From the NCBI RefSeq assembly GCF_044647545.1, contig NZ_CP172818.1: a stretch of 64,000 bases of DNA; one strand, 5' to 3'. The position numbers and the translations under genes were made by a program. This document shows positions 1 to 64,000 of the stretch, one piece after another. How positions within the stretch are numbered: the stretch's first letter is position 1; each line of letters opens with the position of its first letter. Origin of the DNA: Escherichia coli. GTDB lineage: Bacteria > Pseudomonadota > Gammaproteobacteria > Enterobacterales > Enterobacteriaceae. The notes under the pieces were generated by a model, which saw nothing but the letters and a program-made list of their open reading frames with translations, was not told where the DNA came from and searched no databases.

Positions 1-338
1 GCACTCACGAGCATACGGGAACAGAATGTTCGGGCAGTATGCACCCAGGCAATGTGCCATCTGGGTGCCTTCGATACCCGCGATGGAGAAAATACCGCCC
101 TGCTGAACTTCACACAGGAACGCGGTTTCTTCGCCCAGGGAGGCCGTTACGGTAACACGCAGTACCACTTCGTAAACGTCATCTGCCAGTTGAGAAGATG
201 CCGTATCCAGATCAAGTTTAACTTCTGGCTGCCAATCTTTCTGGAAAACGTGCGGCGCGTTCGGCGCTTCGAAAGAAATATCCTTGGTATAAATACGTTG
301 GATCTGGAAAGTCATTTCGGTGTTGTTTTGTTCTGACA
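1..338 (-). CDS. secB: Protein-export chaperone SecB, N-terminal part; 3' end lies beyond the window start
   Basis: Minus-strand frame begins [18 protein letters not shown] at 338 and runs off the window edge; synteny upstream of grxC. Confidence 0.9.
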
Positions 339-401
339 TGTGTAGAAAACCCTTAAGTGTTGTCCTTAAATACTGCGCAATGTAATGCCAACGTTCACAC
401 G

Positions 402-653
402 TTATTTCAGCAGGGGATCCAGTCCACCACGTGCATCCAATGCATACAAGTCATCACAGCCGCCAATGTGCTGTGCGTCAATAAAAATCTGGGGAACCGT
501 GGTGCGACCGCTGCGTTTGATCATCTCTTCACGCTTAGCGGCGTTGCCATCGATCGGCAACTCCTGAAAACTCACGCCCTTGCTGCTCAGCAGTGCTTTC
601 GCACGATGGCAATACGGGCAGGTTTCTTTGGTATAGATTTCAACATTGGCCAT
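402..653 (-). CDS. grxC: Glutaredoxin 3
   Basis: 83 aa ORF with CPYC active-site motif, full-length match to remembered Grx3; synteny secB-grxC-yibN. Confidence 0.95.
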
Positions 654-794
654 AACTTAGCTCCTGTTTTTTTACCCTGAAATTTCATGTTGCAGGGCGG
701 CTGCAAAATGGAGTGTCCCCAGAAGCTTATAACAATAAGTCGCTGGGGGCCTAATTGCAGCTAACGGCCTGCATCATGAAAGACGACAGGTAAA

Positions 795-1226
795 TTATTT
801 GCCGCGCACCAGAGGTAAGTTTTCGCCAGCCCAGCCAGCAACGCCCTCTTTCAGCACGAATACTTGCGCAAAACCAGCTTTCGTCAGCGCGTTTGCAGGC
901 TCCTGGCACTGCATGCCAGAACCGTCTACCACGATAACCGGTTTGTCTTTGTGCTTCTCAAGCTCACCAACATTGTTGGCTTTGATTTCGCTCGGCAACA
1001 GGTTGATAGAACCTGCGATATGGCCTTTACGGAAGTCATCACGCTGACGTAAATCCACAACCACAGCATCTTCTTTGTTGATCAGACGCGTAGCTTCACC
1101 ACGAGTAATCACCTTCACTTTCGAGGTCAGGCTCTTAAACGTAGTCACAATAACCGCCACCAGTAACGCGATCCAGGCGATACTCAGTATGGGATGACGG
1201 CCAACAAATTGCATAATTTCTTGCAT
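795..1226 (-). CDS. yibN: Rhodanese-domain inner membrane protein YibN
   Basis: ORF trimmed to internal ATG ([12 protein letters not shown]...) giving 143 aa; TM segment then rhodanese-like domain; synteny. Confidence 0.85.
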
Positions 1227-1470
1227 GGGGGGTAACAACTCCCGACGTAGTGATTAAAAAAACCAGGAAAGGAGTATACCTGCGCGTTGCGGCAAATACA
1301 GCCAGCGCGTTAACTGGAATGCAATTTTGCGGGGCGCTACGAAAAAAAAGCGTAAATCTGGCATCTGCTTGCCGCGAGCGGTCGTATATTTTGATCTTCA
1401 GAGGCTATTTTATCGATTCAGCTGTAGTAAAATTACGCAAATTTTGACTCTTGAGTATGAGGTTGTCGCA

Positions 1471-3015
1471 ATGTCGGTTTCTAAAAAACCTATGGTACTG
1501 GTGATTCTGGATGGCTATGGCTATCGCGAAGAACAGCAGGATAACGCCATTTTTAGTGCTAAAACCCCGGTAATGGATGCACTGTGGGCCAATCGTCCGC
1601 ATACCCTGATCGACGCTTCCGGTCTGGAAGTCGGTCTGCCTGACCGTCAGATGGGCAACTCCGAAGTAGGCCACGTTAACCTGGGTGCCGGCCGCATCGT
1701 GTATCAGGACCTGACTCGTCTGGACGTTGAAATCAAAGATCGCGCTTTCTTTGCTAATCCGGTGTTGACTGGTGCAGTAGATAAAGCGAAAAACGCAGGC
1801 AAAGCAGTACACATTATGGGTCTGCTCTCCGCAGGTGGTGTACACAGCCACGAAGATCACATCATGGCGATGGTAGAACTGGCAGCTGAACGCGGCGCAG
1901 AAAAAATCTACCTACACGCATTCCTTGACGGTCGCGACACTCCGCCGCGCAGTGCTGAATCCTCGCTGAAAAAATTCGAAGAGAAATTTGCCGCGCTGGG
2001 TAAAGGCCGCGTAGCGTCCATCATTGGTCGTTACTACGCGATGGACCGCGATAACCGTTGGGATCGCGTTGAAAAAGCTTATGACCTGCTGACTCTGGCG
2101 CAAGGTGAGTTCCAGGCCGATACCGCCGTTGCCGGTTTGCAGGCTGCTTATGCTCGCGACGAAAACGACGAGTTCGTGAAAGCGACCGTTATTCGTGCAG
2201 AAGGTCAGCCAGATGTGGCAATGGAAGACGGCGATGCACTGATTTTCATGAACTTCCGTGCTGACCGCGCGCGTGAAATCACTCGAGCATTCGTAAATGC
2301 CGATTTTGACGGCTTCGCGCGTAAGAAAGTGGTTAACGTCGATTTCGTGATGCTGACCGAATACGCTGCCGACATCAAAACCGCAGTGGCTTACCCACCC
2401 GCTTCCCTGGTTAACACCTTCGGCGAATGGATGGCGAAAAACGACAAAACTCAGCTGCGTATTTCCGAAACCGAAAAATATGCCCACGTCACTTTCTTCT
2501 TTAACGGTGGCGTAGAAGAGTCGTTCAAAGGCGAAGATCGCATTCTGATCAACTCACCGAAAGTGGCTACCTACGATCTGCAACCGGAAATGAGCTCCGC
2601 AGAGCTGACCGAAAAACTGGTTGCGGCAATCAAGAGCGGCAAATACGACACCATTATCTGTAACTATCCGAACGGCGACATGGTAGGTCACACCGGGGTG
2701 ATGGAAGCGGCGGTTAAAGCGGTTGAAGCGCTGGATCACTGCGTGGAAGAAGTCGCGAAAGCGGTTGAGTCCGTGGGTGGACAACTGCTGATCACCGCTG
2801 ACCACGGTAACGCTGAACAGATGCGCGATCCGGCAACGGGTCAGGCGCACACAGCACACACCAACCTGCCAGTTCCGCTGATTTACGTTGGTGATAAGAA
2901 CGTGAAAGCGGTTGAAGGCGGCAAACTTTCTGACATCGCGCCGACCATGTTGTCGCTGATGGGTATGGAAATCCCGCAAGAGATGACTGGTAAGCCGCTG
3001 TTCATCGTGGAATAA
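1471..3015 (+). CDS. gpmI: 2,3-bisphosphoglycerate-independent phosphoglycerate mutase
   Basis: ORF 1327..3015 trimmed to ATG at 1471 ([18 protein letters not shown]) giving 514 aa; conserved iPGM motifs. Confidence 0.95.
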
Positions 3016-3048
3016 TCCCTCCCCATGAGGGGAAAGGCGATTAATACC

Positions 3049-4308
3049 ATGACACGGGCCGTGAAACCGCGCAGGTTTGCAATCAGGCCCATCATCTACG
3101 CCAGCGTTCTGAGCGCTGGCGTATTGTTGTGCGCCTTTTCCGCCCACGCGGATGAGCGTGACCAACTCAAATCCATTCAGGCTGACATCGCCGCGAAAGA
3201 GCGCGCGGTACGCCAAAAGCAACAACAACGCGCAAGCCTGCTCGCACAATTGAAAAAGCAGGAAGAGGCGATATCTGAAGCCACTCGCAAACTGCGCGAA
3301 ACGCAAAATACGCTCAATCAACTCAATAAACAGATTGATGAGATGAACGCGTCGATTGCCAAACTGGAGCAGCAAAAAGCCGCCCAGGAGCGCAGCCTCG
3401 CCGCGCAACTGGATGCCGCGTTTCGTCAGGGTGAACATACCGGTATTCAGCTGATTCTCAGCGGTGAAGAAAGCCAGCGTGGGCAGCGCTTACAGGCTTA
3501 TTTCGGCTATCTCAACCAGGCGCGACAAGAAACCATTGCTCAGTTGAAACAAACGCGTGAAGAAGTCGCTATGCAGCGTGCCGAACTGGAAGAGAAACAG
3601 AGCGAGCAACAAACGCTTTTATATGAGCAGCGCGCCCAACAGGCGAAGCTGACCCAGGCGTTGAGCGAGCGTAAAAAGACGCTGGCAGGGCTGGAGTCTT
3701 CCATCCAGCAAGGTCAGCAACAGTTGAGCGAGCTGCGCGCCAACGAATCCCGCCTGCGTAACAGCATTGCCCGTGCGGAAGCTGCGGCGAAAGCGCGTGC
3801 TGAACGAGAAGCGCGTGAGGCCCAGGCGGTTCGCGACCGCCAGAAAGAAGCGACGCGCAAAGGCACCACCTACAAGCCGACCGAAAGCGAAAAATCGCTG
3901 ATGTCCCGAACTGGTGGCCTGGGTGCGCCGCGTGGTCAGGCATTCTGGCCGGTTCGCGGGCCGACGCTGCATCGCTATGGTGAACAGCTACAGGGCGAAC
4001 TACGCTGGAAAGGAATGGTTATCGGTGCCTCTGAAGGTACTGAAGTTAAAGCGATTGCCGACGGCCGGGTGATTCTGGCTGACTGGCTGCAAGGCTACGG
4101 TCTGGTGGTGGTGGTTGAGCACGGTAAAGGCGACATGAGTCTTTACGGCTATAATCAGAGCGCACTGGTGAGCGTTGGTTCGCAGGTTCGCGCGGGCCAG
4201 CCAATTGCACTGGTGGGCAGCAGTGGCGGTCAGGGTCGGCCTTCACTCTATTTCGAAATTCGCCGCCAGGGTCAGGCGGTCAATCCACAGCCGTGGTTGG
4301 GAAGATAA
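3049..4308 (+). CDS. envC: Murein hydrolase activator EnvC (coiled-coil plus LytM/peptidase M23 domain)
   Basis: Trimmed to MTRAVKPRRF start giving 419 aa; signal peptide, long Q/A/E-rich coiled coil, C-terminal LytM-like domain. Confidence 0.92.
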   Translation: MTRAVKPRRFAIRPIIYASVLSAGVLLCAFSAHADERDQLKSIQADIAAKERAVRQKQQQRASLLAQLKKQEEAISEATRKLRETQNTLNQLNKQIDEMNASIAKLEQQKAAQERSLAAQLDAAFRQGEHTGIQLILSGEESQRGQRLQAYFGYLNQARQETIAQLKQTREEVAMQRAELEEKQSEQQTLLYEQRAQQAKLTQALSERKKTLAGLESSIQQGQQQLSELRANESRLRNSIARAEAAAKARAEREAREAQAVRDRQKEATRKGTTYKPTESEKSLMSRTGGLGAPRGQAFWPVRGPTLHRYGEQLQGELRWKGMVIGASEGTEVKAIADGRVILADWLQGYGLVVVVEHGKGDMSLYGYNQSALVSVGSQVRAGQPIALVGSSGGQGRPSLYFEIRRQGQAVNPQPWLGR

Positions 4309-4311
4309 GTT

Positions 4312-5271
4312 TTGTTTCCATTTCGTCGTAACGTTCTTGCATTTGCCGCTCTGTTGGCGCTCTCCTCCCCCGTAATTGCTGGCAAACTTGCCATCGTCAT
4401 TGATGATTTTGGGTATCGCCCGCACAACGAAAACCAGGTGCTGGCGATGCCTTCCGCTATCTCCGTCGCTGTATTACCCGATTCACCGCACGCCAGAGAG
4501 ATGGCGACCAAAGCGCATAACAGCGGTCACGAAGTGTTGATTCATCTCCCGATGGCACCGTTGAGTAAACAGCCGCTGGAGAAAAATACGCTGCGCCCGG
4601 AGATGAGCAGCGACGAAATTGAGCGCATTATTCGTAGTGCGGTCAATAACGTGCCCTATGCCGTGGGGATCAATAACCACATGGGCAGCAAGATGACCTC
4701 TAACCTGTTTGGTATGCAGAAAGTGATGCAGGCGCTGGAGCGTTACAATCTTTACTTCCTCGACAGCGTAACCATCGGTAATACCCAGGCGATGCGCGCC
4801 GCGCAAGGCACTGGCGTGAAGGTGATCAAACGGAAGGTGTTCCTCGACGATTCGCAGAACGAAGCGGACATCCGTGTACAGTTTAATCGCGCAATTGACC
4901 TGGCGCGTCGCAACGGATCAACCATTGCCATTGGGCATCCTCACCCTTCAACGGTACGCGTGCTACAACAGATGGTTTATAACCTGCCGCCAGACATTAC
5001 GCTGGTGAAAGCCAGCAGCTTGCTGAATGAACCGCAGGTTGATACGTCTACACCGCCGAAAAACACTGTGCCCGACGCACCGCGTAATCCGTTCCGTGGC
5101 GTGAAGCTCTGCAAACCGAAGAAACCGCTGGAACCTGTTTATGCTAATCGCTTCTTTGAAGTATTAAGCGAAAGCATCAGCCAGAGCACGCTGATCGTTT
5201 ACTTCCAGCATCAGTGGCAAGGCTGGGGCAAACAGCCTGAAGCGGCGAAGCTTAACGCTAGCGCAAATTAA
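4312..5271 (+). CDS. yibQ: Divergent polysaccharide deacetylase family protein YibQ
   Basis: 319 aa ORF with signal peptide; synteny after envC. Confidence 0.85.
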   Translation: MFPFRRNVLAFAALLALSSPVIAGKLAIVIDDFGYRPHNENQVLAMPSAISVAVLPDSPHAREMATKAHNSGHEVLIHLPMAPLSKQPLEKNTLRPEMSSDEIERIIRSAVNNVPYAVGINNHMGSKMTSNLFGMQKVMQALERYNLYFLDSVTIGNTQAMRAAQGTGVKVIKRKVFLDDSQNEADIRVQFNRAIDLARRNGSTIAIGHPHPSTVRVLQQMVYNLPPDITLVKASSLLNEPQVDTSTPPKNTVPDAPRNPFRGVKLCKPKKPLEPVYANRFFEVLSESISQSTLIVYFQHQWQGWGKQPEAAKLNASAN

Positions 5272-6292
5272 AGGCGCTACGCGTAATGCGATGGTGCGAC
5301 CGCGTTTTGTCGCGCCATTGCCATAAGCGGAAAGACCACAGTAACGCCTGATAACCCACCTTCACGCTGCGCACATTGGTAATCAGGCGCTTATACATAC
5401 CGGAAGTAAATATCTCGGCAATCATCCGTTGGCGGGTAATAATATCCGGCTCTTTGCGCACCGCATGGCAAACACGCAATGCTTCGTAGGTTATTTGCTG
5501 ATGAAATTCCGGATAAATCGTAATTTTGTCAGCATAATTTCGATTTAATTTCTCCAGCAGGCGGGTAATCTTAATATAGTGACGTTGATAATTAAGGTTT
5601 TTGTTCCCTTGTCTGTTCAACCGACTCACTGACGTATTATGCAGATAATATTTATATAATGATTGCTCGGTATATCGCGCACGCAGCGCGTTAAACATAA
5701 ATTCTGTTGTCCAGACAATATCCTGATGATGTAATCCGGCAATAAATTTAATGTTATTTTTAACAATAACATCGCGGCGATAAACCCCCATCCAGACCAC
5801 GTGTGTCCAACGGCGGGAAGAAAGTCCCATCCGCAGCCAGTCCGGACCAGTTAATACACCGGTTGAGCGAAGGCGATCGGTAGGGATGGATTGCCAGGTT
5901 TCACCCGTTTCACGAAAACACCAATCAGCGTTGCACTGCGCCACGTCGAGGTCGTCCTCTAACGCCATGGTCATCAGCGTTTCGTACATGGTGGGATAGA
6001 CCTCATCGTCAGCATCGACAAAAGCGACATATTTTCCCGTTGCCACCTCGATCCCACGATTACGCGCCACCGATGCGCCAGCATTCGCCTGATGCAACAA
6101 ACGAACGTGCGGATAGTTTTCTGCGTAATGCTTTGCTATTTCAACAGAATTATCCGTTGAACCATCGTTAATAATAATGATTTCCAGAGCAGTCCATGTT
6201 TGCGCAATTAAAGATTCCATACAAGTGCGGAAATCATTGCCCGCATTATATAACGGAATAATAACACTAAGTTTATTGGTGCTGTTCATCAT
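5258..6292 (-). CDS. waaH: Family 2 glycosyltransferase WaaH (YibD)
   Basis: 344 aa ORF; N-terminal GT-A motifs (SVIIPLYNAG, DGSTD, DADD); synteny. Confidence 0.85.
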   Translation of the reverse strand: MMNSTNKLSVIIPLYNAGNDFRTCMESLIAQTWTALEIIIINDGSTDNSVEIAKHYAENYPHVRLLHQANAGASVARNRGIEVATGKYVAFVDADDEVYPTMYETLMTMALEDDLDVAQCNADWCFRETGETWQSIPTDRLRSTGVLTGPDWLRMGLSSRRWTHVVWMGVYRRDVIVKNNIKFIAGLHHQDIVWTTEFMFNALRARYTEQSLYKYYLHNTSVSRLNRQGNKNLNYQRHYIKITRLLEKLNRNYADKITIYPEFHQQITYEALRVCHAVRKEPDIITRQRMIAEIFTSGMYKRLITNVRSVKVGYQALLWSFRLWQWRDKTRSHHRITRSAFNLR

Positions 6293-6496
6293 AAATTACC
6301 GACGACCTCTGAAGTTATCCTGACGTTTTACAGGCTTTGTATTAAGAAACTATTAAGCCTGTGAGATATTATTTTTACCGGTGAGAGAGTCACGTCAGGG
6401 TAGAGAGATAATGAGAGCAGCTATATAAGAGATCAGCGCAATTACGATATCTTGATTACACTGACAGGATTTTACATATTTAACGGATTATCCTCA

Positions 6497-6521
6497 GGAA
6501 AAAGGGCTGGAATACCAGCCC
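6497..6521 (-). terminator. Putative rho-independent terminator downstream of tdh (end of kbl-tdh operon)
   Basis: GC stem gggctgg/ccagccc (6504..6521) followed on the minus strand by a T-run, 10 bp after the tdh stop. Confidence 0.5.
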
Positions 6522-6530
6522 TTGTTTGTG

Positions 6531-7556
6531 TTAATCCCAGCTCAGGATAACTTTCCCGGACTGGCCCGAACGCATGGCGTCAAAGCCCTTCTGGAAATCA
6601 TCGATAGAGAAACGATGAGTAATGATCGGCGAAAGATCGAGGCCAGACTGAATCAGCGCCGCCATCTTGTACCAGGTTTCAAACATCTCACGACCGTAAA
6701 TACCTTTAATGAACAAGCCTTTAAAGATCACTTTGGTCCAGTCGATAGACATATCAGACGGTGGAATACCCAGCATCGCAATACGACCGCCGTGGTTCAT
6801 GGTGTCGAGCATGGTACGAAACGCTGGCGGCGCACCGGACATTTCCAGACCGACATCAAAGCCTTCGGTCATGCCCAGTTCTGTCATCACATCATTAAGG
6901 TTTTCTTTCGCGACGTTAACCGCACGGGTGATACCCATTTTACGCGCCAGCTCAAGGCGGTATTCGTTAACATCAGTAATCACCACGTTACGTGCACCAA
7001 CGTGTTTCGCCACCGCCGCAGCCATAATACCTATCGGACCTGCACCAGAAACCAGTACATCTTCGCCCACCAGATCGAACGACAGCGCAGTATGCACGGC
7101 GTTACCGAACGGATCAAAAATGGAAGCCAAATCGTCGGAGATATTGTCAGGGATTTTGAAGGCGTTGAACGCCGGAATCACCAGATATTCGGCGAAGCAG
7201 CCCGGACGGTTAACACCGACACCAGTGGTGTTGCGGCACAGATGGGTACGACCGCCACGACAGTTGCGACAGTGACCGCAAGTGATATGGCCTTCACCAG
7301 ATACGCGATCGCCAATCTTGAAGCCTTTCACTTCCTGACCAATACCTACCACTTCACCGACATATTCATGGCCCACGACCATCGGCACCGGGATGGTTTT
7401 TTGCGACCACTCATCCCAGTTATAGATGTGAACGTCAGTCCCGCAGATGGCTGTTTTACGGATTTTAATCAGCAGATCGTTATGCCCGAGTTCCGGTACA
7501 GGAACGTCGGTCATCCAGATGCCCTCTTCCGCTTTCAGTTTGGATAACGCTTTCAT
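6531..7556 (-). CDS. tdh: L-threonine 3-dehydrogenase
   Basis: 341 aa ORF, zinc-dependent MDR-family motifs ([15 protein letters not shown]); kbl-tdh operon arrangement. Confidence 0.95.
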
Positions 7557-7565
7557 CTCACATCC

Positions 7566-8762
7566 TCAGGCGATAACGCCCAGTTGTTTACCAATACGCG
7601 TGAATGCTTCTACTGCACGCGTAATTTGCTCAGGGGTATGCGCCGCAGACATCTGGGTACGAATACGCGCCTGACCTTTCGGAACGACCGGATAGAAGAA
7701 ACCGGTGACGTAAATCCCCTCTTTTTGCAGCTCACGAGCAAATTTCTGCGCTACTACCGCATCGCCAAGCATGACCGGAATAATGGCGTGATCGGCTCCC
7801 GCCAGGGTAAAGCCCGCCGCCGACATTTGCTCACGGAACTGACGCGCGTTCGCCCACAGACGGTCACGCAGCTCGCTACCCGCTTCAACCATCTCCAGCA
7901 CTTTGATGGAAGCGGCAACAATGGCCGGTGCCAGCGAGTTGGAGAACAGGTACGGACGAGAACGCTGGCGCAGCCACTCAACCACTTCTTTGCGCGCCGC
8001 GGTATAACCACCAGAAGCCCCGCCCAATGCTTTACCCAACGTACCGGTAATGATGTCTACACGCCCCATCACATCGCAGTATTCATGGGAACCACGACCG
8101 TTTTCACCGACAAAACCGACCGCGTGGGAGTCGTCTACCATCACCAGGGCATCGTATTTATCTGCCAGATCGCAAACGCCCTTCAGATTGGCAATCACGC
8201 CGTCCATCGAGAACACACCATCGGTGGCAATCAGCACATGACGCGCACCGGCTTCACGCGCTTCTTTCAGACGAGCTTCCAGCTCCTGCATATCGTTGTT
8301 GGCATAGCGATAGCGTTTAGCTTTACACAGACGCACACCATCAATAATAGACGCGTGGTTCAGTGCGTCGGAGATAATGGCGTCTTCCGCGCCCAACAGC
8401 GTTTCAAACAGGCCACCGTTAGCATCAAAGCAGGAAGAGTAGAGAATCGCATCTTCCATCCCCAGGAAGGCCGCCAGTTTTTGTTCAAGCTCTTTATGAC
8501 TGTCCTGAGTGCCGCAAATAAAACGCACCGAAGCCATGCCGAAACCGTGAGAATCCATTCCCGCCTTTGCCGCCGCAATCAGATCCGGATGATTCGCCAG
8601 TCCGAGATAGTTATTGGCACAAAAGTTAATGACGTGGCTTCCATCAGCCACAGTGATATCTGCTTGCTGCGCAGACGTAATAATGCGCTCTTCTTTAAAC
8701 AACCCTTCCGCCCGTGCGGTTTCCAGATCGTTGGTTAACTGCTGATAACATTCTCCACGCAT
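7566..8762 (-). CDS. kbl: 2-amino-3-ketobutyrate CoA ligase (glycine C-acetyltransferase)
   Basis: 398 aa ORF, PLP-dependent aminotransferase class II; immediately upstream of tdh. Confidence 0.95.
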
Positions 8763-8971
8763 TGCGATTCTCCAGACAGGGCAAATTCCAGCACATATTA
8801 CCCAAACTTATAGGTCGCGACGAGATGACGCGTTAACACTTCTGCAAAATTCAGGATAAATCCAGCCCCCTCACTTTTGGTGAATGGCTGAAGCCAACGT
8901 CATGTAGTGATATGATAAGAAGTATTCGTGTCTGAGATTGTCTCTGACTCCATAATTCGAAGGTTACAGCT

Positions 8972-9904
8972 ATGATCATCGTTACCGGCGGCGCGGGCTT
9001 TATCGGCAGCAACATCGTTAAAGCCCTGAATGATAAAGGCATCACCGATATTCTGGTGGTGGACAACCTGAAAGACGGCACCAAGTTTGTCAACCTGGTG
9101 GATCTGGATATCGCGGACTATATGGATAAGGAAGACTTCCTGATCCAGATTATGGCTGGCGAAGAGTTCGGCGATGTCGAAGCGATTTTCCACGAAGGCG
9201 CGTGCTCTTCCACCACCGAGTGGGACGGCAAGTATATGATGGATAACAACTATCAATACTCCAAAGAGCTGCTGCACTACTGTCTGGAGCGCGAAATCCC
9301 GTTCCTGTATGCCTCTTCCGCAGCCACTTACGGTGGACGCACCTCCGACTTTATTGAATCCCGCGAATATGAAAAACCGTTGAATGTCTACGGTTACTCA
9401 AAATTCCTGTTTGATGAATATGTTCGCCAAATCCTGCCTGAAGCGAACTCGCAGATTGTTGGCTTCCGTTATTTCAACGTTTATGGACCGCGTGAAGGCC
9501 ATAAAGGCAGCATGGCGAGCGTCGCTTTCCATCTCAACACCCAGCTTAATAACGGTGAATCACCGAAGCTGTTCGAAGGTAGCGAGAACTTTAAACGCGA
9601 CTTCGTCTATGTGGGCGACGTGGCAGATGTAAACCTGTGGTTCCTGGAAAATGGCGTTTCCGGCATCTTCAACCTCGGTACTGGTCGTGCGGAATCCTTC
9701 CAGGCTGTAGCAGATGCTACGCTTGCTTATCACAAGAAAGGCCAGATCGAATACATTCCGTTCCCGGATAAACTGAAAGGCCGCTATCAGGCGTTCACGC
9801 AGGCAGACCTGACGAATCTGCGCGCGGCGGGTTATGACAAACCGTTCAAAACCGTTGCCGAAGGCGTAACGGAATACATGGCCTGGCTGAATCGCGACGC
9901 ATAA
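8972..9904 (+). CDS. hldD: ADP-L-glycero-D-manno-heptose 6-epimerase
   Basis: 310 aa ORF starting [16 protein letters not shown] (Rossmann NAD(P) motif); first gene of hldD-waaFCL operon. Confidence 0.95.
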
Positions 9905-9913
9905 GAGCTCTGC

Positions 9914-10960
9914 ATGAAAATACTGGTGATCGGCCCGTCTTGGGTTGGCGACATGATGATGTCGCAAAGTCTCTATCGCACGCTCCAGGCGCGCTATCCC
10001 CAGGCGATAATCGACGTGATGGCACCGGCATGGTGCCGTCCATTATTATCGCGGATGCCGGAAGTTAACGAAGCTATTCCTATGCCTCTCGGTCACGGAG
10101 CGCTGGAAATCGGCGAACGCCGCAAACTGGGTCATAGTCTGCGTGAAAAGCGCTACGACCGCGCCTACGTCTTACCCAACTCCTTCAAGTCCGCATTAGT
10201 GCCTTTCTTCGCGGGTATTCCTCATCGCACCGGCTGGCGCGGCGAGATGCGCTACGGTTTACTTAACGATGTACGCGTGCTCAATAAAGAAGCCTGGCCG
10301 CTAATGGTGGAACGCTATGTCGCGCTGGCCTATGACAAAGGCATTATGCGTACAGCACAAGATCTGCCGCAGCCATTGTTATGGCCGCAGTTGCAGGTGA
10401 GCGAAGGTGAAAAATCATATACCTGTAATCAATTTTCGCTTTCATCAGAACGTCCGATGATTGGCTTTTGCCCGGGTGCGGAGTTTGGTCCGGCAAAACG
10501 CTGGCCACACTACCACTATGCGGAGCTGGCAAAGCAGCTGATTGATGAAGGTTATCAGGTGGTTCTGTTTGGCTCGGCGAAAGATCATGAAGCGGGCAAT
10601 GAGATTCTTGCCGCTTTGAATACTGAGCAGCAGGCATGGTGTCGTAACCTGGCGGGGGAAACACAGCTTGATCAAGCGGTTATCCTGATTGCAGCCTGTA
10701 AAGCCATTGTCACTAACGATTCTGGCCTGATGCACGTTGCGGCGGCGCTCAATCGTCCGCTGGTTGCCCTGTATGGTCCGAGTAGCCCAGACTTCACACC
10801 GCCGCTATCCCATAAAGCGCGCGTGATCCGCCTGATTACCGGCTATCACAAAGTGCGTAAAGGTGACGCTGCGGAGGGTTATCACCAGAGCTTGATCGAC
10901 ATTACTCCCCAGCGCGTACTGGAAGAACTCAACGCGCTATTGTTACAAGAGGAAGCCTGA
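9914..10960 (+). CDS. waaF: LPS heptosyltransferase II
   Basis: 348 aa ORF, GT9 heptosyltransferase; synteny. Confidence 0.93.
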   Translation: MKILVIGPSWVGDMMMSQSLYRTLQARYPQAIIDVMAPAWCRPLLSRMPEVNEAIPMPLGHGALEIGERRKLGHSLREKRYDRAYVLPNSFKSALVPFFAGIPHRTGWRGEMRYGLLNDVRVLNKEAWPLMVERYVALAYDKGIMRTAQDLPQPLLWPQLQVSEGEKSYTCNQFSLSSERPMIGFCPGAEFGPAKRWPHYHYAELAKQLIDEGYQVVLFGSAKDHEAGNEILAALNTEQQAWCRNLAGETQLDQAVILIAACKAIVTNDSGLMHVAAALNRPLVALYGPSSPDFTPPLSHKARVIRLITGYHKVRKGDAAEGYHQSLIDITPQRVLEELNALLLQEEA

Positions 10961-10963
10961 CGG

Positions 10964-11923
10964 ATGCGGGTTTTGATCGTTAAAACATCGTCGATGGGCG
11001 ATGTTCTCCATACGTTGCCCGCACTCACTGATGCCCAGCAGGCAATCCCAGGGATTAAGTTTGACTGGGTGGTGGAAGAAGGGTTCGCACAGATTCCTTC
11101 CTGGCACGCCGCCGTTGAGCGAGTTATTCCTGTGGCAATACGTCGCTGGCGTAAAGCCTGGTTCTCGGCCCCCATAAAAGCTGAACGCAAAGCGTTTCGT
11201 GAAGCGCTACAAGCAGAGAACTATGACGCAGTTATCGATGCTCAGGGGCTGGTAAAAAGCGCGGCGCTGGTGACGCGTCTGGCGCATGGCGTAAAGCATG
11301 GCATGGACTGGCAAACCGCTCGCGAACCTTTAGCCAGCCTGTTTTACAATCGTAAGCATCATATTGCGAAACAGCAGCACGCCGTAGAACGCACCCGCGA
11401 ACTGTTTGCCAAAAGTTTGGGCTATAGCAAACCGCAAACCCAGGGCGATTATGCTATCGCACAGCATTTCCTGACGAACCGGCCTACAGATGCTGGCGAA
11501 TATGCCGTATTTCTTCATGCGACGACCCGTGATGATAAACACTGGCCGGAAGAACACTGGCGAGAATTGATTGGTTTACTGGCTGATTCAGGAATACGGA
11601 TTAAACTTCCGTGGGGCGCGCCGCATGAGGAAGAACGGGCGAAACGACTGGCGGAAGGATTTGCTTATGTTGAAGTATTGCCGAAGATGAGTCTGGAAGG
11701 CGTTGCCCGCGTGCTGGCCGGGGCTAAATTTGTAGTGTCGGTGGATACGGGGTTAAGCCATTTAACGGCGGCACTGGATAGACCCAATATCACGGTTTAT
11801 GGACCAACCGATCCTGGATTAATTGGTGGGTATGGGAAGAATCAGATGGTTTGTAGGGCTCCAAGAGAAAATTTAAATAACCTCAACAGTCAAGCAGTTT
11901 TGGAAAAGTTATCATCATTATAA
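10964..11923 (+). CDS. waaC: LPS heptosyltransferase I
   Basis: 319 aa ORF, GT9; synteny. Confidence 0.93.
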   Translation: MRVLIVKTSSMGDVLHTLPALTDAQQAIPGIKFDWVVEEGFAQIPSWHAAVERVIPVAIRRWRKAWFSAPIKAERKAFREALQAENYDAVIDAQGLVKSAALVTRLAHGVKHGMDWQTAREPLASLFYNRKHHIAKQQHAVERTRELFAKSLGYSKPQTQGDYAIAQHFLTNRPTDAGEYAVFLHATTRDDKHWPEEHWRELIGLLADSGIRIKLPWGAPHEEERAKRLAEGFAYVEVLPKMSLEGVARVLAGAKFVVSVDTGLSHLTAALDRPNITVYGPTDPGLIGGYGKNQMVCRAPRENLNNLNSQAVLEKLSSL

Positions 11924-11932
11924 AGGTAAAAC

Positions 11933-13192
11933 ATGCTAACATCCTTTAAACTTCATTCATTGAAACCTTACACTCTGAAATCATCAATGATTTTAGAGAT
12001 AATAACTTATATATTATGTTTTTTTTCAATGATAATTGCATTCGTCGATAATACTTTCAGCATAAAAATATATAATATCACTGCTATAGTTTGCTTATTG
12101 TCACTAATTTTACGTGGCAGACAAGAAAATTATAATATAAAAAACCTTATTCTTCCCCTTTCTATATTTTTAATAGGCTTGCTTGATTTAATTTGGTATT
12201 CTGCGTTTAAAGTAGATAATTCGCCATTTCGTGCTACTTACCATAGTTATTTAAATACTGCCAAAATATTTATATTTGGTTCTTTTATTGTTTTCTTGAC
12301 ACTAACTAGCCAGCTAAAATCAAAAAAAGAGAGTGTATTATACACTTTGTATTCTCTGTCATTTCTAATTGCTGGATATGCAATGTATATTAATAGCATT
12401 CATGAAAATGACCGCATTTCTTTTGGTGTAGGAACGGCAACAGGAGCAGCATATTCAACAATGCTAATAGGGATAGTTAGTGGCGTTGCGATTCTTTATA
12501 CTAAGAAAAATCATCCTTTTTTATTTTTATTAAATAGTTGCGCGGTACTTTATGTTCTGGCGCTAACACAAACCAGAGCAACCCTACTCCTGTTCCCTAT
12601 AATTTGTGTTGCTGCATTAATAGCTTATTATAATAAATCACCCAAGAAATTCACTTCCTCTATTGTTCTACTAATTGCTATATTAGCTAGCATTGTTATT
12701 ATATTTAATAAACCAATACAGAATCGCTATAATGAAGCATTAAATGACTTAAACAGTTATACCAATGCTAATAGTGTTACTTCCCTAGGTGCAAGACTGG
12801 CAATGTACGAAATTGGTTTAAATATATTCATAAAGTCACCTTTTTCATTTAGATCAGCAGAGTCACGCGCTGAAAGTATGAATTTGTTAGTTGCAGAACA
12901 CAATAGGCTAAGAGGGGCATTGGAGTTTTCTAACGTACATCTACATAATGAGATAATTGAAGCAGGGTCACTGAAAGGTCTGATGGGAATTTTTTCCACA
13001 CTTTTCCTCTATTTTTCACTATTTTATATAGCATATAAAAAACGAGCTTTGGGTTTGTTGATATTAACGCTTGGCATTGTGGGGATTGGACTCAGTGATG
13101 TGATCATATGGGCACGCAGCATTCCAATTATCATTATATCCGCTATAGTCCTCTTACTCGTCATTAATAATCGTAACAATACAATTAATTAA
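11933..13192 (+). CDS. waaL: O-antigen ligase
   Basis: 419 aa polytopic membrane protein, AT-rich codon usage; position after waaC; length equals K-12 WaaL. Confidence 0.9.
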   Translation: MLTSFKLHSLKPYTLKSSMILEIITYILCFFSMIIAFVDNTFSIKIYNITAIVCLLSLILRGRQENYNIKNLILPLSIFLIGLLDLIWYSAFKVDNSPFRATYHSYLNTAKIFIFGSFIVFLTLTSQLKSKKESVLYTLYSLSFLIAGYAMYINSIHENDRISFGVGTATGAAYSTMLIGIVSGVAILYTKKNHPFLFLLNSCAVLYVLALTQTRATLLLFPIICVAALIAYYNKSPKKFTSSIVLLIAILASIVIIFNKPIQNRYNEALNDLNSYTNANSVTSLGARLAMYEIGLNIFIKSPFSFRSAESRAESMNLLVAEHNRLRGALEFSNVHLHNEIIEAGSLKGLMGIFSTLFLYFSLFYIAYKKRALGLLILTLGIVGIGLSDVIIWARSIPIIIISAIVLLLVINNRNNTIN

Positions 13193-13206
13193 GAATAAAC
13201 AAGTTT

Positions 13207-13232
13207 AAGAAGTGAGTTAAAACTCACTTCTT
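13207..13232. terminator. Perfect palindrome between convergent waaL and waaU (putative bidirectional terminator)
   Basis: aagaagtgagtt-aa-aactcacttctt inverted repeat overlapping the waaU stop codon. Confidence 0.4.
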
Positions 13233-14297
13233 ATCTATACAACTTAATCTCTTTACTGAATTAGTTAAAGTTTCAGTATCGATATCTTTTACCGTATATG
13301 TTGGGGATACTATTTGTATAGATTTATGATGATTCGGGGACCAAATTAAATGCGAGGGATATTCCGGAGTACGTGAATTAGGGTAAAATGCAAGCGTTGG
13401 TTTATGATAAGCCGCAGCGATATGAACAAGAGCTGTATCAACAGAAATGACAAAATCACTATACTTGGTCAACGCAACGGTATAAATAAACTCATCAAAT
13501 GGTAGTGTTTCGATTTCAAGTATTGGTATTGTCAATAAATCTTGCGGTAACCCGGTAAATATAATCCGATAATTTTCAAAGTGTGTTTTCACTTCTTGAT
13601 ATATAACTTTTATTTGCTCAAACGTAAGACGGCATATTTTTTTTGCACCTAATGGATTAATAATGACTATTCTTGTATCTCCAATAAATTCTTTTATTTT
13701 ATCTTCAACATCTACTGGTAAATGCAAGTCGTAGTTGGTGGAAAATTTACCCTCACCATAAATATGCTTCAGTATTTCTATTGCTCGTGTACTCATATGT
13801 TCTTTTAAACATTCATCGTGGGGATGGTAAAATGAATAGTAACGCTTATACCAATGATCAAAACCCAGAATGTAAGAATCTTTTAAACTTGATAATATTA
13901 AGCTATGCTTAAATGAGGGCATAGTTTCAAAGGGGTCTAATACAATATCGAACTGTAAATCCCGCAGATGCTTACATAGAGTAAGCATTTCAAGAAAACC
14001 GGTTGATTCTTTAATACAGAACTCAAATATATTTTTATTATTAGAGAGAAATTCCCCACCCTTTCTATTTGTGAGAAGAGTTATTTTAACCCCTTTACTA
14101 TAAAGTTCACGATAAATCGAACTTAATACAATTAGATCACCAAGTTTATTATTATCATGAATAATAAGGCATGATTTAACTTGTGCTGGATCTGTAATTT
14201 GATTATTTATTTTATTACGAAATAAAAAAGAAAGGAAATTAATCTTGATTTTGTTTATATAAAATCTTTTCTTTTTGTGAAAAGTTCCTAAGCGCAT
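13224..14297 (-). CDS. waaU: LPS core heptosyltransferase IV (RfaK/WaaU, K-12 type)
   Basis: 357 aa ORF, GT9-like; last gene of waaQ operon; length equals K-12 WaaU. Confidence 0.85.
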   Translation of the reverse strand: MRLGTFHKKKRFYINKIKINFLSFLFRNKINNQITDPAQVKSCLIIHDNNKLGDLIVLSSIYRELYSKGVKITLLTNRKGGEFLSNNKNIFEFCIKESTGFLEMLTLCKHLRDLQFDIVLDPFETMPSFKHSLILSSLKDSYILGFDHWYKRYYSFYHPHDECLKEHMSTRAIEILKHIYGEGKFSTNYDLHLPVDVEDKIKEFIGDTRIVIINPLGAKKICRLTFEQIKVIYQEVKTHFENYRIIFTGLPQDLLTIPILEIETLPFDEFIYTVALTKYSDFVISVDTALVHIAAAYHKPTLAFYPNSRTPEYPSHLIWSPNHHKSIQIVSPTYTVKDIDTETLTNSVKRLSCIDKK

Positions 14298-14329
14298 TTT
14301 TATACCATATTATTTTAGTTTCAGGATGA

Positions 14330-15181
14330 TTAATTAGCATAAGAATCGGTTGAAGTTCTATATTGCATTTTTTTTCTTGTCATATCTTTTGATTCTTCTG
14401 CACTGATGTCTTGAAGTTTAATAAATGGAATTACATCGTAAGAAATAGCTGTATCATCTGATAAATTATAAATATTAATATCTTTTACATTATCATGCAT
14501 AAAACGAAAAAATGGCAATATTTTGAATAAATCCCTACTTAATTCCGAGGGCATGGGATTTTTATTCTCATCATAGAAACGAGAACAGCTACCCGTTAAA
14601 TCAAGACCAGAACAAATAATCCGCGCATACTTAAGTGAATATGCGATTTGAATTGCAGCAAAGGCAATAGTATGGCATGAGCAATAACCAAGACTAATGT
14701 CCTTGCAAAATCCAACCAGACGACCTTTTTTAGACAACGGTACAGAGATCAGCAGTTCTTTGTGAATCTGTCTCAAAATATTAAATTTAATCTTCTTTAT
14801 AAAACCACCTTTTTCCCGACGGTAAAAGGACCGTAATACGAGGCAGTTCTGGAGGATATAAAGTTTATCTTCTTTGGAAGCGTGTTCATAAACGTCAACG
14901 TTTACTATGGTATAACGACTTCTCTGGCTAAATTTATAAAAATCATCACGACGCTGATGTAAAAATCGGACATCTGTAAGTACATATATAAAAGGAACGA
15001 TATTATTACTTAACAGATATTGCGCAGAACCATTGACAGCAATAATATCCTTTGTTCGTAATACTGACAAAGGTGTTTTTTGCGATGTAGGGCCCGAAAG
15101 AAAAATAATAACATCATCAGATATTTTATTTTCAATCAGGTTTTCAACATCTTTTTTGTCAATGTATCTAATATTCTTCAT
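14330..15181 (-). CDS. waaZ: LPS core biosynthesis protein WaaZ (KdoIII-associated)
   Basis: 283 aa ORF; position and length as in K-12 waa cluster. Confidence 0.8.
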   Translation of the reverse strand: MKNIRYIDKKDVENLIENKISDDVIIFLSGPTSQKTPLSVLRTKDIIAVNGSAQYLLSNNIVPFIYVLTDVRFLHQRRDDFYKFSQRSRYTIVNVDVYEHASKEDKLYILQNCLVLRSFYRREKGGFIKKIKFNILRQIHKELLISVPLSKKGRLVGFCKDISLGYCSCHTIAFAAIQIAYSLKYARIICSGLDLTGSCSRFYDENKNPMPSELSRDLFKILPFFRFMHDNVKDINIYNLSDDTAISYDVIPFIKLQDISAEESKDMTRKKMQYRTSTDSYAN

Positions 15182-15251
15182 GATAAACCTGTGAAATAAA
15201 TAACTCCGCTTAAAACTGTCCTGGTGAAGACATGTAATTGTGGGATTTTTT

Positions 15252-15950
15252 TTAGCGCGCTGGTTTCCCTTTCAAACGCCGCATAAAATTGCGCATTTTT
15301 TTACGATATACTAAAAGATAATAGCCTAGATCTCTAATCTCATTTTTAATACCGTAATGACGCTCTAAGTCAATACGATCTTTCGCTTTACGCTGCGCTG
15401 AAGCACGCTTTCCGGAGAGATCGATAATTCGAACCTCACCATTTTTTATAATGAAGTTACCACGATGGGGGTCGCCAGAAACCATGCCATGTTGATGTAA
15501 GGCATTAATTGATTGCTGAATTTTATTTTTTAGCGCATCATCAATATCGGGCATATCACACAACTCTATGCCATCAATATACTCGATGATCATGATATAA
15601 GTATGGACAAAACGTAAGGTTTTCCGTTCAGCCAATAAATAAAAGTCATTGAGTGTATTTAACCCTTCATTTCGTACTTTTTGGGTTTGCTCAAAAAGGC
15701 GTTCGTAATAATCACCTTTTAACAGAGACTTAAAGAAACGTTCGTTACGCTTAACTTTCGGAGAAAAAACCTTAAGAATCAATTTACCGTAATCGGTATC
15801 AATAAGCATAACTTTTGTATCATCAATAGAACGAAAAACCTTGATGATATTTATATTATAAGACAAGAAGTCATTTAATACATTGAGGTACTTTGAATTG
15901 TTTTCATCGGTAAAAACAACCAAGTCTTTGATCTTGCTCTTCTGAATCAT
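15252..15950 (-). CDS. waaY: LPS core heptose(II) kinase
   Basis: 232 aa ORF, kinase-like (HGDPHRGNF); position and length as K-12 WaaY. Confidence 0.85.
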   Translation of the reverse strand: MIQKSKIKDLVVFTDENNSKYLNVLNDFLSYNINIIKVFRSIDDTKVMLIDTDYGKLILKVFSPKVKRNERFFKSLLKGDYYERLFEQTQKVRNEGLNTLNDFYLLAERKTLRFVHTYIMIIEYIDGIELCDMPDIDDALKNKIQQSINALHQHGMVSGDPHRGNFIIKNGEVRIIDLSGKRASAQRKAKDRIDLERHYGIKNEIRDLGYYLLVYRKKMRNFMRRLKGKPAR

Positions 15951-15967
15951 AATAAACCAGTTAAATG

Positions 15968-16984
15968 TTATTTACGGTAATATTTTCGGCAAAGATAACA
16001 GACTCCTGCTATAATTCCTGAGATATAATGATGTTGCACTAAAAGATGTTTATATCTTTTTTTAAATTCAATAATTGATTTCGCATCTCGTGGAGAGTCA
16101 TCTTTCCAGGGGGAATTTTCTAAAGCTATTTTATAGTATTTTACCGATGGATAAATTGCCCATTTGTGCCACGGTTTAGTTGCACCTGTATAATGAATAA
16201 GAAGAGTACTTTCTGTAATCAGCTTTTTATAGTTTTGATGTGTTTTGTCTTTTAATTCACTTTTAATTGTATAAATTGTATTGTACTCACGAGGCAAAAA
16301 TAATGTCATCCCTTTCAGTAAGACATTCATAACATCCTGATCAGGGTATTTATAAACATTATCTTTACTCATAAGAATAGACAACGCTTTTTCTGTTAGT
16401 TTTGCGTCAGCCCATTTTTTTAAGTCTAAATAAACGACACCGGAATTAAAGTACTGCCCAAGTAATTCAGGATCAGACAACCTGGATACCGCCTTTTCTT
16501 GCATTGGCTCAACATCTTTAACAACAGCAGCAACCGCTCCATTTAAACCCAGATGTAATAGTTGGCTAATATCGCCTTTACAAACAACATCTGCATCAAG
16601 ATAAAGCAAACGATCAAGCGTTAAACCCAATAATTGAAATGCAAATAAACGGAAGTACATTGCTCTTGACCAGACCTGTGTACAAGGCAAGCACTGGAGC
16701 TTATCAGTGTTAATTCTATATAACGTGATTCTTAATTGGTTTTGCTCTGCAAGCTTTGCAATTTTTTGAAAAAAACCATCATTATAAACATCAGCAATAA
16801 TATAAAAATCAAGATTAATATGTCGATTATTTAGGACAATTGATGTGATGGAAACACCTACACCATCAAGATAATTAGCATCGACACCATAGGCAACATT
16901 TAAACATTCAGAAGTATTTATATTAGCTAGCCGAAAATCCCAGGCTTTAACTTTATCTATCTCTATGGCAGGAAATGAGTCCAC
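15968..16984 (-). CDS. waaJ: LPS alpha-1,2-glucosyltransferase (GT8; RfaJ, called WaaR in Heinrichs nomenclature)
   Basis: 338 aa ORF, GT8 family with DxD; position and length as K-12. Confidence 0.85.
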   Translation of the reverse strand: MDSFPAIEIDKVKAWDFRLANINTSECLNVAYGVDANYLDGVGVSITSIVLNNRHINLDFYIIADVYNDGFFQKIAKLAEQNQLRITLYRINTDKLQCLPCTQVWSRAMYFRLFAFQLLGLTLDRLLYLDADVVCKGDISQLLHLGLNGAVAAVVKDVEPMQEKAVSRLSDPELLGQYFNSGVVYLDLKKWADAKLTEKALSILMSKDNVYKYPDQDVMNVLLKGMTLFLPREYNTIYTIKSELKDKTHQNYKKLITESTLLIHYTGATKPWHKWAIYPSVKYYKIALENSPWKDDSPRDAKSIIEFKKRYKHLLVQHHYISGIIAGVCYLCRKYYRK

Positions 16985-17023
16985 AATGCTACCCTTATAT
17001 CATTACTTTATAGTTTCCCAGTT

Positions 17024-18043
17024 TTAATGCTTTATCTTTTCAATAAAATAAAAAAGATAGTTGCTAAATCCTTTTAGATATCTATGCTTTTTAAGCATAT
17101 GTTTTGCGCTATATCTTAATTGATTGCTATTGTTCGGTTTCAGCAACGCCGTATTCTTCCATGGCGAAGCATTTTTTGCCTCCATAAAGGCTTGTGATAC
17201 AGGATAATCCCAGGCCCAATCATGCCAGGGCTTGGTTGGCCCGATATAATGGATAAAAATAGTATCGTTGGTTACTGGGTTTATAAAGCTTTCTTTGAGT
17301 TGATAATTTAAGCTGAACTGGGTGTTATATTTAATATCAGCGAAAATAAGTTTATCCGCCAGCAACATATTTAACACATCCTGATCAGGATGTGTTATTT
17401 TTTTGATTATTTCTGGCTCATTTAGCATTGCAATAGCTCGTGCAGAAACCTGCTGAGCCGCCCATTGGGCAGTATTAATCAATAAAAAACCGGAGTTAAA
17501 GTAACCTTTAGCAATTCCCGCAACACCTAACGAATGGGCGCGTTTTTCCCACCAGTCAGCTTGCCCTTCTGTAACAACCATTGCGACTTTATCGTCAGGA
17601 AATGAGAAATTAATTAGTGGCTCAATAGTCCCCTGACAAATGATATCTGCATCCAGATAAAGGACTTTAGGCGCCTTATTAATAAAGTAATCTGCAATAA
17701 CAAAACGAAAATATATTGCATGAGTCCAATTCTTAGTGCTAGGCAATGAGCGCAGTCGATCACCATTAATCAGATATATTTTAATTCTGGTTTTATACTG
17801 CAACGCCAGGGCATCAAAATACTTACGATCATCATCACCAAAATAATCAGTAAAAATATGGAAACACAATCGACTTCCTTCATTATATTTTAATATTGAA
17901 GCAATCGAAATTCCGCAACCAAATAGAAAGTTTTTGTCAGTTCCATAAGCGATGTCCAGACAAAGATTTTCTGTTTCTACTTTATGATCATAATCAATAA
18001 CTGAATTAAGAAACTCAGTTTCCTGGAAAAACACCTGCTGCAT
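17024..18043 (-). CDS. waaO: LPS alpha-1,3-glycosyltransferase (GT8; RfaI/WaaO)
   Basis: 339 aa ORF, GT8 family, paralogous to waaJ; position and length as K-12. Confidence 0.85.
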   Translation of the reverse strand: MQQVFFQETEFLNSVIDYDHKVETENLCLDIAYGTDKNFLFGCGISIASILKYNEGSRLCFHIFTDYFGDDDRKYFDALALQYKTRIKIYLINGDRLRSLPSTKNWTHAIYFRFVIADYFINKAPKVLYLDADIICQGTIEPLINFSFPDDKVAMVVTEGQADWWEKRAHSLGVAGIAKGYFNSGFLLINTAQWAAQQVSARAIAMLNEPEIIKKITHPDQDVLNMLLADKLIFADIKYNTQFSLNYQLKESFINPVTNDTIFIHYIGPTKPWHDWAWDYPVSQAFMEAKNASPWKNTALLKPNNSNQLRYSAKHMLKKHRYLKGFSNYLFYFIEKIKH

Positions 18044-19122
18044 TATTTCCTCCGGGAAATAGCAGAAATAATTACCTTATGTAATCTATCGTAATACTTC
18101 GATTGGTAAAATTCATCGATCGACGCAGGAATTTTTTCATGTTCGATATGAATTTCACCTGCTATATATTTATTTAGAAGAGTTACAAAACCAGCAATAT
18201 CTCCCGGTTGATACAGATGGCCATTGACATCAGGTTGAATAATGTCAGCAGGCCCGGAGACACAATCGGCACTGATACAAGGAATCCCCCACGACAAGGC
18301 TTCAAGTAGGGTCATTGGGAAACCTTCAAAAGATGACGTGAGCAATAACGCACTCACTTTTTCAATATCTTGCTGGACCAATTCCCAGGGATATTGTTGC
18401 CAACCATACCAGACAATTCGATCATCAATATTTAATTCTCTACCATAAGCCTGGCATTTTTCGAAATCGGAGCCATCACCCAATACATGGAGTTTCCAGT
18501 TACCTTTCGCTTGTGATAAGCCATCAAGCAGGTCTTTAACTCTTTTCTGGCCTTCAAATTTCATACGCCCAACATAAATAAACGTTGCCGTTTCACCTTC
18601 CTCGGGCGCGGGAATGACTGAGTCTTTAGTTTCGACGGGATTAAAAATAACATTTATCGTCGATTCTGCTACACCTCGATTAATCATTTGCTGTTTAATG
18701 CCAGAGCTGATTGCTAAATGATAGTCGGCACAGGTGATATATTCAGCATGTTTTTTGTGATCTAAAGAAAAATGTGGCCATGAAAATACTGGCATATCAA
18801 TTCCTGATTTTTTACGTGCTTTTGCGGCAAACAGGCAGGAGATCACATCAATACAAATAACGATATCTGGTTGGTACTCCTGAAGCCATTTACTTAGAGC
18901 ATGAATATGTTTCGCCCGACGCAAAAAACCTAAACGAATATTGGAAAATGAACATGAGTATTTAATACCTTCCAGCCATCCCTTATCCATTTTGTCATTA
19001 CGACAAAAGAAAAACATTTCACTTTGGATATGTTGTTGCCTGAAGGTAGTAATAACATCACGGATGACAGTTTCCATGCCGCCAAATCCAGAAACAGCTT
19101 CGCCGATAAACGCTATTTTCAT
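18043..19122 (-). CDS. waaB: LPS alpha-1,6-galactosyltransferase (GT4)
   Basis: ORF 18043..19152 trimmed to MKIAFIG start giving 359 aa; GT4 family; position as K-12. Confidence 0.85.
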   Translation of the reverse strand: MKIAFIGEAVSGFGGMETVIRDVITTFRQQHIQSEMFFFCRNDKMDKGWLEGIKYSCSFSNIRLGFLRRAKHIHALSKWLQEYQPDIVICIDVISCLFAAKARKKSGIDMPVFSWPHFSLDHKKHAEYITCADYHLAISSGIKQQMINRGVAESTINVIFNPVETKDSVIPAPEEGETATFIYVGRMKFEGQKRVKDLLDGLSQAKGNWKLHVLGDGSDFEKCQAYGRELNIDDRIVWYGWQQYPWELVQQDIEKVSALLLTSSFEGFPMTLLEALSWGIPCISADCVSGPADIIQPDVNGHLYQPGDIAGFVTLLNKYIAGEIHIEHEKIPASIDEFYQSKYYDRLHKVIISAISRRK

Positions 19123-19165
19123 AGAAACTCTCATTAATTGAGTAAAACTCACTGTTTTAACGGTT

Positions 19166-20101
19166 TTATTTGTCTATAAAATCAGAAACAATCGTTGACA
19201 TCATTTTATCTGGACTGAATTTATATAAACTATCATAATCCATTGGTTTAACAGATGAGTTAATAAAATACTCTAACTTATCCCAATCATCATGACCTAT
19301 TATAAAAAAGCGAGATTCACTATAGATTTCTGAACCAAATACATTTATATTATTAGTAATTAATTTTTTATTGAAAAATAGTGCCTCAAGTATACGAAGA
19401 GTCCAGCCAGATTGGTTTTCTTTGGTTATATCAACAATTATATTAGCATTTAATGTTCTTCTAATATTCTCTTCATAAGATATTTGTTTTTCAATCAAAT
19501 ACTTTGAAGTCGTAGATGATGTCTTATCTTTGACAACATTAAAATCTAGCTTACATCCTAGTGTTGTTAATCTCTCGGCTAACTCATTAATTATTTGAAG
19601 ACGCCCTTTATCACGACCAAGGAAAAAACATATTGGCTGGCTGTTATTTTTGTCAGATAAACTATAATTTCTAATTTCATCCATTCCTATAGGAAAAAAT
19701 TGTTCTATTGCCTTGATCTTTTCATTCCCTATAAATCTATGCTCAAAATCATATATAATATCGAAATAATTCGCGTTATCAAGAATAAAATCTTCGCCAA
19801 CAGTATTTCTTAGAAGCAAAACTTTATGACAGTTAATATTTTTTAATATTTGTTTATTGATACCTTTATTAACAACACTGTCATTAATGATAATTATGTC
19901 ATCTTTTTTAATATCATTGAGGTAATGCTTGATGAATAATCGCCCCAGCCATGCATTATCCATCCCTATTTTTGATATTTTTTTATTAATCCAGTTATAT
20001 TTTTTTGGTGTTGTTATATTTTTTATCTTGTACTTTTTTTTCAGGTACTGAATCATTTTTAATTCATAATCTGCAACCCAATTTATAAAATAAATAGTCA
20101 T
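19166..20101 (-). CDS. waaS: LPS core biosynthesis protein WaaS
   Basis: 311 aa ORF, very AT-rich; position and length as K-12 WaaS. Confidence 0.8.
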
Positions 20102-20137
20102 AATAAAGTTAGTTCCAGTACATACTAATAAATATTT

Positions 20138-20935
20138 TTATAATCCTTTGCGTTGTGTTCGCTCTTTAATACGCTCGGCCTTAACGCTTGCCATGTTCAA
20201 TAAATTCTGTTCAAGAGACAATATTTTGCGTAAAGGCATCCCAAAATACACTTTCATAAACCGCCAGATATCCCGCTGAGTCAGGCCGATATTCATCGAA
20301 GAAAAATAAAGCCCAATAAGATCTTTATCGCGCCAACGACGTGGAACGCGCGTGCGAAGCTGCGCCCGGTGCAGGTCAATTACTGAAATTTTTAACTCCT
20401 CTTCCTTACCGGAAAAAGGCAAGTGCAGCAGGAAATGACAGATATAACAGTCACGGTGGTTAATGCCCGCAGCATGCATATCGCGCACCATCGTCGCGAC
20501 ACGCTTAATAAGCATACGCTTTACGCGAACATCTGGTGGGTTGGTCGCCCAGTCAGCACAGTAATCTTCCAGACTGATGGTTGGTGTCAGATCTTCGGTA
20601 ATAATAAACGAGGTTCTGGTCAGCGGATTAATGCCTTTTTCGCCGAATGCCACCCCATACATAGTATCAACGCCGACATCCCGCAGTCGATGAATCGCAT
20701 TCCATTCGCGGTCTGCGCCTAATACTGGCATCCGCAATGAGAGTAAATTTTTGATTATCTCTTTCAGGGTCGTGCCGCGATGCCATTTGAGAAAATAGCT
20801 TTTGCCCGCCATTTCAAAGCGCAGAGTGCGGCGAGTTTCCAGTTCACGAAATACCTCACCCTGCAAGGTTTTAACTTCCTCAAAAGGATCTTTACCGCGC
20901 CATAACGTGGCAAACGGCTCTTTAAGTTCAACCAT
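20138..20935 (-). CDS. waaP: LPS core heptose(I) kinase
   Basis: Trimmed to [14 protein letters not shown] start giving 265 aa; kinase motifs ([11 protein letters not shown]). Confidence 0.9.
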
Positions 20936-22052
20936 CCAGACCACCCGTTATGATGTCCGCTGCTTTCTCTGGCAGACTGTATAAATCTTGTGTATCAGCA
21001 TAATGTCGCGCATTTTCTGCCCAGGCCTGGCGCAATGAAGATTGCGTTAACGCTTTGCGTAAAATCTCATTCAATGTTTCCTGGCGGAATGGCTCAGCAA
21101 TAGCCTCGCCGCAATTGGCGTCAACAATATAATGCGCATAGCCACAAACGGCTGTTGTTAGTACCGGTAATCCTGCAGTAATCGCTTCCAGCAGCACAAT
21201 TCCCGCCGCTTCCTGGTAGGCAGGATGAAGTAATAAATCCGCCGCCGCCATTAATTCCGAGACATCGTTGCGCCCCGAGAAGAAGTGAACATTACTGCGC
21301 ACGCCGCGTTTTTCTGCCAGCGCCTCAAATTTTCGCGGTTTATCCTGCCCAACAACATATAGTAATGTGTTGTGGCGCAGCGAATCCGGTAACGAAGCAA
21401 GTGCTTCAATGGAACGATCGACACCTTTACGCGTGAAGTCTGAACCGACCTGCAACAATAAATATTGTTGTTCGGTTATTCCATTCTTCTTACGGAAGAT
21501 TTCACGGCTATTCGCTGGTTGCTGGCTATATTTACGATCAGGATAAATCCCCGGTGGCAGAATATGAAAACGCTCCGCTTCAGTCTGATAATGTTTCTGG
21601 AAATCGGCGATTTGCTTATCTGTCAGCATCAGCAGCTGTGTCGGCTTGCCCTGTTCGAAGGTTGCCCGCTCAAAGGCGGCATAATGGCGATAACGTGACG
21701 TCAGGCGATAGAAAAAGCCTTTCTCCTGCGCTACTTTCTCGGCATAACAAACATCAGCGGCATAATAAACGTCCAGCCCCGGCATTTTATTAAATCCAAC
21801 GACTCTATCGACGGGGTATTCACGTAAATGTTTTTGCACCCAGGCAAAATATTCCGCATTGCGCCCGTGATTGGTATGCGATTTAACCGGCACTTTGATC
21901 AGTTCAAATACATCAGGGCATTCGCCTTCCCACGACTGGGTATAAACCCGAACATGATGACCTCGGGCGGCAACTGTCTGAGCAATACGCATAAAATCGC
22001 GCTGCAAACCGCCAAAGGGAAAATATTTATATAAACAAAAAGCAACGATCAT
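20928..22052 (-). CDS. waaG: LPS glucosyltransferase I (GT4)
   Basis: 374 aa ORF; overlaps waaP start and waaQ stop (translational coupling). Confidence 0.92.
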
Positions 22053-23107
22053 AACGACGTACCTGTCGTGGAGGAGGGAAGTAATTTATCGACAGCTGCA
22101 ATGACATCTGCCGCCGGAATAACCGAAAGATACATCTCATTTCGGTCACGCTGATCGCGCGTTGGCATTTCCCGGTAATCTCCCGCCCAGAATTGAATCA
22201 TGTTATTTGACCAGGGACGCCAGAAAATATGGTCTGTCGCACCAAACAGCGATATCAGTGGCGTATTAACTGCAGCGGCAATATGCGCCGGTGCGGAATC
22301 AACGCCAATAAACAGCTGCGCATGATCGATTAACGCACCAAGTTCCGGGAAGGTCACCTTTCCGGCCAGTGCCGTTACTGGTGGCGTCTGGCATCCCTGC
22401 GCAATTTCATTGACGCAGGCCAGATCGTCTTTATCTGGGCCGGACGTCAGAACGACTTCATAACCACGAGCATGTAAGGCATCAATCACAGCGGAAAACT
22501 TGGCGTTGTCCCAGCATTTGAAGATTTGCCGCGCCGTAGGTTGGATAACCACATAATTTTGTCCAACACCAGCGTGATCAAGTTCGCGACGCATACGTTT
22601 CCAGCTTGCAGGCGGGTAACTCATGGTTGTCTGCTTCACCAACGATTCAAGTCCCAATGGCGTCAGCACGGATAAGTTACTTTCCACCACATTTCCACCC
22701 TGCAACGGCACCAAATGAGTGAAACTATTACGCCAAAAAGCAGACTGCCGATGATGATAATCCTGGGAAATTTTCACACGGGCATTTAATAAGCGAACCA
22801 GTATAGCAACCATCCATTGATCGGTAAGATTAACGATAAGGTCATACTTATTGGCACGTAATATCTTGATGAGATGGAAAAAGTTGGCAATTTTTTCTGA
22901 GGCTTTTGCTTTTTTATTTTTTATGCCGTAGAGCGCGTTAATCTCTGGATTTTCAGACAGGATCGGGATGGTGTCCTGATAAAGCAGCACATCGATTTTT
23001 GCGTCAGGGTAATTTTTTTTCAGCGAACTAATGACGGGAGTAGTTAATAACATATCCCCATGAAAACGCATCTTAATGAGCAAAATTCTTCGAAATGGCT
23101 TATCCAC
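22049..23107 (-). CDS. waaQ: LPS heptosyltransferase III
   Basis: GT9 family; first gene of long operon; ORF starts with GTG at 23107 (352 codons); true start may be the in-frame TTG 24 nt downstream (344 aa). Confidence 0.88.
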   Translation of the reverse strand: MDKPFRRILLIKMRFHGDMLLTTPVISSLKKNYPDAKIDVLLYQDTIPILSENPEINALYGIKNKKAKASEKIANFFHLIKILRANKYDLIVNLTDQWMVAILVRLLNARVKISQDYHHRQSAFWRNSFTHLVPLQGGNVVESNLSVLTPLGLESLVKQTTMSYPPASWKRMRRELDHAGVGQNYVVIQPTARQIFKCWDNAKFSAVIDALHARGYEVVLTSGPDKDDLACVNEIAQGCQTPPVTALAGKVTFPELGALIDHAQLFIGVDSAPAHIAAAVNTPLISLFGATDHIFWRPWSNNMIQFWAGDYREMPTRDQRDRNEMYLSVIPAADVIAAVDKLLPSSTTGTSL

Positions 23108-23156
23108 AAGTAACTCTTTTTGTTGAGATTATCCGATTAAGGTGAAGCAGAAAAAG

Positions 23157-23168
23157 CACGCTACCGCC
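23157..23168 (-). promoter_or_regulatory. ops element (RfaH recruitment site) within the JUMPstart leader of the waaQ operon
   Basis: Minus-strand sequence GGCGGTAGCGTG matches the ops consensus GGCGGTAGnnTG, located ~50 nt upstream of the waaQ start inside a ~410 bp untranslated leader. Confidence 0.75.
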
Positions 23169-23519
23169 CCAGGCTCAACAGCTACCTGAATACTGATACC
23201 GCACTGATATTGACGCGCTAGTGTATCACTTCTTTCGCGGCAATCCGACCCGAATGATTTTTAAGCACATTGTTGATTTTCAATAAAGAAATCAATCAAA
23301 TAAAATCATTAGCAACCATATTCTTTTACTGTTGCTCTGCGATTCCTTCCTGCACGTACTGCAGAAATCAATGAATCGCATAAAAATACAAAAAAAGTAT
23401 AGATGTTCAGCAAGAATTGGCGGGTAAATTGCTATTTAAGTCAAAAACGGGAAAAGTAATGGTAAAGCCACAGCTAAATACATAGAATCCCCAGCACATC
23501 CATAAGTCAGCTATTTACT

Positions 23520-25284
<1,765 letters not shown>

Positions 25285-25322
25285 CGTTTATGCCGGATGG
25301 TATGCCATCCGGCTCGCATCAA

Positions 25323-26132
25323 TTACTTCTGGCACTGCCGACAATAAAACGTTGCCCGCTGCGCATGTTTAGTCGCCACAATTGGCGTACCGCACACCCG
25401 ACACGGCTCGCCTTTTCGCCCGTAAACCTGCAATTCCTGCGCGAAATAGCCCGGTTTACCATCACTTTGCAGAAAATCTTTCAGCGTTGTACCACCCTGC
25501 TCAATCGAACGCAGCAACACCGCTTTAATCACCCGAGCTAACAATTCACACTCTGCCAGCGACAGTGATGACGCCAGCCGATCCGGATGGATCCCCGCAG
25601 CAAACAGAGATTCGCTGGCATAGATATTCCCTACGCCTACCACCAGCTTGTTATCCATCAGCCATGGTTTAATCGCCGTTTTTTTCTTCGCGCACTTCTG
25701 ATGCAGGTACTCACCGTTGAAATCGTCGCTAAGCGGCTCCGGTCCAAGATGGGCCAGCACGTTGTGCCCTTCCAGCTCTTTGGTCCACAGCCAGGCACCA
25801 AAGCGGCGCGGATCGGTGTAGCGCAGCACTTTACCGTTGCTCATCACCAAATCAACATGGTCATGCTTTTCAGGGGGAAGTTCTTCTGGAAGGATGCGCA
25901 GGCTGCCAGACATCCCCAAATGAATGATAATCCAGCCCTCAGGCAGCTCCAGCAGCAGATATTTAGCCCGCCGCTGCACGCTAAGCACTGGTTGGTCGCT
26001 TAAACGGTAGATCTCTTCTGAAACCGGCCAGCGCAAGCGTCCGTTGCGCACCACCGCATGAAGAATGGTTGCACCAACGAGATGCGGTTCTATGCCGCGA
26101 CGGCTGGTTTCAACTTCGGGTAATTCAGGCAT
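25323..26132 (-). CDS. mutM: Formamidopyrimidine-DNA glycosylase
   Basis: 269 aa ORF starting MPELPEVE with C-terminal zinc finger (CRVCGTPI...CRQCQ). Confidence 0.95.
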
Positions 26133-26183
26133 AGCATCTCCAGGAATGAACAGATGCAGTCAATATGGGGGCAAGCAGATAAC

Positions 26184-26210
26184 AAAAAACCCCGCCGGAG
26201 CGAGGTTTTT
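26184..26210 (-). terminator. Putative rho-independent terminator after rpmG
   Basis: GC-rich hairpin flanked by A-run and T-run between the rpmG stop and mutM start. Confidence 0.5.
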
Positions 26211-26229
26211 CGTTACATCAAAGCGAGAA

Positions 26230-26400
<171 letters not shown>

Positions 26401-26417
26401 TTATTTCCTCTAAGTAC

Positions 26418-26675
<258 letters not shown>

Positions 26676-26870
26676 TTAGCTCGAGCTTCGTATGGGGTAT
26701 TGGCGCCTCGTCAGGCTTTACAGCCCGGTCATCGCAGTTCTATGTGAACTCTCGATTGCCAGGCCCAAATGCCAAACCCGAGATTCTCAAAGGTGGCGTA
26801 GTATACGCTGACTCAGCGATGTGCTCAAGTCCCGAACAGACAAAGATCCCGAAGGATCGCGCATAGCGGG

Positions 26871-27539
26871 TTAAATCCAGCCGCGTTCGGCAAAAGAAAC
26901 ATACTCTCCACGCCCAATTACGATATGGTCGAGCACGCGTAAATCCATGAACTGACAACTCTTTATTATCCGTTCAGTAATGAGTTTATCCGCTTTACTG
27001 GGTTCAGCACAACCCGAAGGGTGATTATGTGCAAGGATCAGCGCCGAGGCATTTATTTTTATCGCTTCGCGGATAATTTCCCGAGGATGGACTTCAACAT
27101 GGTTTAGCGTGCCGGAAAAAAGACGGCTATGCGTTATAACCCGGTGTTGTGAGTCGAGAAAGATCACCATAAAGATCTCCCGCTCCTCGCCCGTAAGCTG
27201 GCTTTGTAAAAATTCCCTCGTCATCTCCGGGCTGAGTAAAGGGCTTTCTTCACGCATCCGCACGTTGTAGTAACGCCGCGCCAGTTCGGCAATCCCCTTT
27301 AACTGGGCGAATTTCGCCACGCCAATTCCATGAACGCCACTAAACTGTTCATATTCAGAGGTTAACAAGCCATAAAGAGAGCCGAAATTCTCCAGCATCT
27401 CTTTTGCCAGGGTTAATACATCTTTACCGCGCGTTCCGGTACGCAGAAATAGCGCCAGCAGCTCGACATCCGTTAAGGCGCTAATACCAAACTTCAGCAT
27501 TTTTTCGCGCGGCATCAACAGCTGTGCATTGTTTTTCAC
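26871..27539 (-). CDS. yicR: UPF0758 family protein YicR (RadC-like JAB domain)
   Basis: ORF starts with GTG at 27545; likely start is the in-frame GTG two codons downstream ([13 protein letters not shown]..., 222 aa); JAMM-like HNHPSG motif. Confidence 0.88.
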
Positions 27540-27710
27540 CTTCACCTCCTTTGTGGTGCTCGCATCCTGTCATAGCCGTTCCGTTAAATCGACGGCCAGT
27601 TTTCAATCCTGGAAAGCGCCTCGCAAAGTGATTCTCAGGTGAAGGCACGACAACAAAAGTATTGTGATAAAATCGCCAACTTCTGGTGTCACCCAACAGG
27701 AAAAATCATC

Positions 27711-28931
27711 ATGAGCCTGGCCGGTAAAAAAATCGTTCTCGGCGTCAGCGGCGGTATTGCTGCCTATAAAACCCCTGAACTGGTGCGTCGTTTGCGCGAT
27801 CGCGGGGCCGACGTCCGCGTAGCCATGACCGAAGCGGCAAAAGCCTTTATCACCCCACTTAGCTTGCAGGCGGTTTCTGGTTATCCCGTTTCCGACAGTC
27901 TGCTGGACCCGGCAGCCGAAGCCGCTATGGGCCATATTGAGCTGGGTAAATGGGCTGATTTAGTGATTCTCGCCCCTGCCACGGCAGATTTGATTGCCCG
28001 TGTTGCTGCCGGAATGGCGAATGACCTGGTATCGACGATTTGTCTGGCTACACCTGCGCCTGTAGCCGTGCTCCCCGCCATGAACCAGCAGATGTACCGT
28101 GCCGCTGCCACGCAGCATAATTTAGAGGTGCTTGCTTCCCGTGGTTTGCTCATCTGGGGGCCAGACAGCGGCAGTCAGGCTTGTGGTGATATCGGCCCAG
28201 GGCGAATGCTCGATCCGTTAACCATTGTGGATATGGCGGTGGCGCATTTTTCGCCCGTCAACGACCTGAAACATCTGAACATTATGATTACCGCCGGTCC
28301 GACGCGTGAACCGCTCGATCCCGTGCGTTATATCTCTAATCACAGCTCCGGCAAGATGGGTTTTGCTATCGCCGCCGCCGCAGCCCGTCGTGGCGCGAAC
28401 GTCACGCTGGTATCAGGTCCGGTTTCACTACCGACGCCACCGTTTGTTAACCGTGTTGATGTGATGACCGCGCTGGAAATGGAAGCCGCCGTGAATGCAT
28501 CTGTACAGCAGCAAAATATTTTTATCGGTTGCGCCGCCGTGGCGGATTATCGCGCAGCTACCGTGGCCCCAGAGAAAATCAAAAAGCAGGCCACGCAGGG
28601 TGATGAATTAACAATAAAAATGGTTAAAAACCCCGATATCGTCGCAGGCGTTGCCGCACTAAAAGACCATCGACCCTACGTCGTTGGATTTGCCGCCGAA
28701 ACAAATAATGTGGAAGAATACGCTCGGCAAAAACGTATCCGTAAAAACCTTGATCTGATCTGCGCGAACGATGTTTCCCAGCCAACTCAAGGATTTAACA
28801 GCGACAACAACGCATTACACCTTTTCTGGCAGGACGGAGATAAAGTCTTACCGCTTGAGCGCAAAGAGCTCCTTGGCCAATTATTACTCGACGAGATCGT
28901 GACCCGTTATGATGAAAAAAATCGACGTTAA
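27711..28931 (+). CDS. coaBC: Bifunctional phosphopantothenoylcysteine decarboxylase / synthetase
   Basis: Trimmed to [20 protein letters not shown] start giving 406 aa; flavoprotein N-domain plus CoaB C-domain. Confidence 0.95.
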
Positions 28932-29367
28932 GATTCTGGACCCGCGCGTTGGGAAGGAATTTCCGCTCCCGACTTATGCCACCTCTGGCTCTGCCGGACT
29001 TGACCTGCGTGCCTGTCTCGACGACGCCGTAGAACTGGCTCCGGGTGACACTACGCTGGTTCCGACCGGGCTGGCGATTCATATTGCCGATCCTTCACTG
29101 GCGGCAATGATGCTGCCGCGCTCCGGATTGGGACATAAGCACGGTATCGTGCTTGGTAACCTGGTAGGATTGATCGATTCTGACTATCAGGGCCAGTTGA
29201 TGATTTCCGTGTGGAACCGTGGTCAGGACAGCTTCACCATTCAACCAGGCGAACGCATCGCCCAGATGATTTTTGTTCCGGTAGTACAGGCTGAATTTAA
29301 TCTGGTGGAAGATTTCGACGCCACCGACCGCGGTGAAGGCGGCTTTGGTCACTCTGGTCGTCAGTAA
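28909..29367 (+). CDS. dut: dUTP diphosphatase
   Basis: 152-codon [18 protein letters not shown]...; overlaps the 3' end of coaBC by 23 nt. Confidence 0.95.
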
Positions 29368-29473
29368 CACATACGCATCCGAATAACGTCATAACATAGC
29401 CGCAAACATTTCGTTTGCGGTCATAGCGTGGGTGCCGCCTGGCAAGTGCTTATTTTCAGGGGTATTTTGTAAC

Positions 29474-30070
29474 ATGGCAGAAAAACAAACTGCGAAAAGG
29501 AACCGTCGCGAGGAAATACTTCAGTCTCTGGCGCTGATGCTGGAATCCAGCGATGGAAGCCAACGTATCACGACGGCAAAACTGGCCGCCTCTGTCGGCG
29601 TTTCCGAAGCGGCACTGTATCGCCACTTCCCCAGTAAGACCCGCATGTTCGATAGCCTGATTGAGTTTATCGAAGATAGCCTGATTACTCGCATCAATCT
29701 GATTCTGAAAGATGAGAAGGACACCACAGCGCGCCTGCGTCTGATTGTGTTGCTGCTTCTCGGTTTTGGTGAGCGTAATCCTGGCCTGACCCGCATCCTC
29801 ACTGGTCATGCGCTAATGTTTGAACAGGATCGCCTGCAAGGGCGCATCAACCAGCTGTTCGAGCGTATTGAGGCGCAGTTGCGTCAGGTATTGCGTGAAA
29901 AGAGAATGCGTGAGGGTGAAGGTTACACCACCGATGAAACGCTGCTGGCAAGCCAGTTGCTGGCATTTTGTGAAGGTATGCTGTCACGCTTTGTCCGCAG
30001 CGAATTTAAATACCGCCCGACGGATGATTTTGACGCCCGCTGGCCGCTAATTGCCGCGCAGTTGCAGTAA
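29474..30070 (+). CDS. slmA: Nucleoid occlusion factor SlmA (TetR family)
   Basis: Trimmed to [16 protein letters not shown] start giving 198 aa; TetR-type HTH. Confidence 0.93.
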
Positions 30071-30108
30071 TATGACGTCCGGCATGATTATTCATCCAGC
30101 GAATATTT

Positions 30109-30750
30109 TTAAACGCCAAACTCTTCGCGATAGGCCTTAACCGCCGCCAGATGTTCCGCCATTTCCGGCTTCTCTTCCAGGTAAGCAATCAGGTCTTTCA
30201 GGGTGATGATAGAGATCACTTTGCAGTTGTAATCACGCTCAACTTCCTGAATTGCCGAAATCTCGCCGCGCCCCCGTTCCTGACGATCGAGCGAAATCAA
30301 TACGCCAGCAAGCGTCGCGCCATTGGCCTGAATAATTTCCATCGACTCGCGGATCGCCGTTCCGGCGGTGATCACATCATCCACCAGCATTACGCGTCCT
30401 TGTAACGCGCTACCGACCAGATTGCCACCTTCACCATGGTCTTTTGCTTCTTTGCGGTTAAAGCAGTACGGCAGGTCCAGGTCATGATGCTCCGCCAGCG
30501 CCACGGCAGTTGTGGTGGCAATCGGGATCCCTTTGTAAGCAGGGCCAAACAGCAGATCGAACTCAATGCCGGAATCCACCAATGCTTCAGCGTAAAAACG
30601 GCCTAACAGTGCCAGATCGCGCCCGGTATTAAACAGCCCGGCGTTGAAGAAATAGGGGCTTTTGCGCCCGGACTTCAACGTAAACTCGCCAAACTTTAAC
30701 ACCTGCTTGCTAAGCGCAAATTCAATAAACTGGCGCTGATATGGTTTCAT
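30109..30750 (-). CDS. pyrE: Orotate phosphoribosyltransferase
   Basis: Trimmed to [11 protein letters not shown] start giving 213 aa; PRPP-binding motif [13 protein letters not shown]. Confidence 0.95.
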
Positions 30751-30781
30751 GCCTTCGCTCCTCATCTTACTTTTCTACAGA

Positions 30782-30812
30782 CAAAAAAAAGGCGACTCAT
30801 CAGTCGCCTTAA
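30782..30812 (-). promoter_or_regulatory. pyrE attenuator (intrinsic terminator hairpin in the rph-pyrE intercistronic leader)
   Basis: Minus-strand aaggcgactgatgagtcgcctt hairpin followed by a T8 run, between rph stop (30816) and pyrE start (30750). Confidence 0.65.
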
Positions 30813-30815
30813 AAA

Positions 30816-31532
30816 TCAGTTTGCCAGCGCCGCCTTCTGCGTCGCTACAATGGATTCGATTCCCCCTCGGGCCAGCGCCAACAAGGTGAGTAATTCTTCG
30901 TGGGTGAACGGTTCGCCTTCTGCCGTCCCCTGCACTTCAATGATGCGCCCGTCTTCGGTCATCACTACGTTCATGTCGGTCTCTGCGGCTGAGTCTTCAA
31001 CGTATTCCAGATCGCAAACCGCTTCGCCGTTGACAATGCCGACAGAAACTGCGGCTACCATCCCTTTCATCGGGTTGGTTTTCAGCTTGCCGTTTTCCAC
31101 CAGCTTCTGTAGCGCATCTGCCAGCGCCACGCAGGCACCCGTAATCGACGCGGTACGCGTGCCACCATCAGCCTGAAGCACGTCGCAGTCCAGCGTAATG
31201 GTGAACTCACCCAGCGCTTTCAAATCTACTGCCGCACGAAGAGCACGGGCGATCAGACGCTGGATTTCCATGGTGCGTCCACCCTGCTTACCTTTCGCCG
31301 CTTCACGCGCGTTACGGGTGTGGGTAGAACGTGGCAGCATGCCGTACTCTGCGGTGATCCAGCCCTGGCCCTGACCTTTCAGGAAGCGCGGCACGCCTTC
31401 TTCAATAGAGGCGGTACACAATACTATGGTATCGCCAAATTCGACCAGCACCGAGCCTTCTGCATGTTTTGTATAGTTACGAGTCAGGGTAACGGGACGC
31501 ACCTGATTATTGCTACGGCCTGCTGGACGCAT
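30816..31532 (-). CDS. rph: Ribonuclease PH, apparently full length (238 aa, rph+)
   Basis: Trimmed to [14 protein letters not shown] start; reading frame open through 238 codons to a stop 65 nt upstream of pyrE. Confidence 0.93.
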
Positions 31533-31658
31533 ATTGAAATCTCCGGCTTGAAACAAATGTGGCTGCGCATTATACGGACTTCCGGCGGTTATTCCTATCC
31601 TGACAAGGCATCGATGGCTATAATCCTTCCACCTCTCCTTTTATAAACAGGAACGTCT

Positions 31659-32522
31659 ATGATCCGCAGTATGACCGCCTACGCCCGGCGTGAAATCAAG
31701 GGTGAATGGGGGAGCGCAACCTGGGAAATGCGCTCGGTAAACCAGCGTTATCTGGAAACTTACTTTCGTCTGCCGGAGCAGTTCCGTAGCCTTGAACCTG
31801 TCGTTCGTGAGCGTATTCGTTCTCGCCTGACGCGCGGTAAAGTGGAATGTACCCTGCGCTATGAGCCAGATGTTAGCGCGCAAGGTGAGCTGATCCTCAA
31901 CGAAAAACTGGCTAAACAGCTGGTAACTGCCGCGAACTGGGTAAAAATGCAGAGCGACGAAGGAGAAATCAACCCGGTTGATATTCTACGCTGGCCGGGC
32001 GTGATGGCAGCCCAGGAGCAGGATCTCGACGCGATTGCCGCTGAAATTCTCGCGGCGTTGGATGGTACGCTGGACGACTTTATCATCGCACGTGAAACCG
32101 AAGGTCAGGCGCTGAAAGCATTGATCGAGCAGCGTCTGGAAGTCGTCAGCGCCGAAGTGGTCAAAGTCCGCGCCCATATGCCGGAAATCCTGCAATGGCA
32201 GCGTGAGCGTCTGGTCGCGAAGCTGGAAGATGCTCAGGTGCAACTGGAAAACAACCGTCTGGAGCAGGAGTTGGTTCTGCTGGCACAACGAATTGACGTT
32301 GCCGAAGAACTTGACCGCCTCGAAGCGCATGTCAAAGAGACCTACAACATTCTGAAGAAAAAAGAAGCGGTTGGCCGTCGTCTGGACTTTATGATGCAGG
32401 AGTTCAACCGCGAGTCGAACACTCTTGCTTCGAAGTCTATCAATGCCGAAGTGACAAACTCCGCGATTGAGCTGAAAGTGTTGATTGAGCAGATGCGCGA
32501 GCAGATTCAGAACATTGAATAA
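31659..32522 (+). CDS. yicC: YicC family stress-induced protein
   Basis: 287 aa ORF; synteny after rph. Confidence 0.9.
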   Translation: MIRSMTAYARREIKGEWGSATWEMRSVNQRYLETYFRLPEQFRSLEPVVRERIRSRLTRGKVECTLRYEPDVSAQGELILNEKLAKQLVTAANWVKMQSDEGEINPVDILRWPGVMAAQEQDLDAIAAEILAALDGTLDDFIIARETEGQALKALIEQRLEVVSAEVVKVRAHMPEILQWQRERLVAKLEDAQVQLENNRLEQELVLLAQRIDVAEELDRLEAHVKETYNILKKKEAVGRRLDFMMQEFNRESNTLASKSINAEVTNSAIELKVLIEQMREQIQNIE

Positions 32523-32557
32523 CTCGTAACGCCAATTCTTACTTTTCAGCCTTCACA

Positions 32558-32592
32558 AATGCCGCCCACTCAAACAGAGCGGCATTTTTCTT
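32558..32592 (+). terminator. Rho-independent terminator after yicC
   Basis: aaatgccgc...gcggcattt stem followed by a T-run, 36 nt after the yicC stop. Confidence 0.6.
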
Positions 32593-32742
32593 CCCCGCAA
32601 CTTCAATTCTGTTTTGCGTGCCTGCTCCAGATTTTGCGATGTTTTTTTGCCCAGCACACTGAGAACGTGAGATACTCACAACTGTATATAAACACAGTTA
32701 CAGATTTACTTTCTTTGCAATCGATATCACATGGAGTGGGCA

Positions 32743-33567
32743 ATGAACGAACATCATCAACCTTTTGAAGAGATACGGCATTATGGCACTGAAGGGCAAG
32801 AATTTTGGTCAGCGAGAGAATTGGCACCGTTACTGGATTATCGGGACTGGCGCAATTTTCAAAAGGTACTGGCCCGCGCGACTCAAGCGTGCGAAGCCAG
32901 CAATCAAGCTGCATCTGACCATTTCGTTGAAACCACCAAAATGGTTGTATTAGGTTCAGGGGCTCAACGAGAACTTGAAGATGTTCATCTCTCCCGCTAT
33001 GCCTGTTACCTGGTAGTACAAAACGGCGACCCTGCGAAACCGGTTATTGCAGTAGGGCAAACTTATTTTGCTATCCAGACCCGACGGCAGGAGCTGGCTG
33101 ACGATGAAGCTTTCAGGCAACTTCGTGAAGACGAAAAGCGTCTTTTTCTGAGAAATGAGTTGAAAGAACATAACAAACAATTAGTTGAGGCAGCGCAGCA
33201 AGCTGGGGTAGCGACAGCTATCGATTTCGCCATATTTCAGAATCATGGTTACCGGGGACTGTATGGTGGATTAGATCAGAAAGCCATCCATCAGCGGAAG
33301 GGGCTGAAAAAGAGTCAGAAGATCCTGGATCATATGGGTTCAACAGAACTGGCGGCTAATCTCTTTCGAGCTACCCAAACAGAAGAAAAACTCAAGCGGG
33401 ATGGCGTGAATTCAAAACAGCAAGCTAACACCACACACTTTGACGTGGGTCGCAAGGTGAGGCAAACCATTCAGGAACTTGGCGGAACCATGCCTGAGGA
33501 GTTGCCGACCCCGCAGGTCAGCATCAAGCAGTTGGAAAACAGTGTAAAAATTACAGAGAAAAAATAG
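32743..33567 (+). CDS. dinD: DNA damage-inducible protein D
   Basis: Trimmed to MNEHHQPFEEIRHYG start giving 274 aa; synteny. Confidence 0.88.
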   Translation: MNEHHQPFEEIRHYGTEGQEFWSARELAPLLDYRDWRNFQKVLARATQACEASNQAASDHFVETTKMVVLGSGAQRELEDVHLSRYACYLVVQNGDPAKPVIAVGQTYFAIQTRRQELADDEAFRQLREDEKRLFLRNELKEHNKQLVEAAQQAGVATAIDFAIFQNHGYRGLYGGLDQKAIHQRKGLKKSQKILDHMGSTELAANLFRATQTEEKLKRDGVNSKQQANTTHFDVGRKVRQTIQELGGTMPEELPTPQVSIKQLENSVKITEKK

Positions 33568-33857
33568 CAGAAACTAAAAACTCTTTTTGATGATTGAGAC
33601 ACCCGATGCGTAAGCCAAGGTCCAGGTGCAGTGAACACAATGGCTAACATTGCACCTTTCTTTTCCACCCCTCAGTTTTAACCTACTTTTTCTTATGCAT
33701 TTTCTCAGACAAGAAGTCAGAAGAATGCATCTACGCTACAGAAAACAACGATTTCACATAACTAAAAATTATCAATTTCCTCTCACCTTAAAAAATCTCA
33801 ATCGTGACAATGCGCACAAATCGCTACCCTGCCAGACAGATTTTTAGGGAGAGAGCC

Positions 33858-36246
<2,389 letters not shown>

Positions 36247-36270
36247 GAATCGTCTTTATTGCAGTGAATC

Positions 36271-37035
<765 letters not shown>

Positions 37036-37089
37036 ACCTGATTTCAGTATCATGCCCAGTCATTTCTTCACCTGTGGAGCTTTTTAAGT

Positions 37090-37365
37090 ATGGCACGCGT
37101 AACTGTTCAGGACGCTGTAGAGAAAATTGGTAACCGTTTTGACCTGGTACTGGTCGCCGCGCGTCGCGCTCGTCAGATGCAGGTAGGCGGAAAGGATCCG
37201 CTGGTACCGGAAGAAAACGATAAAACCACTGTAATCGCGCTGCGCGAAATCGAAGAAGGTCTGATCAACAACCAGATCCTCGACGTTCGCGAACGCCAGG
37301 AACAGCAAGAGCAGGAAGCCGCTGAATTACAAGCCGTTACCGCTATTGCTGAAGGTCGTCGTTAA
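37090..37365 (+). CDS. rpoZ: RNA polymerase omega subunit
   Basis: 91 aa [32 protein letters not shown]. Confidence 0.95.
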
Positions 37366-37383
37366 TCACAAAGCGGGTCGCCC

Positions 37384-39492
37384 TTGTATCTGTTTGAAAG
37401 CCTGAATCAGCTGATTCAAAACTACCTGCCGGAAGACCAAATCAAGCGTCTGCGGCAGGCGTATCTCGTTGCACGTGATGCTCACGAGGGGCAAACACGT
37501 TCAAGCGGTGAACCCTATATCACGCACCCGGTGGCGGTTGCCTGCATTCTGGCCGAGATGAAACTCGACTATGAAACGCTGATGGCGGCGCTGCTGCATG
37601 ATGTGATTGAAGATACACCCGCCACCTACCAGGACATGGAACAGCTTTTTGGTAAAAGCGTCGCCGAGCTGGTAGAGGGGGTGTCGAAACTTGATAAGCT
37701 CAAGTTCCGCGATAAGAAAGAGGCGCAGGCCGAAAACTTTCGCAAGATGATTATGGCGATGGTGCAGGATATCCGCGTCATTCTCATCAAACTTGCCGAC
37801 CGTACCCACAACATGCGCACGCTGGGCTCACTTCGCCCGGACAAACGTCGCCGCATCGCCCGTGAAACCCTCGAAATTTACAGCCCGCTGGCACACCGTT
37901 TAGGTATCCACCACATTAAAACCGAACTCGAAGAGCTGGGTTTTGAGGCGCTGTATCCCAACCGTTATCGCGTAATCAAAGAAGTGGTGAAAGCCGCGCG
38001 CGGCAACCGTAAAGAGATGATCCAGAAGATTCTTTCTGAAATCGAAGGGCGTTTGCAGGAAGCGGGAATACCGTGCCGCGTCAGTGGTCGCGAGAAGCAT
38101 CTTTATTCGATTTACTGCAAAATGGTGCTCAAAGAGCAGCGTTTTCACTCAATCATGGACATCTACGCCTTCCGCGTGATCGTCAATGATTCCGACACCT
38201 GTTATCGCGTGCTCGGGCAAATGCATAGCCTGTACAAGCCGCGTCCGGGTCGCGTAAAAGATTACATCGCCATTCCAAAAGCGAACGGCTATCAGTCTTT
38301 GCACACCTCGATGATTGGCCCGCACGGCGTGCCGGTTGAGGTCCAGATCCGTACCGAAGATATGGATCAGATGGCAGAGATGGGTGTTGCCGCGCACTGG
38401 GCTTATAAAGAGCACGGCGAAACCAGTACTACCGCACAAATCCGCGCCCAGCGCTGGATGCAAAGCCTGCTGGAGCTGCAACAGAGCGCCGGTAGTTCGT
38501 TTGAATTTATCGAGAGCGTTAAATCCGATCTCTTCCCCGATGAGATTTACGTTTTCACACCGGAAGGGCGCATTGTAGAGCTGCCTGCCGGTGCAACGCC
38601 CGTCGACTTCGCTTATGCGGTGCATACCGATATCGGCCATGCCTGCGTGGGCGCGCGTGTCGACCGTCAGCCTTACCCGCTGTCGCAGCCGCTGACCAGC
38701 GGTCAAACCGTTGAAATCATTACCGCACCGGGCGCTCGCCCGAATGCCGCGTGGCTGAACTTTGTCGTCAGCTCGAAAGCGCGCGCCAAAATTCGTCAGT
38801 TGCTGAAAAACCTCAAGCGTGATGATTCTGTTAGTCTGGGCCGTCGTCTGCTCAACCATGCGTTGGGTGGCAGCCGCAAGCTCAATGAAATCCCGCAGGA
38901 AAATATTCAGCGCGAGCTGGACCGCATGAAGCTGGCAACGCTTGACGATCTGCTGGCTGAAATCGGCCTTGGTAACGCTATGAGCGTGGTGGTCGCGAAA
39001 AATCTGCAACATGGGGACGCCTCCATTCCACCGGCAACCCAAAGTCACGGACATCTGCCCATTAAAGGTGCCGATGGCGTGCTGATCACCTTTGCGAAAT
39101 GCTGCCGCCCTATTCCTGGCGACCCGATTATCGCCCACGTCAGCCCCGGTAAAGGTCTGGTGATCCACCATGAATCCTGCCGTAACATCCGTGGCTACCA
39201 GAAAGAGCCAGAGAAGTTTATGGCTGTGGAATGGGATAAAGAGACGGCGCAGGAGTTCATCACCGAAATCAAGGTGGAGATGTTCAATCATCAGGGCGCG
39301 CTGGCAAACCTGACAGCGGCAATTAACACCACCACCTCGAATATTCAAAGTTTGAATACGGAAGAGAAAGATGGTCGCGTCTACAGCGCCTTTATTCGTC
39401 TGACCGCCCGTGACCGTGTGCATCTGGCGAATATCATGCGCAAAATCCGCGTGATGCCAGACGTGATTAAAGTCACCCGAAACCGAAATTAA
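37384..39492 (+). CDS. spoT: Bifunctional (p)ppGpp synthetase II / pyrophosphohydrolase
   Basis: 702 aa ORF with HD hydrolase domain (HD motif), synthetase domain, TGS and ACT regions; rpoZ-spoT-trmH-recG operon order. Confidence 0.95.
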   Translation: MYLFESLNQLIQNYLPEDQIKRLRQAYLVARDAHEGQTRSSGEPYITHPVAVACILAEMKLDYETLMAALLHDVIEDTPATYQDMEQLFGKSVAELVEGVSKLDKLKFRDKKEAQAENFRKMIMAMVQDIRVILIKLADRTHNMRTLGSLRPDKRRRIARETLEIYSPLAHRLGIHHIKTELEELGFEALYPNRYRVIKEVVKAARGNRKEMIQKILSEIEGRLQEAGIPCRVSGREKHLYSIYCKMVLKEQRFHSIMDIYAFRVIVNDSDTCYRVLGQMHSLYKPRPGRVKDYIAIPKANGYQSLHTSMIGPHGVPVEVQIRTEDMDQMAEMGVAAHWAYKEHGETSTTAQIRAQRWMQSLLELQQSAGSSFEFIESVKSDLFPDEIYVFTPEGRIVELPAGATPVDFAYAVHTDIGHACVGARVDRQPYPLSQPLTSGQTVEIITAPGARPNAAWLNFVVSSKARAKIRQLLKNLKRDDSVSLGRRLLNHALGGSRKLNEIPQENIQRELDRMKLATLDDLLAEIGLGNAMSVVVAKNLQHGDASIPPATQSHGHLPIKGADGVLITFAKCCRPIPGDPIIAHVSPGKGLVIHHESCRNIRGYQKEPEKFMAVEWDKETAQEFITEIKVEMFNHQGALANLTAAINTTTSNIQSLNTEEKDGRVYSAFIRLTARDRVHLANIMRKIRVMPDVIKVTRNRN

Positions 39493-39498
39493 TGTTTT

Positions 39499-40188
39499 AT
39501 GAACCCAACACGTTATGCACGTATCTGCGAAATGCTCGCCAGGCGGCAGCCTGATCTGACCGTCTGCATGGAGCAGGTCCACAAACCTCATAACGTTTCT
39601 GCGATTATTCGTACCGCAGATGCCGTTGGTGTACATGAAGTTCATGCTGTCTGGCCTGGCAGTCGGATGCGCACCATGGCTTCGGCAGCTGCGGGTAGTA
39701 ACAGCTGGGTACAGGTGAAAACGCACCGCACCATTGGCGATGCCGTCGCTCATCTGAAAGGCCAGGGCATGCAGATTCTGGCAACCCATCTTTCTGATAA
39801 CGCTGTCGATTTCCGCGAAATTGATTACACTCGCCCGACCTGTATTTTGATGGGACAGGAGAAAACAGGCATCACGCAGGAAGCGTTGGCCCTGGCGGAT
39901 CGGGACATCATCATTCCGATGATTGGCATGGTGCAATCGCTGAATGTTTCCGTTGCCTCAGCCCTCATTCTTTACGAAGCCCAGCGCCAGCGGCAAAATG
40001 CGGGCATGTACCTGCGTGAAAACAGCATGTTGCCGGAAGCAGAGCAACAACGCCTGTTGTTTGAAGGCGGCTATCCGGTGCTGGCGAAAGTCGCAAAACG
40101 CAAAGGCCTGCCTTACCCCCACGTCAATCAGCAGGGCGAAATTGAAGCTGATGCCGACTGGTGGGCTACCATGCAGGCTGCAGGATAA
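39499..40188 (+). CDS. trmH: tRNA (Gm18) 2'-O-methyltransferase
   Basis: 229 aa SpoU-family ORF; synteny. Confidence 0.93.
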   Translation: MNPTRYARICEMLARRQPDLTVCMEQVHKPHNVSAIIRTADAVGVHEVHAVWPGSRMRTMASAAAGSNSWVQVKTHRTIGDAVAHLKGQGMQILATHLSDNAVDFREIDYTRPTCILMGQEKTGITQEALALADRDIIIPMIGMVQSLNVSVASALILYEAQRQRQNAGMYLRENSMLPEAEQQRLLFEGGYPVLAKVAKRKGLPYPHVNQQGEIEADADWWATMQAAG

Positions 40189-40193
40189 GTGCC

Positions 40194-42275
40194 ATGAAAG
40201 GTCGCCTGTTAGATGCTGTCCCGCTCAGTTCCCTAACGGGCGTTGGCGCAGCGCTTAGTAACAAGCTGGCGAAAATCAACCTGCATACCGTGCAGGATCT
40301 ACTCTTACACCTTCCCCTGCGCTACGAAGATCGCACCCATCTCTACCCCATCGGAGAACTACTACCGGGCGTTTATGCCACGGTGGAAGGCGAAGTGCTG
40401 AACTGCAATATCTCCTTCGGCGGTCGGCGGATGATGACCTGCCAGATCAGCGACGGTTCCGGCATTCTCACCATGCGCTTTTTCAACTTCAACGCGGCAA
40501 TGAAAAATAGCCTGGCGACGGGCCGCCGCGTGCTGGCCTATGGAGAAGCAAAGCGCGGTAAATATGGCGCGGAGATGATCCACCCGGAATACCGCGTGCA
40601 GGGCGATCTCAGTACGCCAGAGTTGCAGGAAACGCTTACGCCGGTTTATCCAACAACCGAAGGCGTAAAGCAGGCCACGCTGCGTAAATTAACCGACCAG
40701 GCGCTTGATCTGCTCGACACCTGCGCCATTGAAGAACTCCTGCCGCCGGAACTGTCACAAGGAATGATGACGCTACCGGAAGCGTTGCGCACTTTGCACC
40801 GCCCGCCGCCGACGCTACAGCTTAGCGATCTGGACACCGGCCAGCATCCGGCACAACGCCGTCTGATTCTGGAAGAACTGCTGGCGCACAACCTCAGCAT
40901 GTTAGCCTTACGTGCCGGAGCACAGCGTTTTCATGCCCAGCCACTGAGCGCCAATGACGCGCTGAAAAATAAACTCCTCGCCGCCTTACCGTTCAAGCCA
41001 ACGGGCGCACAGGCACGCGTAGCGGCGGAGATCGAGCGCGATATGGCGCTGGATGTGCCGATGATGCGCCTGGTACAGGGCGATGTAGGTTCCGGTAAAA
41101 CGCTGGTCGCCGCCCTCGCCGCGCTGCGTGCGATTGCCCACGGCAAACAGGTGGCATTGATGGCACCAACCGAATTACTCGCCGAACAGCACGCCAATAA
41201 CTTCCGTAACTGGTTTGCACCGCTCGGTATCGAAGTGGGCTGGCTCGCCGGTAGGCAGAAAGGTAAAGCGCGGCTGGCACAGCAGGAAGCCATCGCCAGC
41301 GGTCAGGTGCAGATGATTGTCGGAACACACGCCATCTTCCAGGAACAGGTGCAGTTTAACGGTCTGGCGCTGGTGATTATCGACGAACAGCATCGTTTTG
41401 GCGTGCATCAGCGTCTGGCGTTATGGGAGAAAGGCCAGCAGCAGGGCTTCCATCCGCATCAGTTGATCATGACCGCCACGCCCATCCCCCGCACGCTGGC
41501 GATGACTGCGTATGCTGATCTCGATACCTCGGTGATAGATGAGCTGCCGCCAGGCCGCACGCCAGTGACTACGGTCGCTATTCCTGATACCCGCCGTACC
41601 GACATTATTGACCGCGTGCGCCACGCCTGCATAACTGAAGGTCGTCAGGCATACTGGGTTTGTACGTTGATTGAAGAGTCGGAATTGCTGGAAGCGCAGG
41701 CGGCGGAAGCAACCTGGGAAGAGTTGAAACTGGCGTTGCCGGAACTGAACGTCGGCCTGGTACACGGGCGGATGAAACCTGCCGATAAACAGGCGGTGAT
41801 GGCGTCGTTTAAACAAGGTGAACTACACCTGCTGGTTGCCACTACCGTTATTGAAGTCGGTGTTGATGTGCCTAACGCCAGTCTGATGATTATCGAAAAC
41901 CCTGAGCGTCTGGGTCTGGCGCAGTTACACCAGCTTCGCGGGCGTGTAGGTCGTGGTGCGGTGGCTTCTCACTGCGTGCTGCTCTACAAAACGCCGCTCT
42001 CCAAAACCGCGCAAATTCGGCTGCAAGTGCTGCGCGACAGCAACGACGGTTTTGTGATTGCACAGAAAGACTTAGAGATTCGCGGCCCTGGCGAATTGTT
42101 AGGTACGCGTCAGACGGGTAATGCTGAATTTAAAGTGGCGGATTTACTGCGCGATCAGGCGATGATCCCGGAAGTTCAGCGCCTGGCGCGACATATTCAC
42201 GAACGTTACCCACAACAGGCAAAAGCCCTGATAGAACGCTGGATGCCGGAGACGGAACGTTACTCGAATGCGTAA
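40194..42275 (+). CDS. recG: ATP-dependent DNA helicase RecG
   Basis: Trimmed to MKGRLLDAVPLSSLTGVG start giving 693 aa; Walker A GDVGSGKT, DEQH box. Confidence 0.95.
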   Translation: MKGRLLDAVPLSSLTGVGAALSNKLAKINLHTVQDLLLHLPLRYEDRTHLYPIGELLPGVYATVEGEVLNCNISFGGRRMMTCQISDGSGILTMRFFNFNAAMKNSLATGRRVLAYGEAKRGKYGAEMIHPEYRVQGDLSTPELQETLTPVYPTTEGVKQATLRKLTDQALDLLDTCAIEELLPPELSQGMMTLPEALRTLHRPPPTLQLSDLDTGQHPAQRRLILEELLAHNLSMLALRAGAQRFHAQPLSANDALKNKLLAALPFKPTGAQARVAAEIERDMALDVPMMRLVQGDVGSGKTLVAALAALRAIAHGKQVALMAPTELLAEQHANNFRNWFAPLGIEVGWLAGRQKGKARLAQQEAIASGQVQMIVGTHAIFQEQVQFNGLALVIIDEQHRFGVHQRLALWEKGQQQGFHPHQLIMTATPIPRTLAMTAYADLDTSVIDELPPGRTPVTTVAIPDTRRTDIIDRVRHACITEGRQAYWVCTLIEESELLEAQAAEATWEELKLALPELNVGLVHGRMKPADKQAVMASFKQGELHLLVATTVIEVGVDVPNASLMIIENPERLGLAQLHQLRGRVGRGAVASHCVLLYKTPLSKTAQIRLQVLRDSNDGFVIAQKDLEIRGPGELLGTRQTGNAEFKVADLLRDQAMIPEVQRLARHIHERYPQQAKALIERWMPETERYSNA

Positions 42276-42304
42276 AAGGCGGCGGTGAGAAGACCGCCGC
42301 TTCA
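42274..42304. terminator. Hairpin between convergent recG and gltS (putative bidirectional terminator)
   Basis: ggcggcggt...accgccgc stem flanked by A4 on one side and T-rich sequence on the other. Confidence 0.4.
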
Positions 42305-42308
42305 TCGG

Positions 42309-43514
42309 TTAACCGGCAAAAATCGGCAACATCAAATACAGCTTAATCACCAGCGCATTGACGATATCGATAAAGAACGCACCGACCATCGGCACGACCA
42401 GGAACGCCATGTGCGACGGGCCAAAGCGTTCAGTGATCGCCTGCATGTTAGCGATTGCCGTTGGTGTCGCGCCAAGGCCAAAGCCACAGTGACCCGCAGC
42501 CAGCACTGCCGCATCGTAGTTTTTGCCCATCATGCGCCAGGTAACGAAGATGGCATACAACGCCATGAAGATGGTCTGTACCACCAGAATCGCCAGCATC
42601 GGCAGCGCCAGCGAAGCCAGCTCCCACAGTTTCAGCCCCATCAGCGCCATCGCCAGGAACAACGACAGGCTTACGTTACCCAGCACGGATACCGCTCGCT
42701 CAAAGACGCGGTAAAAGCCCATCATTGACAGACCGTTGCTCAGAATCACGCCAACAAATAGTACACAGACGAAGGTCGGTAGTTCAAAAGCAGTACCAGC
42801 CAAAAGTTGCGCAACAATTTTCCCCACCGTCAGGCAGATAGCAATCAGCGCGATAGTTTCAATCAGCACCAGCGAGGTGATCATGCGGCCCACATCCGGC
42901 TTTTCGAACGCAGTCGGAACTTCCTGGTCATCCGGAATACCGTTCGGTGTGGTGGAGTGTTTCACCAGATAGCGCGCCACCGGACCGCCAATCAAGCCGC
43001 CCAGCACCAAACCGAACGTTGCACAGGCCATCGCCACTTCTGTCGCATTGGTGAAGCCATAACGTTCAATGAACAATTTACTCCATGCAGCTCCCGTACC
43101 GTGACCGCCGGAAAGCGTAATAGAACCGGCCAACAGCCCCATCAGCGGATCAAGCCCTAACAGGCTAGCCATACCAATGCCAATGGCATTTTGCATCACC
43201 AACAGGCCAACAACCACAATCAAGAAGATGCCAACCACACGCCCACCGGCACGCAAACTGGCAATGTTGGCGTTCAGGCCAATGGTGGCGAAGAAAGCCA
43301 GCATCAACGGATCGCGCAGGGACATATCAAAGTTGACTTCCCAGCCCATGCTTTTTTTCAGTATCAGCAGCGCCAGCGCCACTAATAAACCACCCGCAAC
43401 AGGTTCCGGTATGGTGTATTTCTTCAAAAAGGAGACGGAATGGACCAACTTGCGCCCGAGCAGCAACGTCAGCGTTGCGGCAACAAGCGTTGCTAAAGTA
43501 TCGAGATGAAACAT
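42309..43514 (-). CDS. gltS: Sodium/glutamate symporter
   Basis: 401 aa polytopic membrane ORF; synteny. Confidence 0.93.
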   Translation of the reverse strand: MFHLDTLATLVAATLTLLLGRKLVHSVSFLKKYTIPEPVAGGLLVALALLILKKSMGWEVNFDMSLRDPLMLAFFATIGLNANIASLRAGGRVVGIFLIVVVGLLVMQNAIGIGMASLLGLDPLMGLLAGSITLSGGHGTGAAWSKLFIERYGFTNATEVAMACATFGLVLGGLIGGPVARYLVKHSTTPNGIPDDQEVPTAFEKPDVGRMITSLVLIETIALIAICLTVGKIVAQLLAGTAFELPTFVCVLFVGVILSNGLSMMGFYRVFERAVSVLGNVSLSLFLAMALMGLKLWELASLALPMLAILVVQTIFMALYAIFVTWRMMGKNYDAAVLAAGHCGFGLGATPTAIANMQAITERFGPSHMAFLVVPMVGAFFIDIVNALVIKLYLMLPIFAG

Positions 43515-43793
43515 AGTTACTCCTTTGTGTCCGCATCACTCTTTCATACTCGTCATACTTCATCGCGCATTTGCAGTAAGGCGAAATATGACGAGTATCG
43601 AGTCATGCTTTCCTGGTTCGAATTCTTCGCTGAAAATAGAAAAATGGCATGGATTTTAAGCAGAAAACAACTAAAAGTTATATAAAAAAGTACATTTATC
43701 TCATTTAAATATTTAGATGAGGATGTGGCAAACGTTTGCTTTTCTCTTTCGGTCAGCTAAAATGCCCGCTTTGCTACCACGGGATTGTTTTCG

Positions 43794-45185
43794 ATGTCTG
43801 TTTCCACCCTCGAGTCAGAAAATGCGCAACCGGTTGCGCAGACTCAAAACAGCGAACTGATTTACCGTCTTGAAGATCGTCCGCCGCTTCCTCAAACCCT
43901 GTTTGCCGCCTGTCAGCATTTGCTGGCGATGTTCGTTGCGGTGATCACGCCAGCGCTATTAATCTGCCAGGCGCTGGGTTTACCGGCACAAGACACGCAA
44001 CACATTATTAGTATGTCGCTGTTTGCCTCCGGTGTGGCATCGATTATTCAAATTAAGGCCTGGGGTCCGGTTGGCTCCGGGTTGTTGTCTATTCAGGGCA
44101 CCAGCTTCAACTTTGTTGCTCCGCTGATTATGGGCGGCACAGCGCTGAAGACCGGTGGTGCTGATGTTCCTACCATGATGGCAGCTTTGTTCGGCACGTT
44201 GATGCTGGCAAGTTGTACCGAGATGGTGATCTCCCGCGTTCTGCATCTGGCGCGCCGCATTATTACGCCGCTGGTTTCTGGCGTTGTGGTGATGATTATC
44301 GGCCTGTCGCTAATTCAGGTTGGGCTGACCTCCATTGGCGGCGGTTACGCAGCCATGAGCGATAACACCTTCGGCGCACCGAAAAATCTGCTGCTGGCAG
44401 GCGTGGTCTTAGCCTTAATTATCCTGCTTAACCGTCAACGTAACCCTTACTTACGCGTGGCCTCACTGGTGATTGCGATGGCGGCCGGATATGCGCTGGC
44501 GTGGTTTATGGGCATGTTGCCAGAAAGCAACGAACCGATGACACAAGAACTGATTATGGTGCCAACGCCGCTCTATTACGGTCTTGGCATTGAATGGAGT
44601 CTGCTGCTGCCGCTGATGCTGGTCTTTATGATCACTTCGCTGGAAACCATTGGCGATATCACGGCGACCTCTGACGTTTCCGAACAGCCAGTGTCCGGTC
44701 CGCTGTACATGAAACGCCTGAAAGGCGGCGTACTGGCAAACGGCCTGAACTCGTTTGTCTCGGCGGTATTTAATACCTTCCCGAACTCCTGCTTCGGGCA
44801 GAACAACGGGGTGATCCAGTTAACCGGTGTTGCCAGCCGCTATGTCGGTTTTGTCGTCGCGCTGATGTTGATCGTGCTGGGTCTGTTCCCGGCAGTGAGC
44901 GGTTTTGTACAACACATTCCAGAACCGGTTCTGGGCGGCGCAACGCTTGTAATGTTTGGCACCATCGCCGCCTCCGGTGTGCGTATCGTTTCTCGTGAGC
45001 CGCTGAACCGCCGGGCGATTCTGATTATCGCGCTGTCGCTGGCGGTCGGTCTGGGCGTGTCTCAGCAGCCGCTGATTTTGCAGTTTGCCCCTGAATGGCT
45101 GAAAAACCTACTCTCCTCCGGGATTGCCGCGGGCGGTATTACTGCCATCGTGCTGAATCTGATTTTCCCACCAGAAAAACAGTAA
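43794..45185 (+). CDS. xanP: Xanthine permease (NCS2 family)
   Basis: Trimmed to [12 protein letters not shown] start giving 463 aa; NCS2 transporter. Confidence 0.9.
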
Positions 45186-45305
45186 TTCACTGGCGGCGGT
45201 AAGATAATTACCGCCGCAGTCTCACCTCTTTCACCATTCCCGCCTTGAGGATTGCGCGTAAATCGTGCATAACTCCCTTATGTGCATTTCACGGGATGGA
45301 AGACC

Positions 45306-47006
45306 ATGAAATTTATTGGGAAGCTGCTTCTCTACATTTTCATCGCTCTGTTAGTGGTGATCGCTAGCCTCTATTTTCTTCTGCAAACCCGCTGGGGAGC
45401 AGAACATATCAGCGCATGGGTTTCCGAGAATAGCGACTATCATCTGGCCTTCGGTGCGATGGATCACCGTTTTTCCGCGCCATCTCATATCGTGCTGGAG
45501 AACGTCACGTTTGGCCGTGATGGCCAGCCCGCGACCCTGGTAGCAAAAAGTGTCGACATTGCGCTAAGCAGTCGGCAACTGACCGAACCACGCCATGTCG
45601 ATACCATCCTGCTGGAAAACGGGACGCTGAATCTCACCGACCAGACCGCGCCGCTACCGTTCAAAGCCGATCGTCTGCAACTGCGTGATATGGCGTTTAA
45701 TAGCCCGAATAGCGAATGGAAACTGAGCGCGCAGCGGGTAAATGGCGGCGTGGTTCCGTGGTCACCAGAAGCCGGTAAAGTGCTGGGTACGAAGGCGCAG
45801 ATTCAGTTTAGTGCCGGATCGCTTTCGCTCAATGATGTTCCTGCCACCAATGTACTGATTGAAGGCAGTATTGATAACGATCGCGTTACGCTGACTAACC
45901 TGGGTGCCGACATCGCCCGCGGGACATTAACCGGAAACGCGCAGCGTAACGCCGACGGCAGCTGGCAAGTGGAAAATCTGCGGCTGGCGGATATCCGTCT
46001 ACAAAGCGAAAAATCGCTAACCGACTTCTTTGCGCCATTACGCTCTGTCCCGTCGTTGCAGATTGGTCGCCTGGAAGTCATCGACGCTCGTTTGCAAGGT
46101 CCGGACTGGGCGGTGACCGACCTCGATCTCAGCTTGCGCAACATGACCTTCAGTAAAGATGACTGGCAGACACAGGAAGGTAAACTGTCGATGAACGCCA
46201 GCGAGTTTATTTATGGCTCGCTGCATTTATTTGATCCGATTATAAACGCGGAATTTTCCCCGCAGGGCGTAGCACTGCGCCAGTTCACCAGCCGCTGGGA
46301 AGGGGGCATGGTCAGAACGTCAGGGAACTGGTTGCGTGACGGGAAAATGTTGATCCTTGATGATGCGGCAATTGCCGGACTGGAATATACCTTGCCAAAA
46401 AACTGGCAACAGTTGTGGATGGAAACGACACCCGGTTGGTTAAACAACCTGCAACTGAAGAGATTTAGCGCCAGCCGCAATCTGATCATTGATATCGACC
46501 CTGACTTCCCGTGGCAGCTCACCGCGCTCGATGGTTACGGTGCCAACCTGACGCTGGTTACCGATCATAAATGGGGCGTCTGGAGTGGTTCGGCGAATCT
46601 GAATGCCGCCGCCGCAACGTTTAATCGTGTTGATGTCCGTCGTCCGTCGCTGGCGCTGACCGCCAACAGCAGCACGGTGAATATCAGCGAACTGAGTGCA
46701 TTTACTGAAAAAGGCATTCTGGAAGCCACCGCCAGTGTTTCACAAACGCCACAACGTCAGACCCATATCAGCCTGAATGGACGCGGTGTGCCGGTGAATA
46801 TTTTGCAACAGTGGGGATGGCCTGAATTACCGTTGACTGGCGACGGCAATATTCAGCTTACTGCCAGTGGCGATATTCAGGCCAATGTCCCGCTGAAACC
46901 TACGGTTAGCGGGCAATTGCATGCCGTGAACGCCGCAAAGCAGCAAGTGACTCAAACCATGAATGCGGGCGTAGTTTCCAGTGGTGAAGTTACGTCGACG
47001 GAGTAG
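45306..47006 (+). CDS. yicH: AsmA-family protein YicH
   Basis: ORF 45282..47006 begins with GTG; first ATG is at 45306 (MKFIGKLLLYIFIALLVV, N-terminal TM anchor); start is uncertain. Confidence 0.8.
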   Translation: MKFIGKLLLYIFIALLVVIASLYFLLQTRWGAEHISAWVSENSDYHLAFGAMDHRFSAPSHIVLENVTFGRDGQPATLVAKSVDIALSSRQLTEPRHVDTILLENGTLNLTDQTAPLPFKADRLQLRDMAFNSPNSEWKLSAQRVNGGVVPWSPEAGKVLGTKAQIQFSAGSLSLNDVPATNVLIEGSIDNDRVTLTNLGADIARGTLTGNAQRNADGSWQVENLRLADIRLQSEKSLTDFFAPLRSVPSLQIGRLEVIDARLQGPDWAVTDLDLSLRNMTFSKDDWQTQEGKLSMNASEFIYGSLHLFDPIINAEFSPQGVALRQFTSRWEGGMVRTSGNWLRDGKMLILDDAAIAGLEYTLPKNWQQLWMETTPGWLNNLQLKRFSASRNLIIDIDPDFPWQLTALDGYGANLTLVTDHKWGVWSGSANLNAAAATFNRVDVRRPSLALTANSSTVNISELSAFTEKGILEATASVSQTPQRQTHISLNGRGVPVNILQQWGWPELPLTGDGNIQLTASGDIQANVPLKPTVSGQLHAVNAAKQQVTQTMNAGVVSSGEVTSTE

Positions 47007-47315
47007 GTGCAGTAAACATCAATCTCTTCACATTCTGCTCCCAGCAAATGATCAAGATGCAGCAAATCAGCAATATTCTCCGCGCTTAACATCACACCCG
47101 CGCCAGCACGCTTCTCAACATTTATTCTCCATTGCCCCAGCCATTGCTCAAGTAAACGTAAATCACGTTGAATGGTTTTTTCCGAAACATTTAAATAGCC
47201 GCAATCGTAACAATAGTCGTATATTCCCTTCGAGGTAAAAGGAATCGTAATAATCTGTTTTGTCGCGAGGTAATCATTTGCATTTTTACCCTTATCACAG
47301 ATTAAGAAGCCCTAT
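46953..47315 (-). other. Possible gene remnant: open frame without an ATG start containing a DeoR-like helix-turn-helix motif
   Basis: Minus-strand frame reads ...CGYLNVSEKTIQRDLRLLEQWLG... (47141..47197), resembling the VSxxTIRRDLxxLE motif of DeoR-family regulators; frame overlaps the antisense 3' end of yicH and has no in-frame start that would give an ORF of 60 aa or more. Confidence 0.2.
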
Positions 47316-47577
47316 GAGGAAGAGCTTCAGTTGCCATCTCTGAGGGTAAATATAAAGCAGAATAATTTCACAACAATACTCAAAATATGTCCGTAACCCG
47401 GACAGTGATAAAACAAAGCAAGGCGGTTAAGGGATATTTTTCAGCACAGATCACATTTTCGTGATGAATAATCGTGATCATGCTCGCAAATACGATGGAA
47501 GAAATATTTATTACCAGATGTGAGATTATTTACCGGACACGACACAAAACCATTCGTATCCGGCATTCTTCAATAGA

Positions 47578-49896
47578 TTACAACGTAATTGTCAGCGCAT
47601 TCCCTTGAGGCGTCACCACCAGCCCCAGCTCACTTTCAGCCTGCGAACCGCCTTGCAGACCATTTACTTTCACAACATTGCGCAAGCACAGCGTCCAGTT
47701 CTTCGCCACGCCCGCACCATTCACAGTAATTGTGTTGCCAGTACGCGCCGCTTTCAGGGTGAAAAGAACGGAACCATCGGCAGCGGGCACTTCACAGATG
47801 GCTTCATGCCCGTCTTGCAGATTAAAGAGCTGGAATGCCGTGCCTTCGTGCCACGCGTAATCGGGACGTTGCTCGTTGTTGCCCAGCGCCAGTAGGGTGT
47901 TATCACGCACATAAACGGGTAGACTCAGGAAGCCGTGCTGCTGTTTATGCCAGCGACTACCATCGAGTTCATCGTTGTGCCACAGGTGTGTCCAGCGACC
48001 TTCCGGCAAGTAGAACTGCACATCGCCCGCTTCAGTGAACACCGGAGCAACCATCACGTTATCGCCTAACATGTATTGACGGTCAAGGTAATCACAAGCC
48101 GGATCGTCCGGGAACTCCATCATCATGGCCCGCATCATCGGCGTACCCCGGGCGTTTGCACGTGCAGCTTCACGATACAGATACGGCATCATGCGGCATT
48201 TCAGTTGCGTGAAGAAGCGCACCACATCACAGGACTCATCATCATAGGCCCACGGCACACGATAAGATTTGCTGCCGTGTAAACGGCTATGGCTGGAGAG
48301 CAAACCAAACGCGCACCAGCGTTTGTAAACGTGCGCCGGAGCGGTATTCTCAAAGCCGCCGATATCGTGGCTCCAGAAGCCAAAACCAGAAAGGCCAATA
48401 GACAAACCACCGCGCAGGCTTTCCGCCATTGATTCGTAGTTAGCGTAACAGTCGCCACCCCAATGTACCGGGAATTTCTGCGCACCGACGGAGGCCGAGC
48501 GGGCAAACAAGACGGCTTCTTCCTCGCCAACGGTTTCCTTGAGCACGTTCCACACCAGTTCGTTGTAGATGTACGCATAATGGTTATGCATTTTCTGCGG
48601 ATCGGAACCATCAAACCATTGAACATCGGTTGGAATACGTTCGCCAAAGTCGGTCTTAAAGCAATCAACGCCCATCGCGACCAGACCTTTCAGTTTGTCG
48701 GCGTACCATTTGCAGGCATCCGGATTGGTAAAGTCATAAATCGCCAGACCTGGCTGCCATTTATCCCACTGCCACAGCGAACCGTCCGGGCGTTTGAGTA
48801 AATAACCTTTCTCTTGTAACTCTTTAAAGACAGGGGATTTTTGCCCGATATAGGGGTTAATCCAGACGCAGATTTTTAGCCCTTTCGCTTTCAGGCGGCG
48901 GATCATCCCTTCCGGGTCCGGGAAAGTCAGCGGGTCCCACTCAAAATCGCACCACTGGAAGGCTTTCATCCAGAAACAGTCAAAGTGGAAAACATGCAGC
49001 GGCAGATTGCGTTCCGCCATACCATCGATAAAGCTGTTTACCGTCGCTTCGTCGTAGTTGGTGGTAAATGAAGTGGTTAGCCACAGGCCGAAGGACCACG
49101 CGGGCGGCAGCGCCGGACGACCAGTAAAACGGGTATAACTATCAAGTACCGCTTTCGGCGTCGGGCCGTCGATAACAAAGTATTCGAGATATTCACTCTC
49201 AACGCTGAACTGCACTTTGGAGACTTTCTCCGATCCCACTTCAAAAGAGACGCATTGAGGATGATTGACCAGTACCCCATAACCACGGTTAGTCATATAG
49301 AACGGAATATTTTTATACGCCTGTTCAGTACTTGTGCCGCCGTCCCGGTTCCAGGTCTCTACCGTCTGGCCATTGCGCACCAGGGCAGTAAAGCGCTCTC
49401 CCAGACCGTAAACTGTTTCGCCAACGCCAAGATCCAGCCGCTCAAACATATAATTTCGTTGATTATTCGTGTCCTGCACGTAGCCATTATTTTTCACCTG
49501 ACTACCGGTAATACGTTCGCCGTTGCGCAGAAAATCCAGTGACCAGAACTCACCTTTGCTGACACGCGCGCTTAAGTTGCCACTTTTAAACTCAGCGTAA
49601 CGTTCTGTGTTTTCGATTGTGACCTTCACGTCCTGCAAAATATTGAGCGGATAATGAGGACCGTTATTCAGCGCCCCCTGAAAATGCTCAATCCGTACAC
49701 CGACAATACCTTCCTGTGGGGAGAAAAAGCGCAGCGTAAATAAAGGCGTATCAAGCTGCCAGGTACGTTCACGCACATCACGAGGGGCAGCATAGACCAC
49801 CATTTCATTACCCTGCTCTTCAACCTCGAACACCTGAAGCGGGTGAATCAAATTGAGGCCAGGTTGAATCAACCAGTTTCCGTCGCTAATTTTCAT
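47578..49896 (-). CDS. yicI: Alpha-xylosidase (GH31)
   Basis: 772 aa ORF, GH31 catalytic region (WIDMNE-like KTDFGE); downstream of yicJ. Confidence 0.93.
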
Positions 49897-49905
49897 TGCC
49901 GTTCC

Positions 49906-51288
49906 TTAGTTCTGCACTTCTTGAGAGGTGAATTGTTGCTGGCAACGGCGTTTGCCCTGGGCCAGCTGTTCCATAACGGTTTTCAGATTGTGCGTCGTGA
50001 GCGAGTAGTAGCGTTTAGCGATAATCGCGCTCAGCAAGTAACAGATCGCCGGAACAATCGTGAATAGCGCAATAATGATGCTAATCGTGGCGCTGTTCTG
50101 CGCTTTTTCTGCCGCATCATATCCGCCATAAGCCAGCATCCAGCCGATAAGAGCGCCGCCGAAGGCCAACCCCAGTTTGAGCACAAACAGCGTGCCAGCA
50201 AAACTGATCCCGGTCAGGCGTTTACCATTGCACCACTCGCCGTAATCGACGGTATCGGACATCATTACCCACTGGATAGGTGTCACCAGTTGATGCAACA
50301 CACCAATCACGAAGATGAAGACAAACATGGTGATGCTGGCCTGCATAGGAACAAAGAACATCGCGAGGCTAATCACTGCCAGCAGGGCGTTCGTCCACCA
50401 GAAGATAGTGACTTTACATTTCCAGTCGGTCAGCGGTTTCGCCAGTGCGGAACCAATCAGGTTACCCACGCAATAAGTGGTAAGAAAAGCGACAAACACT
50501 TCCGGCGTACCCAAAATCCATGTGACGTAATACATCATCGCCCCGCCGCGTACGCATACCGCCAGAATATTGAAAATGGTTAGTAAACCGACAATACGCC
50601 ACTGGTCGTTTTGCCAGATATCACGTAAATCTTCCCTCATAGACGTCGTTGTAGGTGGTGCTTCAACGCGTTCTTTAGTGGTGAAGAAACAAAATGCCAG
50701 CATCATGAATGCCACCACGGAAAGGACCGCGATACCGCCCTGGAAACCGAGTGGTTTATTATCACCACCAATTAAATTAACCAGCGGCATCATCAGAACA
50801 GTAGAGAGCATGCCTCCCGCGGTCGCCAGCACAAAACGCCAGGATTGCAGCGAGATACGCTGAGTCGGGTCATTGGTGATTACACCACCCAATGCGCAGT
50901 AAGGGATATTGACGATGGTATAAAGTAAGGTAAGTAGGGTGTAAGTAATTGCTGCATAGATCATTTTGCCGTTCATACTGAGATCTGGCGTGCTATAGGC
51001 CAGTACACAGACGATCCCGAATGGCAGTGCGCCAAACAGTACCCACGGACGAAATTTACCCCAGCGAGAGCGCGTTCGATCGGCCAACAACCCCATGCAA
51101 GGATCGGAAATCGCATCCAGTGCACGAGCGACCAAAAACATGGTTCCGACAAATCCGGCAGGAATGCCAAAAATATCGGTATAAAAGAACATCATATATA
51201 ACATTACGTTATCGAAAATAATGTGGCTGGCGGCGTCTCCCATGCCATAACCAATTTTCTCTTTAACGGACAACACTTCACTCTTCAT
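49906..51288 (-). CDS. yicJ: Glycoside-pentoside-hexuronide family transporter YicJ
   Basis: ORF 49906..51345 trimmed to MKSEVLSVKEKIGYGMGD start giving 460 aa; GPH/MFS transporter. Confidence 0.9.
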   Translation of the reverse strand: MKSEVLSVKEKIGYGMGDAASHIIFDNVMLYMMFFYTDIFGIPAGFVGTMFLVARALDAISDPCMGLLADRTRSRWGKFRPWVLFGALPFGIVCVLAYSTPDLSMNGKMIYAAITYTLLTLLYTIVNIPYCALGGVITNDPTQRISLQSWRFVLATAGGMLSTVLMMPLVNLIGGDNKPLGFQGGIAVLSVVAFMMLAFCFFTTKERVEAPPTTTSMREDLRDIWQNDQWRIVGLLTIFNILAVCVRGGAMMYYVTWILGTPEVFVAFLTTYCVGNLIGSALAKPLTDWKCKVTIFWWTNALLAVISLAMFFVPMQASITMFVFIFVIGVLHQLVTPIQWVMMSDTVDYGEWCNGKRLTGISFAGTLFVLKLGLAFGGALIGWMLAYGGYDAAEKAQNSATISIIIALFTIVPAICYLLSAIIAKRYYSLTTHNLKTVMEQLAQGKRRCQQQFTSQEVQN

Positions 51289-51580
51289 CTGCTTTTCCTT
51301 GATGCTATAGGGGTGCTGAGACCGATAACGCATTTTGTAAACCATCCCTGCGAGAGCGAATATTCCGATATCTGGTTATTAATTTATGATTCTTGTTTTA
51401 TGTGATCGTGGTAGCGTAAATTACGCTCATATATCATTGTAAAATATGGGTTTTATATGAATTATAATGCTTTCGTGATAATACGCTGCGTGTATTAGGC
51501 GGAAAAAACTGATCTGGGGGATGTAGAAACTCAAGGAAGTAGCTATAATGCGCCCCGCCTCCATGTAGCAATCGAGGCGC

Positions 51581-51675
51581 GGAAGATCGTCGTCTCCGGT
51601 GAGGCGGCTGGACTTCAAATCCAGTTGGGGCCGCCAGCGGTCCCGGGCAGGTTCGACTCCTGTGATCTTCCGCCA
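51581..51675 (+). tRNA. selC: tRNA-Sec (selenocysteine, anticodon UCA)
   Basis: 95 nt GGAAGATCGTCGTCTCCGGTGAGGCGGCTGGACTTCAAATCCAGTTGGGGCCGCCAGCGGTCCCGGGCAGGTTCGACTCCTGTGATCTTCCGCCA; 8-bp acceptor stem, long variable arm, UCA anticodon. Confidence 0.97.
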
Positions 51676-52313
51676 ATTTGCCTCTTCTGACGTTCTCCAA
51701 CCCCTTGTAATACTGTCAATCCAGATATTTTCTACTGCTCAATATTCAATCGGCTTCAGGAATACCTGATCAAAAGTTTTGTGATGGACGATGAGCGACT
51801 GAAGAATCCGCCTGTCGGTTCTTCTGTCCTCGAACGCATCCGCGATATTCGCGCCAGCATGCGCCGTGTTTATTTGCAGGTGATTTGCCCCCCTGCTGAC
51901 TCTCAGCCAACTGTATCGCCATTAAGGTGAAGATGTTGTTTTACACGCCCCAGAACACCCTTTTTTTATACGACGATTCTATTCCTTTAACCGCTGGCGA
52001 AAAAAACTGACCTGTAAACTTCACCAATAATCAGACTGCCATCAAGATTAATTTGTTCATTTAATATATCAAATAAATTTGTTTTATTTTTACTATCAAA
52101 AATAGCTCATTGTCTTACTATAATTAATATATAAATTCGGTGATTAACTCTTAACATGCTTTTGCTAATAATCTCAATTGCTGGCCCTATAATATTGCGC
52201 TAGCATTGCTTTCTGGTTGTATCAGCGATACTCAAAAAATCTTAATACAATACTCATTCGACTGGTACTTATTTGTAACTCAGTTATATTTTGTCGCCCG
52301 GTGATTCAGAAGA

Positions 52314-53498
52314 ATGCAAAAAACGGCTACCACTCCATCAAAAATACTTGATCTCACTGCCGCGGCATTTTTACTTGTCGCCTTTCTGACGGGTATTGCG
52401 GGCGCTCTCCAGACTCCCACCCTAAGTATATTCCTCGCAGATGAACTGAAAGCCCGTCCTATAATGGTAGGTTTTTTCTTCACCGGTAGCGCTATTATGG
52501 GAATTCTGGTCAGTCAATTTCTGGCAAGGCACTCCGATAAACAAGGCGACCGTAAATTACTGATCCTGCTATGTTGCTTATTTGGAGTGTTGGCCTGCAC
52601 TCTTTTTGCGTGGAATCGCAACTACTTCATTCTCCTCTCTACGGGCGTACTTCTGAGTAGTTTTGCTTCCACTGCAAACCCGCAAATGTTCGCCCTCGCC
52701 CGTGAACACGCCGACAGAACAGGCCGTGAGACGGTCATGTTCAGTACATTTTTACGTGCTCAGATCTCGCTTGCCTGGGTTATCGGGCCACCGCTCGCTT
52801 ATGAGCTGGCAATGGGATTTAGTTTTAAAGTGATGTATCTCACCGCAGCCATCGCATTTGTTGTTTGCGGGCTGATAGTCTGGTTGTTTTTGCCATCAAT
52901 ACAAAGAAATATTCCTGTCGTTACCCAACCCGTAGAAATTTTACCCTCCATCCATAGAAAGCGGGATACACGGCTACTTTTTGTGGTCTGTTCAATGATG
53001 TGGGCGGCGAATAATCTCTACATGATAAATATGCCGCTATTTATTATTGATGAACTGCATCTAACCGATAAACTGGCTGGAGAAATGATTGGTATTGCTG
53101 CCGGTCTGGAAATTCCGATGATGTTAATCGCAGGCTATTACATGAAACGTATTGGCAAGCGACTATTAATGCTCATTGCTATCGTGAGTGGTATGTGTTT
53201 TTACGCCAGCGTACTCATGGCGACGACTCCGGCAATTGAGCTGGAATTGCAAATTCTAAATGCCATTTTCCTTGGTATTCTCTGTGGTATCGGCATGCTT
53301 TATTTTCAGGATCTGATGCCTGAAAAAATAGGCTCTGCGACAACGTTATATGCAAATACCTCACGCGTCGGCTGGATTATCGCCGGCTCTGTTGACGGAA
53401 TTATGGTTGAAATCTGGAGCTACCACGCGTTGTTCTGGCTGGCGATAGGGATGTTGGGTATTGCGATGATTTGCCTGCTGTTTATTAAAGATATTTAG
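52314..53498 (+). CDS. setC: Sugar efflux transporter C (MFS)
   Basis: 394 aa MFS ORF; first gene after selC as in the K-12 arrangement. Confidence 0.9.
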   Translation: MQKTATTPSKILDLTAAAFLLVAFLTGIAGALQTPTLSIFLADELKARPIMVGFFFTGSAIMGILVSQFLARHSDKQGDRKLLILLCCLFGVLACTLFAWNRNYFILLSTGVLLSSFASTANPQMFALAREHADRTGRETVMFSTFLRAQISLAWVIGPPLAYELAMGFSFKVMYLTAAIAFVVCGLIVWLFLPSIQRNIPVVTQPVEILPSIHRKRDTRLLFVVCSMMWAANNLYMINMPLFIIDELHLTDKLAGEMIGIAAGLEIPMMLIAGYYMKRIGKRLLMLIAIVSGMCFYASVLMATTPAIELELQILNAIFLGILCGIGMLYFQDLMPEKIGSATTLYANTSRVGWIIAGSVDGIMVEIWSYHALFWLAIGMLGIAMICLLFIKDI

Positions 53499-53608
53499 CT
53501 CACCAGTCTGGGCTAAGAAAAATCGGCGTGGCGCAAACAGAGCCATCCTCGCCATTTTTGCTATCATGCCTGCATACATAAACGACAAAACAGTATGCAG
53601 AGGGAAAA

Positions 53609-54532
53609 ATGGGTTCCACCAGAAAGGGGATGCTGAACGTTCTGATTGCCGCCGTGTTGTGGGGAAGTTCAGGGGTCTGCGCGCAATACATCATGGAGCA
53701 AAGCCAGATGTCGTCGCAGTTTTTGACTATGACGCGTTTGATATTCGCCGGTTTGATTCTGCTGACGCTGTCATTTGTTCATGGCGATAAAATCTTTTCT
53801 ATTATTAACAATCACAAAGATGCCATTAGTCTGCTGATTTTTTCCGTGGTTGGCGCGCTAACCGTACAGCTCACTTTTTTGCTAACCATCGAAAAATCGA
53901 ACGCAGCCACGGCAACGGTGCTGCAATTCCTCTCACCGACGATTATCGTCGCCTGGTTCTCACTGGTGCGTAAATCCCGCCCGGGCATTCTGGTTTTTTG
54001 CGCTATTTTGACATCGCTGGTCGGGACTTTTTTATTGGTGACACACGGTAATCCGACGTCATTATCGATCTCTCCTGCCGCGTTATTCTGGGGAATTGCC
54101 TCGGCATTTGCTGCGGCATTCTATACCACCTATCCCTCAACGCTGATTGCCCGCTATGGCACGTTACCGGTCGTCGGCTGGAGTATGCTCATTGGTGGTC
54201 TGATCCTGCTGCCATTTTATGCCAGACAAGGGACAAATTTTGTGGTTAATGGCAGTTTGATTCTGGCGTTTTTTTATTTGGTGGTCATTGGTACGTCCCT
54301 GACATTTAGTCTGTACCTGAAAGGAGCACAATTAATTGGCGGTCCAAAAGCCAGCATTTTAAGCTGTGCAGAACCATTAAGTAGCGCGCTGCTCTCTTTG
54401 CTGTTACTGGGGATCACATTCACATTACCGGACTGGCTGGGAACGCTGCTGATTCTGTCATCAGTGATTTTGATTTCAGTGGATTCCCGTCGCCGCGCCA
54501 GAAAAATAAATCGTCCGGCGCGGGATGAGTGA
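53609..54532 (+). CDS. yicL: EamA/DMT family inner membrane transporter YicL
   Basis: 307 aa ORF with two EamA-like repeats. Confidence 0.88.
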
Positions 54533-54535
54533 GAA

Positions 54536-55354
54536 TTACCAGCCAGGCACCGCGCCACCGTTAAAGATGGTTTCTGCCGCTTTAGCGACTTCGGATGATT
54601 GATAAGATTGCAGAAATTCCTTCACGTTTTCTGCATTCTTATTATCTTCCCGTGCTACCAGAATGTTCACATACGGCGAATTTTTATCTTCAATAAATAC
54701 GCTGTCGTGCACCGGAGAAAGTCCGGTCTGCTGAATGTAAGTGGTGCTGATAATCGCCACATCAACTTTGGGATCATCCAGTACGCGCGGGAGCTGCGCC
54801 CCCTCGAGTTCCATAATCTGCAAATGACGAGGATTATCGGTTATATCCAGCGCGGTAGGTAATAACCCTTTTCCCTCTTTCAGAATAATTAGCTTCTCTT
54901 TTTGCAACAGTAAAAGCGCGCGACCAAGGTTGGTCGGGTCGTTGGGGATCGCCACTGTCGCGCCTTCTTTTATTTGCGCCACGGTTTTGATTTTTTTGGA
55001 ATAACCCGCCATAGGGAAGACAAACGTATTTCCCACCGCTACCAGTTTATAACCATGCGCCTGATTATCTTGTTCAAGAAAGGGCCGATGCTGGAAGACA
55101 TTCGCATCAAGCTCGCCATGATTTGTCGCATCGTTCGGTAGCAACGAACCGCTAAATCCTACCAGTTCAACATCGAGGCCATATTTCTCTTTTGCCACCT
55201 TTTTAGCGACTTCCGCGACATCTTGTTCTGCGCCATTTATAACGCCAACTTTAATGTGTTTTGCATCGCTGCTACTCTGGTCGCAACCTGCCAGCAGAAT
55301 TCCTGCCAGCAATAATGCGGCCCCCGCCCGTAGATGATGTGTTGTCAGTTTCAT
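54536..55354 (-). CDS. nlpA: Lipoprotein 28 (methionine-binding NlpA/MetQ family)
   Basis: 272 aa ORF with lipobox LLAGC in the signal peptide. Confidence 0.92.
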   Translation of the reverse strand: MKLTTHHLRAGAALLLAGILLAGCDQSSSDAKHIKVGVINGAEQDVAEVAKKVAKEKYGLDVELVGFSGSLLPNDATNHGELDANVFQHRPFLEQDNQAHGYKLVAVGNTFVFPMAGYSKKIKTVAQIKEGATVAIPNDPTNLGRALLLLQKEKLIILKEGKGLLPTALDITDNPRHLQIMELEGAQLPRVLDDPKVDVAIISTTYIQQTGLSPVHDSVFIEDKNSPYVNILVAREDNKNAENVKEFLQSYQSSEVAKAAETIFNGGAVPGW

Positions 55355-55562
55355 TTTTTATCCTTTTTTTAATCATTAACTGACTATAATGGCAAGAACA
55401 CTACGATTTAAAAAACGAAAAGCTATCGAATAGAAGAAAAAGGTATAAAAAACTGGCACTTCTTACTGACCACGCAAACACCTTTCGTACAGCATGATGA
55501 GAGCGGTAAAAGCAAACTACACTTATGCTTCATTCGATGCACATTTGCAGAAGGTTGCCGCT

Positions 55563-55856
55563 ATGAAGCCAACGATGCTACTCATGATTACCGTATTCCT
55601 GACTTTTCCAGCCATTTCTCAGGCCGAGTCGCCATTCAGCTCGCTACAGTCGGCAAAAGAGAAAACCACGGTATTGCAAGATTTACGTAAAATTTGCACG
55701 CCACAGGCGTCATTATCAGACGAAGCGTGGGAAAAATTAATGTTGTCTGATGAGAGTAACAAACAACATATCCGCGAAGCTATTGTGGCGATGGAGCGTA
55801 ATAATCAGAATAACTACTGGGAAGCGCTGGGTAAGGTGGAATGCCCGGATATGTGA
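55563..55856 (+). CDS. yicS: Small secreted protein YicS
   Basis: ORF trimmed to MKPTMLLMITVFLTFPAISQA (signal peptide) giving 97 aa. Confidence 0.8.
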   Translation: MKPTMLLMITVFLTFPAISQAESPFSSLQSAKEKTTVLQDLRKICTPQASLSDEAWEKLMLSDESNKQHIREAIVAMERNNQNNYWEALGKVECPDM

Positions 55857-55894
55857 ACCGCTACAACTACTGACCAACGCTTCTTTACCTGATA

Positions 55895-57085
55895 TCAGGA
55901 TTTCTTCATTTTCACCTTTGCGGTGACCAATAACGCCGTCAGCAACATCAATGTGCCGGACAACATCAACGGCGAAGTCAGACCAATATTATCCAGCGCA
56001 TAACCGCCGATTGCCGCGCCACAGGTATTAGCAAGCTGAATAACCGCCACCTGAATAGACCCGGCTTTTTCTGCCTGATCGGCCAGTGAGCGGGTGATCC
56101 ACGTTGACCAGCCGACAGGAACCAATGCAAAAGTTAGCCCCCAGATAATCGCCACGCCGGTAGCAACGATTTTATCGCTTCCCCACAACGTCAGCACCAA
56201 CGCACTCACAGCCAGTATTAACGGCGCGCCTGCTAAGGCCAGTTTTACCGAACGTTTAAGAATGAACGACGAAAGCGACGTACCAATAAAGCTGGCGATA
56301 CCAAAACTCAACAGCACCAGCGTTAAGCCATCCACGCCGAATCCCGCCAGGTTCATATACACCGGGCGAATATACGTGAAGAAAGCAAACTGCCCGGCGA
56401 AAGACATGAAGATGGCGATCATCCCTGCCATCACACCCGGACGTTGTAATAAGCGGAAAGTATTTTGTTTCTGATGCGAGGGTTCGCCTGGCAGCGAAGG
56501 CAATGATTTGATAATCCAGAAAATACACAGCACGCCCATCACCGCCGCCGCATTAAAGACATTGCGCCAACCGATAAGCTCGCCTAAAAAACTGCCCAAC
56601 GGTGCGGCAATCACCAGCGCAATAGAAACCGCGCCGAAGATCACCGACAGCGCCTTCGGCACCGTACGCGGCGGTACCAGACGCATGGTCAGCGACGCCG
56701 ACATCGCCCAGAACCCACCCAGCGCCAGCCCCAGACAGGCACGACCGATTAAAAGCAAACTGAATGAGTTAGCAAAGGAAACCAGCAAGCAGGAGAGCGT
56801 CAGCAAAACGGCAAACAAAATAACAACATAGCGGCGGTCAGTGGCCTGAATGGTCTGGGTAATAAACAAACTGGCAAACATTGCCACAAAGGCGGTCACG
56901 GTCACCGATTGCCCGGCAACCCCTTCCGAAATGCCTAAATCCTGGGCCATTGGCGTCAACAAACTGACGGGCAAAAACTCAACGATAATCAGACAGGCGA
57001 CGCAAAACGCCACCGAGAAAACGGCTGACCAGTTCGGTCGGGTGATGGCATCCGCGCCGCGGTTTTCGGCAATAAATTCACTCAT
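55895..57085 (-). CDS. nepI: Purine ribonucleoside efflux pump NepI (MFS)
   Basis: ORF 55895..57133 trimmed to [19 protein letters not shown] start giving 396 aa. Confidence 0.9.
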
Positions 57086-57349
57086 GGTGTTACCCGTGGC
57101 ATGTTTCAGGGGAAAAGCCGACCACTTTAACATTGAAATGTGTGACGCATTTAACGTTTTTGCAACTTTTACGGTGTTGTGGGAAAAGTTCGAGGCTGCT
57201 CGAAGAAATAAAAATCATAGGGCAAGGTGATATGCATTTTCGCAATGGGGTTGGGAATAAGGGATAAAGTATTCATTGTGATATACTTTAATAACAGGAT
57301 CTCAACGATATACGCGTGTTTAAAACCAAATATTTTGCAAGGGAAGCCA

Positions 57350-57990
57350 GGTCTCAGCAAAAAAGAAAAAAAGTTGCCGGTTTAGAAACGGAACAAGGTA
57401 AAGCTGATGTACTTGGTGGTGGCGTTTTTAAAAAGCGCCTTCACCGAAATCGTGAGCGTGCAATTATTCTGCAAAAGGGGAAAAAAATTGTTTTTACACT
57501 TTTTTATATAAAAAAAAGGATATGTCAAAAATAAATAGCAAGAAACGGCTTGGTTTCCGTAAACTCCAAAACATTTTCCCCTCCCTACCAAAACCCAAAC
57601 AAAAAAAAAGATTAAAACAAAAAAACAAACAGAAATCCCCTAGACCCGAAAAAAAAAAATAAAAAACCCCCGCTTTTGGGCATTCCCAACCCCGCGGCCC
57701 GGGTTTCCCCCCCCCATGCTTTTTCTCCCCAAAAAAAACGTACTTTTACAAAACCCCCCCCACCAGCACGCAAAAACTACAACCCGGTGAAAAAAAAAAA
57801 ACACGGGAAAAAAAAAAAAGGAAGCCACCCCCCTTCGCCCCCATCCCAAAACCAGCGTTTCAACAGCACAAAAAAAGGAAAAGGGGCGCAAACCCCCCAG
57901 GGGTTCTTTAAAAATCCCCAGCATGGTGGAAAAAAAAGGGGGGGGGGGGGGGGAGTAAAAAAAAAAGAAAAAAGTCATACCAGCCCCAAT
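57350..57990. repeat. Low-complexity homopolymer-rich tract (A8-A12, C5-C8 and a G19 run); probably sequencing or assembly artifact
   Basis: Direct inspection: successive long poly-A, poly-C and poly-G runs, strand-asymmetric composition, no coherent coding frame; unlike any other intergenic region in the window. Confidence 0.6.
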
Positions 57991-58062
57991 ACCGGATGCG
58001 GCGTGAACGCCTAATCCACCCTACAGGTCAGGCGCGGTCTGTAGGCTGATAAGACGAAGCGG
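57991..58062. repeat. Degenerate REP-like (BIME) palindromic element
   Basis: accggatgcggcgtgaacgcctaatccaccctacaggtcaggcgcggtctgtaggctgataagacg resembles the canonical REP gccggatgcggcgtgaacgccttatccggcctaca but with several mismatches. Confidence 0.45.
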
Positions 58063-58064
58063 TT

Positions 58065-58517
58065 TTAATGCAGCCAGTGAACGCCCTCGGCAGGCTGAAA
58101 GAACGCGTTATAGCGCATCTGAAAAGCATTAATATCCTGCATTTCAGGTTCGGTTTCGCGCAGAAAACCCAGCGCCAGCCTGACCTGAGCATCAGTAATC
58201 GGCGCGGCAAGGCGGGCTTTTTGTAAAATCCGATGCCATTGCAGCATGTTCTGTTCGCTACCATCGACAATGACAATTTGCCAGATGAGCAACACCTGCG
58301 CGGCGTTTTGCAGGTGCGACTCATCCGGGCGATGCAAATAACGTAAAAATTCGTCACCGGCTGACTTTCCCATTTGATCGACCATCGACTCCACGGGTAC
58401 GACATCGATGTTCAGCCGATCGCTGAGACGGCGAATCGCTTTTCTGGCCCCGGATGTCAGCACCCGAAAACCAATCACAAACACTACCGCCAGCGTGGCG
58501 AGCATTATCCAGATCAT
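58065..58517 (-). CDS. yicN: DUF1198 family protein YicN
   Basis: ORF 58065..58544 trimmed to MIWIMLATLAVVFVIG start giving 150 aa. Confidence 0.85.
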   Translation of the reverse strand: MIWIMLATLAVVFVIGFRVLTSGARKAIRRLSDRLNIDVVPVESMVDQMGKSAGDEFLRYLHRPDESHLQNAAQVLLIWQIVIVDGSEQNMLQWHRILQKARLAAPITDAQVRLALGFLRETEPEMQDINAFQMRYNAFFQPAEGVHWLH

Positions 58518-58569
58518 GAGTTCTCCTGCGTAATCAGAACTCATAATATCTGGAAACCCTCGCCAGTTA

Positions 58570-59904
58570 CTAATCCACCAGAATAATCTTCAGTGCAAAC
58601 AGAGCTGCGACCACCACCACACACAGGTTCAGATCGCGCCAGCGCCCGGTGCACACTTTCATGATGCAGTACGACATAAAGCCGAGTGCAATCCCTTCGG
58701 TGATCGAGAAAGTAAAGGGCATCATCACCGTGGTAATAAATGCGGGCACCGATTCGGTAAAATCATCCCAGTTAACGCGCGCCAGGCTCGAAGTCATCAG
58801 CACGCCAACAAAGATTAACGCTCCGGCGGTTGCGTAAGGAGGAACCATCGCCACCAGCGGTGAGAAGAACATAACCAACAGGAACATAACGCCGACCACA
58901 ACCGCAGTCAGCCCCGTGCGACCACCGACAGCCACACCTGAAGTACTTTCAATATAGGCGGTAACAGACGAGGTACCGATAAACGCACCCGCCACCGAAC
59001 TGACGCTATCAACATACAGCGCCTTATTCATATTGGGGAATTTACCGTTACTATCTATTAAGCCAGCTTTATCAGTTACACCAATTAATGTTCCTGATGA
59101 ATCAAATAAGTTGATCAGCATAAAGGAGAAAATGATACCGGCGAGTTCAAGTGATAACGCGCCGCTCAAATCCACTTCACCAATGACGCCGCTAATATCA
59201 GGCGGAATGGAATAGACGCCGCTAAAATGAACATCACCGAAAAATAATCCACAGCAAGACGTCACCACAATAGAAACAAGCACCGCGGCATGAAAATGAC
59301 GTGATGACAACACGGTTATAATAAAAAACCCTAAAATACCTAACAACACGCCGTGAGAACTTAAATCGCCAATCATCACCAGGGTGTCTTTATTGGCGAC
59401 AATAACGCCAGTATTTTTTAATCCCATTAAGGCGATAAATAATCCGATTCCGCTGGTGATACCAATACGTAAACTTAATGGAATGTTGGAGATCATCCAG
59501 TACCGGATACGAAACAGCGTGAGCAAAAATAGCCCAACTGCGCCCCAGAATATCGCGCCCATCCCGGTCTGCCAGGAGATACCCATCGCCCCCACGACCA
59601 CGAACGCAAAGAAGGCGTTCAGCCCCATTGCCGGAGCCAGCGCCACGGGTAAGTTAGCAAATATCCCCATCGCAATACTGCCGATACCGGCAATCAAACA
59701 GGTGGTAACAAACACCACTTTCGGGTCCATTTGTGCCGCGCCGAGGATTTGCGGGTTCACAAAAACGATGTACACCATGGTTAAAAAAGTGGTCATCCCC
59801 GCAATCAATTCTGTGCGGACGGTGGTCCCATGCTGAGGTAGTTTAAATAATCGCGAAAGCGTCCCTGATTCATTACTCACGTAATCGGTATTGTCATTAT
59901 TCAT
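58570..59904 (-). CDS. adeQ: Adenine permease (NCS2/AzgA family)
   Basis: ORF trimmed to MNNDNTDYVSNESGTL start giving 444 aa. Confidence 0.9.
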   Translation of the reverse strand: MNNDNTDYVSNESGTLSRLFKLPQHGTTVRTELIAGMTTFLTMVYIVFVNPQILGAAQMDPKVVFVTTCLIAGIGSIAMGIFANLPVALAPAMGLNAFFAFVVVGAMGISWQTGMGAIFWGAVGLFLLTLFRIRYWMISNIPLSLRIGITSGIGLFIALMGLKNTGVIVANKDTLVMIGDLSSHGVLLGILGFFIITVLSSRHFHAAVLVSIVVTSCCGLFFGDVHFSGVYSIPPDISGVIGEVDLSGALSLELAGIIFSFMLINLFDSSGTLIGVTDKAGLIDSNGKFPNMNKALYVDSVSSVAGAFIGTSSVTAYIESTSGVAVGGRTGLTAVVVGVMFLLVMFFSPLVAMVPPYATAGALIFVGVLMTSSLARVNWDDFTESVPAFITTVMMPFTFSITEGIALGFMSYCIMKVCTGRWRDLNLCVVVVAALFALKIILVD

Positions 59905-60078
59905 TTTTTTGTCCATTGGAGGAGATTTAATCCCTTGCTTTTGTAAAACAAATGACAACAACGGTTCAGTGATAATTATCACATTTCAATTGCACATTAA
60001 TGGATATTCTTTAATAATCTCGCGACGTTTCTTTATGATAAATAATAATCAAATTGATAAAATCAAAATGAGAAAAAT

Positions 60079-61845
60079 ATGAATAATTCTATTAACCATA
60101 AATTTCATCACATTAGCCGGGCTGAATACCAGGAATTGTTAGCCGTTTCCCGTGGAGACGCTGTTGCCGATTATATTATTGATAATGTCTCTATTCTCGA
60201 CCTGATCAATGGCGGAGAAATTTCCGGCCCAATTGTGATTAAAGGACGTTACATTGCCGGTGTTGGCGCAGAATACGCTGATGCTCCGGCGTTGCAGCGG
60301 ATTGATGCCCGCGGCGCAACGGCGGTGCCAGGGTTTATTGATGCTCACCTGCATATTGAATCCAGCATGATGACGCCGGTCACTTTTGAAACCGCGACCC
60401 TGCCGCGCGGCCTGACGACCGTTATTTGCGACCCTCATGAAATCGTCAACGTGATGGGCGAAGCCGGATTCGCCTGGTTTGCCCGCTGTGCCGAACAGGC
60501 AAGGCAAAACCAGTACTTACAGGTCAGCTCTTGCGTACCCGCTCTGGAAGGCTGCGATGTTAACGGTGCCAGTTTTACCCTTGAACAGATGCTCGCCTGG
60601 CGGGACCATCCGCAGGTTACCGGCCTTGCAGAAATGATGGACTACCCTGGCGTAATTAGCGGGCAGAATGCGCTGCTCGATAAACTGGATGCATTTCGCC
60701 ACCTGACGCTGGACGGTCACTGCCCGGGTTTGGGTGGTAAAGAACTTAACGCCTATATTGCTGCGGGTATTGAAAACTGCCACGAAAGTTATCAGCTGGA
60801 AGAAGGACGCCGGAAATTGCAACTCGGCATGTCGTTGATGATCCGTGAAGGGTCCGCAGCCCGCAATCTCAACGCGCTGGCACCGTTGATCAACGAATTT
60901 AACAGCCCGCAATGCATGCTCTGTACCGATGACCGTAACCCGTGGGAGATCGCCCATGAAGGACACATCGATGCCTTAATTCGCCGCCTGATCGAACAAC
61001 ACAATGTACCGCTGCATGTGGCATATCGCGTAGCCAGCTGGTCGACGGCGCGCCATTTTGGTCTGAATCACCTCGGCTTACTGGCACCCGGCAAGCAGGC
61101 CGATATCGTCCTGTTGAGCGATGCGCGTAAGGTCACGGTGCAGCAGGTACTGGTGAAAGGCGAGCCGATCGATGCGCAAACCTTACAGGCGAAAGAGTCG
61201 GCGAGACTGGCACAATCCGCTCCGCCGTATGGCAATACCATTGCCCGCCAGCCTGTTTCCGCCAGCGACTTTGCCCTGCAATTCACGCCCGGAAAACGCT
61301 ATCGGGTCATTGACGTCATCCATAACGAATTGATTACCCACTCCCGCTCCAGCGTCTACAGCGAAAACGGTTTTGATCGCGATGATGTGTGCTTTATTGC
61401 CGTTCTTGAGCGTTACGGACAACGACTGGCTCCGGCCTGTGGTTTACTCGGCGGCTTTGGCCTGAATGAAGGTGCGCTGGCGGCGACGGTCAGCCATGAC
61501 AGCCATAATATTGTGGTGATAGGTCGTAGCGCAGAAGAGATGGCGCTGGCGGTCAATCAGGTGATTCAGGATGGCGGCGGGCTGTGCGTGGTCCGTAACG
61601 GTCAGGTACAAAGTCATCTACCGTTGCCCATTGCCGGGCTAATGAGCACCGACACGGCGCAGTCACTGGCGGAGCAAATTGACGCCTTGAAAGCCGCCGC
61701 CCGTGAATGCGGTCCGTTACCCGATGAGCCGTTTATTCAGATGGCGTTTCTTTCCCTGCCAGTGATCCCCGCGCTGAAACTAACCAGTCAGGGGCTGTTT
61801 GATGGCGAGAAGTTTGCCTTCACTACGCTGGAATTCACGGAATAA
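60079..61845 (+). CDS. ade: Adenine deaminase
   Basis: 588 aa ORF, amidohydrolase metal-binding motifs ([10 protein letters not shown]); divergent from adeQ. Confidence 0.93.
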
Positions 61846-61846
61846 T

Positions 61847-61873
61847 AAAAAAAAGCCCGGCGTCATGCCGGGC
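61847..61873 (-). terminator. Rho-independent terminator of uhpT
   Basis: Minus-strand gcccggcatgacgccgggc hairpin followed by T8, 19 nt after the uhpT stop. Confidence 0.7.
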
Positions 61874-61891
61874 AAAAGTCACCAGTTACGT

Positions 61892-63283
61892 TTATGCCAC
61901 TGTCAACTGCTGAATTTTTTTCTCGCGGCGGATTTTGCGTTCTTCCATCACCGCCACTATCGCCATCAGGCAGATACAACCAATCGCGGCGATATCCAGC
62001 GCGGCGAAGGTGCCTGCCCAGCCGGTAAGGCCAAATACCGGCGTCCCATCGGCAATCATTCCCAGACCTAACTTGGCAAAGCTGTCACCAATCAGGTAAG
62101 CGAAGGTGCCTTTAATACCATCGGCAGCGCCAATCGCTTTTTTAGGTACAAAGCCAACAGCAGCTACACCAATCAACAATTGCGGGCCAAAGACCAGGAA
62201 ACCCAACGCAAAGAGAGAAGCAAGGTAGATATATTCGTTGCTGGCGTGTTGATACACACCGAGCGTGGCGATAATCAGCGCCAGCGCGATACAGGCCACC
62301 AGGCCACGGCGACCGTTCGCCAGGTCAGAGAGCCAGCCCCACAGCAGCGTACCGACCAGCGCACCAGCTTCAAACAGCGTAAAGCCCTGAATCGCCACCG
62401 CTTTAGAGAGTTTCAGTTCCTGGAACGCATACACGGTTGACCACTGGTCGATACCAATACGCACCACATAGAGGAAAATGTTGGCAAAGCACAGCAGCCA
62501 GATCACTTTGTTTTTCAGCACATACTCAACAAAGATCTGCCACTTGGTCATATCGGTAGATTCTGTCTCTTTATCCTCTTCACTGATCTCCTCGCCAAAC
62601 AGCTCTTCAGCTTTGCCGAGGCCATAAGATTCCGGGGAGTCGCTGCCGTAACGCAGACCGATAAAACCAACAATCAGCGCGATAATCGACGGGAAAATAA
62701 ACATGCCGATGACATGACCATCGAACAGGTAATTTGCGCCGAACAGCGCCACACCTGCTGCGCCTGCACCACCAAGGTTGTGAGAAATGTTCCAGAAACC
62801 GAGGAATGTCCCGCGTTTACGACGCGGCGTCCATTTGGTGATGGTGGAGTAACTGCACGAACCGCCGGTACTCTGGAAAAAGCCGCTTAAGGCGTAGAAG
62901 GCAATCATCAGGAACAGGCTAACCGAGCCGCTGCCCATACTGGCGCTGAAGCCCAGCATACAAATGGCAGACAGGATCAGCATGAACGGCAGGAATTGTT
63001 TGGTGTTTTTGCCGTCGGCGTAGTAAGAAACCAGCGTTTTACCCACGCCATAAGTGATGGAGAAGCCCAGGCCGATCATCCCCAGCTGCGTCATGCTCAA
63101 CCCGTAGGTCGAGATCATGTCGTTCTGCGCGATGTTAAAGTTCTTGCGAATCAGGTACATCGTAAGGTAGCCGATAAAGACCACCAGGTAGGATTGCATG
63201 AACGGTTTGAACCACATTTTGCGCCGCACTTCGAGCGGAAGGTCCAGGGTCGGCTTGCGAACCTGGTTTAAGAAAGCCAGCAT
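61892..63283 (-). CDS. uhpT: Hexose-6-phosphate:phosphate antiporter
   Basis: 463 aa MFS organophosphate:Pi antiporter ORF starting [24 protein letters not shown]. Confidence 0.95.
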
Positions 63284-63420
63284 GGGTTACTCCTGAAATG
63301 AATACCTGCGTGAGGCATGCATTGTAAAAATCAGCAGCAAATCAGGCCTGAGATAGCGTCCAGGCAAAACCTGGAAAATTTCTTAGTTTTGCCGGATATG
63401 AAGTGAAAAGGTGAGATGCA
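63284..63420 (-). promoter_or_regulatory. uhpT promoter region (expected UhpA and CRP sites; exact sites not mapped here)
   Basis: 137 bp intergenic segment between the uhpC stop and uhpT start; assignment from known uhp locus organisation, not from motif mapping. Confidence 0.45.
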
Positions 63421-64000
63421 TCACGCTTCTCGCGGTGTCTGGGCGTTCAAAAAGGGCAGTAATAGCAGTGCGGAAATCCCGGCGGCGATGGCGATAACCA
63501 CAAAAAATCCGCTCCAGTGCCAGGTATCGAGTACTTTCGCCAGCGGCCAACCAGCAAGCGACGCACCAAGATAAGCAAACAAGCCGACAAATCCCGTCGC
63601 CGCCCCTGCTGCCTCTTTGTGGGAACACTCTGCCGCCGCCATGCCGATTAACATCTGCGGGCCAAAGACAAAAAAACCAATGGTGAAGAAGCAGGTTGCC
63701 TGCATCACGTAGCTGGCAAATGGCATCAGCCACAGCGAGCCGACTGAAAGCAAAATTCCGGCAGCGAAAATCAAATTCATCGGCCCGCGGTTGCCGTTAA
63801 AGAGTTTGTCCGAGCCCCAACCCGCTACCAGCGCACCGATAAATCCGCCCAGTTCAAACATCGTCACAGCCGTATTCGCCGTGACCAGATCGACGCCCAG
63901 CGTCTCGGACATATACAAATTGCCCCAGTCGTTGATCGCCGCCCGAACCACATAGACCAGCACATAGCAAAACGAAAGTAGCCAGATATACGGATTCAGC
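63421..64000 (-). CDS. uhpC: Glucose-6-phosphate sensor membrane protein UhpC, C-terminal part; 5' end lies beyond the window end
   Basis: Minus-strand frame open from the window end to a stop at 63421; MFS protein paralogous to UhpT; synteny. Confidence 0.9.
   Translation of the reverse strand, partial: LNPYIWLLSFCYVLVYVVRAAINDWGNLYMSETLGVDLVTANTAVTMFELGGFIGALVAGWGSDKLFNGNRGPMNLIFAAGILLSVGSLWLMPFASYVMQATCFFTIGFFVFGPQMLIGMAAAECSHKEAAGAATGFVGLFAYLGASLAGWPLAKVLDTWHWSGFFVVIAIAAGISALLLLPFLNAQTPREA

Follow-up and report, generated by a model that had tools for sequence, protein, structure and literature searches.

Results

Two genes meeting tail to tail

All positions given here refer to the window, the 64,000-nt stretch of Escherichia coli contig NZ_CP172818.1 that was analysed as a whole. 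The features at issue lie near its beginning:

4312..5271, plus strand: coding sequence of yibQ (sddA), 319 aa; from the ORF list, RefSeq and Pfam PF04748
5258..6292, minus strand: coding sequence of waaH (yibD), 344 aa; from the ORF list, RefSeq and Pfam PF00535
5258..5271, both strands: convergent overlap CTAGCGCAAATTAA, read directly from the sequence; the last four sense codons plus the stop of each gene

In YibQ, residues 28-238 form a Polysacc_deac_2 domain (PF04748, 4.9e-76). The protein is SddA, which deacetylates denuded peptidoglycan strands in the periplasm; its gene is the last of the operon in which it is co-expressed with envC (PMC12440217). Residues 239-319 are predicted to be disordered, and a truncation comprising residues 24-238 is fully active, so that this C-terminal region is dispensable for activity (PMC12440217). 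The overlap thus falls at the end of a dispensable YibQ tail. WaaH belongs to the GT2 family of glycosyltransferases (Glycos_transf_2, PF00535, 4.4e-39) and is annotated as a GT2 UDP-glucuronate:LPS(HepIII) glycosyltransferase.

On the plus strand, yibQ ends in ...AAG CTT AAC GCT AGC GCA AAT TAA, with its stop at 5269-5271, and on the minus strand waaH, read from 6292 down to 5258, ends in ...GCC TTT AAT TTG CGC TAG, with its stop at 5260-5258. By sequence and ORF list, the two opposite-strand genes share 14 nucleotides at their 3′ ends. Base 5257, the first of the GCT that opens the last four sense codons of yibQ, lies just outside the shared stretch, within which the codon positions of yibQ and waaH are paired 1-1, 2-3 and 3-2. 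Neither ORF contains an earlier in-frame stop.

Both boundaries are placed identically in the RefSeq/PGAP annotation of FDAARGOS_497 and of K-12 MG1655. Over positions 4800-5800 the sequence agrees fully (100%) with FDAARGOS_497 and to 96.8% with K-12 MG1655, and this interval was matched in 5424 of 5426 complete E. coli genomes; an 81-nt query spanning the junction was matched in 5379 of these 5426, with both genes annotated beneath it in all matches listed. That both members are genuine genes is evident from their Pfam domains, from orthologs with the same ends in many genera, from the biochemistry of SddA (PMC12440217) and from the presence of the junction in thousands of genomes. The overlap is real and already part of the standard E. 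coli annotation. Our literature search found no paper naming yibQ and waaH together.

A shorter case of the same geometry lies further along the window:

34472..34475, both strands: yicG/ligB overlap, the bases CTAA being common to the stops TAA (yicG) and TAG (ligB); from the ORFs and RefSeq

Here the yicG ORF ends at 34475 and that of ligB at 34472, and RefSeq agrees on an overlap of 4 nt. Both overlaps had been reported in the first-pass annotation of this DNA: the names and coordinates of the 14-nt pair are borne out by the sequence, the ORF list and RefSeq, and the 4-nt pair by its ORF ends, the shared CTAA and RefSeq alike.

How ordinary is such an arrangement? The matching strain has eight convergent junctions in its annotated 64 kb, spaced by -14, +47, +38, +45, -4, +33, +52 and +3 nt; two of the eight overlap, and one more has a spacing of 3 nt. 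E. coli counts 75 convergent pairs among its 663 overlapping adjacent gene pairs (PMC4161906), and convergent pairs make up ~7% of well-characterised prokaryotic overlaps, this being the orientation least prone to misannotation (PMC2478687). Antisense to waaH, the reading frame of yibQ contains stops at 24 of 345 codons (7%), with a mean open run of 14 codons; given this density, a yibQ stop four codons into waaH is unremarkable. Each gene, moreover, has a back-up stop beyond the one in use:

5284..5286, plus strand: back-up in-frame stop TAA of yibQ, five codons past the stop in use
5252..5254, minus strand: back-up in-frame stop TAA of waaH, two codons past its TAG

The yibQ/waaH overlap is no greater than expected by chance.

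The overlap in other genera

For comparison we collected 80 YibQ loci from species-representative genomes and located in each the yibQ stop, any relative of waaH, and tdh. Wherever a sampled genome carries a waaH of the E. coli type (77-98% identity), the overlap measures exactly 14 nt. These taxa span seven genera and comprise E. coli, E. albertii, Escherichia sp. MOD1-EC7003, Leclercia UBA7405, Salmonella enterica diarizonae, Enterobacter ENT03, Silvania confinis, Cedecea colo and four Citrobacter genomes (Citrobacter sp. Cu233, C. youngae CCUG 30791, C. amalonaticus ku-bf3 and C. sedlakii). An apparent exception, a gap of 216 in MOD1-EC7003, proved spurious: it came from a partial tblastn segment, and the junction there is likewise -14. 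The overlap is hence kept well beyond very close relatives, at exactly 14 nt in seven genera and as a scar, described below, in two Citrobacter genomes that have no waaH. An ortholog alignment revealing an earlier in-frame stop in either ORF had been named in the first-pass annotation as the finding that would overturn the overlap; the alignment instead returned the same 14 nt in all seven genera.

Among waaH-like genes at 64-76% identity, the spacing is -4 in Kluyvera, UBA5654 and Pseudescherichia, 0 in the C. freundii group and Kluyvera ascorbata, and +14 in Superficieibacter sp. The waaH-like gene of Pseudocitrobacter is set apart by +72/+113 nt, with palindromic sequence inside the spacer, and in Superficieibacter electus yibQ carries a 152-nt extension that resembles the product of a frameshift.

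Depending on the genus, the slot between yibQ and tdh is occupied by different GT2 glycosyltransferase genes, packed tightly to yibQ. In genomes without waaH, it often holds an unrelated GT2 gene of 265 aa whose distance to yibQ is just as small (-4 in Raoultella, +5 in K. pneumoniae, 0 in Lelliottia). Two Citrobacter genomes have lost waaH except for its last ~17 nt (CTAACGCAAATTAAGCG), which survive as the tail and stop codon of yibQ, after which homology ends; this remnant is a deletion scar, and the arrangement is older than the loss of waaH. Damage to waaH with yibQ left intact is frequent, as exemplified by WWCOL-256 (an ISVsa5 insertion), ETEC1748 (182 nt deleted right after the yibQ stop) and MOD1-EC7003 (an internal deletion). 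Taken together, the equally tight junctions with unrelated GT2 genes and the frequent loss of waaH speak against the two genes being obligatory regulatory partners.

A stop codon supplied by the partner gene

Two features bear on how yibQ comes to end where it does:

5227..5268, plus strand: hypervariable YibQ tail GKQPEAAKLNASAN, following QWQGW, in the predicted disordered C-terminal region
5267..5272, minus strand: waaH codons TTT AAT (Phe-Asn); the antisense of their T-T/A is the yibQ stop TAA

The conserved core of YibQ ends in QWQGW in all genera. Between 1 and 14 residues follow, with nearly no similarity across genera (GKQPEAAKLNASAN, GNTSSPSTINANAD, GRSPNGKEISEG, GKIAAPKNVSAKTD and others), and tblastn alignments of YibQ end at residues 305-308 in most genera. 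Comparing the two tails directly, those of YibQ are almost wholly different between genera, at 12 or 14 aa, as opposed to the conserved tail of WaaH, whose C-terminus reads ..R[KS]A[LF]NL[RG] across genera. The same holds within E. coli for strain AH21F008, in which all differences in the 81-nt junction query fall inside the YibQ tail, upstream of waaH.

Positions 2 and 3 of a waaH [L/F/I] codon, together with position 1 of the following Asn codon, read in antisense as the yibQ stop. In a codon alignment, all nine distinct taxa with the 14-nt overlap use NTY-AAY at this place (TTT, five times CTT, CTC and ATT), with TAA or TGA opposite; Salmonella is the case in which yibQ ends in TGA. The stop-making waaH codon is always NTY in these taxa and never CTG, the codon found there in Pseudescherichia, where yibQ stops earlier. 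Extra synonymous constraint was not detected at the waaH 3′ end, where synonymous-codon identity is 0.51-0.57 compared with a gene mean of 0.51. The constant NTY may reflect some selection on the position of the stop, in which case the overlap might not be fully passive.

A double hairpin at the boundary

The boundary coincides with two predicted hairpins on the plus strand:

5255..5284, plus strand: hairpin H1, an imperfect inverted repeat (ACGCTAGCGC ... GCGCTA-C-GCGT) from the MFE fold, with the yibQ stop in its 9-nt loop
5288..5321, plus strand: hairpin H2, a 13-bp stem (GCGAUGGUGCGAC / GUCGCGCCAUUGC) with loop CGCGUUUU from the MFE fold; candidate protective stem-loop at the 3′ end of the yibQ mRNA

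The plus-strand RNA of 5250-5330 folds at -40.5 kcal/mol in both the MFE and the centroid structure (z -3.95), none of 200 shuffles being as stable, and is the most structured of 48 segments over both genes; on the minus strand the fold is less notable (z -2.0). None of 1000 synonymous recodings that leave both proteins intact reaches the stability of the native sequence (z -4.05), and among 15 control segments in waaH one is equally over-structured. Neither hairpin has the U tract of an intrinsic terminator, H1 being followed by AAUGCG and H2 by CAUAAGCG, and in the 150 nt after the hairpins the C/G ratio is 1.15-1.40. What lies upstream of the termination zone, described below, is hence a stable stem-loop with no U tract, succeeded by sequence richer in C than in G. 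In a general model, Rho-terminated mRNAs are trimmed back to a protective stem-loop that has no U tract and is followed by C>G sequence (PMC6061677). By analogy, the double hairpin may protect the 3′ end of the envC-yibQ mRNA in Escherichia.

Only Escherichia shows a strong structure (z -3.3 to -4.3). Weaker folds occur in S. diarizonae (-2.9) and Silvania (-2.1), and there is no such signal in Citrobacter Cu233, C. youngae and Cedecea colo, all of which have the same 14-nt overlap. The cross-genus consensus contains a single invariant 5-bp core, GCGAC/GUCGC, dictated by the WRD and Ser codons. With this core and a covariation term of -0.07 in RNAalifold, we rejected a conserved cross-genus RNA structure; the 73% of paired cells in the structure alignment carries a bias, E. 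coli being the source of the structure. The sole mildly unusual feature of the junction is the double hairpin, which is specific to Escherichia and favoured by codon choice.

Termination of the convergent transcripts

A consensus scan of positions 4200-6700 yielded five terminator-like sites, with 3.0 expected, and no intrinsic terminator at the yibQ/waaH junction for either gene. Over the same interval, an Rfam search (E <= 1) returned only two meaningless matches to eukaryotic lncRNAs, near the tdh terminator. Two features relate to termination:

5195..5176, minus strand: weak terminator-like hairpin from the consensus scan, 6 bp followed by GCUUUCGCUU; inside yibQ, 63 nt downstream of the waaH stop
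5272..5600, plus strand: Rho termination stretch of envC-yibQ transcripts, antisense to waaH (PMC7815308), with a reported peak at ~5595

We rejected the first as a real terminator: the hairpin is weak, its surroundings fold like shuffled sequence (z -1.07), and it is probably a chance match.

The second was located by converting MG1655 coordinates (window position = MG1655 position - 3783789), anchored on two 3′-end sequences of PMC7815308. That study reports a Rho region at MG1655 3789384 on the plus strand, classed as 'antisense waaH' (PMC7815308, Supplementary file 2), with upstream/downstream DirectRNA-seq counts of 106/28 in untreated cells and 187/274 with bicyclomycin (Rho score 5.55, p 1.8e-15). 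It corresponds to window position ~5595, 324 nt beyond the yibQ stop, at a resolution limited by that study's 800-nt windows. Downstream read-through on the plus strand thus increases under Rho inhibition in the published K-12 data (PMC7815308). A second Rho region, on the minus strand at MG1655 3790042 (PMC7815308), corresponds to window position ~6253, 39 nt into waaH; few minus-strand transcripts should therefore reach the overlap in LB. Term-seq under three conditions, in which waaH is poorly expressed, places no 3′ end on either strand within MG1655 3788800-3789399 (PMC7815308); the envC-yibQ operon is weakly expressed.

These data show that, in K-12, plus-strand transcripts from yibQ enter the region antisense to waaH and are ended there by Rho within roughly 300 nt. 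The first-pass annotation had held that the overlap leaves no room for separate terminators, and had pointed to RNA-seq as a means of detecting antisense read-through. The former holds insofar as the junction offers neither intergenic space nor an intrinsic terminator, but terminators need no intergenic space, as the Rho region within antisense waaH illustrates; the latter does reveal read-through into waaH on the plus strand, cut off by Rho (PMC7815308).

Expression of the two genes in low phosphate

In low phosphate, RNA-seq finds waaH 4.3-fold (log2 +2.1) higher in the wild type than in ΔphoB (~12,700 vs ~3,000 normalised counts), and envC in this same comparison, which covers one condition, not significantly changed (log2 -0.4, q 0.19); yibQ is not among the ~2000 genes listed with q <= 0.57 (PMC10294691). 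Under low phosphate, waaH RNA (~12,700) amounts to ~5 times that of envC (~2,200) (PMC10294691). No PhoB ChIP peak is found at waaH (PMC10294691), and our search for a Pho box upstream of waaH gave no match with up to three mismatches anywhere in the window. The earlier suggestion that convergent transcription could couple the expression of yibQ and waaH is thereby left unsupported rather than refuted, envC being unchanged at a 4.3-fold change of waaH, and the data point, indirectly, to coupling as at most a weak effect.

Discussion

Why do yibQ and waaH overlap? We consider it probable that the overlap is passive: two real genes share a short stretch at their 3′ ends, an arrangement both common and already annotated. 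Once past QWQGW, the yibQ frame crosses ~28 nt of fast-evolving sequence and then runs four codons into the end of waaH, where its stop (TAA, or TGA in Salmonella) exists because waaH encodes a conserved [Leu/Phe/Ile]-Asn as NTY-AAY. Purifying selection on the WaaH C-terminus (..KA[LF]NL[RG]) would be what chiefly sets the length of the overlap, with the YibQ residues in the overlap presumably free to vary within the predicted disordered, dispensable C-terminal region.

The overlap belongs to a class that is already known and well described, and it matters little. Short convergent overlaps in prokaryotes were reportedly the subject of earlier work by Rogozin et al. in 2002 and by Johnson and Chisholm in 2004. 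As in the documented examples (PMC4161906, PMC2478687), which arise when a stop codon moves or is lost, two real genes on opposite strands share a few codons at their 3′ ends, one of them continues to the next stop codon within its partner, the arrangement is kept among relatives, and the extended tail evolves fast. Nothing essential sets the present case apart: at 14 nt it exceeds the 4-nt stop-on-stop type seen at yicG/ligB, and, unlike in that type, it is a conserved codon pair of waaH, not the waaH stop codon, that provides the yibQ stop.

As for the yibQ transcript, its end resembles Rho-dependent 3′ ends with protective stem-loops (PMC6061677, PMC7815308), in that a U-rich terminator is missing, a stable stem-loop follows the stop, the sequence thereafter is mildly C>G and read-through further downstream is sensitive to bicyclomycin. 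It differs in that the yibQ 3′ UTR lies wholly inside a convergent coding sequence and in that no steady-state 3′ end is reported at the stem-loop in the data searched. On this model, 3′-5′ exonucleases in Escherichia would halt at the double hairpin (5255-5321) and leave a protected 3′ end on the envC-yibQ mRNA. Rho, and not the overlap, would keep the two transcription units largely independent, with any coupling being weak.

Alternatively, the overlap could be a regulatory device, in which collisions of RNA polymerase or antisense pairing cause induction of waaH upon phosphate starvation to lower envC-yibQ, or the reverse. Several observations are compatible with this: the missing intergenic space and intrinsic terminator, plus-strand transcripts entering antisense waaH (PMC7815308), the ~5-fold excess of waaH over envC RNA in low phosphate, and a nominally lower envC level (log2 -0.4) in the wild type, where waaH is higher. 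Antisense transcription is, in addition, reported to be able to tune expression in E. coli (PMC4731013), and the geometry at yibQ/waaH likewise lets the polymerases and transcripts of both genes meet. The yibQ/waaH pair differs from such antisense interference, however, in that the available RNA-seq reveals no significant effect, the envC change having a q of 0.19 and yibQ being missing from the genes listed with q <= 0.57. Read-through on the plus strand is halted by Rho within a few hundred nt, minus-strand transcription in LB is terminated by Rho ~39 nt into waaH so that little of it reaches the overlap, unrelated GT2 genes sit equally tight, and waaH is frequently lost or broken next to an intact yibQ. 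On balance, we regard a regulatory role of the overlap as unlikely.

A different function could be ascribed to the double hairpin of Escherichia, namely that of a selected insulator at which polymerases arriving from both sides pause and collide when phosphate starvation activates waaH, thereby blocking antisense read-through into envC-yibQ. We give this idea little credence. If true, the insulator would constitute a collision-type or Rho-assisted bidirectional boundary that lies wholly within coding sequence and needs no intergenic DNA, next to a cell-division operon, envC-yibQ (sddA), whose dosage matters for the separation of daughter cells.

Overlapping bidirectional terminators driven by collisions of RNA polymerase were reportedly described by Ju et al. 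in 2019. Were H1 and H2 such an element, pausing together with head-on and trailing collisions would end both transcripts at defined, overlapping 3′ ends. The junction shares with this class the convergent gene pair, a strong boundary hairpin foldable on both strands (z -3.95 on the plus and -2.0 on the minus strand) in place of a canonical terminator, and the missing U tract (Wang et al., bioRxiv 10.1101/2022.10.23.513370); codon choice, too, favours the structure. Yet the terminators of Wang et al. are Rho-independent and produce sharp paired 3′ ends (bioRxiv 10.1101/2022.10.23.513370), whereas plus-strand termination after yibQ depends on Rho, with a bicyclomycin-sensitive drop in LB, and Term-seq reports no defined, sharp 3′ ends at the junction. 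Read on the minus strand, the hairpins precede the waaH stop and fall in translated sequence, and the structure is not kept in most genera with the same overlap. While a collision-type terminator is possible where both genes are active, we judge it very improbable that H1 and H2 form a terminator of this class. That the overlap is an error of annotation or sequencing, with one of the genes ending earlier, has next to no probability and is refuted by sequence and ortholog comparison: although 3′-end extension by a frameshift or the loss of a stop is a known source of spurious convergent overlaps (PMC2478687), and the 152-nt extension of yibQ in Superficieibacter electus looks like such a case, the stops here are unambiguous, no earlier in-frame stop exists, and the junction recurs in 5379 complete genomes and the same overlap in seven genera.

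A passive overlap still has practical consequences. Deletions of or insertions into waaH (yibD), as well as constructs that use its 3′ end, can change the stop codon and the 3′ UTR of yibQ/sddA. Since sddA affects daughter-cell separation and the 3′ end of waaH holds its stop, knock-out designs should spare positions 5258-5321. Given that one of the partners is inducible by phosphate starvation, yibQ/waaH also offers a handy test case for termination without intergenic DNA, be it by Rho or by collision. The locus also represents a clean natural example of a stop codon derived from the conserved codons of a partner gene, complete with a deletion scar.

A variable cassette site between yibQ and tdh

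Enterobacteriaceae differ in what they carry in the slot separating yibQ from tdh, a variable cassette site, as seen at six fetched loci encoding YibQ relatives (L036, L074, L024, L044, L052 and L058). Its contents are either of two waaH subtypes, a GT2 gene of 265 aa, another of 316 aa, an ORF of 340 aa that weakly resembles WaaH, or a pair of + strand genes; in some cases the slot is empty. Every GT2 gene examined in the slot lies within a few nucleotides of the yibQ stop.

We find waaH to be recurrently inactivated, at four loci, and in all four cases yibQ and its stop are undamaged:

L003 (WWCOL-256): ISVsa5 insertion in waaH
L086 (ETEC1748): 182-nt deletion in waaH, equivalent to window ~5290-5471
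L008 (Escherichia sp. MOD1-EC7003): internal deletion in waaH
L010 (C. amalonaticus AUH): apparent disruption of waaH, judged from a partial best WaaH match

In two Citrobacter loci (Citrobacter sp. Awk 4 and R56; L011, 4448-4470, and L013), waaH is missing, with its last ~17 nt persisting as the tail and stop of yibQ. The tdh terminator hairpin, bordered by one A tract and one T tract, follows ~100 nt downstream and could here serve both genes.

Other convergent junctions

In Superficieibacter electus (L028, 3709-3860), yibQ extends 152 nt into waaH because its frame differs from that of the sister species, where a spacer of +14, with a small hairpin in it, separates yibQ from waaH. The extension could be genuine, through loss of the stop or a frameshift, or it could be an error of assembly. 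Another very tight junction is found in FDAARGOS_497, the best-matching E. coli strain:

L005, 10245-10249: yicL/nlpA convergent junction, stops separated by only 3 nt

A structured segment inside waaH

The + strand RNA at 5940-6020 (81 nt), antisense to waaH, is more structured than its synonymous recodings (z -4.6), an excess equal to that of the hairpins at the yibQ/waaH junction. The terminator scan also flagged a site on the opposite strand:

5943..5926, - strand: terminator-like site

The 5′ side of waaH

Upstream of the waaH start, by ~200 nt and on the same strand, lies the terminator of tdh:

6502-6523, - strand: tdh terminator hairpin, bounded by A-rich sequence at one end and by T residues at the opposite end

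A Term-seq 3′ end has been reported nearby, at MG1655 3790287 (window 6498). Published DirectRNA-seq further places a - strand Rho-dependent termination region in LB at MG1655 3790042 (window ~6253), merely ~39 nt inside the waaH ORF, with upstream/downstream counts of 95/20 in untreated cells and 154/187 with bicyclomycin (PMC7815308). This suggests that transcripts of waaH, or read-through from tdh, end prematurely under non-inducing conditions, and the region could be a 5′ regulatory attenuator.

Searching the waaH upstream region (window 6293-6530) for the Pho box consensus with up to three mismatches returned no match, consistent with the published absence of a PhoB ChIP signal at waaH; its RNA is nevertheless PhoB-dependent (PMC10294691).

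Mosaic structure relative to FDAARGOS_497

Compared with FDAARGOS_497, the window is a mosaic. The outer waa core region (window 11863-20241) does not align to this strain. Between slmA and pyrE, FDAARGOS_497 carries a reverse-transcriptase family gene that the window lacks; only 25 nt (30072-30096) occupy that position. After position 47016, ~6.7 kb of the FDAARGOS_497 record, in which sugar-isomerase, aldolase and PTS genes are annotated, have no counterpart at this point of the window, and the search gave no alignment for window 55858-64000.

Follow-up and report, generated by a model that had tools for sequence, protein, structure and literature searches.

The interval between kbl and hldD (rfaD) in the 64,000-nucleotide stretch of Escherichia coli DNA analyzed here (the window) is very probably the ancestral compact control region of these two genes, in which the htrL (yibB) gene was never present in this lineage, the gene having been gained by K-12-like lineages. 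The initial annotation correctly noted that htrL is missing between kbl and hldD and that E. coli K-12 carries it at this place. In MG1655, the yibB/htrL gene (858 bp, minus strand) occupies a kbl-rfaD interval of 1,435 bp rather than one of about 200 bp. The interval of the window contains no substantial open reading frame (ORF) in the ORF list, and a tblastn search with the K-12 HtrL protein found no homolog either inside the interval or elsewhere in the 64-kb window (best E = 5.4). The gap had been placed after the kbl stop codon; however, according to the ORF list the two genes are transcribed divergently, and it is their two start codons that the 209 bp separate. The coordinates are collected in Table 1.

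Table 1. Features of the kbl-hldD interval and of the waa locus in the window
Feature	Coordinates	Strand	Remarks
kbl, glycine C-acetyltransferase, 398 aa	7566..8762	minus	start codon 8760-8762
Divergent kbl-hldD control region, 209 bp, without htrL	8763..8971		majority haplotype, very probably ancestral
kbl-proximal block	8763..8861	minus	about 99% identical to K-12; conserved across genera
Variable spacer CCAGCCCCCTCACTTTTG	8862..8879		swapped for the approximately 1.24-kb htrL cassette in K-12
hldD-proximal block	8880..8971	plus	retained in both haplotypes
hldD (rfaD), 310 aa	8972..9904	plus	0 mismatches to FDAARGOS_497
Outer-core block	11863..20248		last 61 nt of waaC, waaL, waaU, waaZ, waaY, waaJ, waaO, waaB, waaS, last approximately 105 nt of waaP
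waaP (most), waaG, waaQ, non-K-12 type	20249..23107	minus	0 mismatches to FDAARGOS_497

The promoter elements of the two genes were named from their conservation across genera alone. On the kbl side, the hexamer TAATAT (minus strand, 8796-8801) is a putative -10 element of kbl. On the hldD side, CTGAAG (8888-8893) and TGATATGAT (8908-8916), with a 17-nt spacer, are near-invariant across genera and are kept in K-12; they could represent the -35 and the extended -10, respectively, of a putative hldD core promoter. A consensus scan of positions 8700-9030 for sigma-70 promoters and terminators yielded nothing, in particular no strong sigma-70 site. The variable spacer between the two conserved blocks can be aligned with its counterparts in E. 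albertii and in other E. coli and has related versions in other genera, but it is absent from K-12. Comparing the interval with Rfam produced no meaningful hit, and the repeat search identified no repeats in it, nor any direct repeats at the htrL site; an inverted 11-nt copy of GATAAATAACG within the K-12 cassette is at chance level.

The distribution of the two haplotypes was determined using a 901-bp query spanning the interval, which was searched in 5,426 complete E. coli genomes and matched 5,424 of them. The match is a single piece in 3,465 genomes (about two thirds), for instance, in CFT073, Nissle 1917, and E. coli B REL606, all lacking htrL. The remaining genomes show a match that is broken at the spacer; K-12 and O157:H7 are among them, with the break at query positions 462/525. 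The K-12-specific segment of 1,266 bp was found in exactly 1,959 genomes (about 36%), always on the chromosome, and within this collection htrL DNA is confined to genomes with the split interval. Since the two counts add up to 5,424, every matching genome is in one state or the other. The compact interval is 213 bp long in most htrL-less E. coli, compared to 209 bp in the window. The absence of htrL is already known as accessory-gene variation: a pangenome study described htrL/yibB as variably present among urinary tract infection isolates (PMC8303582). The absence of htrL seemed surprising because K-12 was taken as the norm and the locus was taken to be K-12-like throughout. The frequencies correct this K-12-centered expectation: as an accessory gene, htrL is carried by a minority of E. 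coli, and an interval without it is the default. The importance of this for biology is small.

Outgroups point to the same state as the original one. We collected the hldD neighborhoods from 80 species and located kbl and HtrL in each. The kbl-hldD gap is 212-261 bp in more than 40 species, including E. albertii (213 bp), Citrobacter (214 bp), Enterobacter, Phytobacter, and Cedecea (215 bp), Kluyvera (216 bp), Serratia (240 bp), Yersinia (244-261 bp), and Photorhabdus (about 232 bp), and none of the gaps surveyed in these taxa contains HtrL. The htrL-less interval is the state of every sampled outgroup genus but one. The spacers can be aligned across genera and consist of a short variable center between two conserved blocks. 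In K-12, the sequences on either side of the cassette are preserved (99 nt next to kbl and approximately 90 nt next to hldD), and the K-12-specific segment has a GC content of 36.0%, versus 54.2% in kbl and 50.9% in rfaD. As a deletion in a K-12-like ancestor could not have recreated the approximately 18 nt of the spacer, we infer that the window is ancestral and K-12 derived, the event being a gain in K-12-like lineages.

The K-12 arrangement, seen in K-12 and about 36% of the complete genomes, very probably arose by insertion of a low-GC cassette of approximately 1.24 kb with htrL/yibB into the short unconserved spacer that separates the two putative core promoters; approximately 18 nt were displaced in the process, and the promoter blocks on either side were preserved. 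The compact ancestral control region lies between two divergent operons, kbl-tdh and hldD-waaF-waaC(-waaL), and the window backbone, which matches strain FDAARGOS_497, lacks the cassette like that of most E. coli. Some htrL-less strains within otherwise htrL-positive groups may result from secondary losses or recombinational replacements. The center of the kbl-hldD spacer appears to be indel-prone. In E. coli BS-01 (L089, 4691-4879), the htrL-less interval is only 189 bp long, with further deletions in the central spacer.

Genes at the same site were identified in several other genera. In Enterobacter sp. Ag1 (L026, 3562-5000), which has an Escherichia-like hldD leader, htrL is found between kbl and hldD. 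The Ag1 cassette is 73% identical to that of K-12 at the DNA level and 81% identical at the protein level, and its left junction lies at the same GGATAAAT(A/C)ACG motif as that of the K-12 cassette. This complicates a simple single-gain story and indicates that the cassette has considerable age and can move from genus to genus. In Citrobacter youngae (L072, 3399-5000), the site is occupied by a gene for a 383-aa GT4 glycosyltransferase, and in a Plesiomonas metagenome-assembled genome (L071, 3258-4270) by a 230-aa ORF. The Ag1 htrL and the C. youngae GT4 inserts both have the orientation of kbl, and their sites are occupied whereas that of the window is empty. The cassette occupies the sole unconserved approximately 20 nt between two divergent promoters, at a site that also hosts other lipopolysaccharide-related genes in other genera. 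The K-12 HtrL protein belongs to the Pfam family HtrL_YibB and the NCBIfam family protein YibB, the function being unknown according to both, and no credible match was obtained when solved structures were searched with the HtrL sequence. Members of the HtrL family were also reported in the lipooligosaccharide loci of Acinetobacter and Campylobacter (PMC4172580).

The waa locus of the window is a mosaic, as seen directly in the identity profile. Positions 1-11,862 have no mismatches to FDAARGOS_497 (NZ_CP033850.1) apart from three private changes described below, and most of 20,242-64,000 again has none except for indels and one degraded stretch. The outer-core block between these parts is identical to MG1655 but for an A at 11,877, with 0 mismatches over 8,371 nt (11,878-20,248). 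Hence, the initial statement that the waa locus otherwise agrees with K-12 holds for gene order, while at the sequence level the K-12 allele is present at 11,863-20,248 only, and it is because of this outer-core module that the locus looks K-12-like. As in MG1655, waaL follows waaC on the hldD strand and waaU-Z-Y-J-O-B-S are on the opposite strand; the ORFs of waaL, U, Z, Y, J, O, B, and S encode 419, 357, 283, 232, 338, 339, 359/369, and 311 aa, respectively. Comparison with K-12 MG1655 thus reveals common putative core promoters and identical waaL to waaS genes, but also the approximately 1.24-kb htrL cassette instead of approximately 18 nt, hldD, waaF, and waaC that are 97-99% identical (a difference of 1-3%), and waaP, waaG, and waaQ that are only 70-88% identical (12-30%), the waaQ product being 352 aa in the window versus 356 aa in K-12. 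In other words, the window has the gene order of a K-12-type waa locus, but neither the K-12 alleles of waaP, waaG, and waaQ nor htrL.

FDAARGOS_497 has the same divergent interval without htrL, the same ancestral spacer, and no mismatches in the flanking genes; its interval is 213 bp long, the window differing by a 5-nt deletion, one additional A, and the substitution F5C in Kbl. As this strain combines a different outer core with the absence of htrL, the missing htrL in the window reflects the backbone. The combination of a K-12-type core with an htrL-less interval is also common elsewhere. It initially seemed rare (about 10 genomes), but this was a ranking effect, and a spread sample gave about two thirds, that is, 8 of the 12 sampled genomes with the K-12-type core lack yibB. 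For instance, like the window, strain AVS0710 has the full K-12-type gene order, the common waaQ type of 1,059 bp, and a compact interval without htrL, which is 213 bp long in AVS0710. In K-12-core strains of non-K-12 background such as AVS0710, the outer-core block has diverged from MG1655 by 3-4%, whereas that of the window is identical. Both joints of the block coincide exactly with borders of non-homology. On the right side, the joint (CAAAATA in waaP) is otherwise found only in BS-01, BS-04, and HS-01, and the stool isolate HS-01 has an identical outer-core block with the same waaS-waaP joint. A very large gene index contains no exact entry for either of the hybrid proteins, WaaC and WaaP. 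According to the literature, all B2 strains with the K-12 core belong to STc131, and the exchange of core types was ascribed to homologous recombination (PMC8715443; see also PMC13293308).

These data allow us to weigh two other origins of the compact interval. The initial annotation had offered a natural lineage difference or a deletion at one border of the waa locus, and it is the lineage difference that agrees with the majority haplotype of E. coli. A secondary deletion, in which a K-12-like ancestor had htrL and the lineage of the window lost it, would be in line with the outer-core block identical to K-12, which indicates that K-12-like DNA entered, or was placed in, the locus. Nevertheless, this scenario is very unlikely, given that the window retains the approximately 18-nt ancestral spacer missing in K-12, that the sequence from kbl through the interval, hldD, and waaF into most of waaC fits FDAARGOS_497 (0 mismatches versus 17-45 mismatches per kb to K-12), and that direct repeats and scars are absent at the site. 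Deliberate deletion of htrL, by recombineering or a comparable technique, might be suspected from the several junctions of the window that lie exactly at homology borders, and from the hybrid WaaC and WaaP proteins that are on record nowhere, so that some human intervention is possible. Still, we consider it extremely improbable. A pattern scan of the window allowing up to two mismatches identified no FRT, loxP, I-SceI, or Datsenko-Wanner P1/P2 primer sites, which bears out the earlier remark that no engineering scar is apparent; moreover, the interval equals a natural haplotype of 3,465 genomes, and FDAARGOS_497, a strain of the parental type, already lacks htrL.

The immediate vicinity of the interval carries changes specific to the window. 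Over the 64 kb, the window has about six point differences and four large structural ones relative to FDAARGOS_497, and three of the point differences cluster within 170 bp, at 8749, 8861/8862, and 8917. The first (plus-strand C at 8749) changes TTT to TGT in kbl, resulting in Kbl F5C. The exact Kbl F5C protein was found on five other contigs from unrelated strains, each with an adjoining htrL gene; this recurrence in unrelated htrL-positive strains indicates that the substitution is probably real. The second is a private 5-nt deletion (TAACG or AACGT) at 8861/8862 within the motif GGATAAAT(A/C)ACG, which is present in all nine other aligned taxa and marks the left cassette junction in K-12 and Enterobacter sp. 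Ag1. The third is an extra A at 8917, directly after the putative hldD -10 element. No other genome shares the two interval indels, which could be genuine variants with a regulatory role or could stem from sequencing errors. Any consequence of the three changes is hypothetical.

Large structural differences from FDAARGOS_497 are seen at further sites of the window. At 30,072-30,097, the window has an empty site where FDAARGOS_497 carries a 1,290-bp retron-type reverse-transcriptase insert between slmA and pyrE. The palindrome at this position differs at 8 of 36 nt from the version of K-12, BS-01, and strain 503025, and its hairpin is disrupted; among the 5,018 genomes in which the site is empty, the best match is 93.9%. 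At 47,016/47,017, the window has a 6.7-kb deletion relative to FDAARGOS_497, with one end inside a BglG-family antiterminator gene; the deleted island encodes lyxose isomerase, a ROK protein, aldolases, a fructose-type PTS, and the BglG-family antiterminator. A 540-nt remnant (47,017-47,555) upstream of yicI, specific for FDAARGOS_497 and missing in K-12, is retained. At 55,858-55,900, the window is devoid of the 18-kb eip/eilA/iatC island of FDAARGOS_497 (type III secretion-related, next to yicS near tRNA-Sec) and contains a 44-nt K-12-like filler with three changes between flanks of the FDAARGOS_497 type, the best natural match being 94.8%. The junctions of all four large differences lie exactly at borders of non-homology with no flanking SNPs, and not one of these junctions is present in the collection of 5,426 complete E. 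coli genomes. Further downstream, 57,270-57,990 corresponds to a toxin-antitoxin locus of FDAARGOS_497 (RelE/ParE-HTH) in a progressively degraded form with smeared homopolymers (A12, G16, and C9), and perfect identity to FDAARGOS_497 resumes abruptly at about 57,990. This segment resembles the end of a poor-quality read that was incorporated into the assembly. Since the interval is 209 rather than 213 bp long, the indels are unshared, and the region at 57.3-58.0 kb is degraded, part of the sequence could be erroneous.

The origin of the mosaic itself is less clear. It is possible, although we hold this only tentatively, that the K-12 block, the missing islands, and perhaps the spacer indels are of non-biological nature, caused by reference-assisted gap filling or contamination with K-12 reads, or that they reflect deliberate construction. 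The complete identity to MG1655 over 8,371 nt next to almost no mismatches to FDAARGOS_497 elsewhere is consistent with such an explanation, as are the exact junctions at non-homology borders, free of flanking SNPs and found in none of the 5,426 complete genomes, and the homopolymer-smeared stretch at 57,270-57,990. On the other hand, the stool isolate HS-01 shares the block and the waaS-waaP joint, the combination of a K-12-type outer core with the common waaPGQ and no htrL is a frequent natural layout, and exchange of core types by homologous recombination is described in the literature (PMC8715443). Besides, the segment at 47,017-47,555 and the divergent waaPGQ genes are retained, which a K-12-guided consensus could not yield, and part of the empty retron site resembles FDAARGOS_497 and not K-12. 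Consensus assembly guided by K-12 as the sole source of the mosaic is ruled out by the intact FDAARGOS_497-specific DNA and the very divergent waaPGQ. We consider it unlikely that the window is a real recombinant or construct, in which the MG1655-identical outer core was grafted at exact borders into a chromosome of the FDAARGOS_497 type and the three private changes are selected regulatory adjustments; if true, the outer-core swap would move waaL into the hldD operon. As the FDAARGOS_497-type backbone lacks htrL, the absence of htrL in the window would be real even if the K-12 block were an artifact. The mosaic structure, the exact-junction island losses, and the degraded stretch call for caution with this assembly, and other findings from the window need to be checked for sequence quality and chimerism.

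Finally, two single-base differences from FDAARGOS_497 were observed elsewhere in the window, one at 31426 within the rph ORF (30,816-31,556) and the other at 30102, 5 nt from the empty retron site.

Follow-up and report, generated by a model that had tools for sequence, protein, structure and literature searches.

The outer core of lipopolysaccharide (LPS) is the receptor of many coliphages, the attachment site of O antigen and a target of anti-core antibodies, and core type serves as a typing marker, as a rule following phylogroup and sequence type (ST). The waa locus studied here raises the question of which core type it encodes and how that type came to lie in this Escherichia coli chromosome. 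All coordinates are counted from the first letter of the window, which is the whole 64,000-nt stretch analyzed. An initial annotation, made from the sequence alone, had described a complete K-12-type core locus running from waaL to waaQ. The features of that locus are as follows.

11933-13192, plus strand: waaL, O-antigen ligase, K-12 type (419 aa; 100% identical to MG1655; Pfam Wzy_C)
13206-13233, between convergent waaL and waaU: palindrome with a 12-bp stem, terminator-like (consensus scan only)
13224-14297, minus strand: waaU, HepIV transferase, GT9 (357 aa; 100% identical to MG1655; Pfam GT9)
14330-15181, minus strand: waaZ, KdoIII transferase (283 aa; 100% identical to MG1655; NCBIfam equivalog, 554 bits)
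15252-15950, minus strand: waaY, HepII kinase (232 aa; 100% identical to MG1655; NCBIfam RfaY)
15968-16984, minus strand: waaJ (= waaR), alpha-1,2-glucosyltransferase, GT8 (338 aa; 100% identical to MG1655; Pfam GT8)
17024-18043, minus strand: waaO, alpha-1,3-glucosyltransferase, GT8 (339 aa; 100% identical to MG1655; NCBIfam, 582 bits)
18043-19122, minus strand: waaB, alpha-1,6-galactosyltransferase (359 aa from ATG; 100% identical to MG1655; NCBIfam equivalog)
19166-20101, minus strand: waaS (311 aa; 100% identical to MG1655; NCBIfam WaaS/CpsH subfamily)
20138-20935, minus strand: waaP, HepI kinase, chimeric (265 aa from ATG; NCBIfam RfaP, 476 bits)
20928-22052, minus strand: waaG, glucosyltransferase I, GT4, majority haplotype (374 aa; Pfam GT4 and Glycos_transf_1)
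22049-23107, minus strand: waaQ, heptosyltransferase III, majority haplotype (352 aa; NCBIfam RfaQ, 713 bits)

Every ORF, from waaL at 11933 to waaQ at 23107, was recovered with the coordinates and length first assigned to it. The order waaQ-G-P-S-B-O-J(R)-Y-Z-U is that of the MG1655 annotation and is convergent with waaL, which ends the gmhD-waaF-waaC operon; the ORF listing and the MG1655 annotation thus agree with the initial annotation that gene order and predicted protein lengths match the K-12 core type. The longest ORFs of waaB and waaP are slightly longer than the genes listed (369 aa, from a GTG at 19152, and 268 aa, respectively). waaQ starts with GTG, as in the PGAP annotation of other genomes, and its product matches the RfaQ profile end to end. 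No internal stop, frameshift, or IS element was found in the genes from waaL to waaQ, and a promoter and terminator scan of the locus returned counts equal to the shuffled expectation.

Comparison of the locus proteins by blastp with K-12, R1, R2, R3, and R4 reference proteins separates the types cleanly. For the ORFs at 13224-20101 and for waaL, that is WaaL, U, Z, Y, J, O, B, and S, the best matches are the K-12 proteins at 100% identity, and none has its best match in an R1-R4 enzyme; nucleotide identity to MG1655 from waaL through waaS is 100.00%, far beyond chance. Against the R1, R3, and R4 references the outer-core ORFs show no match or 31-58% identity, as for WaaY (52-58% to all three) and WaaL (~31%, at most 31.6%, to R1 and R4, with no match to R2 or R3). 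R2 has homologues of only WaaZ (88%), WaaY (92%), WaaJ (90%), WaaO (88%), and WaaB (92%), the last having no match in R1, R3, or R4. WaaS and the product of the K-12-specific gene waaU match nothing among the R1-R4 references. The earlier statement that R1-R4 carry other genes in place of waaS, waaB, waaZ, and waaU therefore holds for waaU and waaS, which are K-12 only among these references, but not for the whole set, since the R2 genome M505 keeps WaaZ, Y, J, O, and B at 88-92%.

The features that discriminate K-12 from R2, namely waaU rather than waaK, the waaL allele, and waaS rather than the GT8 gene wabA, are all of the K-12 kind in the window, and the R2 markers waaK (GlcNAc transferase), R2 waaL, and wabA have no homologue in its cassette. 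Likewise, the R1/R4 set (waaT, waaW, waaV for R1 or waaX for R4, and the matching waaL) gave only distant matches to GT8 paralogues, at 38-43%, and the R3 set (waaI, waaJ, waaD, and waaL) gave 40-58% identity or no match in the window. NCBIfam and Pfam assignments are consistent with the K-12 gene set. The 100% best matches to K-12 proteins, combined with weak or absent matches to R1, R3, and R4 and the sharing of only five proteins, at lower identity, with R2, confirm the predicted core type as K-12, encoded by a textbook gene cluster.

In this cluster, transcription of the long waaQ operon runs leftwards. Its enzymes include WaaG, which attaches GlcI to the inner core, and WaaP, WaaQ, and WaaY, which are responsible for phosphorylation and branching in the heptose region; WaaO, WaaB, WaaJ, and WaaU add the outer-core GlcII, Gal side branch, GlcIII, and HepIV, while WaaZ and WaaS give rise to nonstoichiometric KdoIII/Rha glycoforms. 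WaaL, from the rightward gmhD-waaF-waaC-waaL operon, ligates O antigen to the core. Judged by identity to these characterized enzymes, the locus is an intact, functional-looking K-12-type locus that we predict to direct synthesis of the K-12 core oligosaccharide.

The K-12 assignment nevertheless applies to the central cassette only. A block of 8,386 bp at 11863-20248, spanning the 3′ tip of waaC, waaL, waaU through waaS, and the 3′ tip of waaP, is collinear with K-12 and equals MG1655 at 8,385 of 8,386 nt; its GC content of 33.2%, compared with ~52% in the flanks, is a low-GC signature. Differences from MG1655 are zero in 11878-20248 and then jump to 20-30% up to 23430, such that the 5′ 690 nt of waaP, waaG, waaQ, and the waaQ-waaA intergenic region show ~70-80% (about 75%) nucleotide identity to MG1655. 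At the protein level WaaP, WaaG, and WaaQ are 90%, 90%, and 73% identical to their K-12 counterparts and 94%, 99-100%, and 99% identical to the R1, R3, and R4 references, and WaaG is 100% identical to that of ST648. At 70-80%, the window thus lies well outside the MG1655-type waaQGP/leader haplotype, defined by at least 95% nucleotide identity to MG1655. Its waaQ, waaG, most of waaP, and the waaQ leader instead belong to the majority haplotype of E. coli, which 4,469 of 5,425 records carry at 95% identity or more. A locus that is K-12 throughout is ruled out by these data, and the description of it as complete K-12 type stands for the outer core but fails for waaQ, waaG, most of waaP, and the waaQ leader. 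The gene htrL/yibB, present in MG1655, is absent from the window. It is also missing from BL21, but a K-12 × B-type laboratory hybrid is ruled out because identity of the flanks to BL21 reaches only 97-99%.

The leader and the genes that flank the locus are the following.

8972-9904, plus strand: rfaD/gmhD, ADP-heptose 6-epimerase (310 aa; 99.7% amino acid identity to MG1655; ST648-identical flank), first gene of the gmhD-waaF-waaC-waaL operon
9914-10960, plus strand: waaF, heptosyltransferase II (348 aa; 99.4% amino acid identity to MG1655; ST648-type flank)
10964-11923, plus strand: waaC, heptosyltransferase I, chimeric (by comparison of ST648 and K-12 residues)
23157-23195, minus strand: JUMPStart element with ops in the waaQ leader (Rfam RF01707, 55.2 bits against a gathering score of 35)
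23520-24797, plus strand: waaA, Kdo transferase, divergent from waaQ (99.8% amino acid identity to MG1655; ST648-type flank)

JUMPStart/ops leaders confer RfaH-dependent antitermination on the waaQ operon. The ops motif GGCGGTAG lies at 23161-23168, inside the JUMPStart element of the 5′ leader, and the K-12 and ST648 leaders do not differ in this element. With it, the waaQ operon has the hallmark of an RfaH-dependent operon, and RfaH dependence is predicted. Elsewhere, at 26.18-26.26 kb, weak Rfam matches to istR and Leu_leader do not reach the respective gathering scores and resemble a generic terminator.

Outside the cassette, the chromosome resembles ST648. Positions 1-11880 are 99.87% identical to ST648, with only 3 SNPs and 3 indels in the left flank, and positions 20242-30071 are 99.97% identical, with only 1 SNP and 2 homopolymer indels in the right flank; the heterologous cassette lies between them, no donor SNPs were seen in either flank, and the remainder of the window is ST648 apart from indels. 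ST648 belongs to phylogroup F and, according to its genome annotation, carries a 6.1-kb R4 cassette at this position, in agreement with published core typing, which gives ST648 as R4. In the ST648 genome NZ_CP008697.1, the R4 cassette consists of waaL(R4), a GT25 gene at the waaX position, waaW, waaY, waaT, and waaO, whereas the locus is the same as the window outside 11863-20241, including waaG, waaQ, the leader, and the absence of htrL. The initial annotation, which took the K-12 core as the main strain-typing information in the window, was correct about the core type but missed its ST648-like chromosomal background, the relatives of which have the R4 type.

The two boundaries of the cassette can be placed closely.

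11852-11880, no strand: left junction, ST648 sequence through 11862 and K-12-type sequence from 11863
20242-20248, no strand: right junction, window identical to MG1655 up to 20248 and to ST648 from 20242

The left junction falls within the last ~60 nt of waaC and the right within the last ~110 nt of waaP. WaaC residues 1-300 are ST648-type and the C-terminal ~19 are K-12-type except for Asn305, which has the ST648 state; WaaP residues 1-231 are those of ST648 and residues 232-265 those of K-12. The sole SNP of the cassette relative to MG1655 is at 11877, where the base is A, as in the aligned ST648 sequence, against T in all six K-12-type loci compared. This base lies 15 nt away from the left junction and agrees with ST648, which points to a patchy junction in place of a simple crossover; a scar left by a primer or by engineering would also be consistent with it. 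No 100% match to either junction was found among 5,426 complete genomes, the exact chimeric WaaC and WaaP have no record in the public gene-position index, and the left-junction 46-mer is absent from metagenome contigs.

The arrangement looks like a cassette swap rather than a new system. We consider it likely that, in this intact K-12-type locus, a K-12-type cassette replaced an R4 cassette by homologous recombination in an ST648-like chromosome, a mechanism already proposed in the literature for core-type replacement. Crossovers would have occurred in the conserved ends, within 11816-11862 in waaC and within 20242-~20383 in waaP, switching the core type of the strain and leaving WaaC and WaaP chimeric but full-length. 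Against this reading, the left crossover interval of only 47 nt is tight for RecA-mediated exchange, and no donor flank was cotransferred.

Possible donors are indicated by three Indonesian farm isolates, HS-01 (NZ_CP172817.1), BS-04 (NZ_CP172819.1), and BS-01 (NZ_CP172816.1), the only complete genomes in which, as in the window, a K-12-proper cassette is joined to the majority waaP at 20249. HS-01 is identical to the window over 11878-20260 and differs at 1 position across the cassette (11863-20248), and BS-01 is identical over 19112-20383, although identity is 97% in the middle of its cassette and the annotation marks several of its genes as frameshifted. The right junction is thus also present in HS-01 and BS-01. 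All three isolates differ from the window in having K-12-like rather than ST648-like flanks and 42-43 SNPs in waaPGQ. The donor probably resembled the natural strains HS-01 and BS-01, in which a K-12-proper cassette and the majority allele of waaP already adjoin. By comparison, the MG1655 locus (b3619-b3633) shares gene order, cassette, and JUMPStart/ops core with the window but differs in waaPGQ and the leader, in htrL/yibB, and in its flanks, which are 1-3% different.

Could the cassette have been placed by design? A laboratory swap, in which the R4 outer core of an ST648-like strain was replaced scarlessly by an amplified K-12 region, for example for phage-receptor work, would account for the near identity to laboratory MG1655, for junctions exactly at the homology edges, where a designer would place recombineering arms, for flanks clean of donor SNPs, and for a single SNP within the would-be primer. 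We nonetheless regard it as very improbable. The collinear block contains no marker, FRT site, or other scar in 11.8-20.3 kb, its right-hand junction recurs in farm isolates, and the other structural differences from ST648 outside the cassette are not the MG1655 state; moreover, natural K-12-proper cassettes are themselves ~100% identical to MG1655, so that this identity is not diagnostic. Contigs from gut and food metagenomes contain such cassettes at 99.9% identity or more.

The quality of the source assembly bears on a second alternative, that the true core type of the isolate is R4 and that contamination, mixed culture, or reference-guided patching introduced the K-12 block. A patch of ~650 nt at 57.3-58.0 kb, a length-conserved but homopolymer-smeared copy of ST648 sequence, is clearly degraded consensus, and three ST648 islands are missing at clean junctions; both raise the prior for an assembly or curation artefact, and the recombinant has no counterpart in public genomes, gene records, or metagenome contigs. 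However, MG1655 and ST648 agree exactly over only 11 nt at the left junction and 7 nt at the right one, which is not enough for an assembler based on k-mers or overlaps to cross from one sequence to the other, and at 11851 the window still has the ST648 allele. Mapping of reads to MG1655 is ruled out, as waaQGP is ST648-like and far from MG1655. The absence of htrL, an MG1655 gene, also argues against an artefact, as do the slmA/pyrE and yicS/nepI spacers, which differ from MG1655, the short spacers at 30072-30096 and 55858-55900, which are not MG1655 sequence, and the yicH/yicI site, where a unique 6.7-kb deletion still leaves ~560 nt of the ST648-type island. With no allele mixing in the flanks over ~55 kb, we judge an artefact unlikely.

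We infer the R4-to-K-12 direction of the replacement from population frequencies. The reverse would require that the K-12 cassette is the older one in this sublineage and that the sequenced ST648 clade gained R4 later. Neither the RT-gene insertion nor the eip/iatC island carried by all listed ST648 genomes is present in the window, which may thus branch outside them, and published typing shows phylogroup F to include both R4 and R1, which means that core types do change inside this group. Yet K-12 type is essentially unreported in phylogroup F, and K-12-proper cassettes otherwise occur in K-12-like backgrounds. Over 8.4 kb the cassette departs from phylogroup A K-12 cassettes at a single nucleotide, compared with a divergence of 1-3% in the flanks, which requires a very recent between-lineage transfer in either direction. 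The reversed order therefore seems improbable, and we lean, with some reserve, toward a natural and very recent event in which a lineage of the high-risk ExPEC clone ST648 exchanged its whole R4 cassette for a K-12 one.

Related exchanges are known. The ST131-type K-12 locus (for example, in CU568-3 and DETEC-P881) has the same gene content and majority waaQGP haplotype as the window, but its cassette is only 95.7-95.8% identical and its waaP breakpoint lies 40-70 nt further in; the differing waaP breakpoints in the DETEC-P881 and ST131 lineages point to repeated recombination there. Recombination also reshuffles the waa locus in R2/K-12 hybrids (Trofimova et al. 2025, PMC13293308), in which single genes (waaU/waaK, waaL) are exchanged inside the outer core, in contrast to the window, where the whole cassette was exchanged and the outer core is pure K-12.

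This is known biology and not of a new kind. It shows that the core-type marker can be decoupled from its background: a K-12 core lies in an ST648-like chromosome where R4 is expected, and as a result ST on its own would mispredict the phage host range or core type of this strain. It also shows that "K-12 type" denotes the central cassette only, the waaQGP haplotype of laboratory K-12 being a minority one that most K-12-type wild strains, like the window, do not carry. If the switch is natural, it would provide a clean natural example of the homologous-recombination route so far only proposed for core-type exchange, with both crossovers placed to within tens of bases, and it would have altered the phage-receptor and core-antibody profile of an otherwise ST648 strain.

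The ORF map reproduces exactly the gene positions and lengths of the initial annotation across the lipopolysaccharide core locus:

11933-13192, plus strand, waaL
ending at 23107, minus strand, waaU, waaZ, waaY, waaJ, waaO, waaB, waaS, waaP, waaG and waaQ, in that order

The lengths of WaaB (359 aa) and WaaP (265 aa) are taken from the annotated ATG codons, and WaaQ (352 aa) starts with a GTG at 23107. The genes are arranged as they are in the annotations of MG1655 and the best-matching annotated genome. The outer-core block lying between the 3′ tips of waaC and waaP (11863-20248, termed here the cassette) is strongly AT-rich, with a GC content of 33.2% compared with about 52% on either side. 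Three small K-12 proteins, YibX, YibX-S, and YibY, are annotated antisense to waaL (12757-13134), and their sequences are retained in the window because the DNA there is identical to that of MG1655.

Gene-by-gene comparison shows that waaL, U, Z, Y, J, O, B, and S have 100.00% nucleotide identity to MG1655 and contain no internal stops. As references for the other core types we took loci from annotated genomes: R1 from BL21, in which waaT is interrupted by IS1; R2 from M505, which carries waaK and, where waaS would lie, the GT8 gene wabA; R3 from O157:H7; and R4 from strain ST648 (NZ_CP008697.1), whose type is backed by a published typing table. In blastp searches against these references, WaaU and WaaS had no counterpart, WaaL had either no match or about 31% identity at best, and WaaZ, Y, J, O, and B were 88-92% identical to the R2 proteins and at most 58% identical to those of R1, R3, and R4. 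The matches to NCBIfam and Pfam agree with the gene assignments. Because the best matches do not fall to R1-R4 enzymes, the K-12 core typing is upheld. The accompanying claim that waaB and waaZ are absent from R2 was wrong, as both are common to R2 and K-12; the real discriminators between these types are waaU versus waaK, waaL, and waaS versus wabA. The locus is correct and complete for the K-12 core type, and its biology is known; its function is predicted from the JUMPStart/ops leader, which is intact, and from identity to characterized K-12 enzymes.

The K-12 label holds for the cassette and fails for waaQ, waaG, and most of waaP (together waaQGP) and their leader, such that the locus is a chimera, which the initial annotation missed. 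Differences from MG1655 are zero at 11878-20248 and then rise to 20-30% through waaP, waaG, waaQ, and the waaQ leader, to about 23430; identity to the K-12 proteins is 90% for WaaP, 90% for WaaG, and 73% for WaaQ. Over this region (20249-23430) E. coli splits into two deeply divergent haplotypes that are ~75% identical in nucleotide sequence, with WaaQ 73% identical in amino acids and a JUMPStart/ops core that is invariant across both. The haplotype in the window is the majority one, which 4,469 of 5,425 records, O157, BL21, and 55989 among them, match at ≥95% identity, while 955 of the 5,425, at 60-80% identity, have the minority form carried by laboratory K-12 and R2 strains. Of 5,426 genomes, 1,031 have the K-12 cassette itself, either as K-12 proper (≥99% identity; 458 genomes, mostly laboratory derivatives) or in an ST131-like form of 95.8% identity. 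Three Indonesian farm isolates with 4.5-Mb genomes, HS-01 (NZ_CP172817.1), BS-04 (NZ_CP172819.1), and BS-01 (NZ_CP172816.1), combine K-12-like waa flanks and cassette with the majority waaQGP haplotype. In BS-01 the middle of the cassette is 97% identical, and waaU, rfaY, and rfaP are among the waa genes with frameshifts or stops.

The rest of the window resembles ST648, a phylogroup F lineage. A dozen ST648-lineage genomes match positions 30000-54999 at 100.0% identity, and strain ST648 matches 1-11880 at 99.87% and 20242-30071 at 99.97%. Within the flanks proper the differences are only three SNPs and three indels on the left and one SNP and two homopolymer indels on the right. The 8.4-kb K-12 cassette occupies the place of the 6.1-kb R4 cassette of ST648. 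In published surveys phylogroup F is about 51% R4 and 46% R1, and ST648 is associated with R4. The rfaQ gene of the ST648 record is annotated as a frameshifted pseudogene; it differs from the intact window gene by only two single-T deletions, aligned to 22910 and 23013, which are probably sequencing errors of that record. Between kbl and rfaD (8763-8971) the window is missing htrL/yibB (858 bp), which is present in MG1655, O157, and HS-01 and absent from BL21, ST648, and 2016C-3878. The tRNA-Sec gene selC (51581-51675), at which islands classically integrate, is empty save for a short rhuM-like remnant that is annotated in ST648 too.

Both junctions were located to the base. On the left, ST648 sequence runs through 11862 and K-12-type sequence starts at 11863. 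At 11815 the six K-12-type loci examined all have G and the window has T, the ST648 state; at 11877 all six have T and the window has A, as ST648 does where the two align, a change that turns WaaC Ile305 into Asn. These states confine a simple crossover to 11816-11862, and the left junction looks patchy. On the right, the window equals MG1655 up to 20248 and ST648 starting at 20242. This junction is common to HS-01 and BS-01, the latter being identical to the window as far as 20383; DETEC-P881 and ST131 switch 40-70 nt deeper in waaP. WaaC and WaaP are both chimeric and full length.

The most economical reading is that the cassette was replaced by homologous recombination within the conserved ends of waaC and waaP, in which case the donor would be HS-01- or BS-01-like. 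The same route was proposed for core-type exchange by Leclercq et al. (PMC8715443), and it is consistent with the R2/K-12 hybrids that Trofimova et al. reported (PMC13293308). We regard a natural recombination origin as likely; the remaining probability is shared by an engineered swap, an assembly artefact, and an exchange in the reverse direction. Engineering would fit junctions lying exactly at the homology edges, the lack of any cotransferred donor SNPs, and a sole cassette SNP that adjoins the junction. One form of artefact, patching from the MG1655 reference, was rejected: the junction overlaps are just 11 nt and 7 nt, the ST648 allele is kept at 11851, waaQGP is non-K-12, htrL is absent, and other spacers differ from the MG1655 sequence.

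In favor of an artefact more generally, the source assembly is imperfect, with an ~650-nt smeared stretch at 57.3-58.0 kb, and three ST648 islands are missing from the window. The smeared stretch (57340-57990, nepI-yicN) copies the RelE/ParE-HTH toxin-antitoxin region of ST648, conserved in length but smeared into homopolymers (A12, G16, and C9, for example), and its ORFs encode FFFFF, PPPPP, and KKKK stretches. Its best match among 5,426 genomes is 89.3%, and its appearance points to gap closure or a low-quality consensus, not to evolution. No second patch of this kind was found within the 64-kb window.

At the slmA-pyrE site (30072-30096), where ST648 genomes hold a 1.29-kb insertion encoding a "reverse transcriptase family protein," the window has a 25-nt spacer resembling the usual terminator hairpin with its stem broken; no complete genome matches this spacer, and the best 1-kb match is 98.4%. 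At yicH-yicI (47016/47017) a deletion with clean ends, 6,718 bp by comparison with ST648, takes out the lyxose isomerase, ROK, two aldolase, and PTS-Fru IIA/IIB/IIC genes and leaves only the 5′ 268 nt of a BglG-family antiterminator; this junction is not covered to ≥80% by any complete genome. At yicS-nepI (55857-55901) the window is without the ~16.6-kb ST648 island that encodes a SycD-like chaperone, YopB/IpaD-like translocators, eilA, and an IS1-interrupted iatC, and the empty-site spacer is similar, not identical, to that of MG1655.

The recombinant is rare. Neither junction was matched at 100% among the 5,426 complete genomes searched, the best matches being HS-01 (99.8%) and BS-01 (99.4%), and neither the exact chimeric WaaC nor the exact chimeric WaaP was found in the public gene-position index. 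The left-junction 46-mer was not found in metagenome contigs; its canonical K-12 version occurs in 10, of which several carry cassettes of ≥99.9% identity and none has ST648-like flanks.

A K-12 cassette in an ST648-like chromosome is no new kind of system. What is added is this combination itself, with its junctions resolved to the base, a finding of use in typing and in predicting phage receptors.

Follow-up and report, generated by a model that had tools for sequence, protein, structure and literature searches.

The waa (rfa) locus within a stretch of 64,000 nucleotides of Escherichia coli DNA (RefSeq assembly GCF_044647545.1, contig NZ_CP172818.1; hereafter, the window) raises the question of whether the AT-rich block between its conserved inner-core genes is a horizontally exchanged cassette, as an earlier note on this DNA had proposed, and how that block came to lie in its present surroundings. 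The GC content of positions 12000-20101 was 0.333, compared with 0.509 outside these positions and 0.487 for the window as a whole, which excludes the outcome named beforehand as contrary to the proposal, namely a block similar to the window average. Indeed, all eight 1-kb bins of 12001-20000 had GC values of 0.29-0.40, whereas the 53 bins outside the block had a mean of 0.510 (sd 0.038) and a minimum of 0.419. Among 396 other 8.1-kb stretches, the mean was 0.510 (sd 0.022) and none fell below 0.465, the block lying about 8 sd under this mean. The A/T-ending codon usage, heavy in Lys, Asn, Ile and Tyr, that had been ascribed to waaL-waaS was likewise borne out. From waaL to waaS, gene by gene, GC was 0.27-0.39 and GC3 0.23-0.35; Phe, Tyr, Met, Ile, Asn and Lys together made up 0.31-0.47 of the residues, against 0.20-0.32 in the flank genes; and ATA, AGA, TTA and AAT codons occurred at 33.8, 11.8, 34.2 and 47.5 per 1000, against 2.4, 1.3, 8.5 and 13.6 in 14 flanking housekeeping genes. 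A codon-typicality index ranged from 0.45 to 0.61 in the cassette and from 0.60 to 0.80 outside. The typical composition claimed for the flanks held for hldD, waaF, waaC and waaA (GC 0.51-0.54; GC3 0.48-0.62), but not for waaP, waaG and waaQ, which were intermediate (GC 0.466-0.478; GC3 0.445-0.49).

The limits of the block could be placed almost to the base. Maximum-likelihood change points fell at 11863 and 20260/20261, so that the coordinates first given (12000-20101) were right to about 150 bp; the top-scoring AT-rich segment, 11863-20260, reached 534 nats, with a runner-up of 32 nats, and the interval between the stop codons of waaC and waaP had a GC content of 0.332. On the left lie hldD (8972-9904), waaF (9914-10960) and most of waaC (from 10964), a plus-strand flank (8972-11862) with a GC content of 0.521. 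On the right, on the minus strand (20242-23107), lie waaP (to 20935), waaG (20928-22052) and waaQ (22049-23107), followed on the plus strand by the conserved gene annotated as the Kdo transferase waaA (23520-24797; GC 0.540). As read from alignments and C-terminal protein sequences, the variable unit takes in about 20 final codons of waaC (11863-11923, plus strand), which hold the left junction, and about 35 final codons of waaP (20138-20241, minus strand), with the right junction at 20242-20260.

What fills this slot between waaC and waaP, inside hldD-waaFC and waaPGQ/waaA, is very probably the K-12-type variable outer-core and ligase cassette, as change points and identity to K-12 suggest. 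The gene identities proposed earlier for waaL-waaS proved correct on ORF order, NCBIfam models and DNA identity: the 8169 bp of 11933-20101 were 100% identical to MG1655 and other K-12 strains, and the same identity extended across 11863-20248 with a single exception at site 11877, within the waaC 3' end. All eight ORFs were intact, encoded proteins identical to those of K-12, and agreed one by one, in length and order, with the annotated loci of K-12 and HS-01. The type-specific genes waaU, waaS and K-12 waaL were all present, and models for WaaZ, RfaY, WaaO, WaaB and WaaS scored over their NCBIfam cut-offs. On the plus strand, waaL (11933-13192; 419 aa; GC 0.319, GC3 0.252) is the final gene of the hldD-waaF-waaC-waaL transcription unit, and the same DNA is annotated as the K-12-type O-antigen ligase gene in K-12 and HS-01. 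On the minus strand follow waaU, for a GT9 heptosyltransferase IV (13224-14297; 357 aa; GC 0.310), assigned by K-12/HS-01 annotation and a weak GT9 match (NCBIfam); waaZ, for Kdo III transferase (14330-15181; 283 aa; GC 0.325; NF007333, 554 bits, cut-off 473); and waaY, for heptose II kinase (15252-15950; 232 aa; GC 0.353; NF007684, 400 bits, cut-off 248). Next are two GT8 genes: waaJ, or waaR, for an alpha-1,2-glucosyltransferase (15968-16984; 338 aa; GC 0.338), whose identical K-12 DNA is annotated rfaJ and which matched NF011718 at the level of a paralogue, under the cut-off, and waaO, for an alpha-1,3-glycosyltransferase (17024-18043; 339 aa; GC 0.362), which scored 582 bits with the same model (cut-off 461). 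The annotated GT4 alpha-1,6-galactosyltransferase gene waaB (GC 0.394; NF007396, 611 bits, cut-off 385) is given here from its annotated start (18043-19122), its ORF reaching to 19152. The last gene, waaS, encodes a WaaS/CpsH-family glycosyltransferase (19166-20101; 311 aa; NF053598, 179 bits, cut-off 60) and has the lowest GC in the block (0.268), Phe, Tyr, Met, Ile, Asn and Lys making up 0.474 of its residues. By this gene content, the encoded enzymes are predicted to build the K-12 outer-core structure: the glycosyltransferases WaaO, WaaJ, WaaB, WaaU and WaaS, with the Kdo transferase WaaZ and the kinase WaaY, would modify and decorate the core, and WaaL, the predicted O-antigen ligase, would join O-antigen onto the finished core.

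The window shares gene content, order and orientation, and a JUMPstart element upstream of waaQ, with the K-12 waa locus, but its surroundings are not those of K-12: the flanks are 97-98% and waaPGQ 70-88% identical to MG1655, and yibB is missing. The backbone is instead 100.00% identical over about 50 kb to strain KN12-1, whose own cassette is of type R1; this identity covers 1-11862 (and with it the whole left flank) and 20242-30071, including waaP, waaG and waaQ. The waaQGP genes fall into two deeply diverged allele classes, the window carrying the common one and MG1655 an R2-like one, and the MG1655 alleles are only 70-81% identical to those of the window and of R1, R3, R4 and ST131 genomes. 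The nearest neighbour in the identity profile switches from KN12-1 to K-12 and back at the cassette boundaries, and these swap points coincide with both the compositional boundaries and the limits of alignable homology.

This mosaic may be non-biological in origin, and we consider it moderately probable that KN12-1-lineage sequence had its strain-variable segments replaced, deleted or approximated computationally or technically, for example by assembly against a reference or from a mixed sample, by consensus calling or by model-based filling; on this reading, the commonest reference supplied the K-12 cassette. Beside the 50 kb of perfect identity stand five structural differences from KN12-1, each absent from all 5426 complete genomes searched. 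Besides the cassette junctions, these are an empty site between slmA and pyrE (94.3% identical at best to a natural sequence), a deletion junction, covered by none of the 5426 genomes, at 47016/47017 inside a BglG-family gene, a yicS-nepI empty site (best match, 96.5%), and a toxin-antitoxin locus at 57270-57990 that is garbled, with at most 84% identity to any genome, no ORFs, and homopolymer runs such as A12, A12 and G16. Furthermore, the K-12 alignment blocks are edged by small unique changes, namely Kbl F5C at 8749, a deletion of 5 bp at 8861 and an insertion of 1 bp at 8917, and the switch points sit at the limits of alignable homology. Against such an artefact, the window is no plain K-12 template, as the missing yibB and the non-K-12 waaPGQ attest; about 530 bp at 47026-47555 that K-12 lacks are kept; apart from the cassette, none of the replaced sites copies K-12; no single process was found to account for every feature; and a real strain of this make-up could sit in draft assemblies beyond the collections searched.

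A very recent natural switch from R1 to K-12 core type in a KN12-1-like strain seems to us doubtful. The tract received would measure about 8.4 kb and come from a donor of phylogroup A with an MG1655-identical cassette, such as an HS-01-like strain, with crossovers within 11816-11862 and 20242-20260. In favour of the switch, the cassette is 100% identical to HS-01 as well as to K-12 between flanks identical to an R1 carrier, and MG1655-identical cassettes are present in recorded field isolates, HS-01 (rph intact) among them. The genomes closest by flank identity show an R1-sized locus span (about 13.55 kb), like KN12-1, and the junctions lie at natural homology limits common to HS-01 and ST131. 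Moreover, positions 11863-11881 alternate between K-12, KN12-1 (the base at 11877) and K-12, which resembles heteroduplex repair and not a clean splice. The crossovers would, however, lie within 47 bp and 19 bp of heterology, where tract ends set at random would be unlikely to fall; neither cassette junction was found in the 5426 genomes, nor did the left-junction 42-mer match any metagenome contig. The hybrid WaaC and WaaP proteins had no record in an assembly-wide gene index, in which the window's WaaG allele (7040 blocks) adjoins an R1 cassette and a reverse-transcriptase gene in all 30 contigs read. The four further unique differences that separate these 64 kb from KN12-1, one of them non-biological in appearance, also weigh against it. 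If the switch were natural, a lineage otherwise always R1 would have swapped exactly the AT-rich unit, with crossovers less than 50 bp from heterology on both sides, resolved at the cassette edges (for instance by branch migration stalling at heterology), and the window would give a base-level view of LPS core-type exchange in nature.

Since the mosaic may be non-biological, the K-12 cassette in a KN12-1 backbone cannot carry the argument for exchange, which we draw from other genomes. The flank genes were found in 5424 of the 5426 complete genomes and the full K-12 cassette in 1031, with a partly related R2-type block (waaZ-waaB, about 87.5% identity) in about 485. Elsewhere the waaC-waaP slot holds an R1, R2, R3 or R4 cassette, exemplified here by KN12-1 (R1), strain 148, DG342-2 and FDAARGOS_1293. 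These share with the window the slot, the organisation as a ligase with glycosyltransferases, homologues of waaO and waaY, and a similar AT-richness (GC 0.347, 0.353, 0.333 and 0.352 for R1 to R4, between flanks of 0.52 and 0.46-0.485). Their waaO and waaY genes are, however, merely 65-70% identical to those of the K-12 type; R1, R3 and R4 lack waaU, waaZ, waaB and waaS; and in R1 and R4 waaL lies on the opposite strand. R2 shares waaZ through waaB with the K-12 type at 86-90% identity, and individual genes of the K-12 and ST131 cassettes match at 91.6-97.8% identity, which makes the cassette a mosaic in its own right.

The distribution of the K-12 type is also incongruent with strain phylogeny, as judged from strain occurrence and from the switch of nearest neighbour at the boundaries. 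Carriers include K-12 and HS-01, both of phylogroup A, and the ST131 clone, which belongs to phylogroup B2 (PMC8715443), whereas other collection strains, among them LF82, lack it; published phylogroup tables agree with this incongruence (PMC8715443). Natural hybrids were further detected: HS-01 has waaPGQ of the common class beside a backbone and cassette of K-12, and in a metagenome contig (L015) a K-12 cassette has its waaS swapped for an R2 GT8 gene. The proposal of a cassette exchanged horizontally between conserved genes is well supported by these alternative contents and this patchy distribution, and we hold with high confidence that the cassette is one of five mutually exclusive types (K-12, R1-R4) that fill this slot in E. 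coli and are exchanged between strains.

The low G+C content and its explanation by transfer and homologous recombination are already published (PMC8715443). Leclercq et al. 2021 (PMC8715443) and the LPSTyper paper of 2025 (PMC13293308) described a G+C content of about 51% for waaDFC and waaA that dips slightly at waaQGP and falls markedly in the central variable region, a pattern read as horizontal transfer integrated via homologous recombination, with no phage, IS or transposon remnants; they also linked the K-12 core to STc131 and described K-12/R2 hybrids. A donor lineage outside Escherichia was reported as not found (PMC8715443). Beyond this account, our analysis places the boundaries at base level, links the 3' ends of waaC and waaP to the cassette, separates waaQGP into two allele classes and describes the window's unusual mosaic. 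In keeping with the published reading, homologous recombination, crossing over within the conserved flanks, would move the cassette in one piece, together with the 3' ends of waaC and waaP. A classical genomic island or mobile element was rejected as an explanation: the block is filled by eight biosynthetic ORFs with no IS element, integrase or transposase, flanking repeats were limited to short AT-rich chance repeats, and no tRNA or other RNA family besides JUMPstart was detected in 8000-26000. The O-antigen (rfb) and group 2/3 capsule clusters resemble the waa cassette in being AT-rich, set between conserved flanks and exchanged by homologous recombination, and their operons likewise depend on RfaH and JUMPstart. 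They differ in lying at other loci (galF-gnd and near serA), in having far more variants, and in encoding Wzx/Wzy or ABC-transporter machinery, which the core cassette lacks.

The foreign, low-GC ancestry of the block is suggested by its composition, and AT-richness would then be an old common property, derived from a low-GC source and retained ever since. Low GC is common to all five cassette types, so composition is silent on how recent any transfer was. That shared property could alternatively reflect selection or regulation. In this context, a JUMPstart element with the ops motif GGCGGTAGCGTG lies in the waaQ leader (23157-23195, minus strand; Rfam RF01707, 55.2 bits, gathering score 35; pattern match), the motif preceding the waaQ start by about 50 nt, and is the predicted site at which RfaH loads for the long waaQ operon crossing the AT-rich block. 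Transcription across such DNA needs RfaH loaded at ops, which averts premature termination, and expression of the distal genes is RfaH-dependent in K-12; DNA of this kind is also a typical H-NS target. AT-richness might be kept in place by RfaH-gated low expression, H-NS binding or the amino-acid bias of membrane proteins, WaaL being an integral membrane protein, and not be a foreign mark. Although long resident in E. coli, all five cassette types have indeed stayed at 33-35% GC, divergence between K-12 and ST131 alleles is 2-8% with no sign of the cassette drifting towards host composition, and promoter-like sites are concentrated inside the block (42 of the 50 in 8900-24900). Yet soluble enzymes of the same families just beyond the boundary are 8-23 GC points richer: waaU (0.310) contrasts with waaC and waaF (0.51-0.54) and waaQ (0.466) among GT9 enzymes, waaB (0.394) with waaG (0.478) among GT4 enzymes, and the kinase gene waaY (0.353) with waaP (0.472). 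The shift also extends past synonymous sites to GC1 and GC2, and so to all three codon positions and amino-acid usage, and it takes the form of a step, inside two genes, lying no more than a few bases from the points where homology breaks off. We consider functional maintenance unlikely as a replacement for foreign ancestry; it leaves room for horizontal exchange, with which it is compatible. A hairpin with a 12-bp stem lies between the convergent waaL and waaU (13206-13233) and is probably a bidirectional terminator.

The AT-richness claimed in the earlier note for 12000-20101 was borne out, with a GC content of 0.333 vs. 0.509 in the remainder of the window, and in the sliding-window analysis each of the eight 1-kb bins of 12001-20000 fell between 0.29 and 0.40. 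The 53 1-kb bins outside the block presented a mean GC of 0.510 (sd 0.038, minimum 0.419), and the lowest GC of any other 8.1-kb stretch in the window was 0.465. Two-segment likelihood change points of composition were located at 11863 and 20260/20261, and the top-scoring AT-rich segment was 11863-20260 (534 nats). The runner-up segment (51961-52292, 330 bp, 32 nats, GC 0.29) was placed, using coordinates transferred from strain KN12-1, between a rhuM remnant beside the selC tRNA and setC.

The AT bias of the block extends to every codon position and to protein composition. As had been proposed, codons of the cassette more often end in A or T (GC3 of 0.23-0.35 vs. 0.45-0.62 in the flanks; GC2 of 0.24-0.36 and 0.34-0.43, respectively), and the expected skew in residues was also observed, with Phe/Tyr/Met/Ile/Asn/Lys accounting for a share of 0.31-0.47 in the cassette and 0.20-0.32 in the flanks. 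Codons ATA, AGA, TTA, and AAT were 3.5- to 14-fold higher in the cassette than in reference flank genes, and the codon adaptation check, run as a codon-typicality index built on 14 housekeeping genes within the window, returned 0.45-0.61 for the cassette and 0.60-0.80 for the flanks. The typical composition attributed to the flanking genes did not hold for waaP, waaG, and waaQ, which are intermediate instead (GC 0.466-0.478). Within protein families, GC contents in the cassette vs. outside were 0.310 (waaU) vs. 0.51-0.54 (waaC/waaF) and 0.466 (waaQ) in the GT9 family, 0.394 (waaB) vs. 0.478 (waaG) in the GT4 family, and 0.353 (waaY) vs. 0.472 (waaP) among the kinases; this sharp contrast across the boundary counts against a purely functional cause of AT-richness.

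Eight intact ORFs occupy the block, namely waaL (11933-13192) on the plus strand and, on the minus strand, waaU (13224-14297), waaZ (14330-15181), waaY (15252-15950), waaJ(R) (15968-16984), waaO (17024-18043), waaB (18043-19122), and waaS (19166-20101). WaaZ, RfaY, WaaO, WaaB, and WaaS scored above the cut-off of NCBIfam equivalog or subfamily models, RefSeq gene names agree, and the cassette DNA was 100% identical across 8169 bp to K-12 MG1655 and relatives; as judged by sequence, the block is a K-12 core-type cassette. To its left lie hldD-waaF-waaC, and to its right waaP-waaG-waaQ and waaA. The genes waaQ-G-P-S-B-O-J-Y-Z-U are known to form a single long operon, whose distal AT-rich part requires RfaH, recruited at ops, against premature termination, and H-NS binds AT-rich DNA of such composition. 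A JUMPstart with ops (GGCGGTAGCGTG) was identified in the waaQ leader (23157-23195, minus strand; Rfam RF01707, 55.2 bits vs. a gathering score of 35), and a hairpin with a 12-bp stem (13206-13233) lies between the convergent waaL and waaU. Furthermore, 42 of the 50 sigma-70-like sites predicted in 8900-24900 fell within the block, which accounts for 52% of the sequence scanned, a concentration consistent with the RfaH/H-NS background. A mobile-element origin of the cassette was rejected, since neither IS or transposase, integrase, tRNA, nor meaningful flanking repeats were found at the cassette when ORFs, RNA families, and repeats were checked.

The reading of the block as an exchangeable cassette between conserved genes agreed well with complete E. 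coli genomes, where the flanks were present in 5424/5426 and the full K-12 cassette in 1031, with the related R2-type waaZ-waaB block alone (~87.5% identity) in about 485 further genomes. Other gene sets occupy the same waaC-waaP slot, as seen for R1 (KN12-1), R2 (strain 148), R3 (DG342-2), and R4 (FDAARGOS_1293), whose cassettes have GC contents of 0.347, 0.353, 0.333, and 0.352, respectively, with flanks at 0.52 and 0.46-0.485. The K-12 core type was shared by K-12, HS-01, and the ST131 clone, whose allele has 91.6-97.8% identity per gene to the K-12 type. Between K-12 and ST131 strain EC958, identity within the cassette was 90-92% in waaB and waaS (18001-19000, 19501-20500) and 96-98% elsewhere, a dip that, at the level of sequence, suggests further mosaic exchange within the cassette. 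The variable unit also reaches into both adjoining genes, taking in ~20 codons at the 3' end of waaC and ~35 at that of waaP, stretches that co-vary with cassette type; these base-level limits, including the waaC and waaP 3' ends, are useful for core typing and for the choice of recombineering arms.

The exchanged-cassette reading is thus supported by real-genome comparisons, independently of the origin of the window. The cassette would be swapped as a unit through homologous recombination within the conserved flanks, and its AT-rich composition is probably an old trait common to all five cassette types; being common to all of them, the composition is a mark of the kind of locus rather than of a recent event. 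Phages and colicins use the LPS outer core as a receptor, innate immunity targets it, and O-antigen is attached to it, so that the cassette carried shapes phage host range and host interactions.

These compositional features have been described previously, with ~51% G+C at waaDFC and waaA, a slight fall at waaQGP, and a marked fall in the central variable region, where low G+C was read as horizontal transfer with integration via homologous recombination, and remnants of phages, IS, or transposons were absent (Leclercq et al., 2021; PMC8715443). In the same study, the K-12 core was associated with STc131 (PMC8715443). Moreover, K-12/R2 hybrids have been described in the 2025 LPSTyper paper (PMC13293308). 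Given these reports on composition, transfer, and hybrids, the finding is already known, and the compositional signature alone is textbook and published, offering nothing new; the by-products, that is, the limits of the variable unit and a caution about the mosaic of the window, are of modest use.

With a 100% identical cassette, the window could be assumed to be K-12, an assignment ruled out by its flanks, since outside the cassette identity to K-12 was only 97-98%, falling to 70-88% in waaP-G-Q. Instead, over about 50 kb the backbone shared essentially 100% identity with KN12-1 (NZ_AP041125.1), a strain with an R1 cassette: there were 2 differences in 1-11862, and identity was 100% in 20242-30071, 99.9% in 30097-33533, 100% in 32851-47016, 99.97% in 47017-55857, and 100% in 55901-64000 except for 57.0-58.0 kb. 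The sequence switches from KN12-1 to K-12 at 11863 and returns to KN12-1 at 20242-20260, switch points that coincide with the compositional change points; at site 11877, the KN12-1 base is retained within K-12-like sequence.

At face value, this denotes a single event in which exactly the AT-rich unit was swapped, that is, a natural and recent switch from R1 to K-12 core. Against such a switch, neither cassette junction was found among 5426 genomes, where the best match over 24 kb reached 98.7% and the junction kilobases matched at best at 99.6% and 99.5%, and the hybrid WaaC and WaaP proteins had no record by exact look-up in the assembly-wide gene index. In addition, the WaaG allele of the window was recorded in 7040 blocks; each of the 30 contigs inspected had it beside an R1 cassette and a gene for reverse transcriptase. 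In metagenome scans, the left junction had no matches, and a 46-mer of the right junction had one, non-specific, to contig L015, with which only the waaP part was in common.

Also weighing against a natural switch, which we consider doubtful, are four further structural differences from KN12-1 in the same 64 kb, each unique among 5426 genomes. At slmA-pyrE (30072-30110), a location that resembles the insertion site of retron Ec107, the window is without the 1.29-kb reverse-transcriptase insert of KN12-1 (L003 28826-30116), and its empty site, a degenerate palindrome, was matched by natural genomes at best at 94.3% over 141 bp. At 47016/47017, between yicH (45282-47006) and yicI (47578-49896), a 6.7-kb PTS/aldolase/ROK island of KN12-1 is deleted, with one endpoint within a BglG-family antiterminator gene, of which a ~530-bp remnant absent from K-12 stays; this junction was spanned by 0/5426 genomes. 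At yicS-nepI (55857-55901), the window is without an ~18-kb island of KN12-1 (L005, L014) carrying T3SS translocator-like eip genes, eilA, and the inverse autotransporter iatC, and natural genomes matched the empty site at 96.5% at best. Finally, between nepI (55895-57133) and yicN (58065-58544), an HTH/RelE-ParE toxin-antitoxin locus found in KN12-1 and 1716 other genomes is garbled at 57270-57990, with both flanks 100% KN12-1, no intact ORF, and identity of at most 84% to any of the 5426 genomes. This stretch holds 15/48 of the homopolymer runs of at least 7 bases in the window (including A12, A12, G16, and C9), and has the appearance of sequence error or of synthetic smoothing rather than of natural divergence.

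The backbone is nearly free of point differences, yet it bears five unique structural alleles, one of which resembles sequence error; a technical or computational source accounts for this better than descent does, and we consider it probable, with some reserve, that the mosaic of the window is non-biological. A simple K-12 template is nonetheless excluded as its source, since a K-12-templated consensus fails to account for the absence of yibB, the ~530 bp of non-K-12 sequence kept, and empty sites that are not those of K-12. Small unique changes were further detected at 8749, 8861, and 8917, bordering K-12 alignment blocks (kbl 5' end and kbl-hldD intergenic region): a unique Phe5Cys in Kbl, a protein otherwise invariant, a 5-bp deletion precisely where K-12 has the yibB (htrL) insertion, and a 1-bp insertion nearby, respectively. 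The yibB gene is likewise absent from KN12-1 and ST131. The authenticity and provenance of the mosaic should be checked before the window is taken to show recent transfer or is used for evolutionary conclusions.

Natural hybrids do occur at this locus. The waaQGP genes fall into two deeply diverged allele classes, with MG1655 waaPGQ, of an R2-like class, being 90-92% identical to an R2 strain and 70-81% to the alleles of R1, R3, R4, ST131, and HS-01, and the waaP-waaG-waaQ of the window (20138-23107; MG1655 counterpart L001 20167-23148) belongs to the latter, common class. Since MG1655 has the R2-like class and the window, ST131, and HS-01 all carry common-class waaQGP, a given cassette type is not tied to one waaQGP class. 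In fact, HS-01 is a natural hybrid with a K-12 backbone and cassette but common-class waaPGQ, and the combination of an MG1655-identical cassette with common-class waaPGQ in HS-01 and BS-04 shows both strains to be recombinants, the breakpoint lying where waaS meets waaP. HS-01, BS-01, and BS-04 have K-12-like backbones and come from an Indonesian livestock farm; the BS-01 cassette is more diverged over waaU to waaB, and several waa genes are frameshifted in its assembly. The metagenome contig L015 (ERZ827168 NODE_19), aligned to 11987-26022 of the window, carries a K-12-type cassette with 99.6% identity from waaL to waaB and, in place of waaS, an R2-type GT8 gene (GC 0.29) 93% identical to that of strain 148, a K-12/R2 hybrid of the same kind as those in PMC13293308.

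Follow-up and report, generated by a model that had tools for sequence, protein, structure and literature searches.

The window, a 64,000-nucleotide stretch of an Escherichia coli genome, carries the waaQ operon for the LPS core. Five of its genes concern us here, all of them co-directional neighbours on the minus strand and identified from NCBIfam models or by homology:

22049..23107, minus strand: waaQ (rfaQ) coding sequence, heptosyltransferase III; open reading frame, PGAP annotation and NCBIfam RfaQ equivalog (712.7 bits against a cutoff of 467)
20928..22052, minus strand: waaG coding sequence, GT4 glucosyltransferase I, 374 aa; open reading frame, 90% amino-acid identity to K-12 WaaG
20138..20935, minus strand: waaP coding sequence, heptose(I) kinase, 265 aa, ATG start; NCBIfam RfaP equivalog (475.9 bits against a cutoff of 170)
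18043..19122, minus strand: waaB coding sequence, 1,6-galactosyltransferase, 359 aa; NCBIfam equivalog (609.8 bits against a cutoff of 385), nucleotides 100% identical to MG1655
17024..18043, minus strand: waaO coding sequence, 339 aa; NCBIfam equivalog (581.8 bits against a cutoff of 461), 100% identical to MG1655

The waaQ start given by PGAP is the GTG at 23107, and the position of the K-12 ATG is occupied here by a TTG at 23083. The starts of the downstream genes were judged to be correct on the basis of a conserved N-terminal register, upstream in-frame stops and curated annotation. The waaG ATG lies a fixed 21 nt upstream of a conserved motif in 125/125 sequences among the matches listed, and the N-terminal length of WaaO equals that of the R3-type protein. 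For waaP, an in-frame GTG at 20944 is peculiar to the allele in the window; the alleles of K-12, E. albertii, Kluyvera and Pseudescherichia have an in-frame stop as the codon directly before the ATG. The ATG is the start in both PGAP and the curated MG1655 annotation. The “trimmed” waaP start adopted in the preliminary description was thus borne out.

That description had also reported overlaps of 4 nt (waaQ/waaG), 8 nt (waaG/waaP) and 1 nt (waaB/waaO). These were found to be exact to the base, with PGAP and MG1655 in agreement:

22049..22052, minus strand: waaQ/waaG junction ATGA, -4 spacing, reading ...cgttATGAtcgtt; ATG at 22052-22050, TGA at 22051-22049
20928..20935, minus strand: waaG/waaP junction ATGGTTGA, -8 spacing; TGA at 20930-20928, ATG at 20935-20933
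18041..18045, minus strand: waaB/waaO junction TAATG, -1 spacing, ggaggaaaTAATGcag; TAA at 18045-18043, ATG at 18043-18041, base 18043 (A) common to both

When compared with the NTGA, TRATG and NTGNNTGA motifs, all three junctions showed the corresponding stop/start arrangement. The same junctions are annotated in HS-01, MG1655, O157, ST131 and D9 wherever the gene pair is present. A reannotation of the starts that opened spacers with their own ribosome-binding sites would have undone this picture; instead, curated MG1655 and PGAP give identical junctions. Moreover, the K-12 waa pairs are already rows in a table of E. coli gene pairs, with spacings of -4, -8 and -1 (PMC10666635). The three overlaps are therefore real, ordinary and already known. 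The other six of the nine junctions in the operon have spacers of 17, 32, 36, 39, 43 and 70 nt.

Overlaps of this kind are common. In E. coli, 707/2,987 same-strand pairs (~24%) are spaced between -8 and +6 nt (PMC10666635), so that the number in the waaQ operon, 3/9 junctions in that range, is unremarkable (binomial P=0.36). The most frequent spacing classes, -4, -1 and -8, are enriched in prokaryotes and have been associated with coupling (PMC10666635; PMC12548453).

Between the window and the K-12 alleles, waaQ is 68% identical and waaG and waaP are each 80% identical, and the junctions are identical. Across species, the waaG start overlapped the upstream stop in 110/115 loci among the matches listed (102 at -1, 7 at -4 and 1 at -10); in the same matches, the -1/-4 junctions upstream of waaG comprised 63 different sequences. 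The gene upstream of waaG varies by lineage, being waaQ in enterics, waaC in Pseudomonas and an lpxL-like gene in Propionivibrio. Likewise among the matches listed, waaG and waaP overlapped or abutted in 95/108 scorable sequences; here, the WaaP N-terminal motif served to locate the waaP frame, automated calling being unreliable in GC-rich Pseudomonas. The species sample consisted mostly of related Pseudomonas genomes and included five non-E. coli enteric species and no Salmonella. This conservation is partly passive, as the TGA of ATGA is supplied by the conserved waaG ATG and the first base of an Ile codon. The overlapped waaG start, recurring across genera, is a mildly interesting example for reinitiation studies.

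We next consider how each downstream gene might recruit ribosomes. The Shine-Dalgarno (SD) sites all lie within the upstream gene, and one of them falls in a predicted hairpin:

22061..22064, minus strand: weak SD-like AGGU within the waaQ 3' end, 9-12 nt before the waaG ATG; anti-SD duplex -3.8 kcal/mol
20941..20946, minus strand: moderate SD-like GGGUGG within the waaG 3' end, upstream of the waaP ATG; anti-SD duplex -6.6 kcal/mol
18048..18053, minus strand: strong SD GGAGGA within the waaB 3' end, upstream of the waaO ATG; -9.5 kcal/mol
18044..18061, minus strand: predicted hairpin UAUUUCC-CGGA-GGAAAUA, pairing half of the waaO SD and extending into the waaB stop; extended helix 18032-18070

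The distances of these sites are consistent with the annotated starts of waaG, waaP and waaO. The K-12 allele has AGGA where the window has the weak waaG site, and the waaO value also appears, as -9.48, in the table of Burkhardt 2017 (PMC5318159). Weak SDs are likewise found at waaQ and at most other waa genes in the window. De novo initiation would thus have a poor site at waaG, an intermediate one at waaP and a strong one at waaO that is, however, placed in a predicted hairpin. Predicted accessibility of the overlapped starts (0.23-0.37, n=3) was no different from that of the spaced starts (0.23-0.55), and a structural signature common to the three overlapped starts was accordingly rejected.

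The operon is preceded by an RfaH-type leader:

23157..23195, minus strand: JUMPstart leader element upstream of waaQ; Rfam RF01707, 55.2 bits against a gathering score of 35
23161-23168, minus strand: ops 8-mer GGCGGTAG within JUMPstart; sequence match

Judged by these matches, JUMPstart/ops marks the waaQ operon as RfaH-dependent.

We consider the three junctions to be ordinary “spatially coupled” ORF pairs of the canonical -4 (NTGA), -8 (NTGNNTGA) and -1 (TAATG) types, lying within one RfaH-dependent polycistronic mRNA and making part of the downstream translation dependent on the upstream gene, a reading to which we assign a probability of about 0.7. The geometry, gene starts, overlap conservation, SD strengths and RfaH leader have been shown above; the occurrence and the strength of coupling are inferred. 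On terminating at the stop of the upstream gene, a ribosome would find itself a few bases from the downstream start, where it could reinitiate; alternatively, it could unfold local structure and so allow a fresh 30S subunit to bind the SD lying within that gene. By either route, translation of waaG, waaP and waaO would depend in part on that of waaQ, waaG and waaB, respectively. This dependence is probably greatest for waaG, whose SD is weak, and for waaO it may come about by unfolding of the predicted hairpin that holds the strong SD. Coupling would be local, running from waaQ to waaG to waaP and, separately, from waaB to waaO, and would not cross the six spacer junctions.

By analogy with pairs studied elsewhere, coupling at the three junctions is plausible. 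In reporter tests, 4/5 native E. coli pairs with 4-nt overlaps were coupled by termination-reinitiation, the exception being bioBF (PMC6728339). Coupling efficiency drops steeply with distance (PMC10666635), and in tested pairs reinitiation was down 40-80% at +14 nt and nearly gone at +38 nt. In the literature on translational coupling or nonpolar mutations in the waaQ operon, we found no direct test of these junctions; one paper merely speculates on a polar effect of a waaP mutation.

The preliminary description had proposed tight coupling along the operon, across the transition from inner to outer core. Coupled translation as such is permitted by the geometry and favoured by the 4/5 precedent, but tightness is not established, and waaP and waaO could each initiate independently from their moderate (-6.6 kcal/mol) and strong (-9.5 kcal/mol) SDs. 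Nor can coupling span the whole operon, because 6/9 junctions have spacers of 17-70 nt, mostly lengths that greatly lowered reinitiation, or did away with it, in the pairs tested elsewhere. Nothing is gained by the reference to the core transition: of the five enzymes, two (WaaQ and WaaP) work on the inner core and the other three (WaaG, WaaB and WaaO) on the outer core.

Published measurements in K-12 bear on some of these genes. Ribosome density on waaO was 0.62-0.74 of that on waaB in three conditions (PMC10746267, mSystems 2023, Table S3, which has rows for waaB, waaO and waaJ and none for waaQ, waaG or waaP), a ratio compatible with reinitiation at below 100% efficiency. Translation efficiencies were 0.53 for the overlapped waaO, 0.67 and 0.73 for the spaced waaJ and waaY, and 0.57 for the first gene, waaQ (PMC5318159); the Burkhardt 2017 tables cover these four, the other waa genes having failed the coverage filter. 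As overlapped, spaced and first genes are so alike in translation efficiency, balanced output would not need an overlap. In addition, the waa pairs are all marked “CMPLX not” in a curated supplementary table (PMC10666635), that is, the products of the overlapped pairs are not listed as a stoichiometric complex.

Among the alternatives, the one that survives best concerns waaB/waaO only, where RNA unfolding, and not reinitiation, may underlie the coupling, the strong SD being sequestered in the modelled hairpin and exposed only by a ribosome finishing waaB. A 7-bp stem with a CGGA loop is predicted over GGAGGA, directly adjoining the stop, with a minimum free energy of -11.8 kcal/mol (z = -2.08), although 8/200 shuffles were equally stable. 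In its 120-nt context, z was -2.44, the lowest of the 11 starts tested; the mean unpaired probability near the start was nevertheless 0.37, which is not low. The junction does not vary among alleles whose identity over 701 nt is 88.7-100%. However, covariation cannot be scored on a hairpin sequence that is the same in all three E. coli alleles, and dual coding also predicts such invariance. The lower ribosome density on waaO than on waaB, despite the operon's strongest SD (PMC10746267), is consistent with a masked site, whereas initiating 30S subunits can open a stem of this strength. On balance, we regard this mechanism as possible but less likely than not.

A second alternative holds that the overlaps have come about neutrally, as a by-product of gene packing, each downstream gene initiating on its own embedded SD with no meaningful coupling. 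With all but one base of NTGA already present in an ATG, short overlaps would form readily and then be retained, and a mutation-only model reproduces most of the distribution of overlap lengths (PMC3887535). The frequency of overlaps in the operon at genome baseline, the usable SDs at waaO and waaP, the de novo initiation at the bioBF overlap (PMC6728339) and the similar translation efficiency of spaced waa genes (PMC5318159) all fit this account. Against it stand the coupling of most native -4 pairs tested (PMC6728339) and the weak SD of waaG. Furthermore, among the matches listed, lineages exchange -4 for -1 before waaG, and -8, -4, -1 and 0 between waaG and waaP, yet rarely open a spacer; where spacers do precede waaG (loci L068, L116 and L119), they carry a canonical AAGGAG. 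We regard purely neutral packing as unlikely.

A stronger form of the coupling hypothesis, in which waaG would be obligately reinitiated and waaO strictly conditional on waaB translation through the SD-sequestering hairpin, seems to us more doubtful again; if true, consecutive enzymes of core assembly would have their order or ratio hard-wired at translation. Finally, that the overlaps result from faulty annotation, with the true starts further downstream behind spacers with independent ribosome-binding sites, is barely credible and was rejected: an in-frame GTG at waaO codon 4 (18034) and the alternative waaP GTG, use of which would in fact lengthen the overlap, are outweighed by the constant waaG register, the stops upstream of the waaP ATG in other alleles, the R3-like length of WaaO, the curated MG1655 annotation and the SD spacing.

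Partial, local coupling, the reading we prefer, has some consequences for mutant construction. The caution about polarity in the preliminary description is sensible, but this is an RfaH operon and RfaH suppresses Rho-dependent polarity (PMC6358824), and polarity arising from coupling would reach only the gene directly downstream of each overlap. A premature stop or insertion in waaQ, waaG or waaB may therefore lower waaG, waaP or waaO, respectively, through lost coupling. Deletions should spare the final ~20-30 nt of the upstream gene, where the SD and start are located, as is standard practice. The practical value is small but real, and the picture of the waa operon is unchanged.

Taken together, the three junctions most resemble the spatially coupled -4/-1/-8 ORF pairs described previously (PMC6728339; PMC10666635; PMC12548453), with which they share identical motifs (ATGA, TAATG and NTGNNTGA), co-directional genes in one operon and an SD embedded in the upstream ORF. 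They differ in that the waa products are not known to be complex subunits, the class enriched in short overlaps (PMC10666635), and in that the waa pairs are known here from their geometry. A second parallel is coupling by RNA unfolding in atpHA (Rex et al. 1994, as cited in PMC6728339; the model is outlined in PMC12548453): the SD and start of waaO are part of a predicted local helix that would be opened by a ribosome reaching the end of waaB. Unlike atpHA, however, the waaO structure is predicted, modestly stable and without covariation support, and, because waaB and waaO overlap, reinitiation is an equally good explanation. The third comparison is with the long LPS operons controlled by RfaH/ops, in which the RfaH C-terminal domain and S10 recruit the ribosome and of which waaQ and rfb are described in a review as lacking a ribosome-binding site (PMC6358824). 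The JUMPstart and ops elements before waaQ, and the weak SDs of waaQ and most other waa genes, agree with that description. RfaH, however, operates during transcription elongation and when the first ribosome is loaded, a layer separate from the stop/start overlaps and one that, if anything, would reduce classical Rho-dependent polarity.

The region was identified as the waa cluster of E. coli, which specifies the LPS core, here of the K-12 type, the nearest complete genome being E. coli HS-01 (99.3% identity across 6.2 kb). RfaQ, RfaP, WaaB and WaaO each scored above the cutoff of the corresponding NCBIfam equivalog model, and WaaG shared 90% protein identity with its K-12 counterpart. The features of the region were as follows:

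23107 down to 13224, minus strand: waaQ-G-P-S-B-O-J-Y-Z-U, in that gene order
11933-13192, plus strand: waaL
From 23520: waaA
23157-23195, upstream of waaQ: JUMPstart element with its ops 8-mer (Rfam RF01707, 55.2 bits)
22052-22049, minus strand: waaQ/waaG junction, ATGA
20935-20928, minus strand: waaG/waaP junction, ATGGTTGA, with the waaP ATG at 20935-20933 and the waaG stop TGA at 20930-20928
18043, minus strand: the A common to both genes in the waaB/waaO junction, TAATG
18061-18044, minus strand: predicted hairpin UAUUUCC-CGGA-GGAAAUA, containing the waaO Shine-Dalgarno (SD) sequence and adjoining the waaB stop codon

All three overlaps (spacings of -4, -8 and -1 nt) were read directly from the reverse strand, as the preliminary description had reported, and PGAP (HS-01) and the curated MG1655 annotation give exactly these boundaries. 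O157:H7, ST131 and strain D9 have identical boundaries wherever the same gene pair is present. The trimmed waaP start was also correct, in that the codon directly 5' of the ATG is a stop in the K-12 allele, E. albertii, Kluyvera and Pseudescherichia; an alternative in-frame GTG at 20944 is confined to the window allele. The waaG ATG lies 21 nt upstream of a conserved motif in 125/125 sequences, and the WaaO N-terminus equals that of the R3-type homologue in length. Re-annotation of the start codons, the finding named beforehand as able to refute the proposed coupling, therefore fails. The waaQ start is ambiguous in the window allele (23083-23107): PGAP begins the gene with a GTG at 23107, for a product of 352 aa, a TTG at 23083 stands where the curated K-12 record has its ATG, and the SDs of both candidates are very weak (-2.4 and -1.0 kcal/mol). 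Judged from the annotation of HS-01, with which the window is not entirely colinear, the sole other same-strand overlap in the window appears to be coaBC/dut (23 nt, 28909-28931, plus strand), outside the -1/-4/-8 classes.

The preliminary description had proposed tight translational coupling along the operon and across the inner-to-outer core transition. Neither part was supported, as six of the nine junctions have spacers (36, 43, 39, 17, 70 and 32 nt), and the latter framing does not match the gene functions. Inner-core modification is the task of WaaQ and WaaP, the outer core receives its first glucose from WaaG, and both WaaB and WaaO are enzymes of the outer core. In tested native E. coli pairs, a spacing of +14 nt lowered reinitiation by 40-80% and +38 nt nearly abolished it (PMC10666635). 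Given this distance effect and the spacers, any coupling would be limited to the waaQ-waaG-waaP series and, independently of it, to waaB-waaO. Of five native E. coli pairs tested at -4, four showed coupling, bioBF being the exception (PMC6728339). By analogy, the three junctions are likely to be translationally coupled to some extent, with waaG the most plausible case.

SD strength was assessed as anti-SD duplex energy. The SD-like AGGU of waaG is weak (-3.8 kcal/mol), that of waaP (GGGUGG) reaches -6.6 kcal/mol, and the waaO SD (GGAGGA) is the operon's strongest at -9.5 kcal/mol. Most other waa SDs range from -2 to -3.3 kcal/mol, with waaJ at -5.1, in agreement with a review describing the RfaH-dependent waaQ and rfb operons as lacking a ribosome-binding site (PMC6358824). 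The hairpin containing the waaO SD has a predicted energy of -11.8 kcal/mol (z = -2.08; 8/200 shuffles fold equally well). A ribosome ending on waaB would melt it, and the predicted fold thus weakly favors an RNA-unfolding model of coupling at waaO. Three E. coli alleles, with identities of 100%, 93% and 88.7% across 701 nt, all have the same hairpin sequence, which thus offers no covariation to test. Predicted accessibility was no different between the overlapped starts (0.23-0.37, n=3) and the spaced ones (0.23-0.55).

In K-12 Ribo-seq data at pH 7.6, waaB and waaO have RPKM values of ~18.6 and ~11.6, and the waaO/waaB ribosome ratio is 0.62-0.74 in three conditions with similar mRNA levels (PMC10746267 Table S3). 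This ratio is compatible with partial reinitiation but is no proof of it. With translation efficiencies of 0.57 (waaQ), 0.53 (waaO), 0.67 (waaJ) and 0.73 (waaY; PMC5318159), waaJ and waaY, which follow spacers, are no less efficiently translated than the overlapped waaO.

The waaQGP allele in the window is the majority E. coli allele, with nucleotide identities to the K-12 allele of 68% (waaQ), 80% (waaG) and 80% (waaP). ATGA and ATGGTTGA are kept in both alleles, in spite of an otherwise rewritten waaQ 3' end. Across species-representative genomes, a pattern scan gave at least 120 loci, chiefly Pseudomonas, with five enteric species; close relatedness among many of the genomes limits the weight of the following counts. 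Sufficient sequence 5' of waaG was available for 115 of the matches listed, and in 110 of these the waaG start codon overlaps the stop of the preceding gene (102 TGATG at -1, seven ATGA at -4 and one at -10), with 63 distinct -1/-4 junction sequences. The gene 5' of waaG is waaQ in enterics, waaC-like in Pseudomonas and an lpxL-like acyltransferase gene in Propionivibrio. For waaG/waaP, 108 sequences could be scored, drawn from the matches listed together with the window and four further E. coli references; they comprised 57 at -4, 22 at -1, nine at -8 (all enterics) and seven abutting, and ~13 had a spacer or lacked a recognisable WaaP start. That closeness is kept while the exact geometry shifts argues for some selective value. 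Conservation is also partly passive, since the conserved waaG ATG together with its Ile codon supplies the TGA of ATGA. In seven Stutzerimonas and Pseudomonas loci of the scan (L015, L017, L066, L108, L114, L115 and L119), waaP begins 43-184 nt past waaG, and the waaG stop still lies within NTGA (ATGA; GTGA in L119). This may be a vestige of a former junction, or reflect a short ORF that overlaps the stop.

Relative to MG1655, the cluster (11950-23527) is a mosaic, and one of its breakpoints falls inside the waaP 3' end. From ~11950 to 20200 (waaL through waaS, into the waaP 3' end) it is 100.0% identical to K-12, and from ~20200 to 23527 (remaining waaP, waaG, waaQ and the waaQ-waaA intergenic region) just 62-88% identical to MG1655, with flanks at 97-99%. 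A majority waaQGP allele (98.5% identity to O157) is thereby fused to a K-12-identical outer-core block. Antisense within waaL, an 80-aa GTG ORF (12757-12999, minus strand) coincides in position with yibX, a small-protein gene of K-12, in a stretch 100% identical to MG1655. Elsewhere, yibB (htrL) is missing between kbl and rfaD (8862-8923), unlike in HS-01, and ~0.5 kb extra relative to HS-01 adjoins yicI (47026-47555), matching part of a BglG-family antiterminator gene of other strains. Between nepI and yicN, 57360-57985 codes in other E. coli for a RelE/ParE toxin and an HTH protein; in the window the stretch is smoothed into long homopolymer runs (A10-12, G16, C8-9) and both ORFs are destroyed, the aligned region having 84% column identity overall to strain MS 21-1. 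Its appearance suggests an error of base calling or assembly in the source record.

With respect to polarity, against which the preliminary description had cautioned, ops-bound RfaH suppresses premature termination and ties transcription to translation (PMC6358824); the waa operon would thus be expected to show less classical Rho-dependent polarity. The overlaps could add translational polarity reaching the next downstream gene only, and our literature search found no experiment addressing this at the waa overlaps. Two more exact ops 8-mers (GGCGGTAG; 34063-34070 and 58484-58491, minus strand) lack JUMPstart context and are probably due to chance, since three matches in the window compare with 1.09 expected and 7/100 shuffles reach three.

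Short junctions are common in E. coli: 24% of neighbouring same-strand gene pairs (707 of 2,987) are spaced between -8 and +6 nt, the commonest spacings being, in descending order, -4, -1 and -8 (PMC10666635). The same three are enriched across bacteria and archaea (2025 review, PMC12548453). Three short junctions in nine are no more than expected by chance against this baseline (binomial P = 0.36). Finally, the supplementary table of PMC10666635 lists waaQ/waaG at -4, waaG/waaP at -8 and waaB/waaO at -1, each marked non-complex; the overlaps are thus already on record for K-12, as ordinary, catalogued features.

Follow-up and report, generated by a model that had tools for sequence, protein, structure and literature searches.

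The spacer between the divergent genes waaQ and waaA raises the question of whether an ops motif lying in it serves as a working recruitment site for the elongation factor RfaH, and in what kind of leader it would do so. We addressed this question in a 64,000-nt stretch of Escherichia coli DNA (the window). An element of this kind accounts for full transcription of the long, AT-rich, H-NS-bound lipopolysaccharide (LPS) core operon of E. coli, on which outer-membrane integrity, resistance to serum and antibiotics, and attachment of O antigen depend. The spacer measured 412 bp (23108-23519). An earlier note on this DNA had described a divergent region of about 410 bp with a long leader; the size of the region was borne out, whereas the leader proved short, with a 5' UTR of only about 90-106 nt. 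The features of the locus are collected in Table 1.

Table 1. Features of the waaQ leader and its surroundings in the window. The promoter, the U5 run and the Shine-Dalgarno-like motif were read from the sequence.
Feature	Position	Strand	Remarks
waaQ (rfaQ) CDS	22049..23107	-	GTG start, 352 aa; RefSeq annotation of identical DNA
waaA (Kdo transferase)	23520..24797	+	Divergent; outside the RfaH unit
Operon waaQ-G-P-S-B-O-J-Y-Z-U	13224..23107	-	10 genes, about 10 kb
12-bp hairpin between convergent waaU and waaL	13206..13233	-	Probable operon end
waaQ promoter, extended -10 TGnTACACT (TGATACACT)	23228-23220	-	TG 23228-23227, hexamer TACACT 23225-23220
waaQ/RirA transcription start	23213	-	Aligned with the 5' end of MG1655 rirA (b4760); placed by homology
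Alternative waaQ start	23195	-	CFT073 RNA-seq TU start 4239213 converted to the window
waaQ 5' UTR	23108..23213	-	106 nt to GTG; 88 nt by the CFT073 estimate
RirA counterpart	23141..23213	-	73 nt in K-12; here 5 substitutions and 1 missing T (manual count)
JUMPstart element	23157..23195	-	Transcript +19 to +57; Rfam RF01707
Classical JUMPstart hairpin	23170..23188	-	CAGGU/GCCUG stem, +26-30 with +40-44, 9-nt loop; Rfam structure line
ops element GGCGGTAGCGTG	23157..23168	-	Non-template strand; +46 to +57 from 23213
Extended leader hairpin	23155..23205	-	+9 to +59; JUMPstart stem lies inside it, most of the RNA ops copy is paired; MFE fold; function putative
U5 run	23151..23155	-	Directly after the extended hairpin; terminator-like geometry
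Weak Shine-Dalgarno-like AAGAG	23114..23118	-	6 nt before GTG; conserved in other leaders

Scanning of both strands placed the exact ops 12-mer GGCGGTAGCGTG on the strand that encodes waaQ (minus), at 23157-23168, where the earlier note had located it. The motif was unique in the 64-kb window even with up to one mismatch allowed, against a chance expectation for a random 12-mer of about 0.008 per 128 kb over both strands, or of 0.31 at up to one mismatch according to the scan tool. A gathering-threshold Rfam search returned a single JUMPstart match in the window (RF01707), which covered model positions 1-38 of 38 and scored 55.2 bits (gathering score 35; E 3e-11 for the local search and 6.4e-10 for the whole window); ops forms its 3' end, so that the motif is indeed embedded in a JUMPstart sequence, as had been claimed. 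A further Rfam hit in the spacer, to MIR5284 at 23308-23410, was dismissed as a chance match (21 bits, gathering score 93, E 0.53).

The ops sequence matched the required GGCGGTAGnnTG, with the RfaH-contact bases C3-G8 intact and the pause determinants at consensus (T11 at 23158, G12 at 23157, G2 at 23167). In published work, C3-G8 contact RfaH, T11 and G12 are needed for pausing, a hairpin in the non-template DNA at ops flips out T6, and RfaH reads ops as non-template DNA, not as RNA (PMC5995543). The consensus elemental pause (G-10, Y-1, G+1; PMC5995543) is matched by G2, T11 and G12 at -10, -1 and +1, and the predicted RNA 3' end of the pause is U11 at 23158 (+56). The 8-mer core GGCGGTAG occurred three times in the window against 1.09 expected. 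The two additional copies, at 34063-34070 and 58484-58491, were rejected as ops sites, being without T11 and/or G12 and neither lying in a leader: one reads GGCGGTAGCGAC and is antisense to yicG, the other reads GGCGGTAGTGTT and lies within a DUF1198 coding sequence, and the T11/G12 pause determinant is absent from both.

The candidate waaQ promoter is an extended -10 element without a good -35. A generic sigma70 -35/-10 scan of the spacer returned weak sites only, no more than in shuffled sequences, and did not report the extended -10; the scan misses this promoter because there is no good -35. A terminator scan made no call anywhere in the spacer. The MG1655 annotation puts the K-12 gene rirA (b4760) at complement 3808166-3808238; its 5' end is 45 nt ahead of ops, and its first base comes directly 3' of GATACACTAGCACG. 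The window carries GTGATACACTAGCGCG followed by TCAATA, the same context as K-12, and the equivalent start was therefore placed at 23213, 7 nt after the end of the extended -10. The element with the form TGnTACA[C/A]T was found at a fixed distance upstream in 22/22 distinct waaQ leaders of the Enterobacteriaceae type (about 10 genera, among the matches listed). Read in this way, the extended -10 would be the waaQ promoter, with a sigma70 start near 23213. The start derived from CFT073 lies 18 nt away, and both estimates are upstream of ops, which would occupy +28 to +39 if transcription began at 23195 (27 nt from the TU start to ops). The earlier note had named a motif lying upstream of the mapped promoter as the outcome that would count against it; ops is downstream of the K-12-derived and the CFT073-derived start alike. 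The other ~300 bp of the spacer consists of the promoter, DNA upstream of it and promoter DNA of waaA. One natural strain has an IS1 in the spacer, with homology to the window ending at the position equivalent to 23269, some 56 nt ahead of the start; by inference only, this insertion suggests that the proximal ~56 bp may be enough as a promoter.

Downstream, 49 nt separate the end of ops from the GTG start codon, which is +107 from 23213. The waaQ operon has been described as lacking a canonical ribosome-binding site (reviews among PMC5736990, PMC6358824, PMC8745692), and the window offers a weak AAGAG. In tblastn, WaaQ similarity in many genera extends back to residue 1 of the ORF that opens with GTG, usually 48-50 nt beyond ops. 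Between this GTG and the ATG further on, the substitutions that distinguish alleles affect third codon positions for the most part. Together, these two observations support the GTG start given by PGAP, which appears preferable to the later ATG of the curated MG1655 record.

Published RfaH data are available for CFT073, whose rfaQ leader equals that of the window: the sequence from promoter through ops to GTG is identical, the spacer is likewise 412 bp, and the ops 12-mer is the same. Across 490 aligned nt (spacer plus both gene starts) there were 2 differences, both outside the promoter-to-start-codon segment. Published CFT073 findings therefore apply to exactly this leader sequence. Data set S2A of that study lists for rfaQ an ops at 4239186-4239175, an RNA-seq-predicted transcription unit (TU) start at 4239213, a first gene starting at 4239125 and an 88-nt UTR (PMC9765446); converted to the window, these are 23168-23157 for ops, 23195 for the TU start and 23107 for the gene start. 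The same ops sequence is listed in Data sets S2A and S2B as an RfaH-bound leader ops, and the 12-mer is common to five RfaH-bound CFT073 leaders (PMC9765446). ChIP-seq revealed RfaH signal over the rfa operon that was gone in an rfaH deletion (Hustmyer et al. 2022, PMC9765446). The same work found a sigma70 peak upstream of ops at the predicted start, H-NS/StpA coating of the rfa operon, and, without RfaH, RNA polymerase (RNAP) traversal of the operon at 0.1-0.34 or less of wild type (PMC9765446). The binding and traversal data, obtained on an identical leader, support the earlier claim of RfaH-dependent waaQ operon expression, and the start site, pausing and RfaH dependence would be expected in the present strain by transfer from K-12 and CFT073. 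For K-12, reviews likewise state that distal gene expression depends on RfaH (among PMC5736990, PMC6358824, PMC8745692). The operons behind the leader differ: the window carries K-12-type outer-core genes (waaS-B-O-J-Y-Z-U), whereas CFT073 carries R1-type genes.

In K-12, the waaQ 5' UTR also gives rise to RirA, a 73-nt small RNA that contains JUMPstart and ops and shares one common transcription start with the waaQ mRNA (reviews PMC5736990, PMC6358824, PMC8745692). Its over-expression mimics an rfaH deletion, with reported inhibition of RfaH, and it binds RfaH with RNAP in an ops-dependent manner (reviews PMC5736990, PMC6358824, PMC8745692). The RirA ends used here are those of the MG1655 annotation and of the reviews, which cite Klein et al. 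2016. The window counterpart was about 92% identical to K-12 RirA (manual count), with the -10 element and its spacing kept; a RirA-like transcript with its end at about 23141 is putative for this allele. The extended -10, start, JUMPstart, ops and T-run are homologous between the two leaders, with 49 consecutive bases through ops identical; the window has 4 substitutions in +5 to +15 and one T fewer in the run. In contrast, the two alleles differ strongly in the post-ops leader and in the central spacer, and their waaQ DNA is only 63-76% identical.

Alignment of the leader with other JUMPstart sequences, which the earlier note had proposed as a check, was carried out by scanning a species-level genome collection with a degenerate JUMPstart DNA pattern. 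The scan gave at least 120 loci, nearly all in Enterobacterales, among which the window copy is a typical member. We recognised the waaQ leaders among the listed loci by tblastn with the window WaaQ and WaaA. About 30 of the 120 listed loci precede a WaaQ homologue, mostly at 48-50 nt after ops and with a divergent waaA ~400 nt upstream, and they come from Escherichia, Citrobacter, Silvania, Pluralibacter, Kosakonia, Shimwellia, Cedecea, Intestinirhabdus and other genera. Like the other JUMPstarts (rfb, cps, hly, kps; 39 bp), the window element has a 5-bp stem, a 9-nt loop and ops at its 3' end. The variable pair of the stem was a standard one in 115 of the 120 listed loci (T-A 80, A-T 24, G-T 8, G-C 3) and mismatched in 5, so the classical JUMPstart stem covaries as in the Rfam family. 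Among the matches listed, this pair was T-A in 72/88 non-waaQ loci and A-T in 18/32 waaQ loci. The waaQ class thus has an A-U (or G-U, G-C) variable pair, whereas most other JUMPstarts have U-A; in addition, its 5' CAGTGC box lies 11 nt further upstream, adjoining the CAGTAT box, and its leader forms a longer conserved hairpin that is absent from the Rfam RF01707 model.

Within E. coli, the spacer was present at ≥99% identity to the window in 4437 of 5426 complete genomes, while a class at 80-90% identity comprised 956 genomes and included K-12; the window accordingly carries the majority E. coli spacer allele. A spacer alignment was made from the window, CFT073, K-12 and MLI108K1, the last being a third allele. 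The ~119 bp adjoining waaA were identical in the window, CFT073 and K-12, with few substitutions in MLI108K1, and the middle ~170 bp were heavily diverged except for one 38-bp island. A block of ~115 bp, comprising an A-rich upstream stretch, the extended -10, the start, JUMPstart, ops and the T-run, was nearly invariant, whereas the sequence around it was only 63-84% identical between spacer alleles. Within the 49 bases shared by the window and K-12, MLI108K1 had one G-U-compatible stem substitution, and divergence between alleles restarted right after the T-run. As judged from this alignment, the invariant block is evidence of selection on a regulatory unit. Constant amid a spacer and upstream of an operon that are both exchanged by recombination between core types, the block is a clean natural footprint of the functional unit.

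These results identify the element, with a probability that we put at about 0.93, as the JUMPstart/ops site of the waaQGPSBOJYZU LPS-core operon, lying in a short 5' UTR. Homology predicts that sigma70 RNA polymerase starts near 23213 from the extended -10 promoter, reaches ops after about 56 nt and, as in the in vitro literature, stalls with U11 (23158) at the RNA 3' end. The paused complex would expose the ops hairpin on the non-template strand, where RfaH would bind, open and refold, remaining on the polymerase for the whole operon to the exclusion of NusG. Pausing, and premature termination assisted by Rho and H-NS, would then be suppressed by RfaH, whose KOW domain, once refolded, would recruit a ribosome to the poorly initiating waaQ start (GTG, AAGAG only). 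The expected outcome is full-length transcription of a 10-kb operon with an AT-rich distal 8 kb. The first ~73 nt of the transcript would also correspond to K-12 RirA, the ops-containing RNA reported to inhibit RfaH when over-expressed. The start, RfaH occupancy, RfaH dependence and the roles of the ops bases were established by others on identical or homologous sequence and would carry over to this locus; we infer ribosome recruitment at this particular start codon. Taken as a whole, the waaQ JUMPstart/ops is an intact, correctly placed and ordinary member of a characterised class, and as such already known. The gain here is correct annotation of the majority allele, namely its promoter, start, 5' UTR length, GTG codon and RirA counterpart.

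The conserved extended hairpin of the waaQ leader is the sole thread beyond known RfaH biology left by the analysis. In the MFE fold of the first 73 nt, +16-22 pair with ops G2-A7, and +9-14 (AGUGCG) pair with ops C9-G12 and the following CU; two G-U pairs close the base of the extended stem. The single-sequence stability of the leader and of the RirA counterpart was no better than that of shuffled sequences (z = +0.89 and -0.46, respectively, the latter for the 73-nt fold), and structural claims therefore rest on comparative data only. Over 22 distinct leaders (about 10 genera, among the matches listed), the 12 extra pairs were formed in 97.7% of cells, compared with 29-53% in slid controls. 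Seven of the 12 positions in the 5' arm varied with pairing kept, six by one-sided changes (such as U-G to C-G and G-U to A-U, seen in Cedecea, Shimwellia and Enterobacter sp. Ag1) and one by a two-sided change (G-C to A-U); because ops supplies the 3' arm and is held constant on other grounds, this support is mostly one-sided. RNAalifold independently recovered the extended hairpin. The extended pairing appeared in the MFE fold of 20/21 listed leaders, against 6.5 ± 1.8 after shuffling of the upstream 28 nt, a control that overstates significance in that the leaders are phylogenetically related. The structure was derived from the window itself. T60-T64 were nearly invariant in the waaQ leader alignment (among the matches listed), and the U-run directly after the hairpin was interrupted or displaced in Kosakonia and Citrobacter amalonaticus. 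The annotated 3' end of K-12 RirA lies 8 nt past the U-run. The extended ops pairing was rejected as a general property of JUMPstarts: among 88 listed non-waaQ leaders, the consensus fold kept only the classical stem, and the extended pairing was modestly enriched in this group (38/87 listed, against 26.6 ± 3.3 in shuffles). Our literature search found no description of the extended hairpin; the original RirA report (Klein et al. 2016), which was outside that search, may already show one.

The inner stem ends 11-12 nt upstream of the U11 pause 3' end. A spacing of 11-12 nt between stem and RNA 3' end resembles that of hairpin-stabilised (his-type) pauses. Whereas ops is classed as a backtrack-stabilised pause (PMC5995543), its native context in the window adds an RNA hairpin 11-12 nt behind the pause. 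A speculative proposal, which we consider unlikely as it stands, is that the hairpin of Enterobacteriaceae waaQ leaders, with the JUMPstart stem as its tip, might stabilise the pause or limit backtracking during RfaH loading and then, together with the U-run, attenuate transcription to yield RirA if RfaH loading fails. If true, the cis output (antitermination) and the trans output (an RfaH-titrating small RNA) of one element would be coupled. These points amount to a testable idea, not a finding, about the role of the JUMPstart RNA and the origin of the RirA 3' end.

The leader might primarily be an attenuator, its hairpin from +9 to +59 and the U-run forming an intrinsic terminator or processing signal that gives RirA when RfaH fails to load, while RfaH-modified polymerase reads through. 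This view, compatible with the JUMPstart/ops reading, we regard as possible though not probable. It draws on the geometry of the hairpin and U5, on the conservation and variation of the helix across genera, including the double change, on its independent recovery by RNAalifold and in the folds of nearly all listed leaders, on the near invariance of the T-run, and on the 73-nt K-12 RNA with the same 5' end; moreover, RfaH is reported to lower termination at some intrinsic terminators (PMC2871177). These points are offset by the unremarkable single-sequence z score of the 73-nt fold, the silence of the terminator scan in the spacer, the one-sidedness of the support imposed by ops as 3' arm, and the relatedness of the leaders behind the shuffle control. 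The broken or displaced U-runs, the annotated RirA end beyond the U-run instead of inside it, and the weak enrichment of the pairing in non-waaQ JUMPstarts also speak against it. Quite unlikely, in our judgement, is that the main product is the trans-acting RirA, titrating RfaH, with the role of ops in waaQ expression in cis being secondary. K-12 RirA is annotated at the homologous position, its over-expression phenotype and ops-dependent binding of RfaH with RNAP are on record, and the window counterpart is closely similar; however, the reviewed phenotypes come from over-expression, the cis need for RfaH at rfa was shown directly in CFT073 by ChIP and RNAP traversal (PMC9765446), the ops recognised by RfaH is non-template DNA and not RNA (PMC5995543), and JUMPstart/ops occupies the same position in many operons without a described small RNA.

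Extremely improbable, finally, is a chance or relic match without function, for example upstream of the real promoter or in untranscribed spacer. The surplus of GGCGGTAG copies, two of them non-functional look-alikes, is what such a reading can point to. It is opposed by the 39-nt covariance-model match with its E value of 3e-11, the invariance of the element between diverged alleles, its conserved placement before waaQ across genera, its position downstream of both start estimates, and the RfaH ChIP signal on the identical leader of CFT073.

The surroundings of the leader were in keeping with this function. The distal 8 kb of the operon had 29-40% G+C, against about 50-54% in the flanks, and a long AT-rich operon of this kind is typical of RfaH/H-NS targets. 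Among the window genes named via matched annotations there was no rfaH, whose presence elsewhere in the genome is assumed. The tRNA-Sec site was unoccupied in the window, whereas CFT073 has a genomic island there, which had been expected here as well.

The waa locus of the window is a mosaic. Positions 12000-20240 were 100% identical to K-12 (waaL, U, Z, Y, J, O, B, S and the 3' part of waaP), while 20242-30071 were 100% identical to an R1-core strain and only 63-84% to K-12, with the switch inside waaP. The R1-core strain FDAARGOS_497, whose locus has the same gene order as that of CFT073, was 100% identical to the window over waaQ, waaG and the 5' part of waaP. An assembly artefact at the K-12/R1 junction in waaP was considered and rejected: almost the same mosaic exists in complete genomes of natural strains (99.1% identity over 20 kb and 99.4% across the junction), and the junction is therefore attributed to recombination. 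The JUMPstart/ops leader travels with the waaQ-G-P segment.

Sequence comparison of the waa locus (window 12000-30071) indicated that it is a recombination mosaic, with a junction at about 20242, inside waaP. Positions 12000-20240, which carry K-12-type outer-core genes, showed 100% identity to K-12, and positions 20242-30071 showed 100% identity to the R1-core strain FDAARGOS_497. On this R1-like side, identity to K-12 was merely 63-84% over the 5' part of waaP, waaG, waaQ and the spacer between waaQ and the divergent waaA. Near-identical waa mosaics (99.1-99.4%) were found in the natural genomes HS-01, BS-04 and BS-01.

The waaQ start codon is annotated in two ways, as the ATG equivalent to window 23071 (344 aa) in the curated MG1655 record versus an upstream GTG at 23107 by PGAP. 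Cross-genus tblastn revealed similarity already at residue 1 of the GTG-initiated ORF, and the substitutions in the GTG-to-ATG segment (23071-23107, minus strand) fell mostly at third codon positions. For these two reasons, the GTG at 23107 is favoured over the ATG as the probable start of waaQ.

The coordinates of the features in and around the waaQ leader and elsewhere in the window are listed below. The extended RNA hairpin in the leader was backed by comparative pair counts across 22 waaQ leaders; when the same ops-pairing hairpin was tested in other JUMPstarts, it proved not to be general.

Features located in the window, with strand
Feature	Position	Strand	Remark
Extended RNA hairpin	23155-23205	-	RNA copy of ops paired with upstream leader sequence; conserved
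U-run	23151-23155	-	directly follows the extended hairpin
Island CAATGAATCGCATAAAAATACAAAAAAAGTATAGATGT	23369-23406 (38 bp)	+	kept in all E. coli spacer alleles compared
Further GGCGGTAG cores, within GGCGGTAGCGAC / GGCGGTAGTGTT	34059-34070 and 58480-58491	both -	
tRNA-Sec (selC)	51581-51671	+	

Both additional GGCGGTAG cores lack T11/G12, the ops bases needed for the RNA polymerase pause, and the first (34059-34070) lies antisense to yicG, the second (58480-58491) within a DUF1198 coding sequence. Because of the missing pause bases and these antisense or coding locations, they were rejected as ops sites and are regarded as look-alikes.

In the waaQ-waaA spacer, the 38-bp island sits in an otherwise heavily diverged middle part. 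MarA has been reported to bind in vitro to the kdtA (waaA) regulatory region (PMC12052159). In the natural isolate E. coli SW07163 (L006), an IS1 is inserted in this spacer at the equivalent of window ~23270. The waaQ-side homology of SW07163 ends ~56 nt upstream of the inferred waaQ transcription start, and the promoter, the JUMPstart and the ops block are left intact.

Downstream of selC, neither an integrase nor an island was found up to 63963, unlike in CFT073, which carries an island after tRNA-Sec; the ORFs in this interval encode MFS and EamA transporters, NlpA, DUF1198, a purine permease and adenine deaminase. FDAARGOS_497 (L001 19073-20361) contains an extra ~1.3 kb between slmA and pyrE with a gene for a 'reverse transcriptase family protein', and this segment of the otherwise identical strain is absent from the window, where the corresponding positions are 30071-30097. 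A 200-bp stretch (32812-33011), near dinD as judged by position in L002, showed ~62% identity to K-12, compared with 94-99% in the surrounding region.
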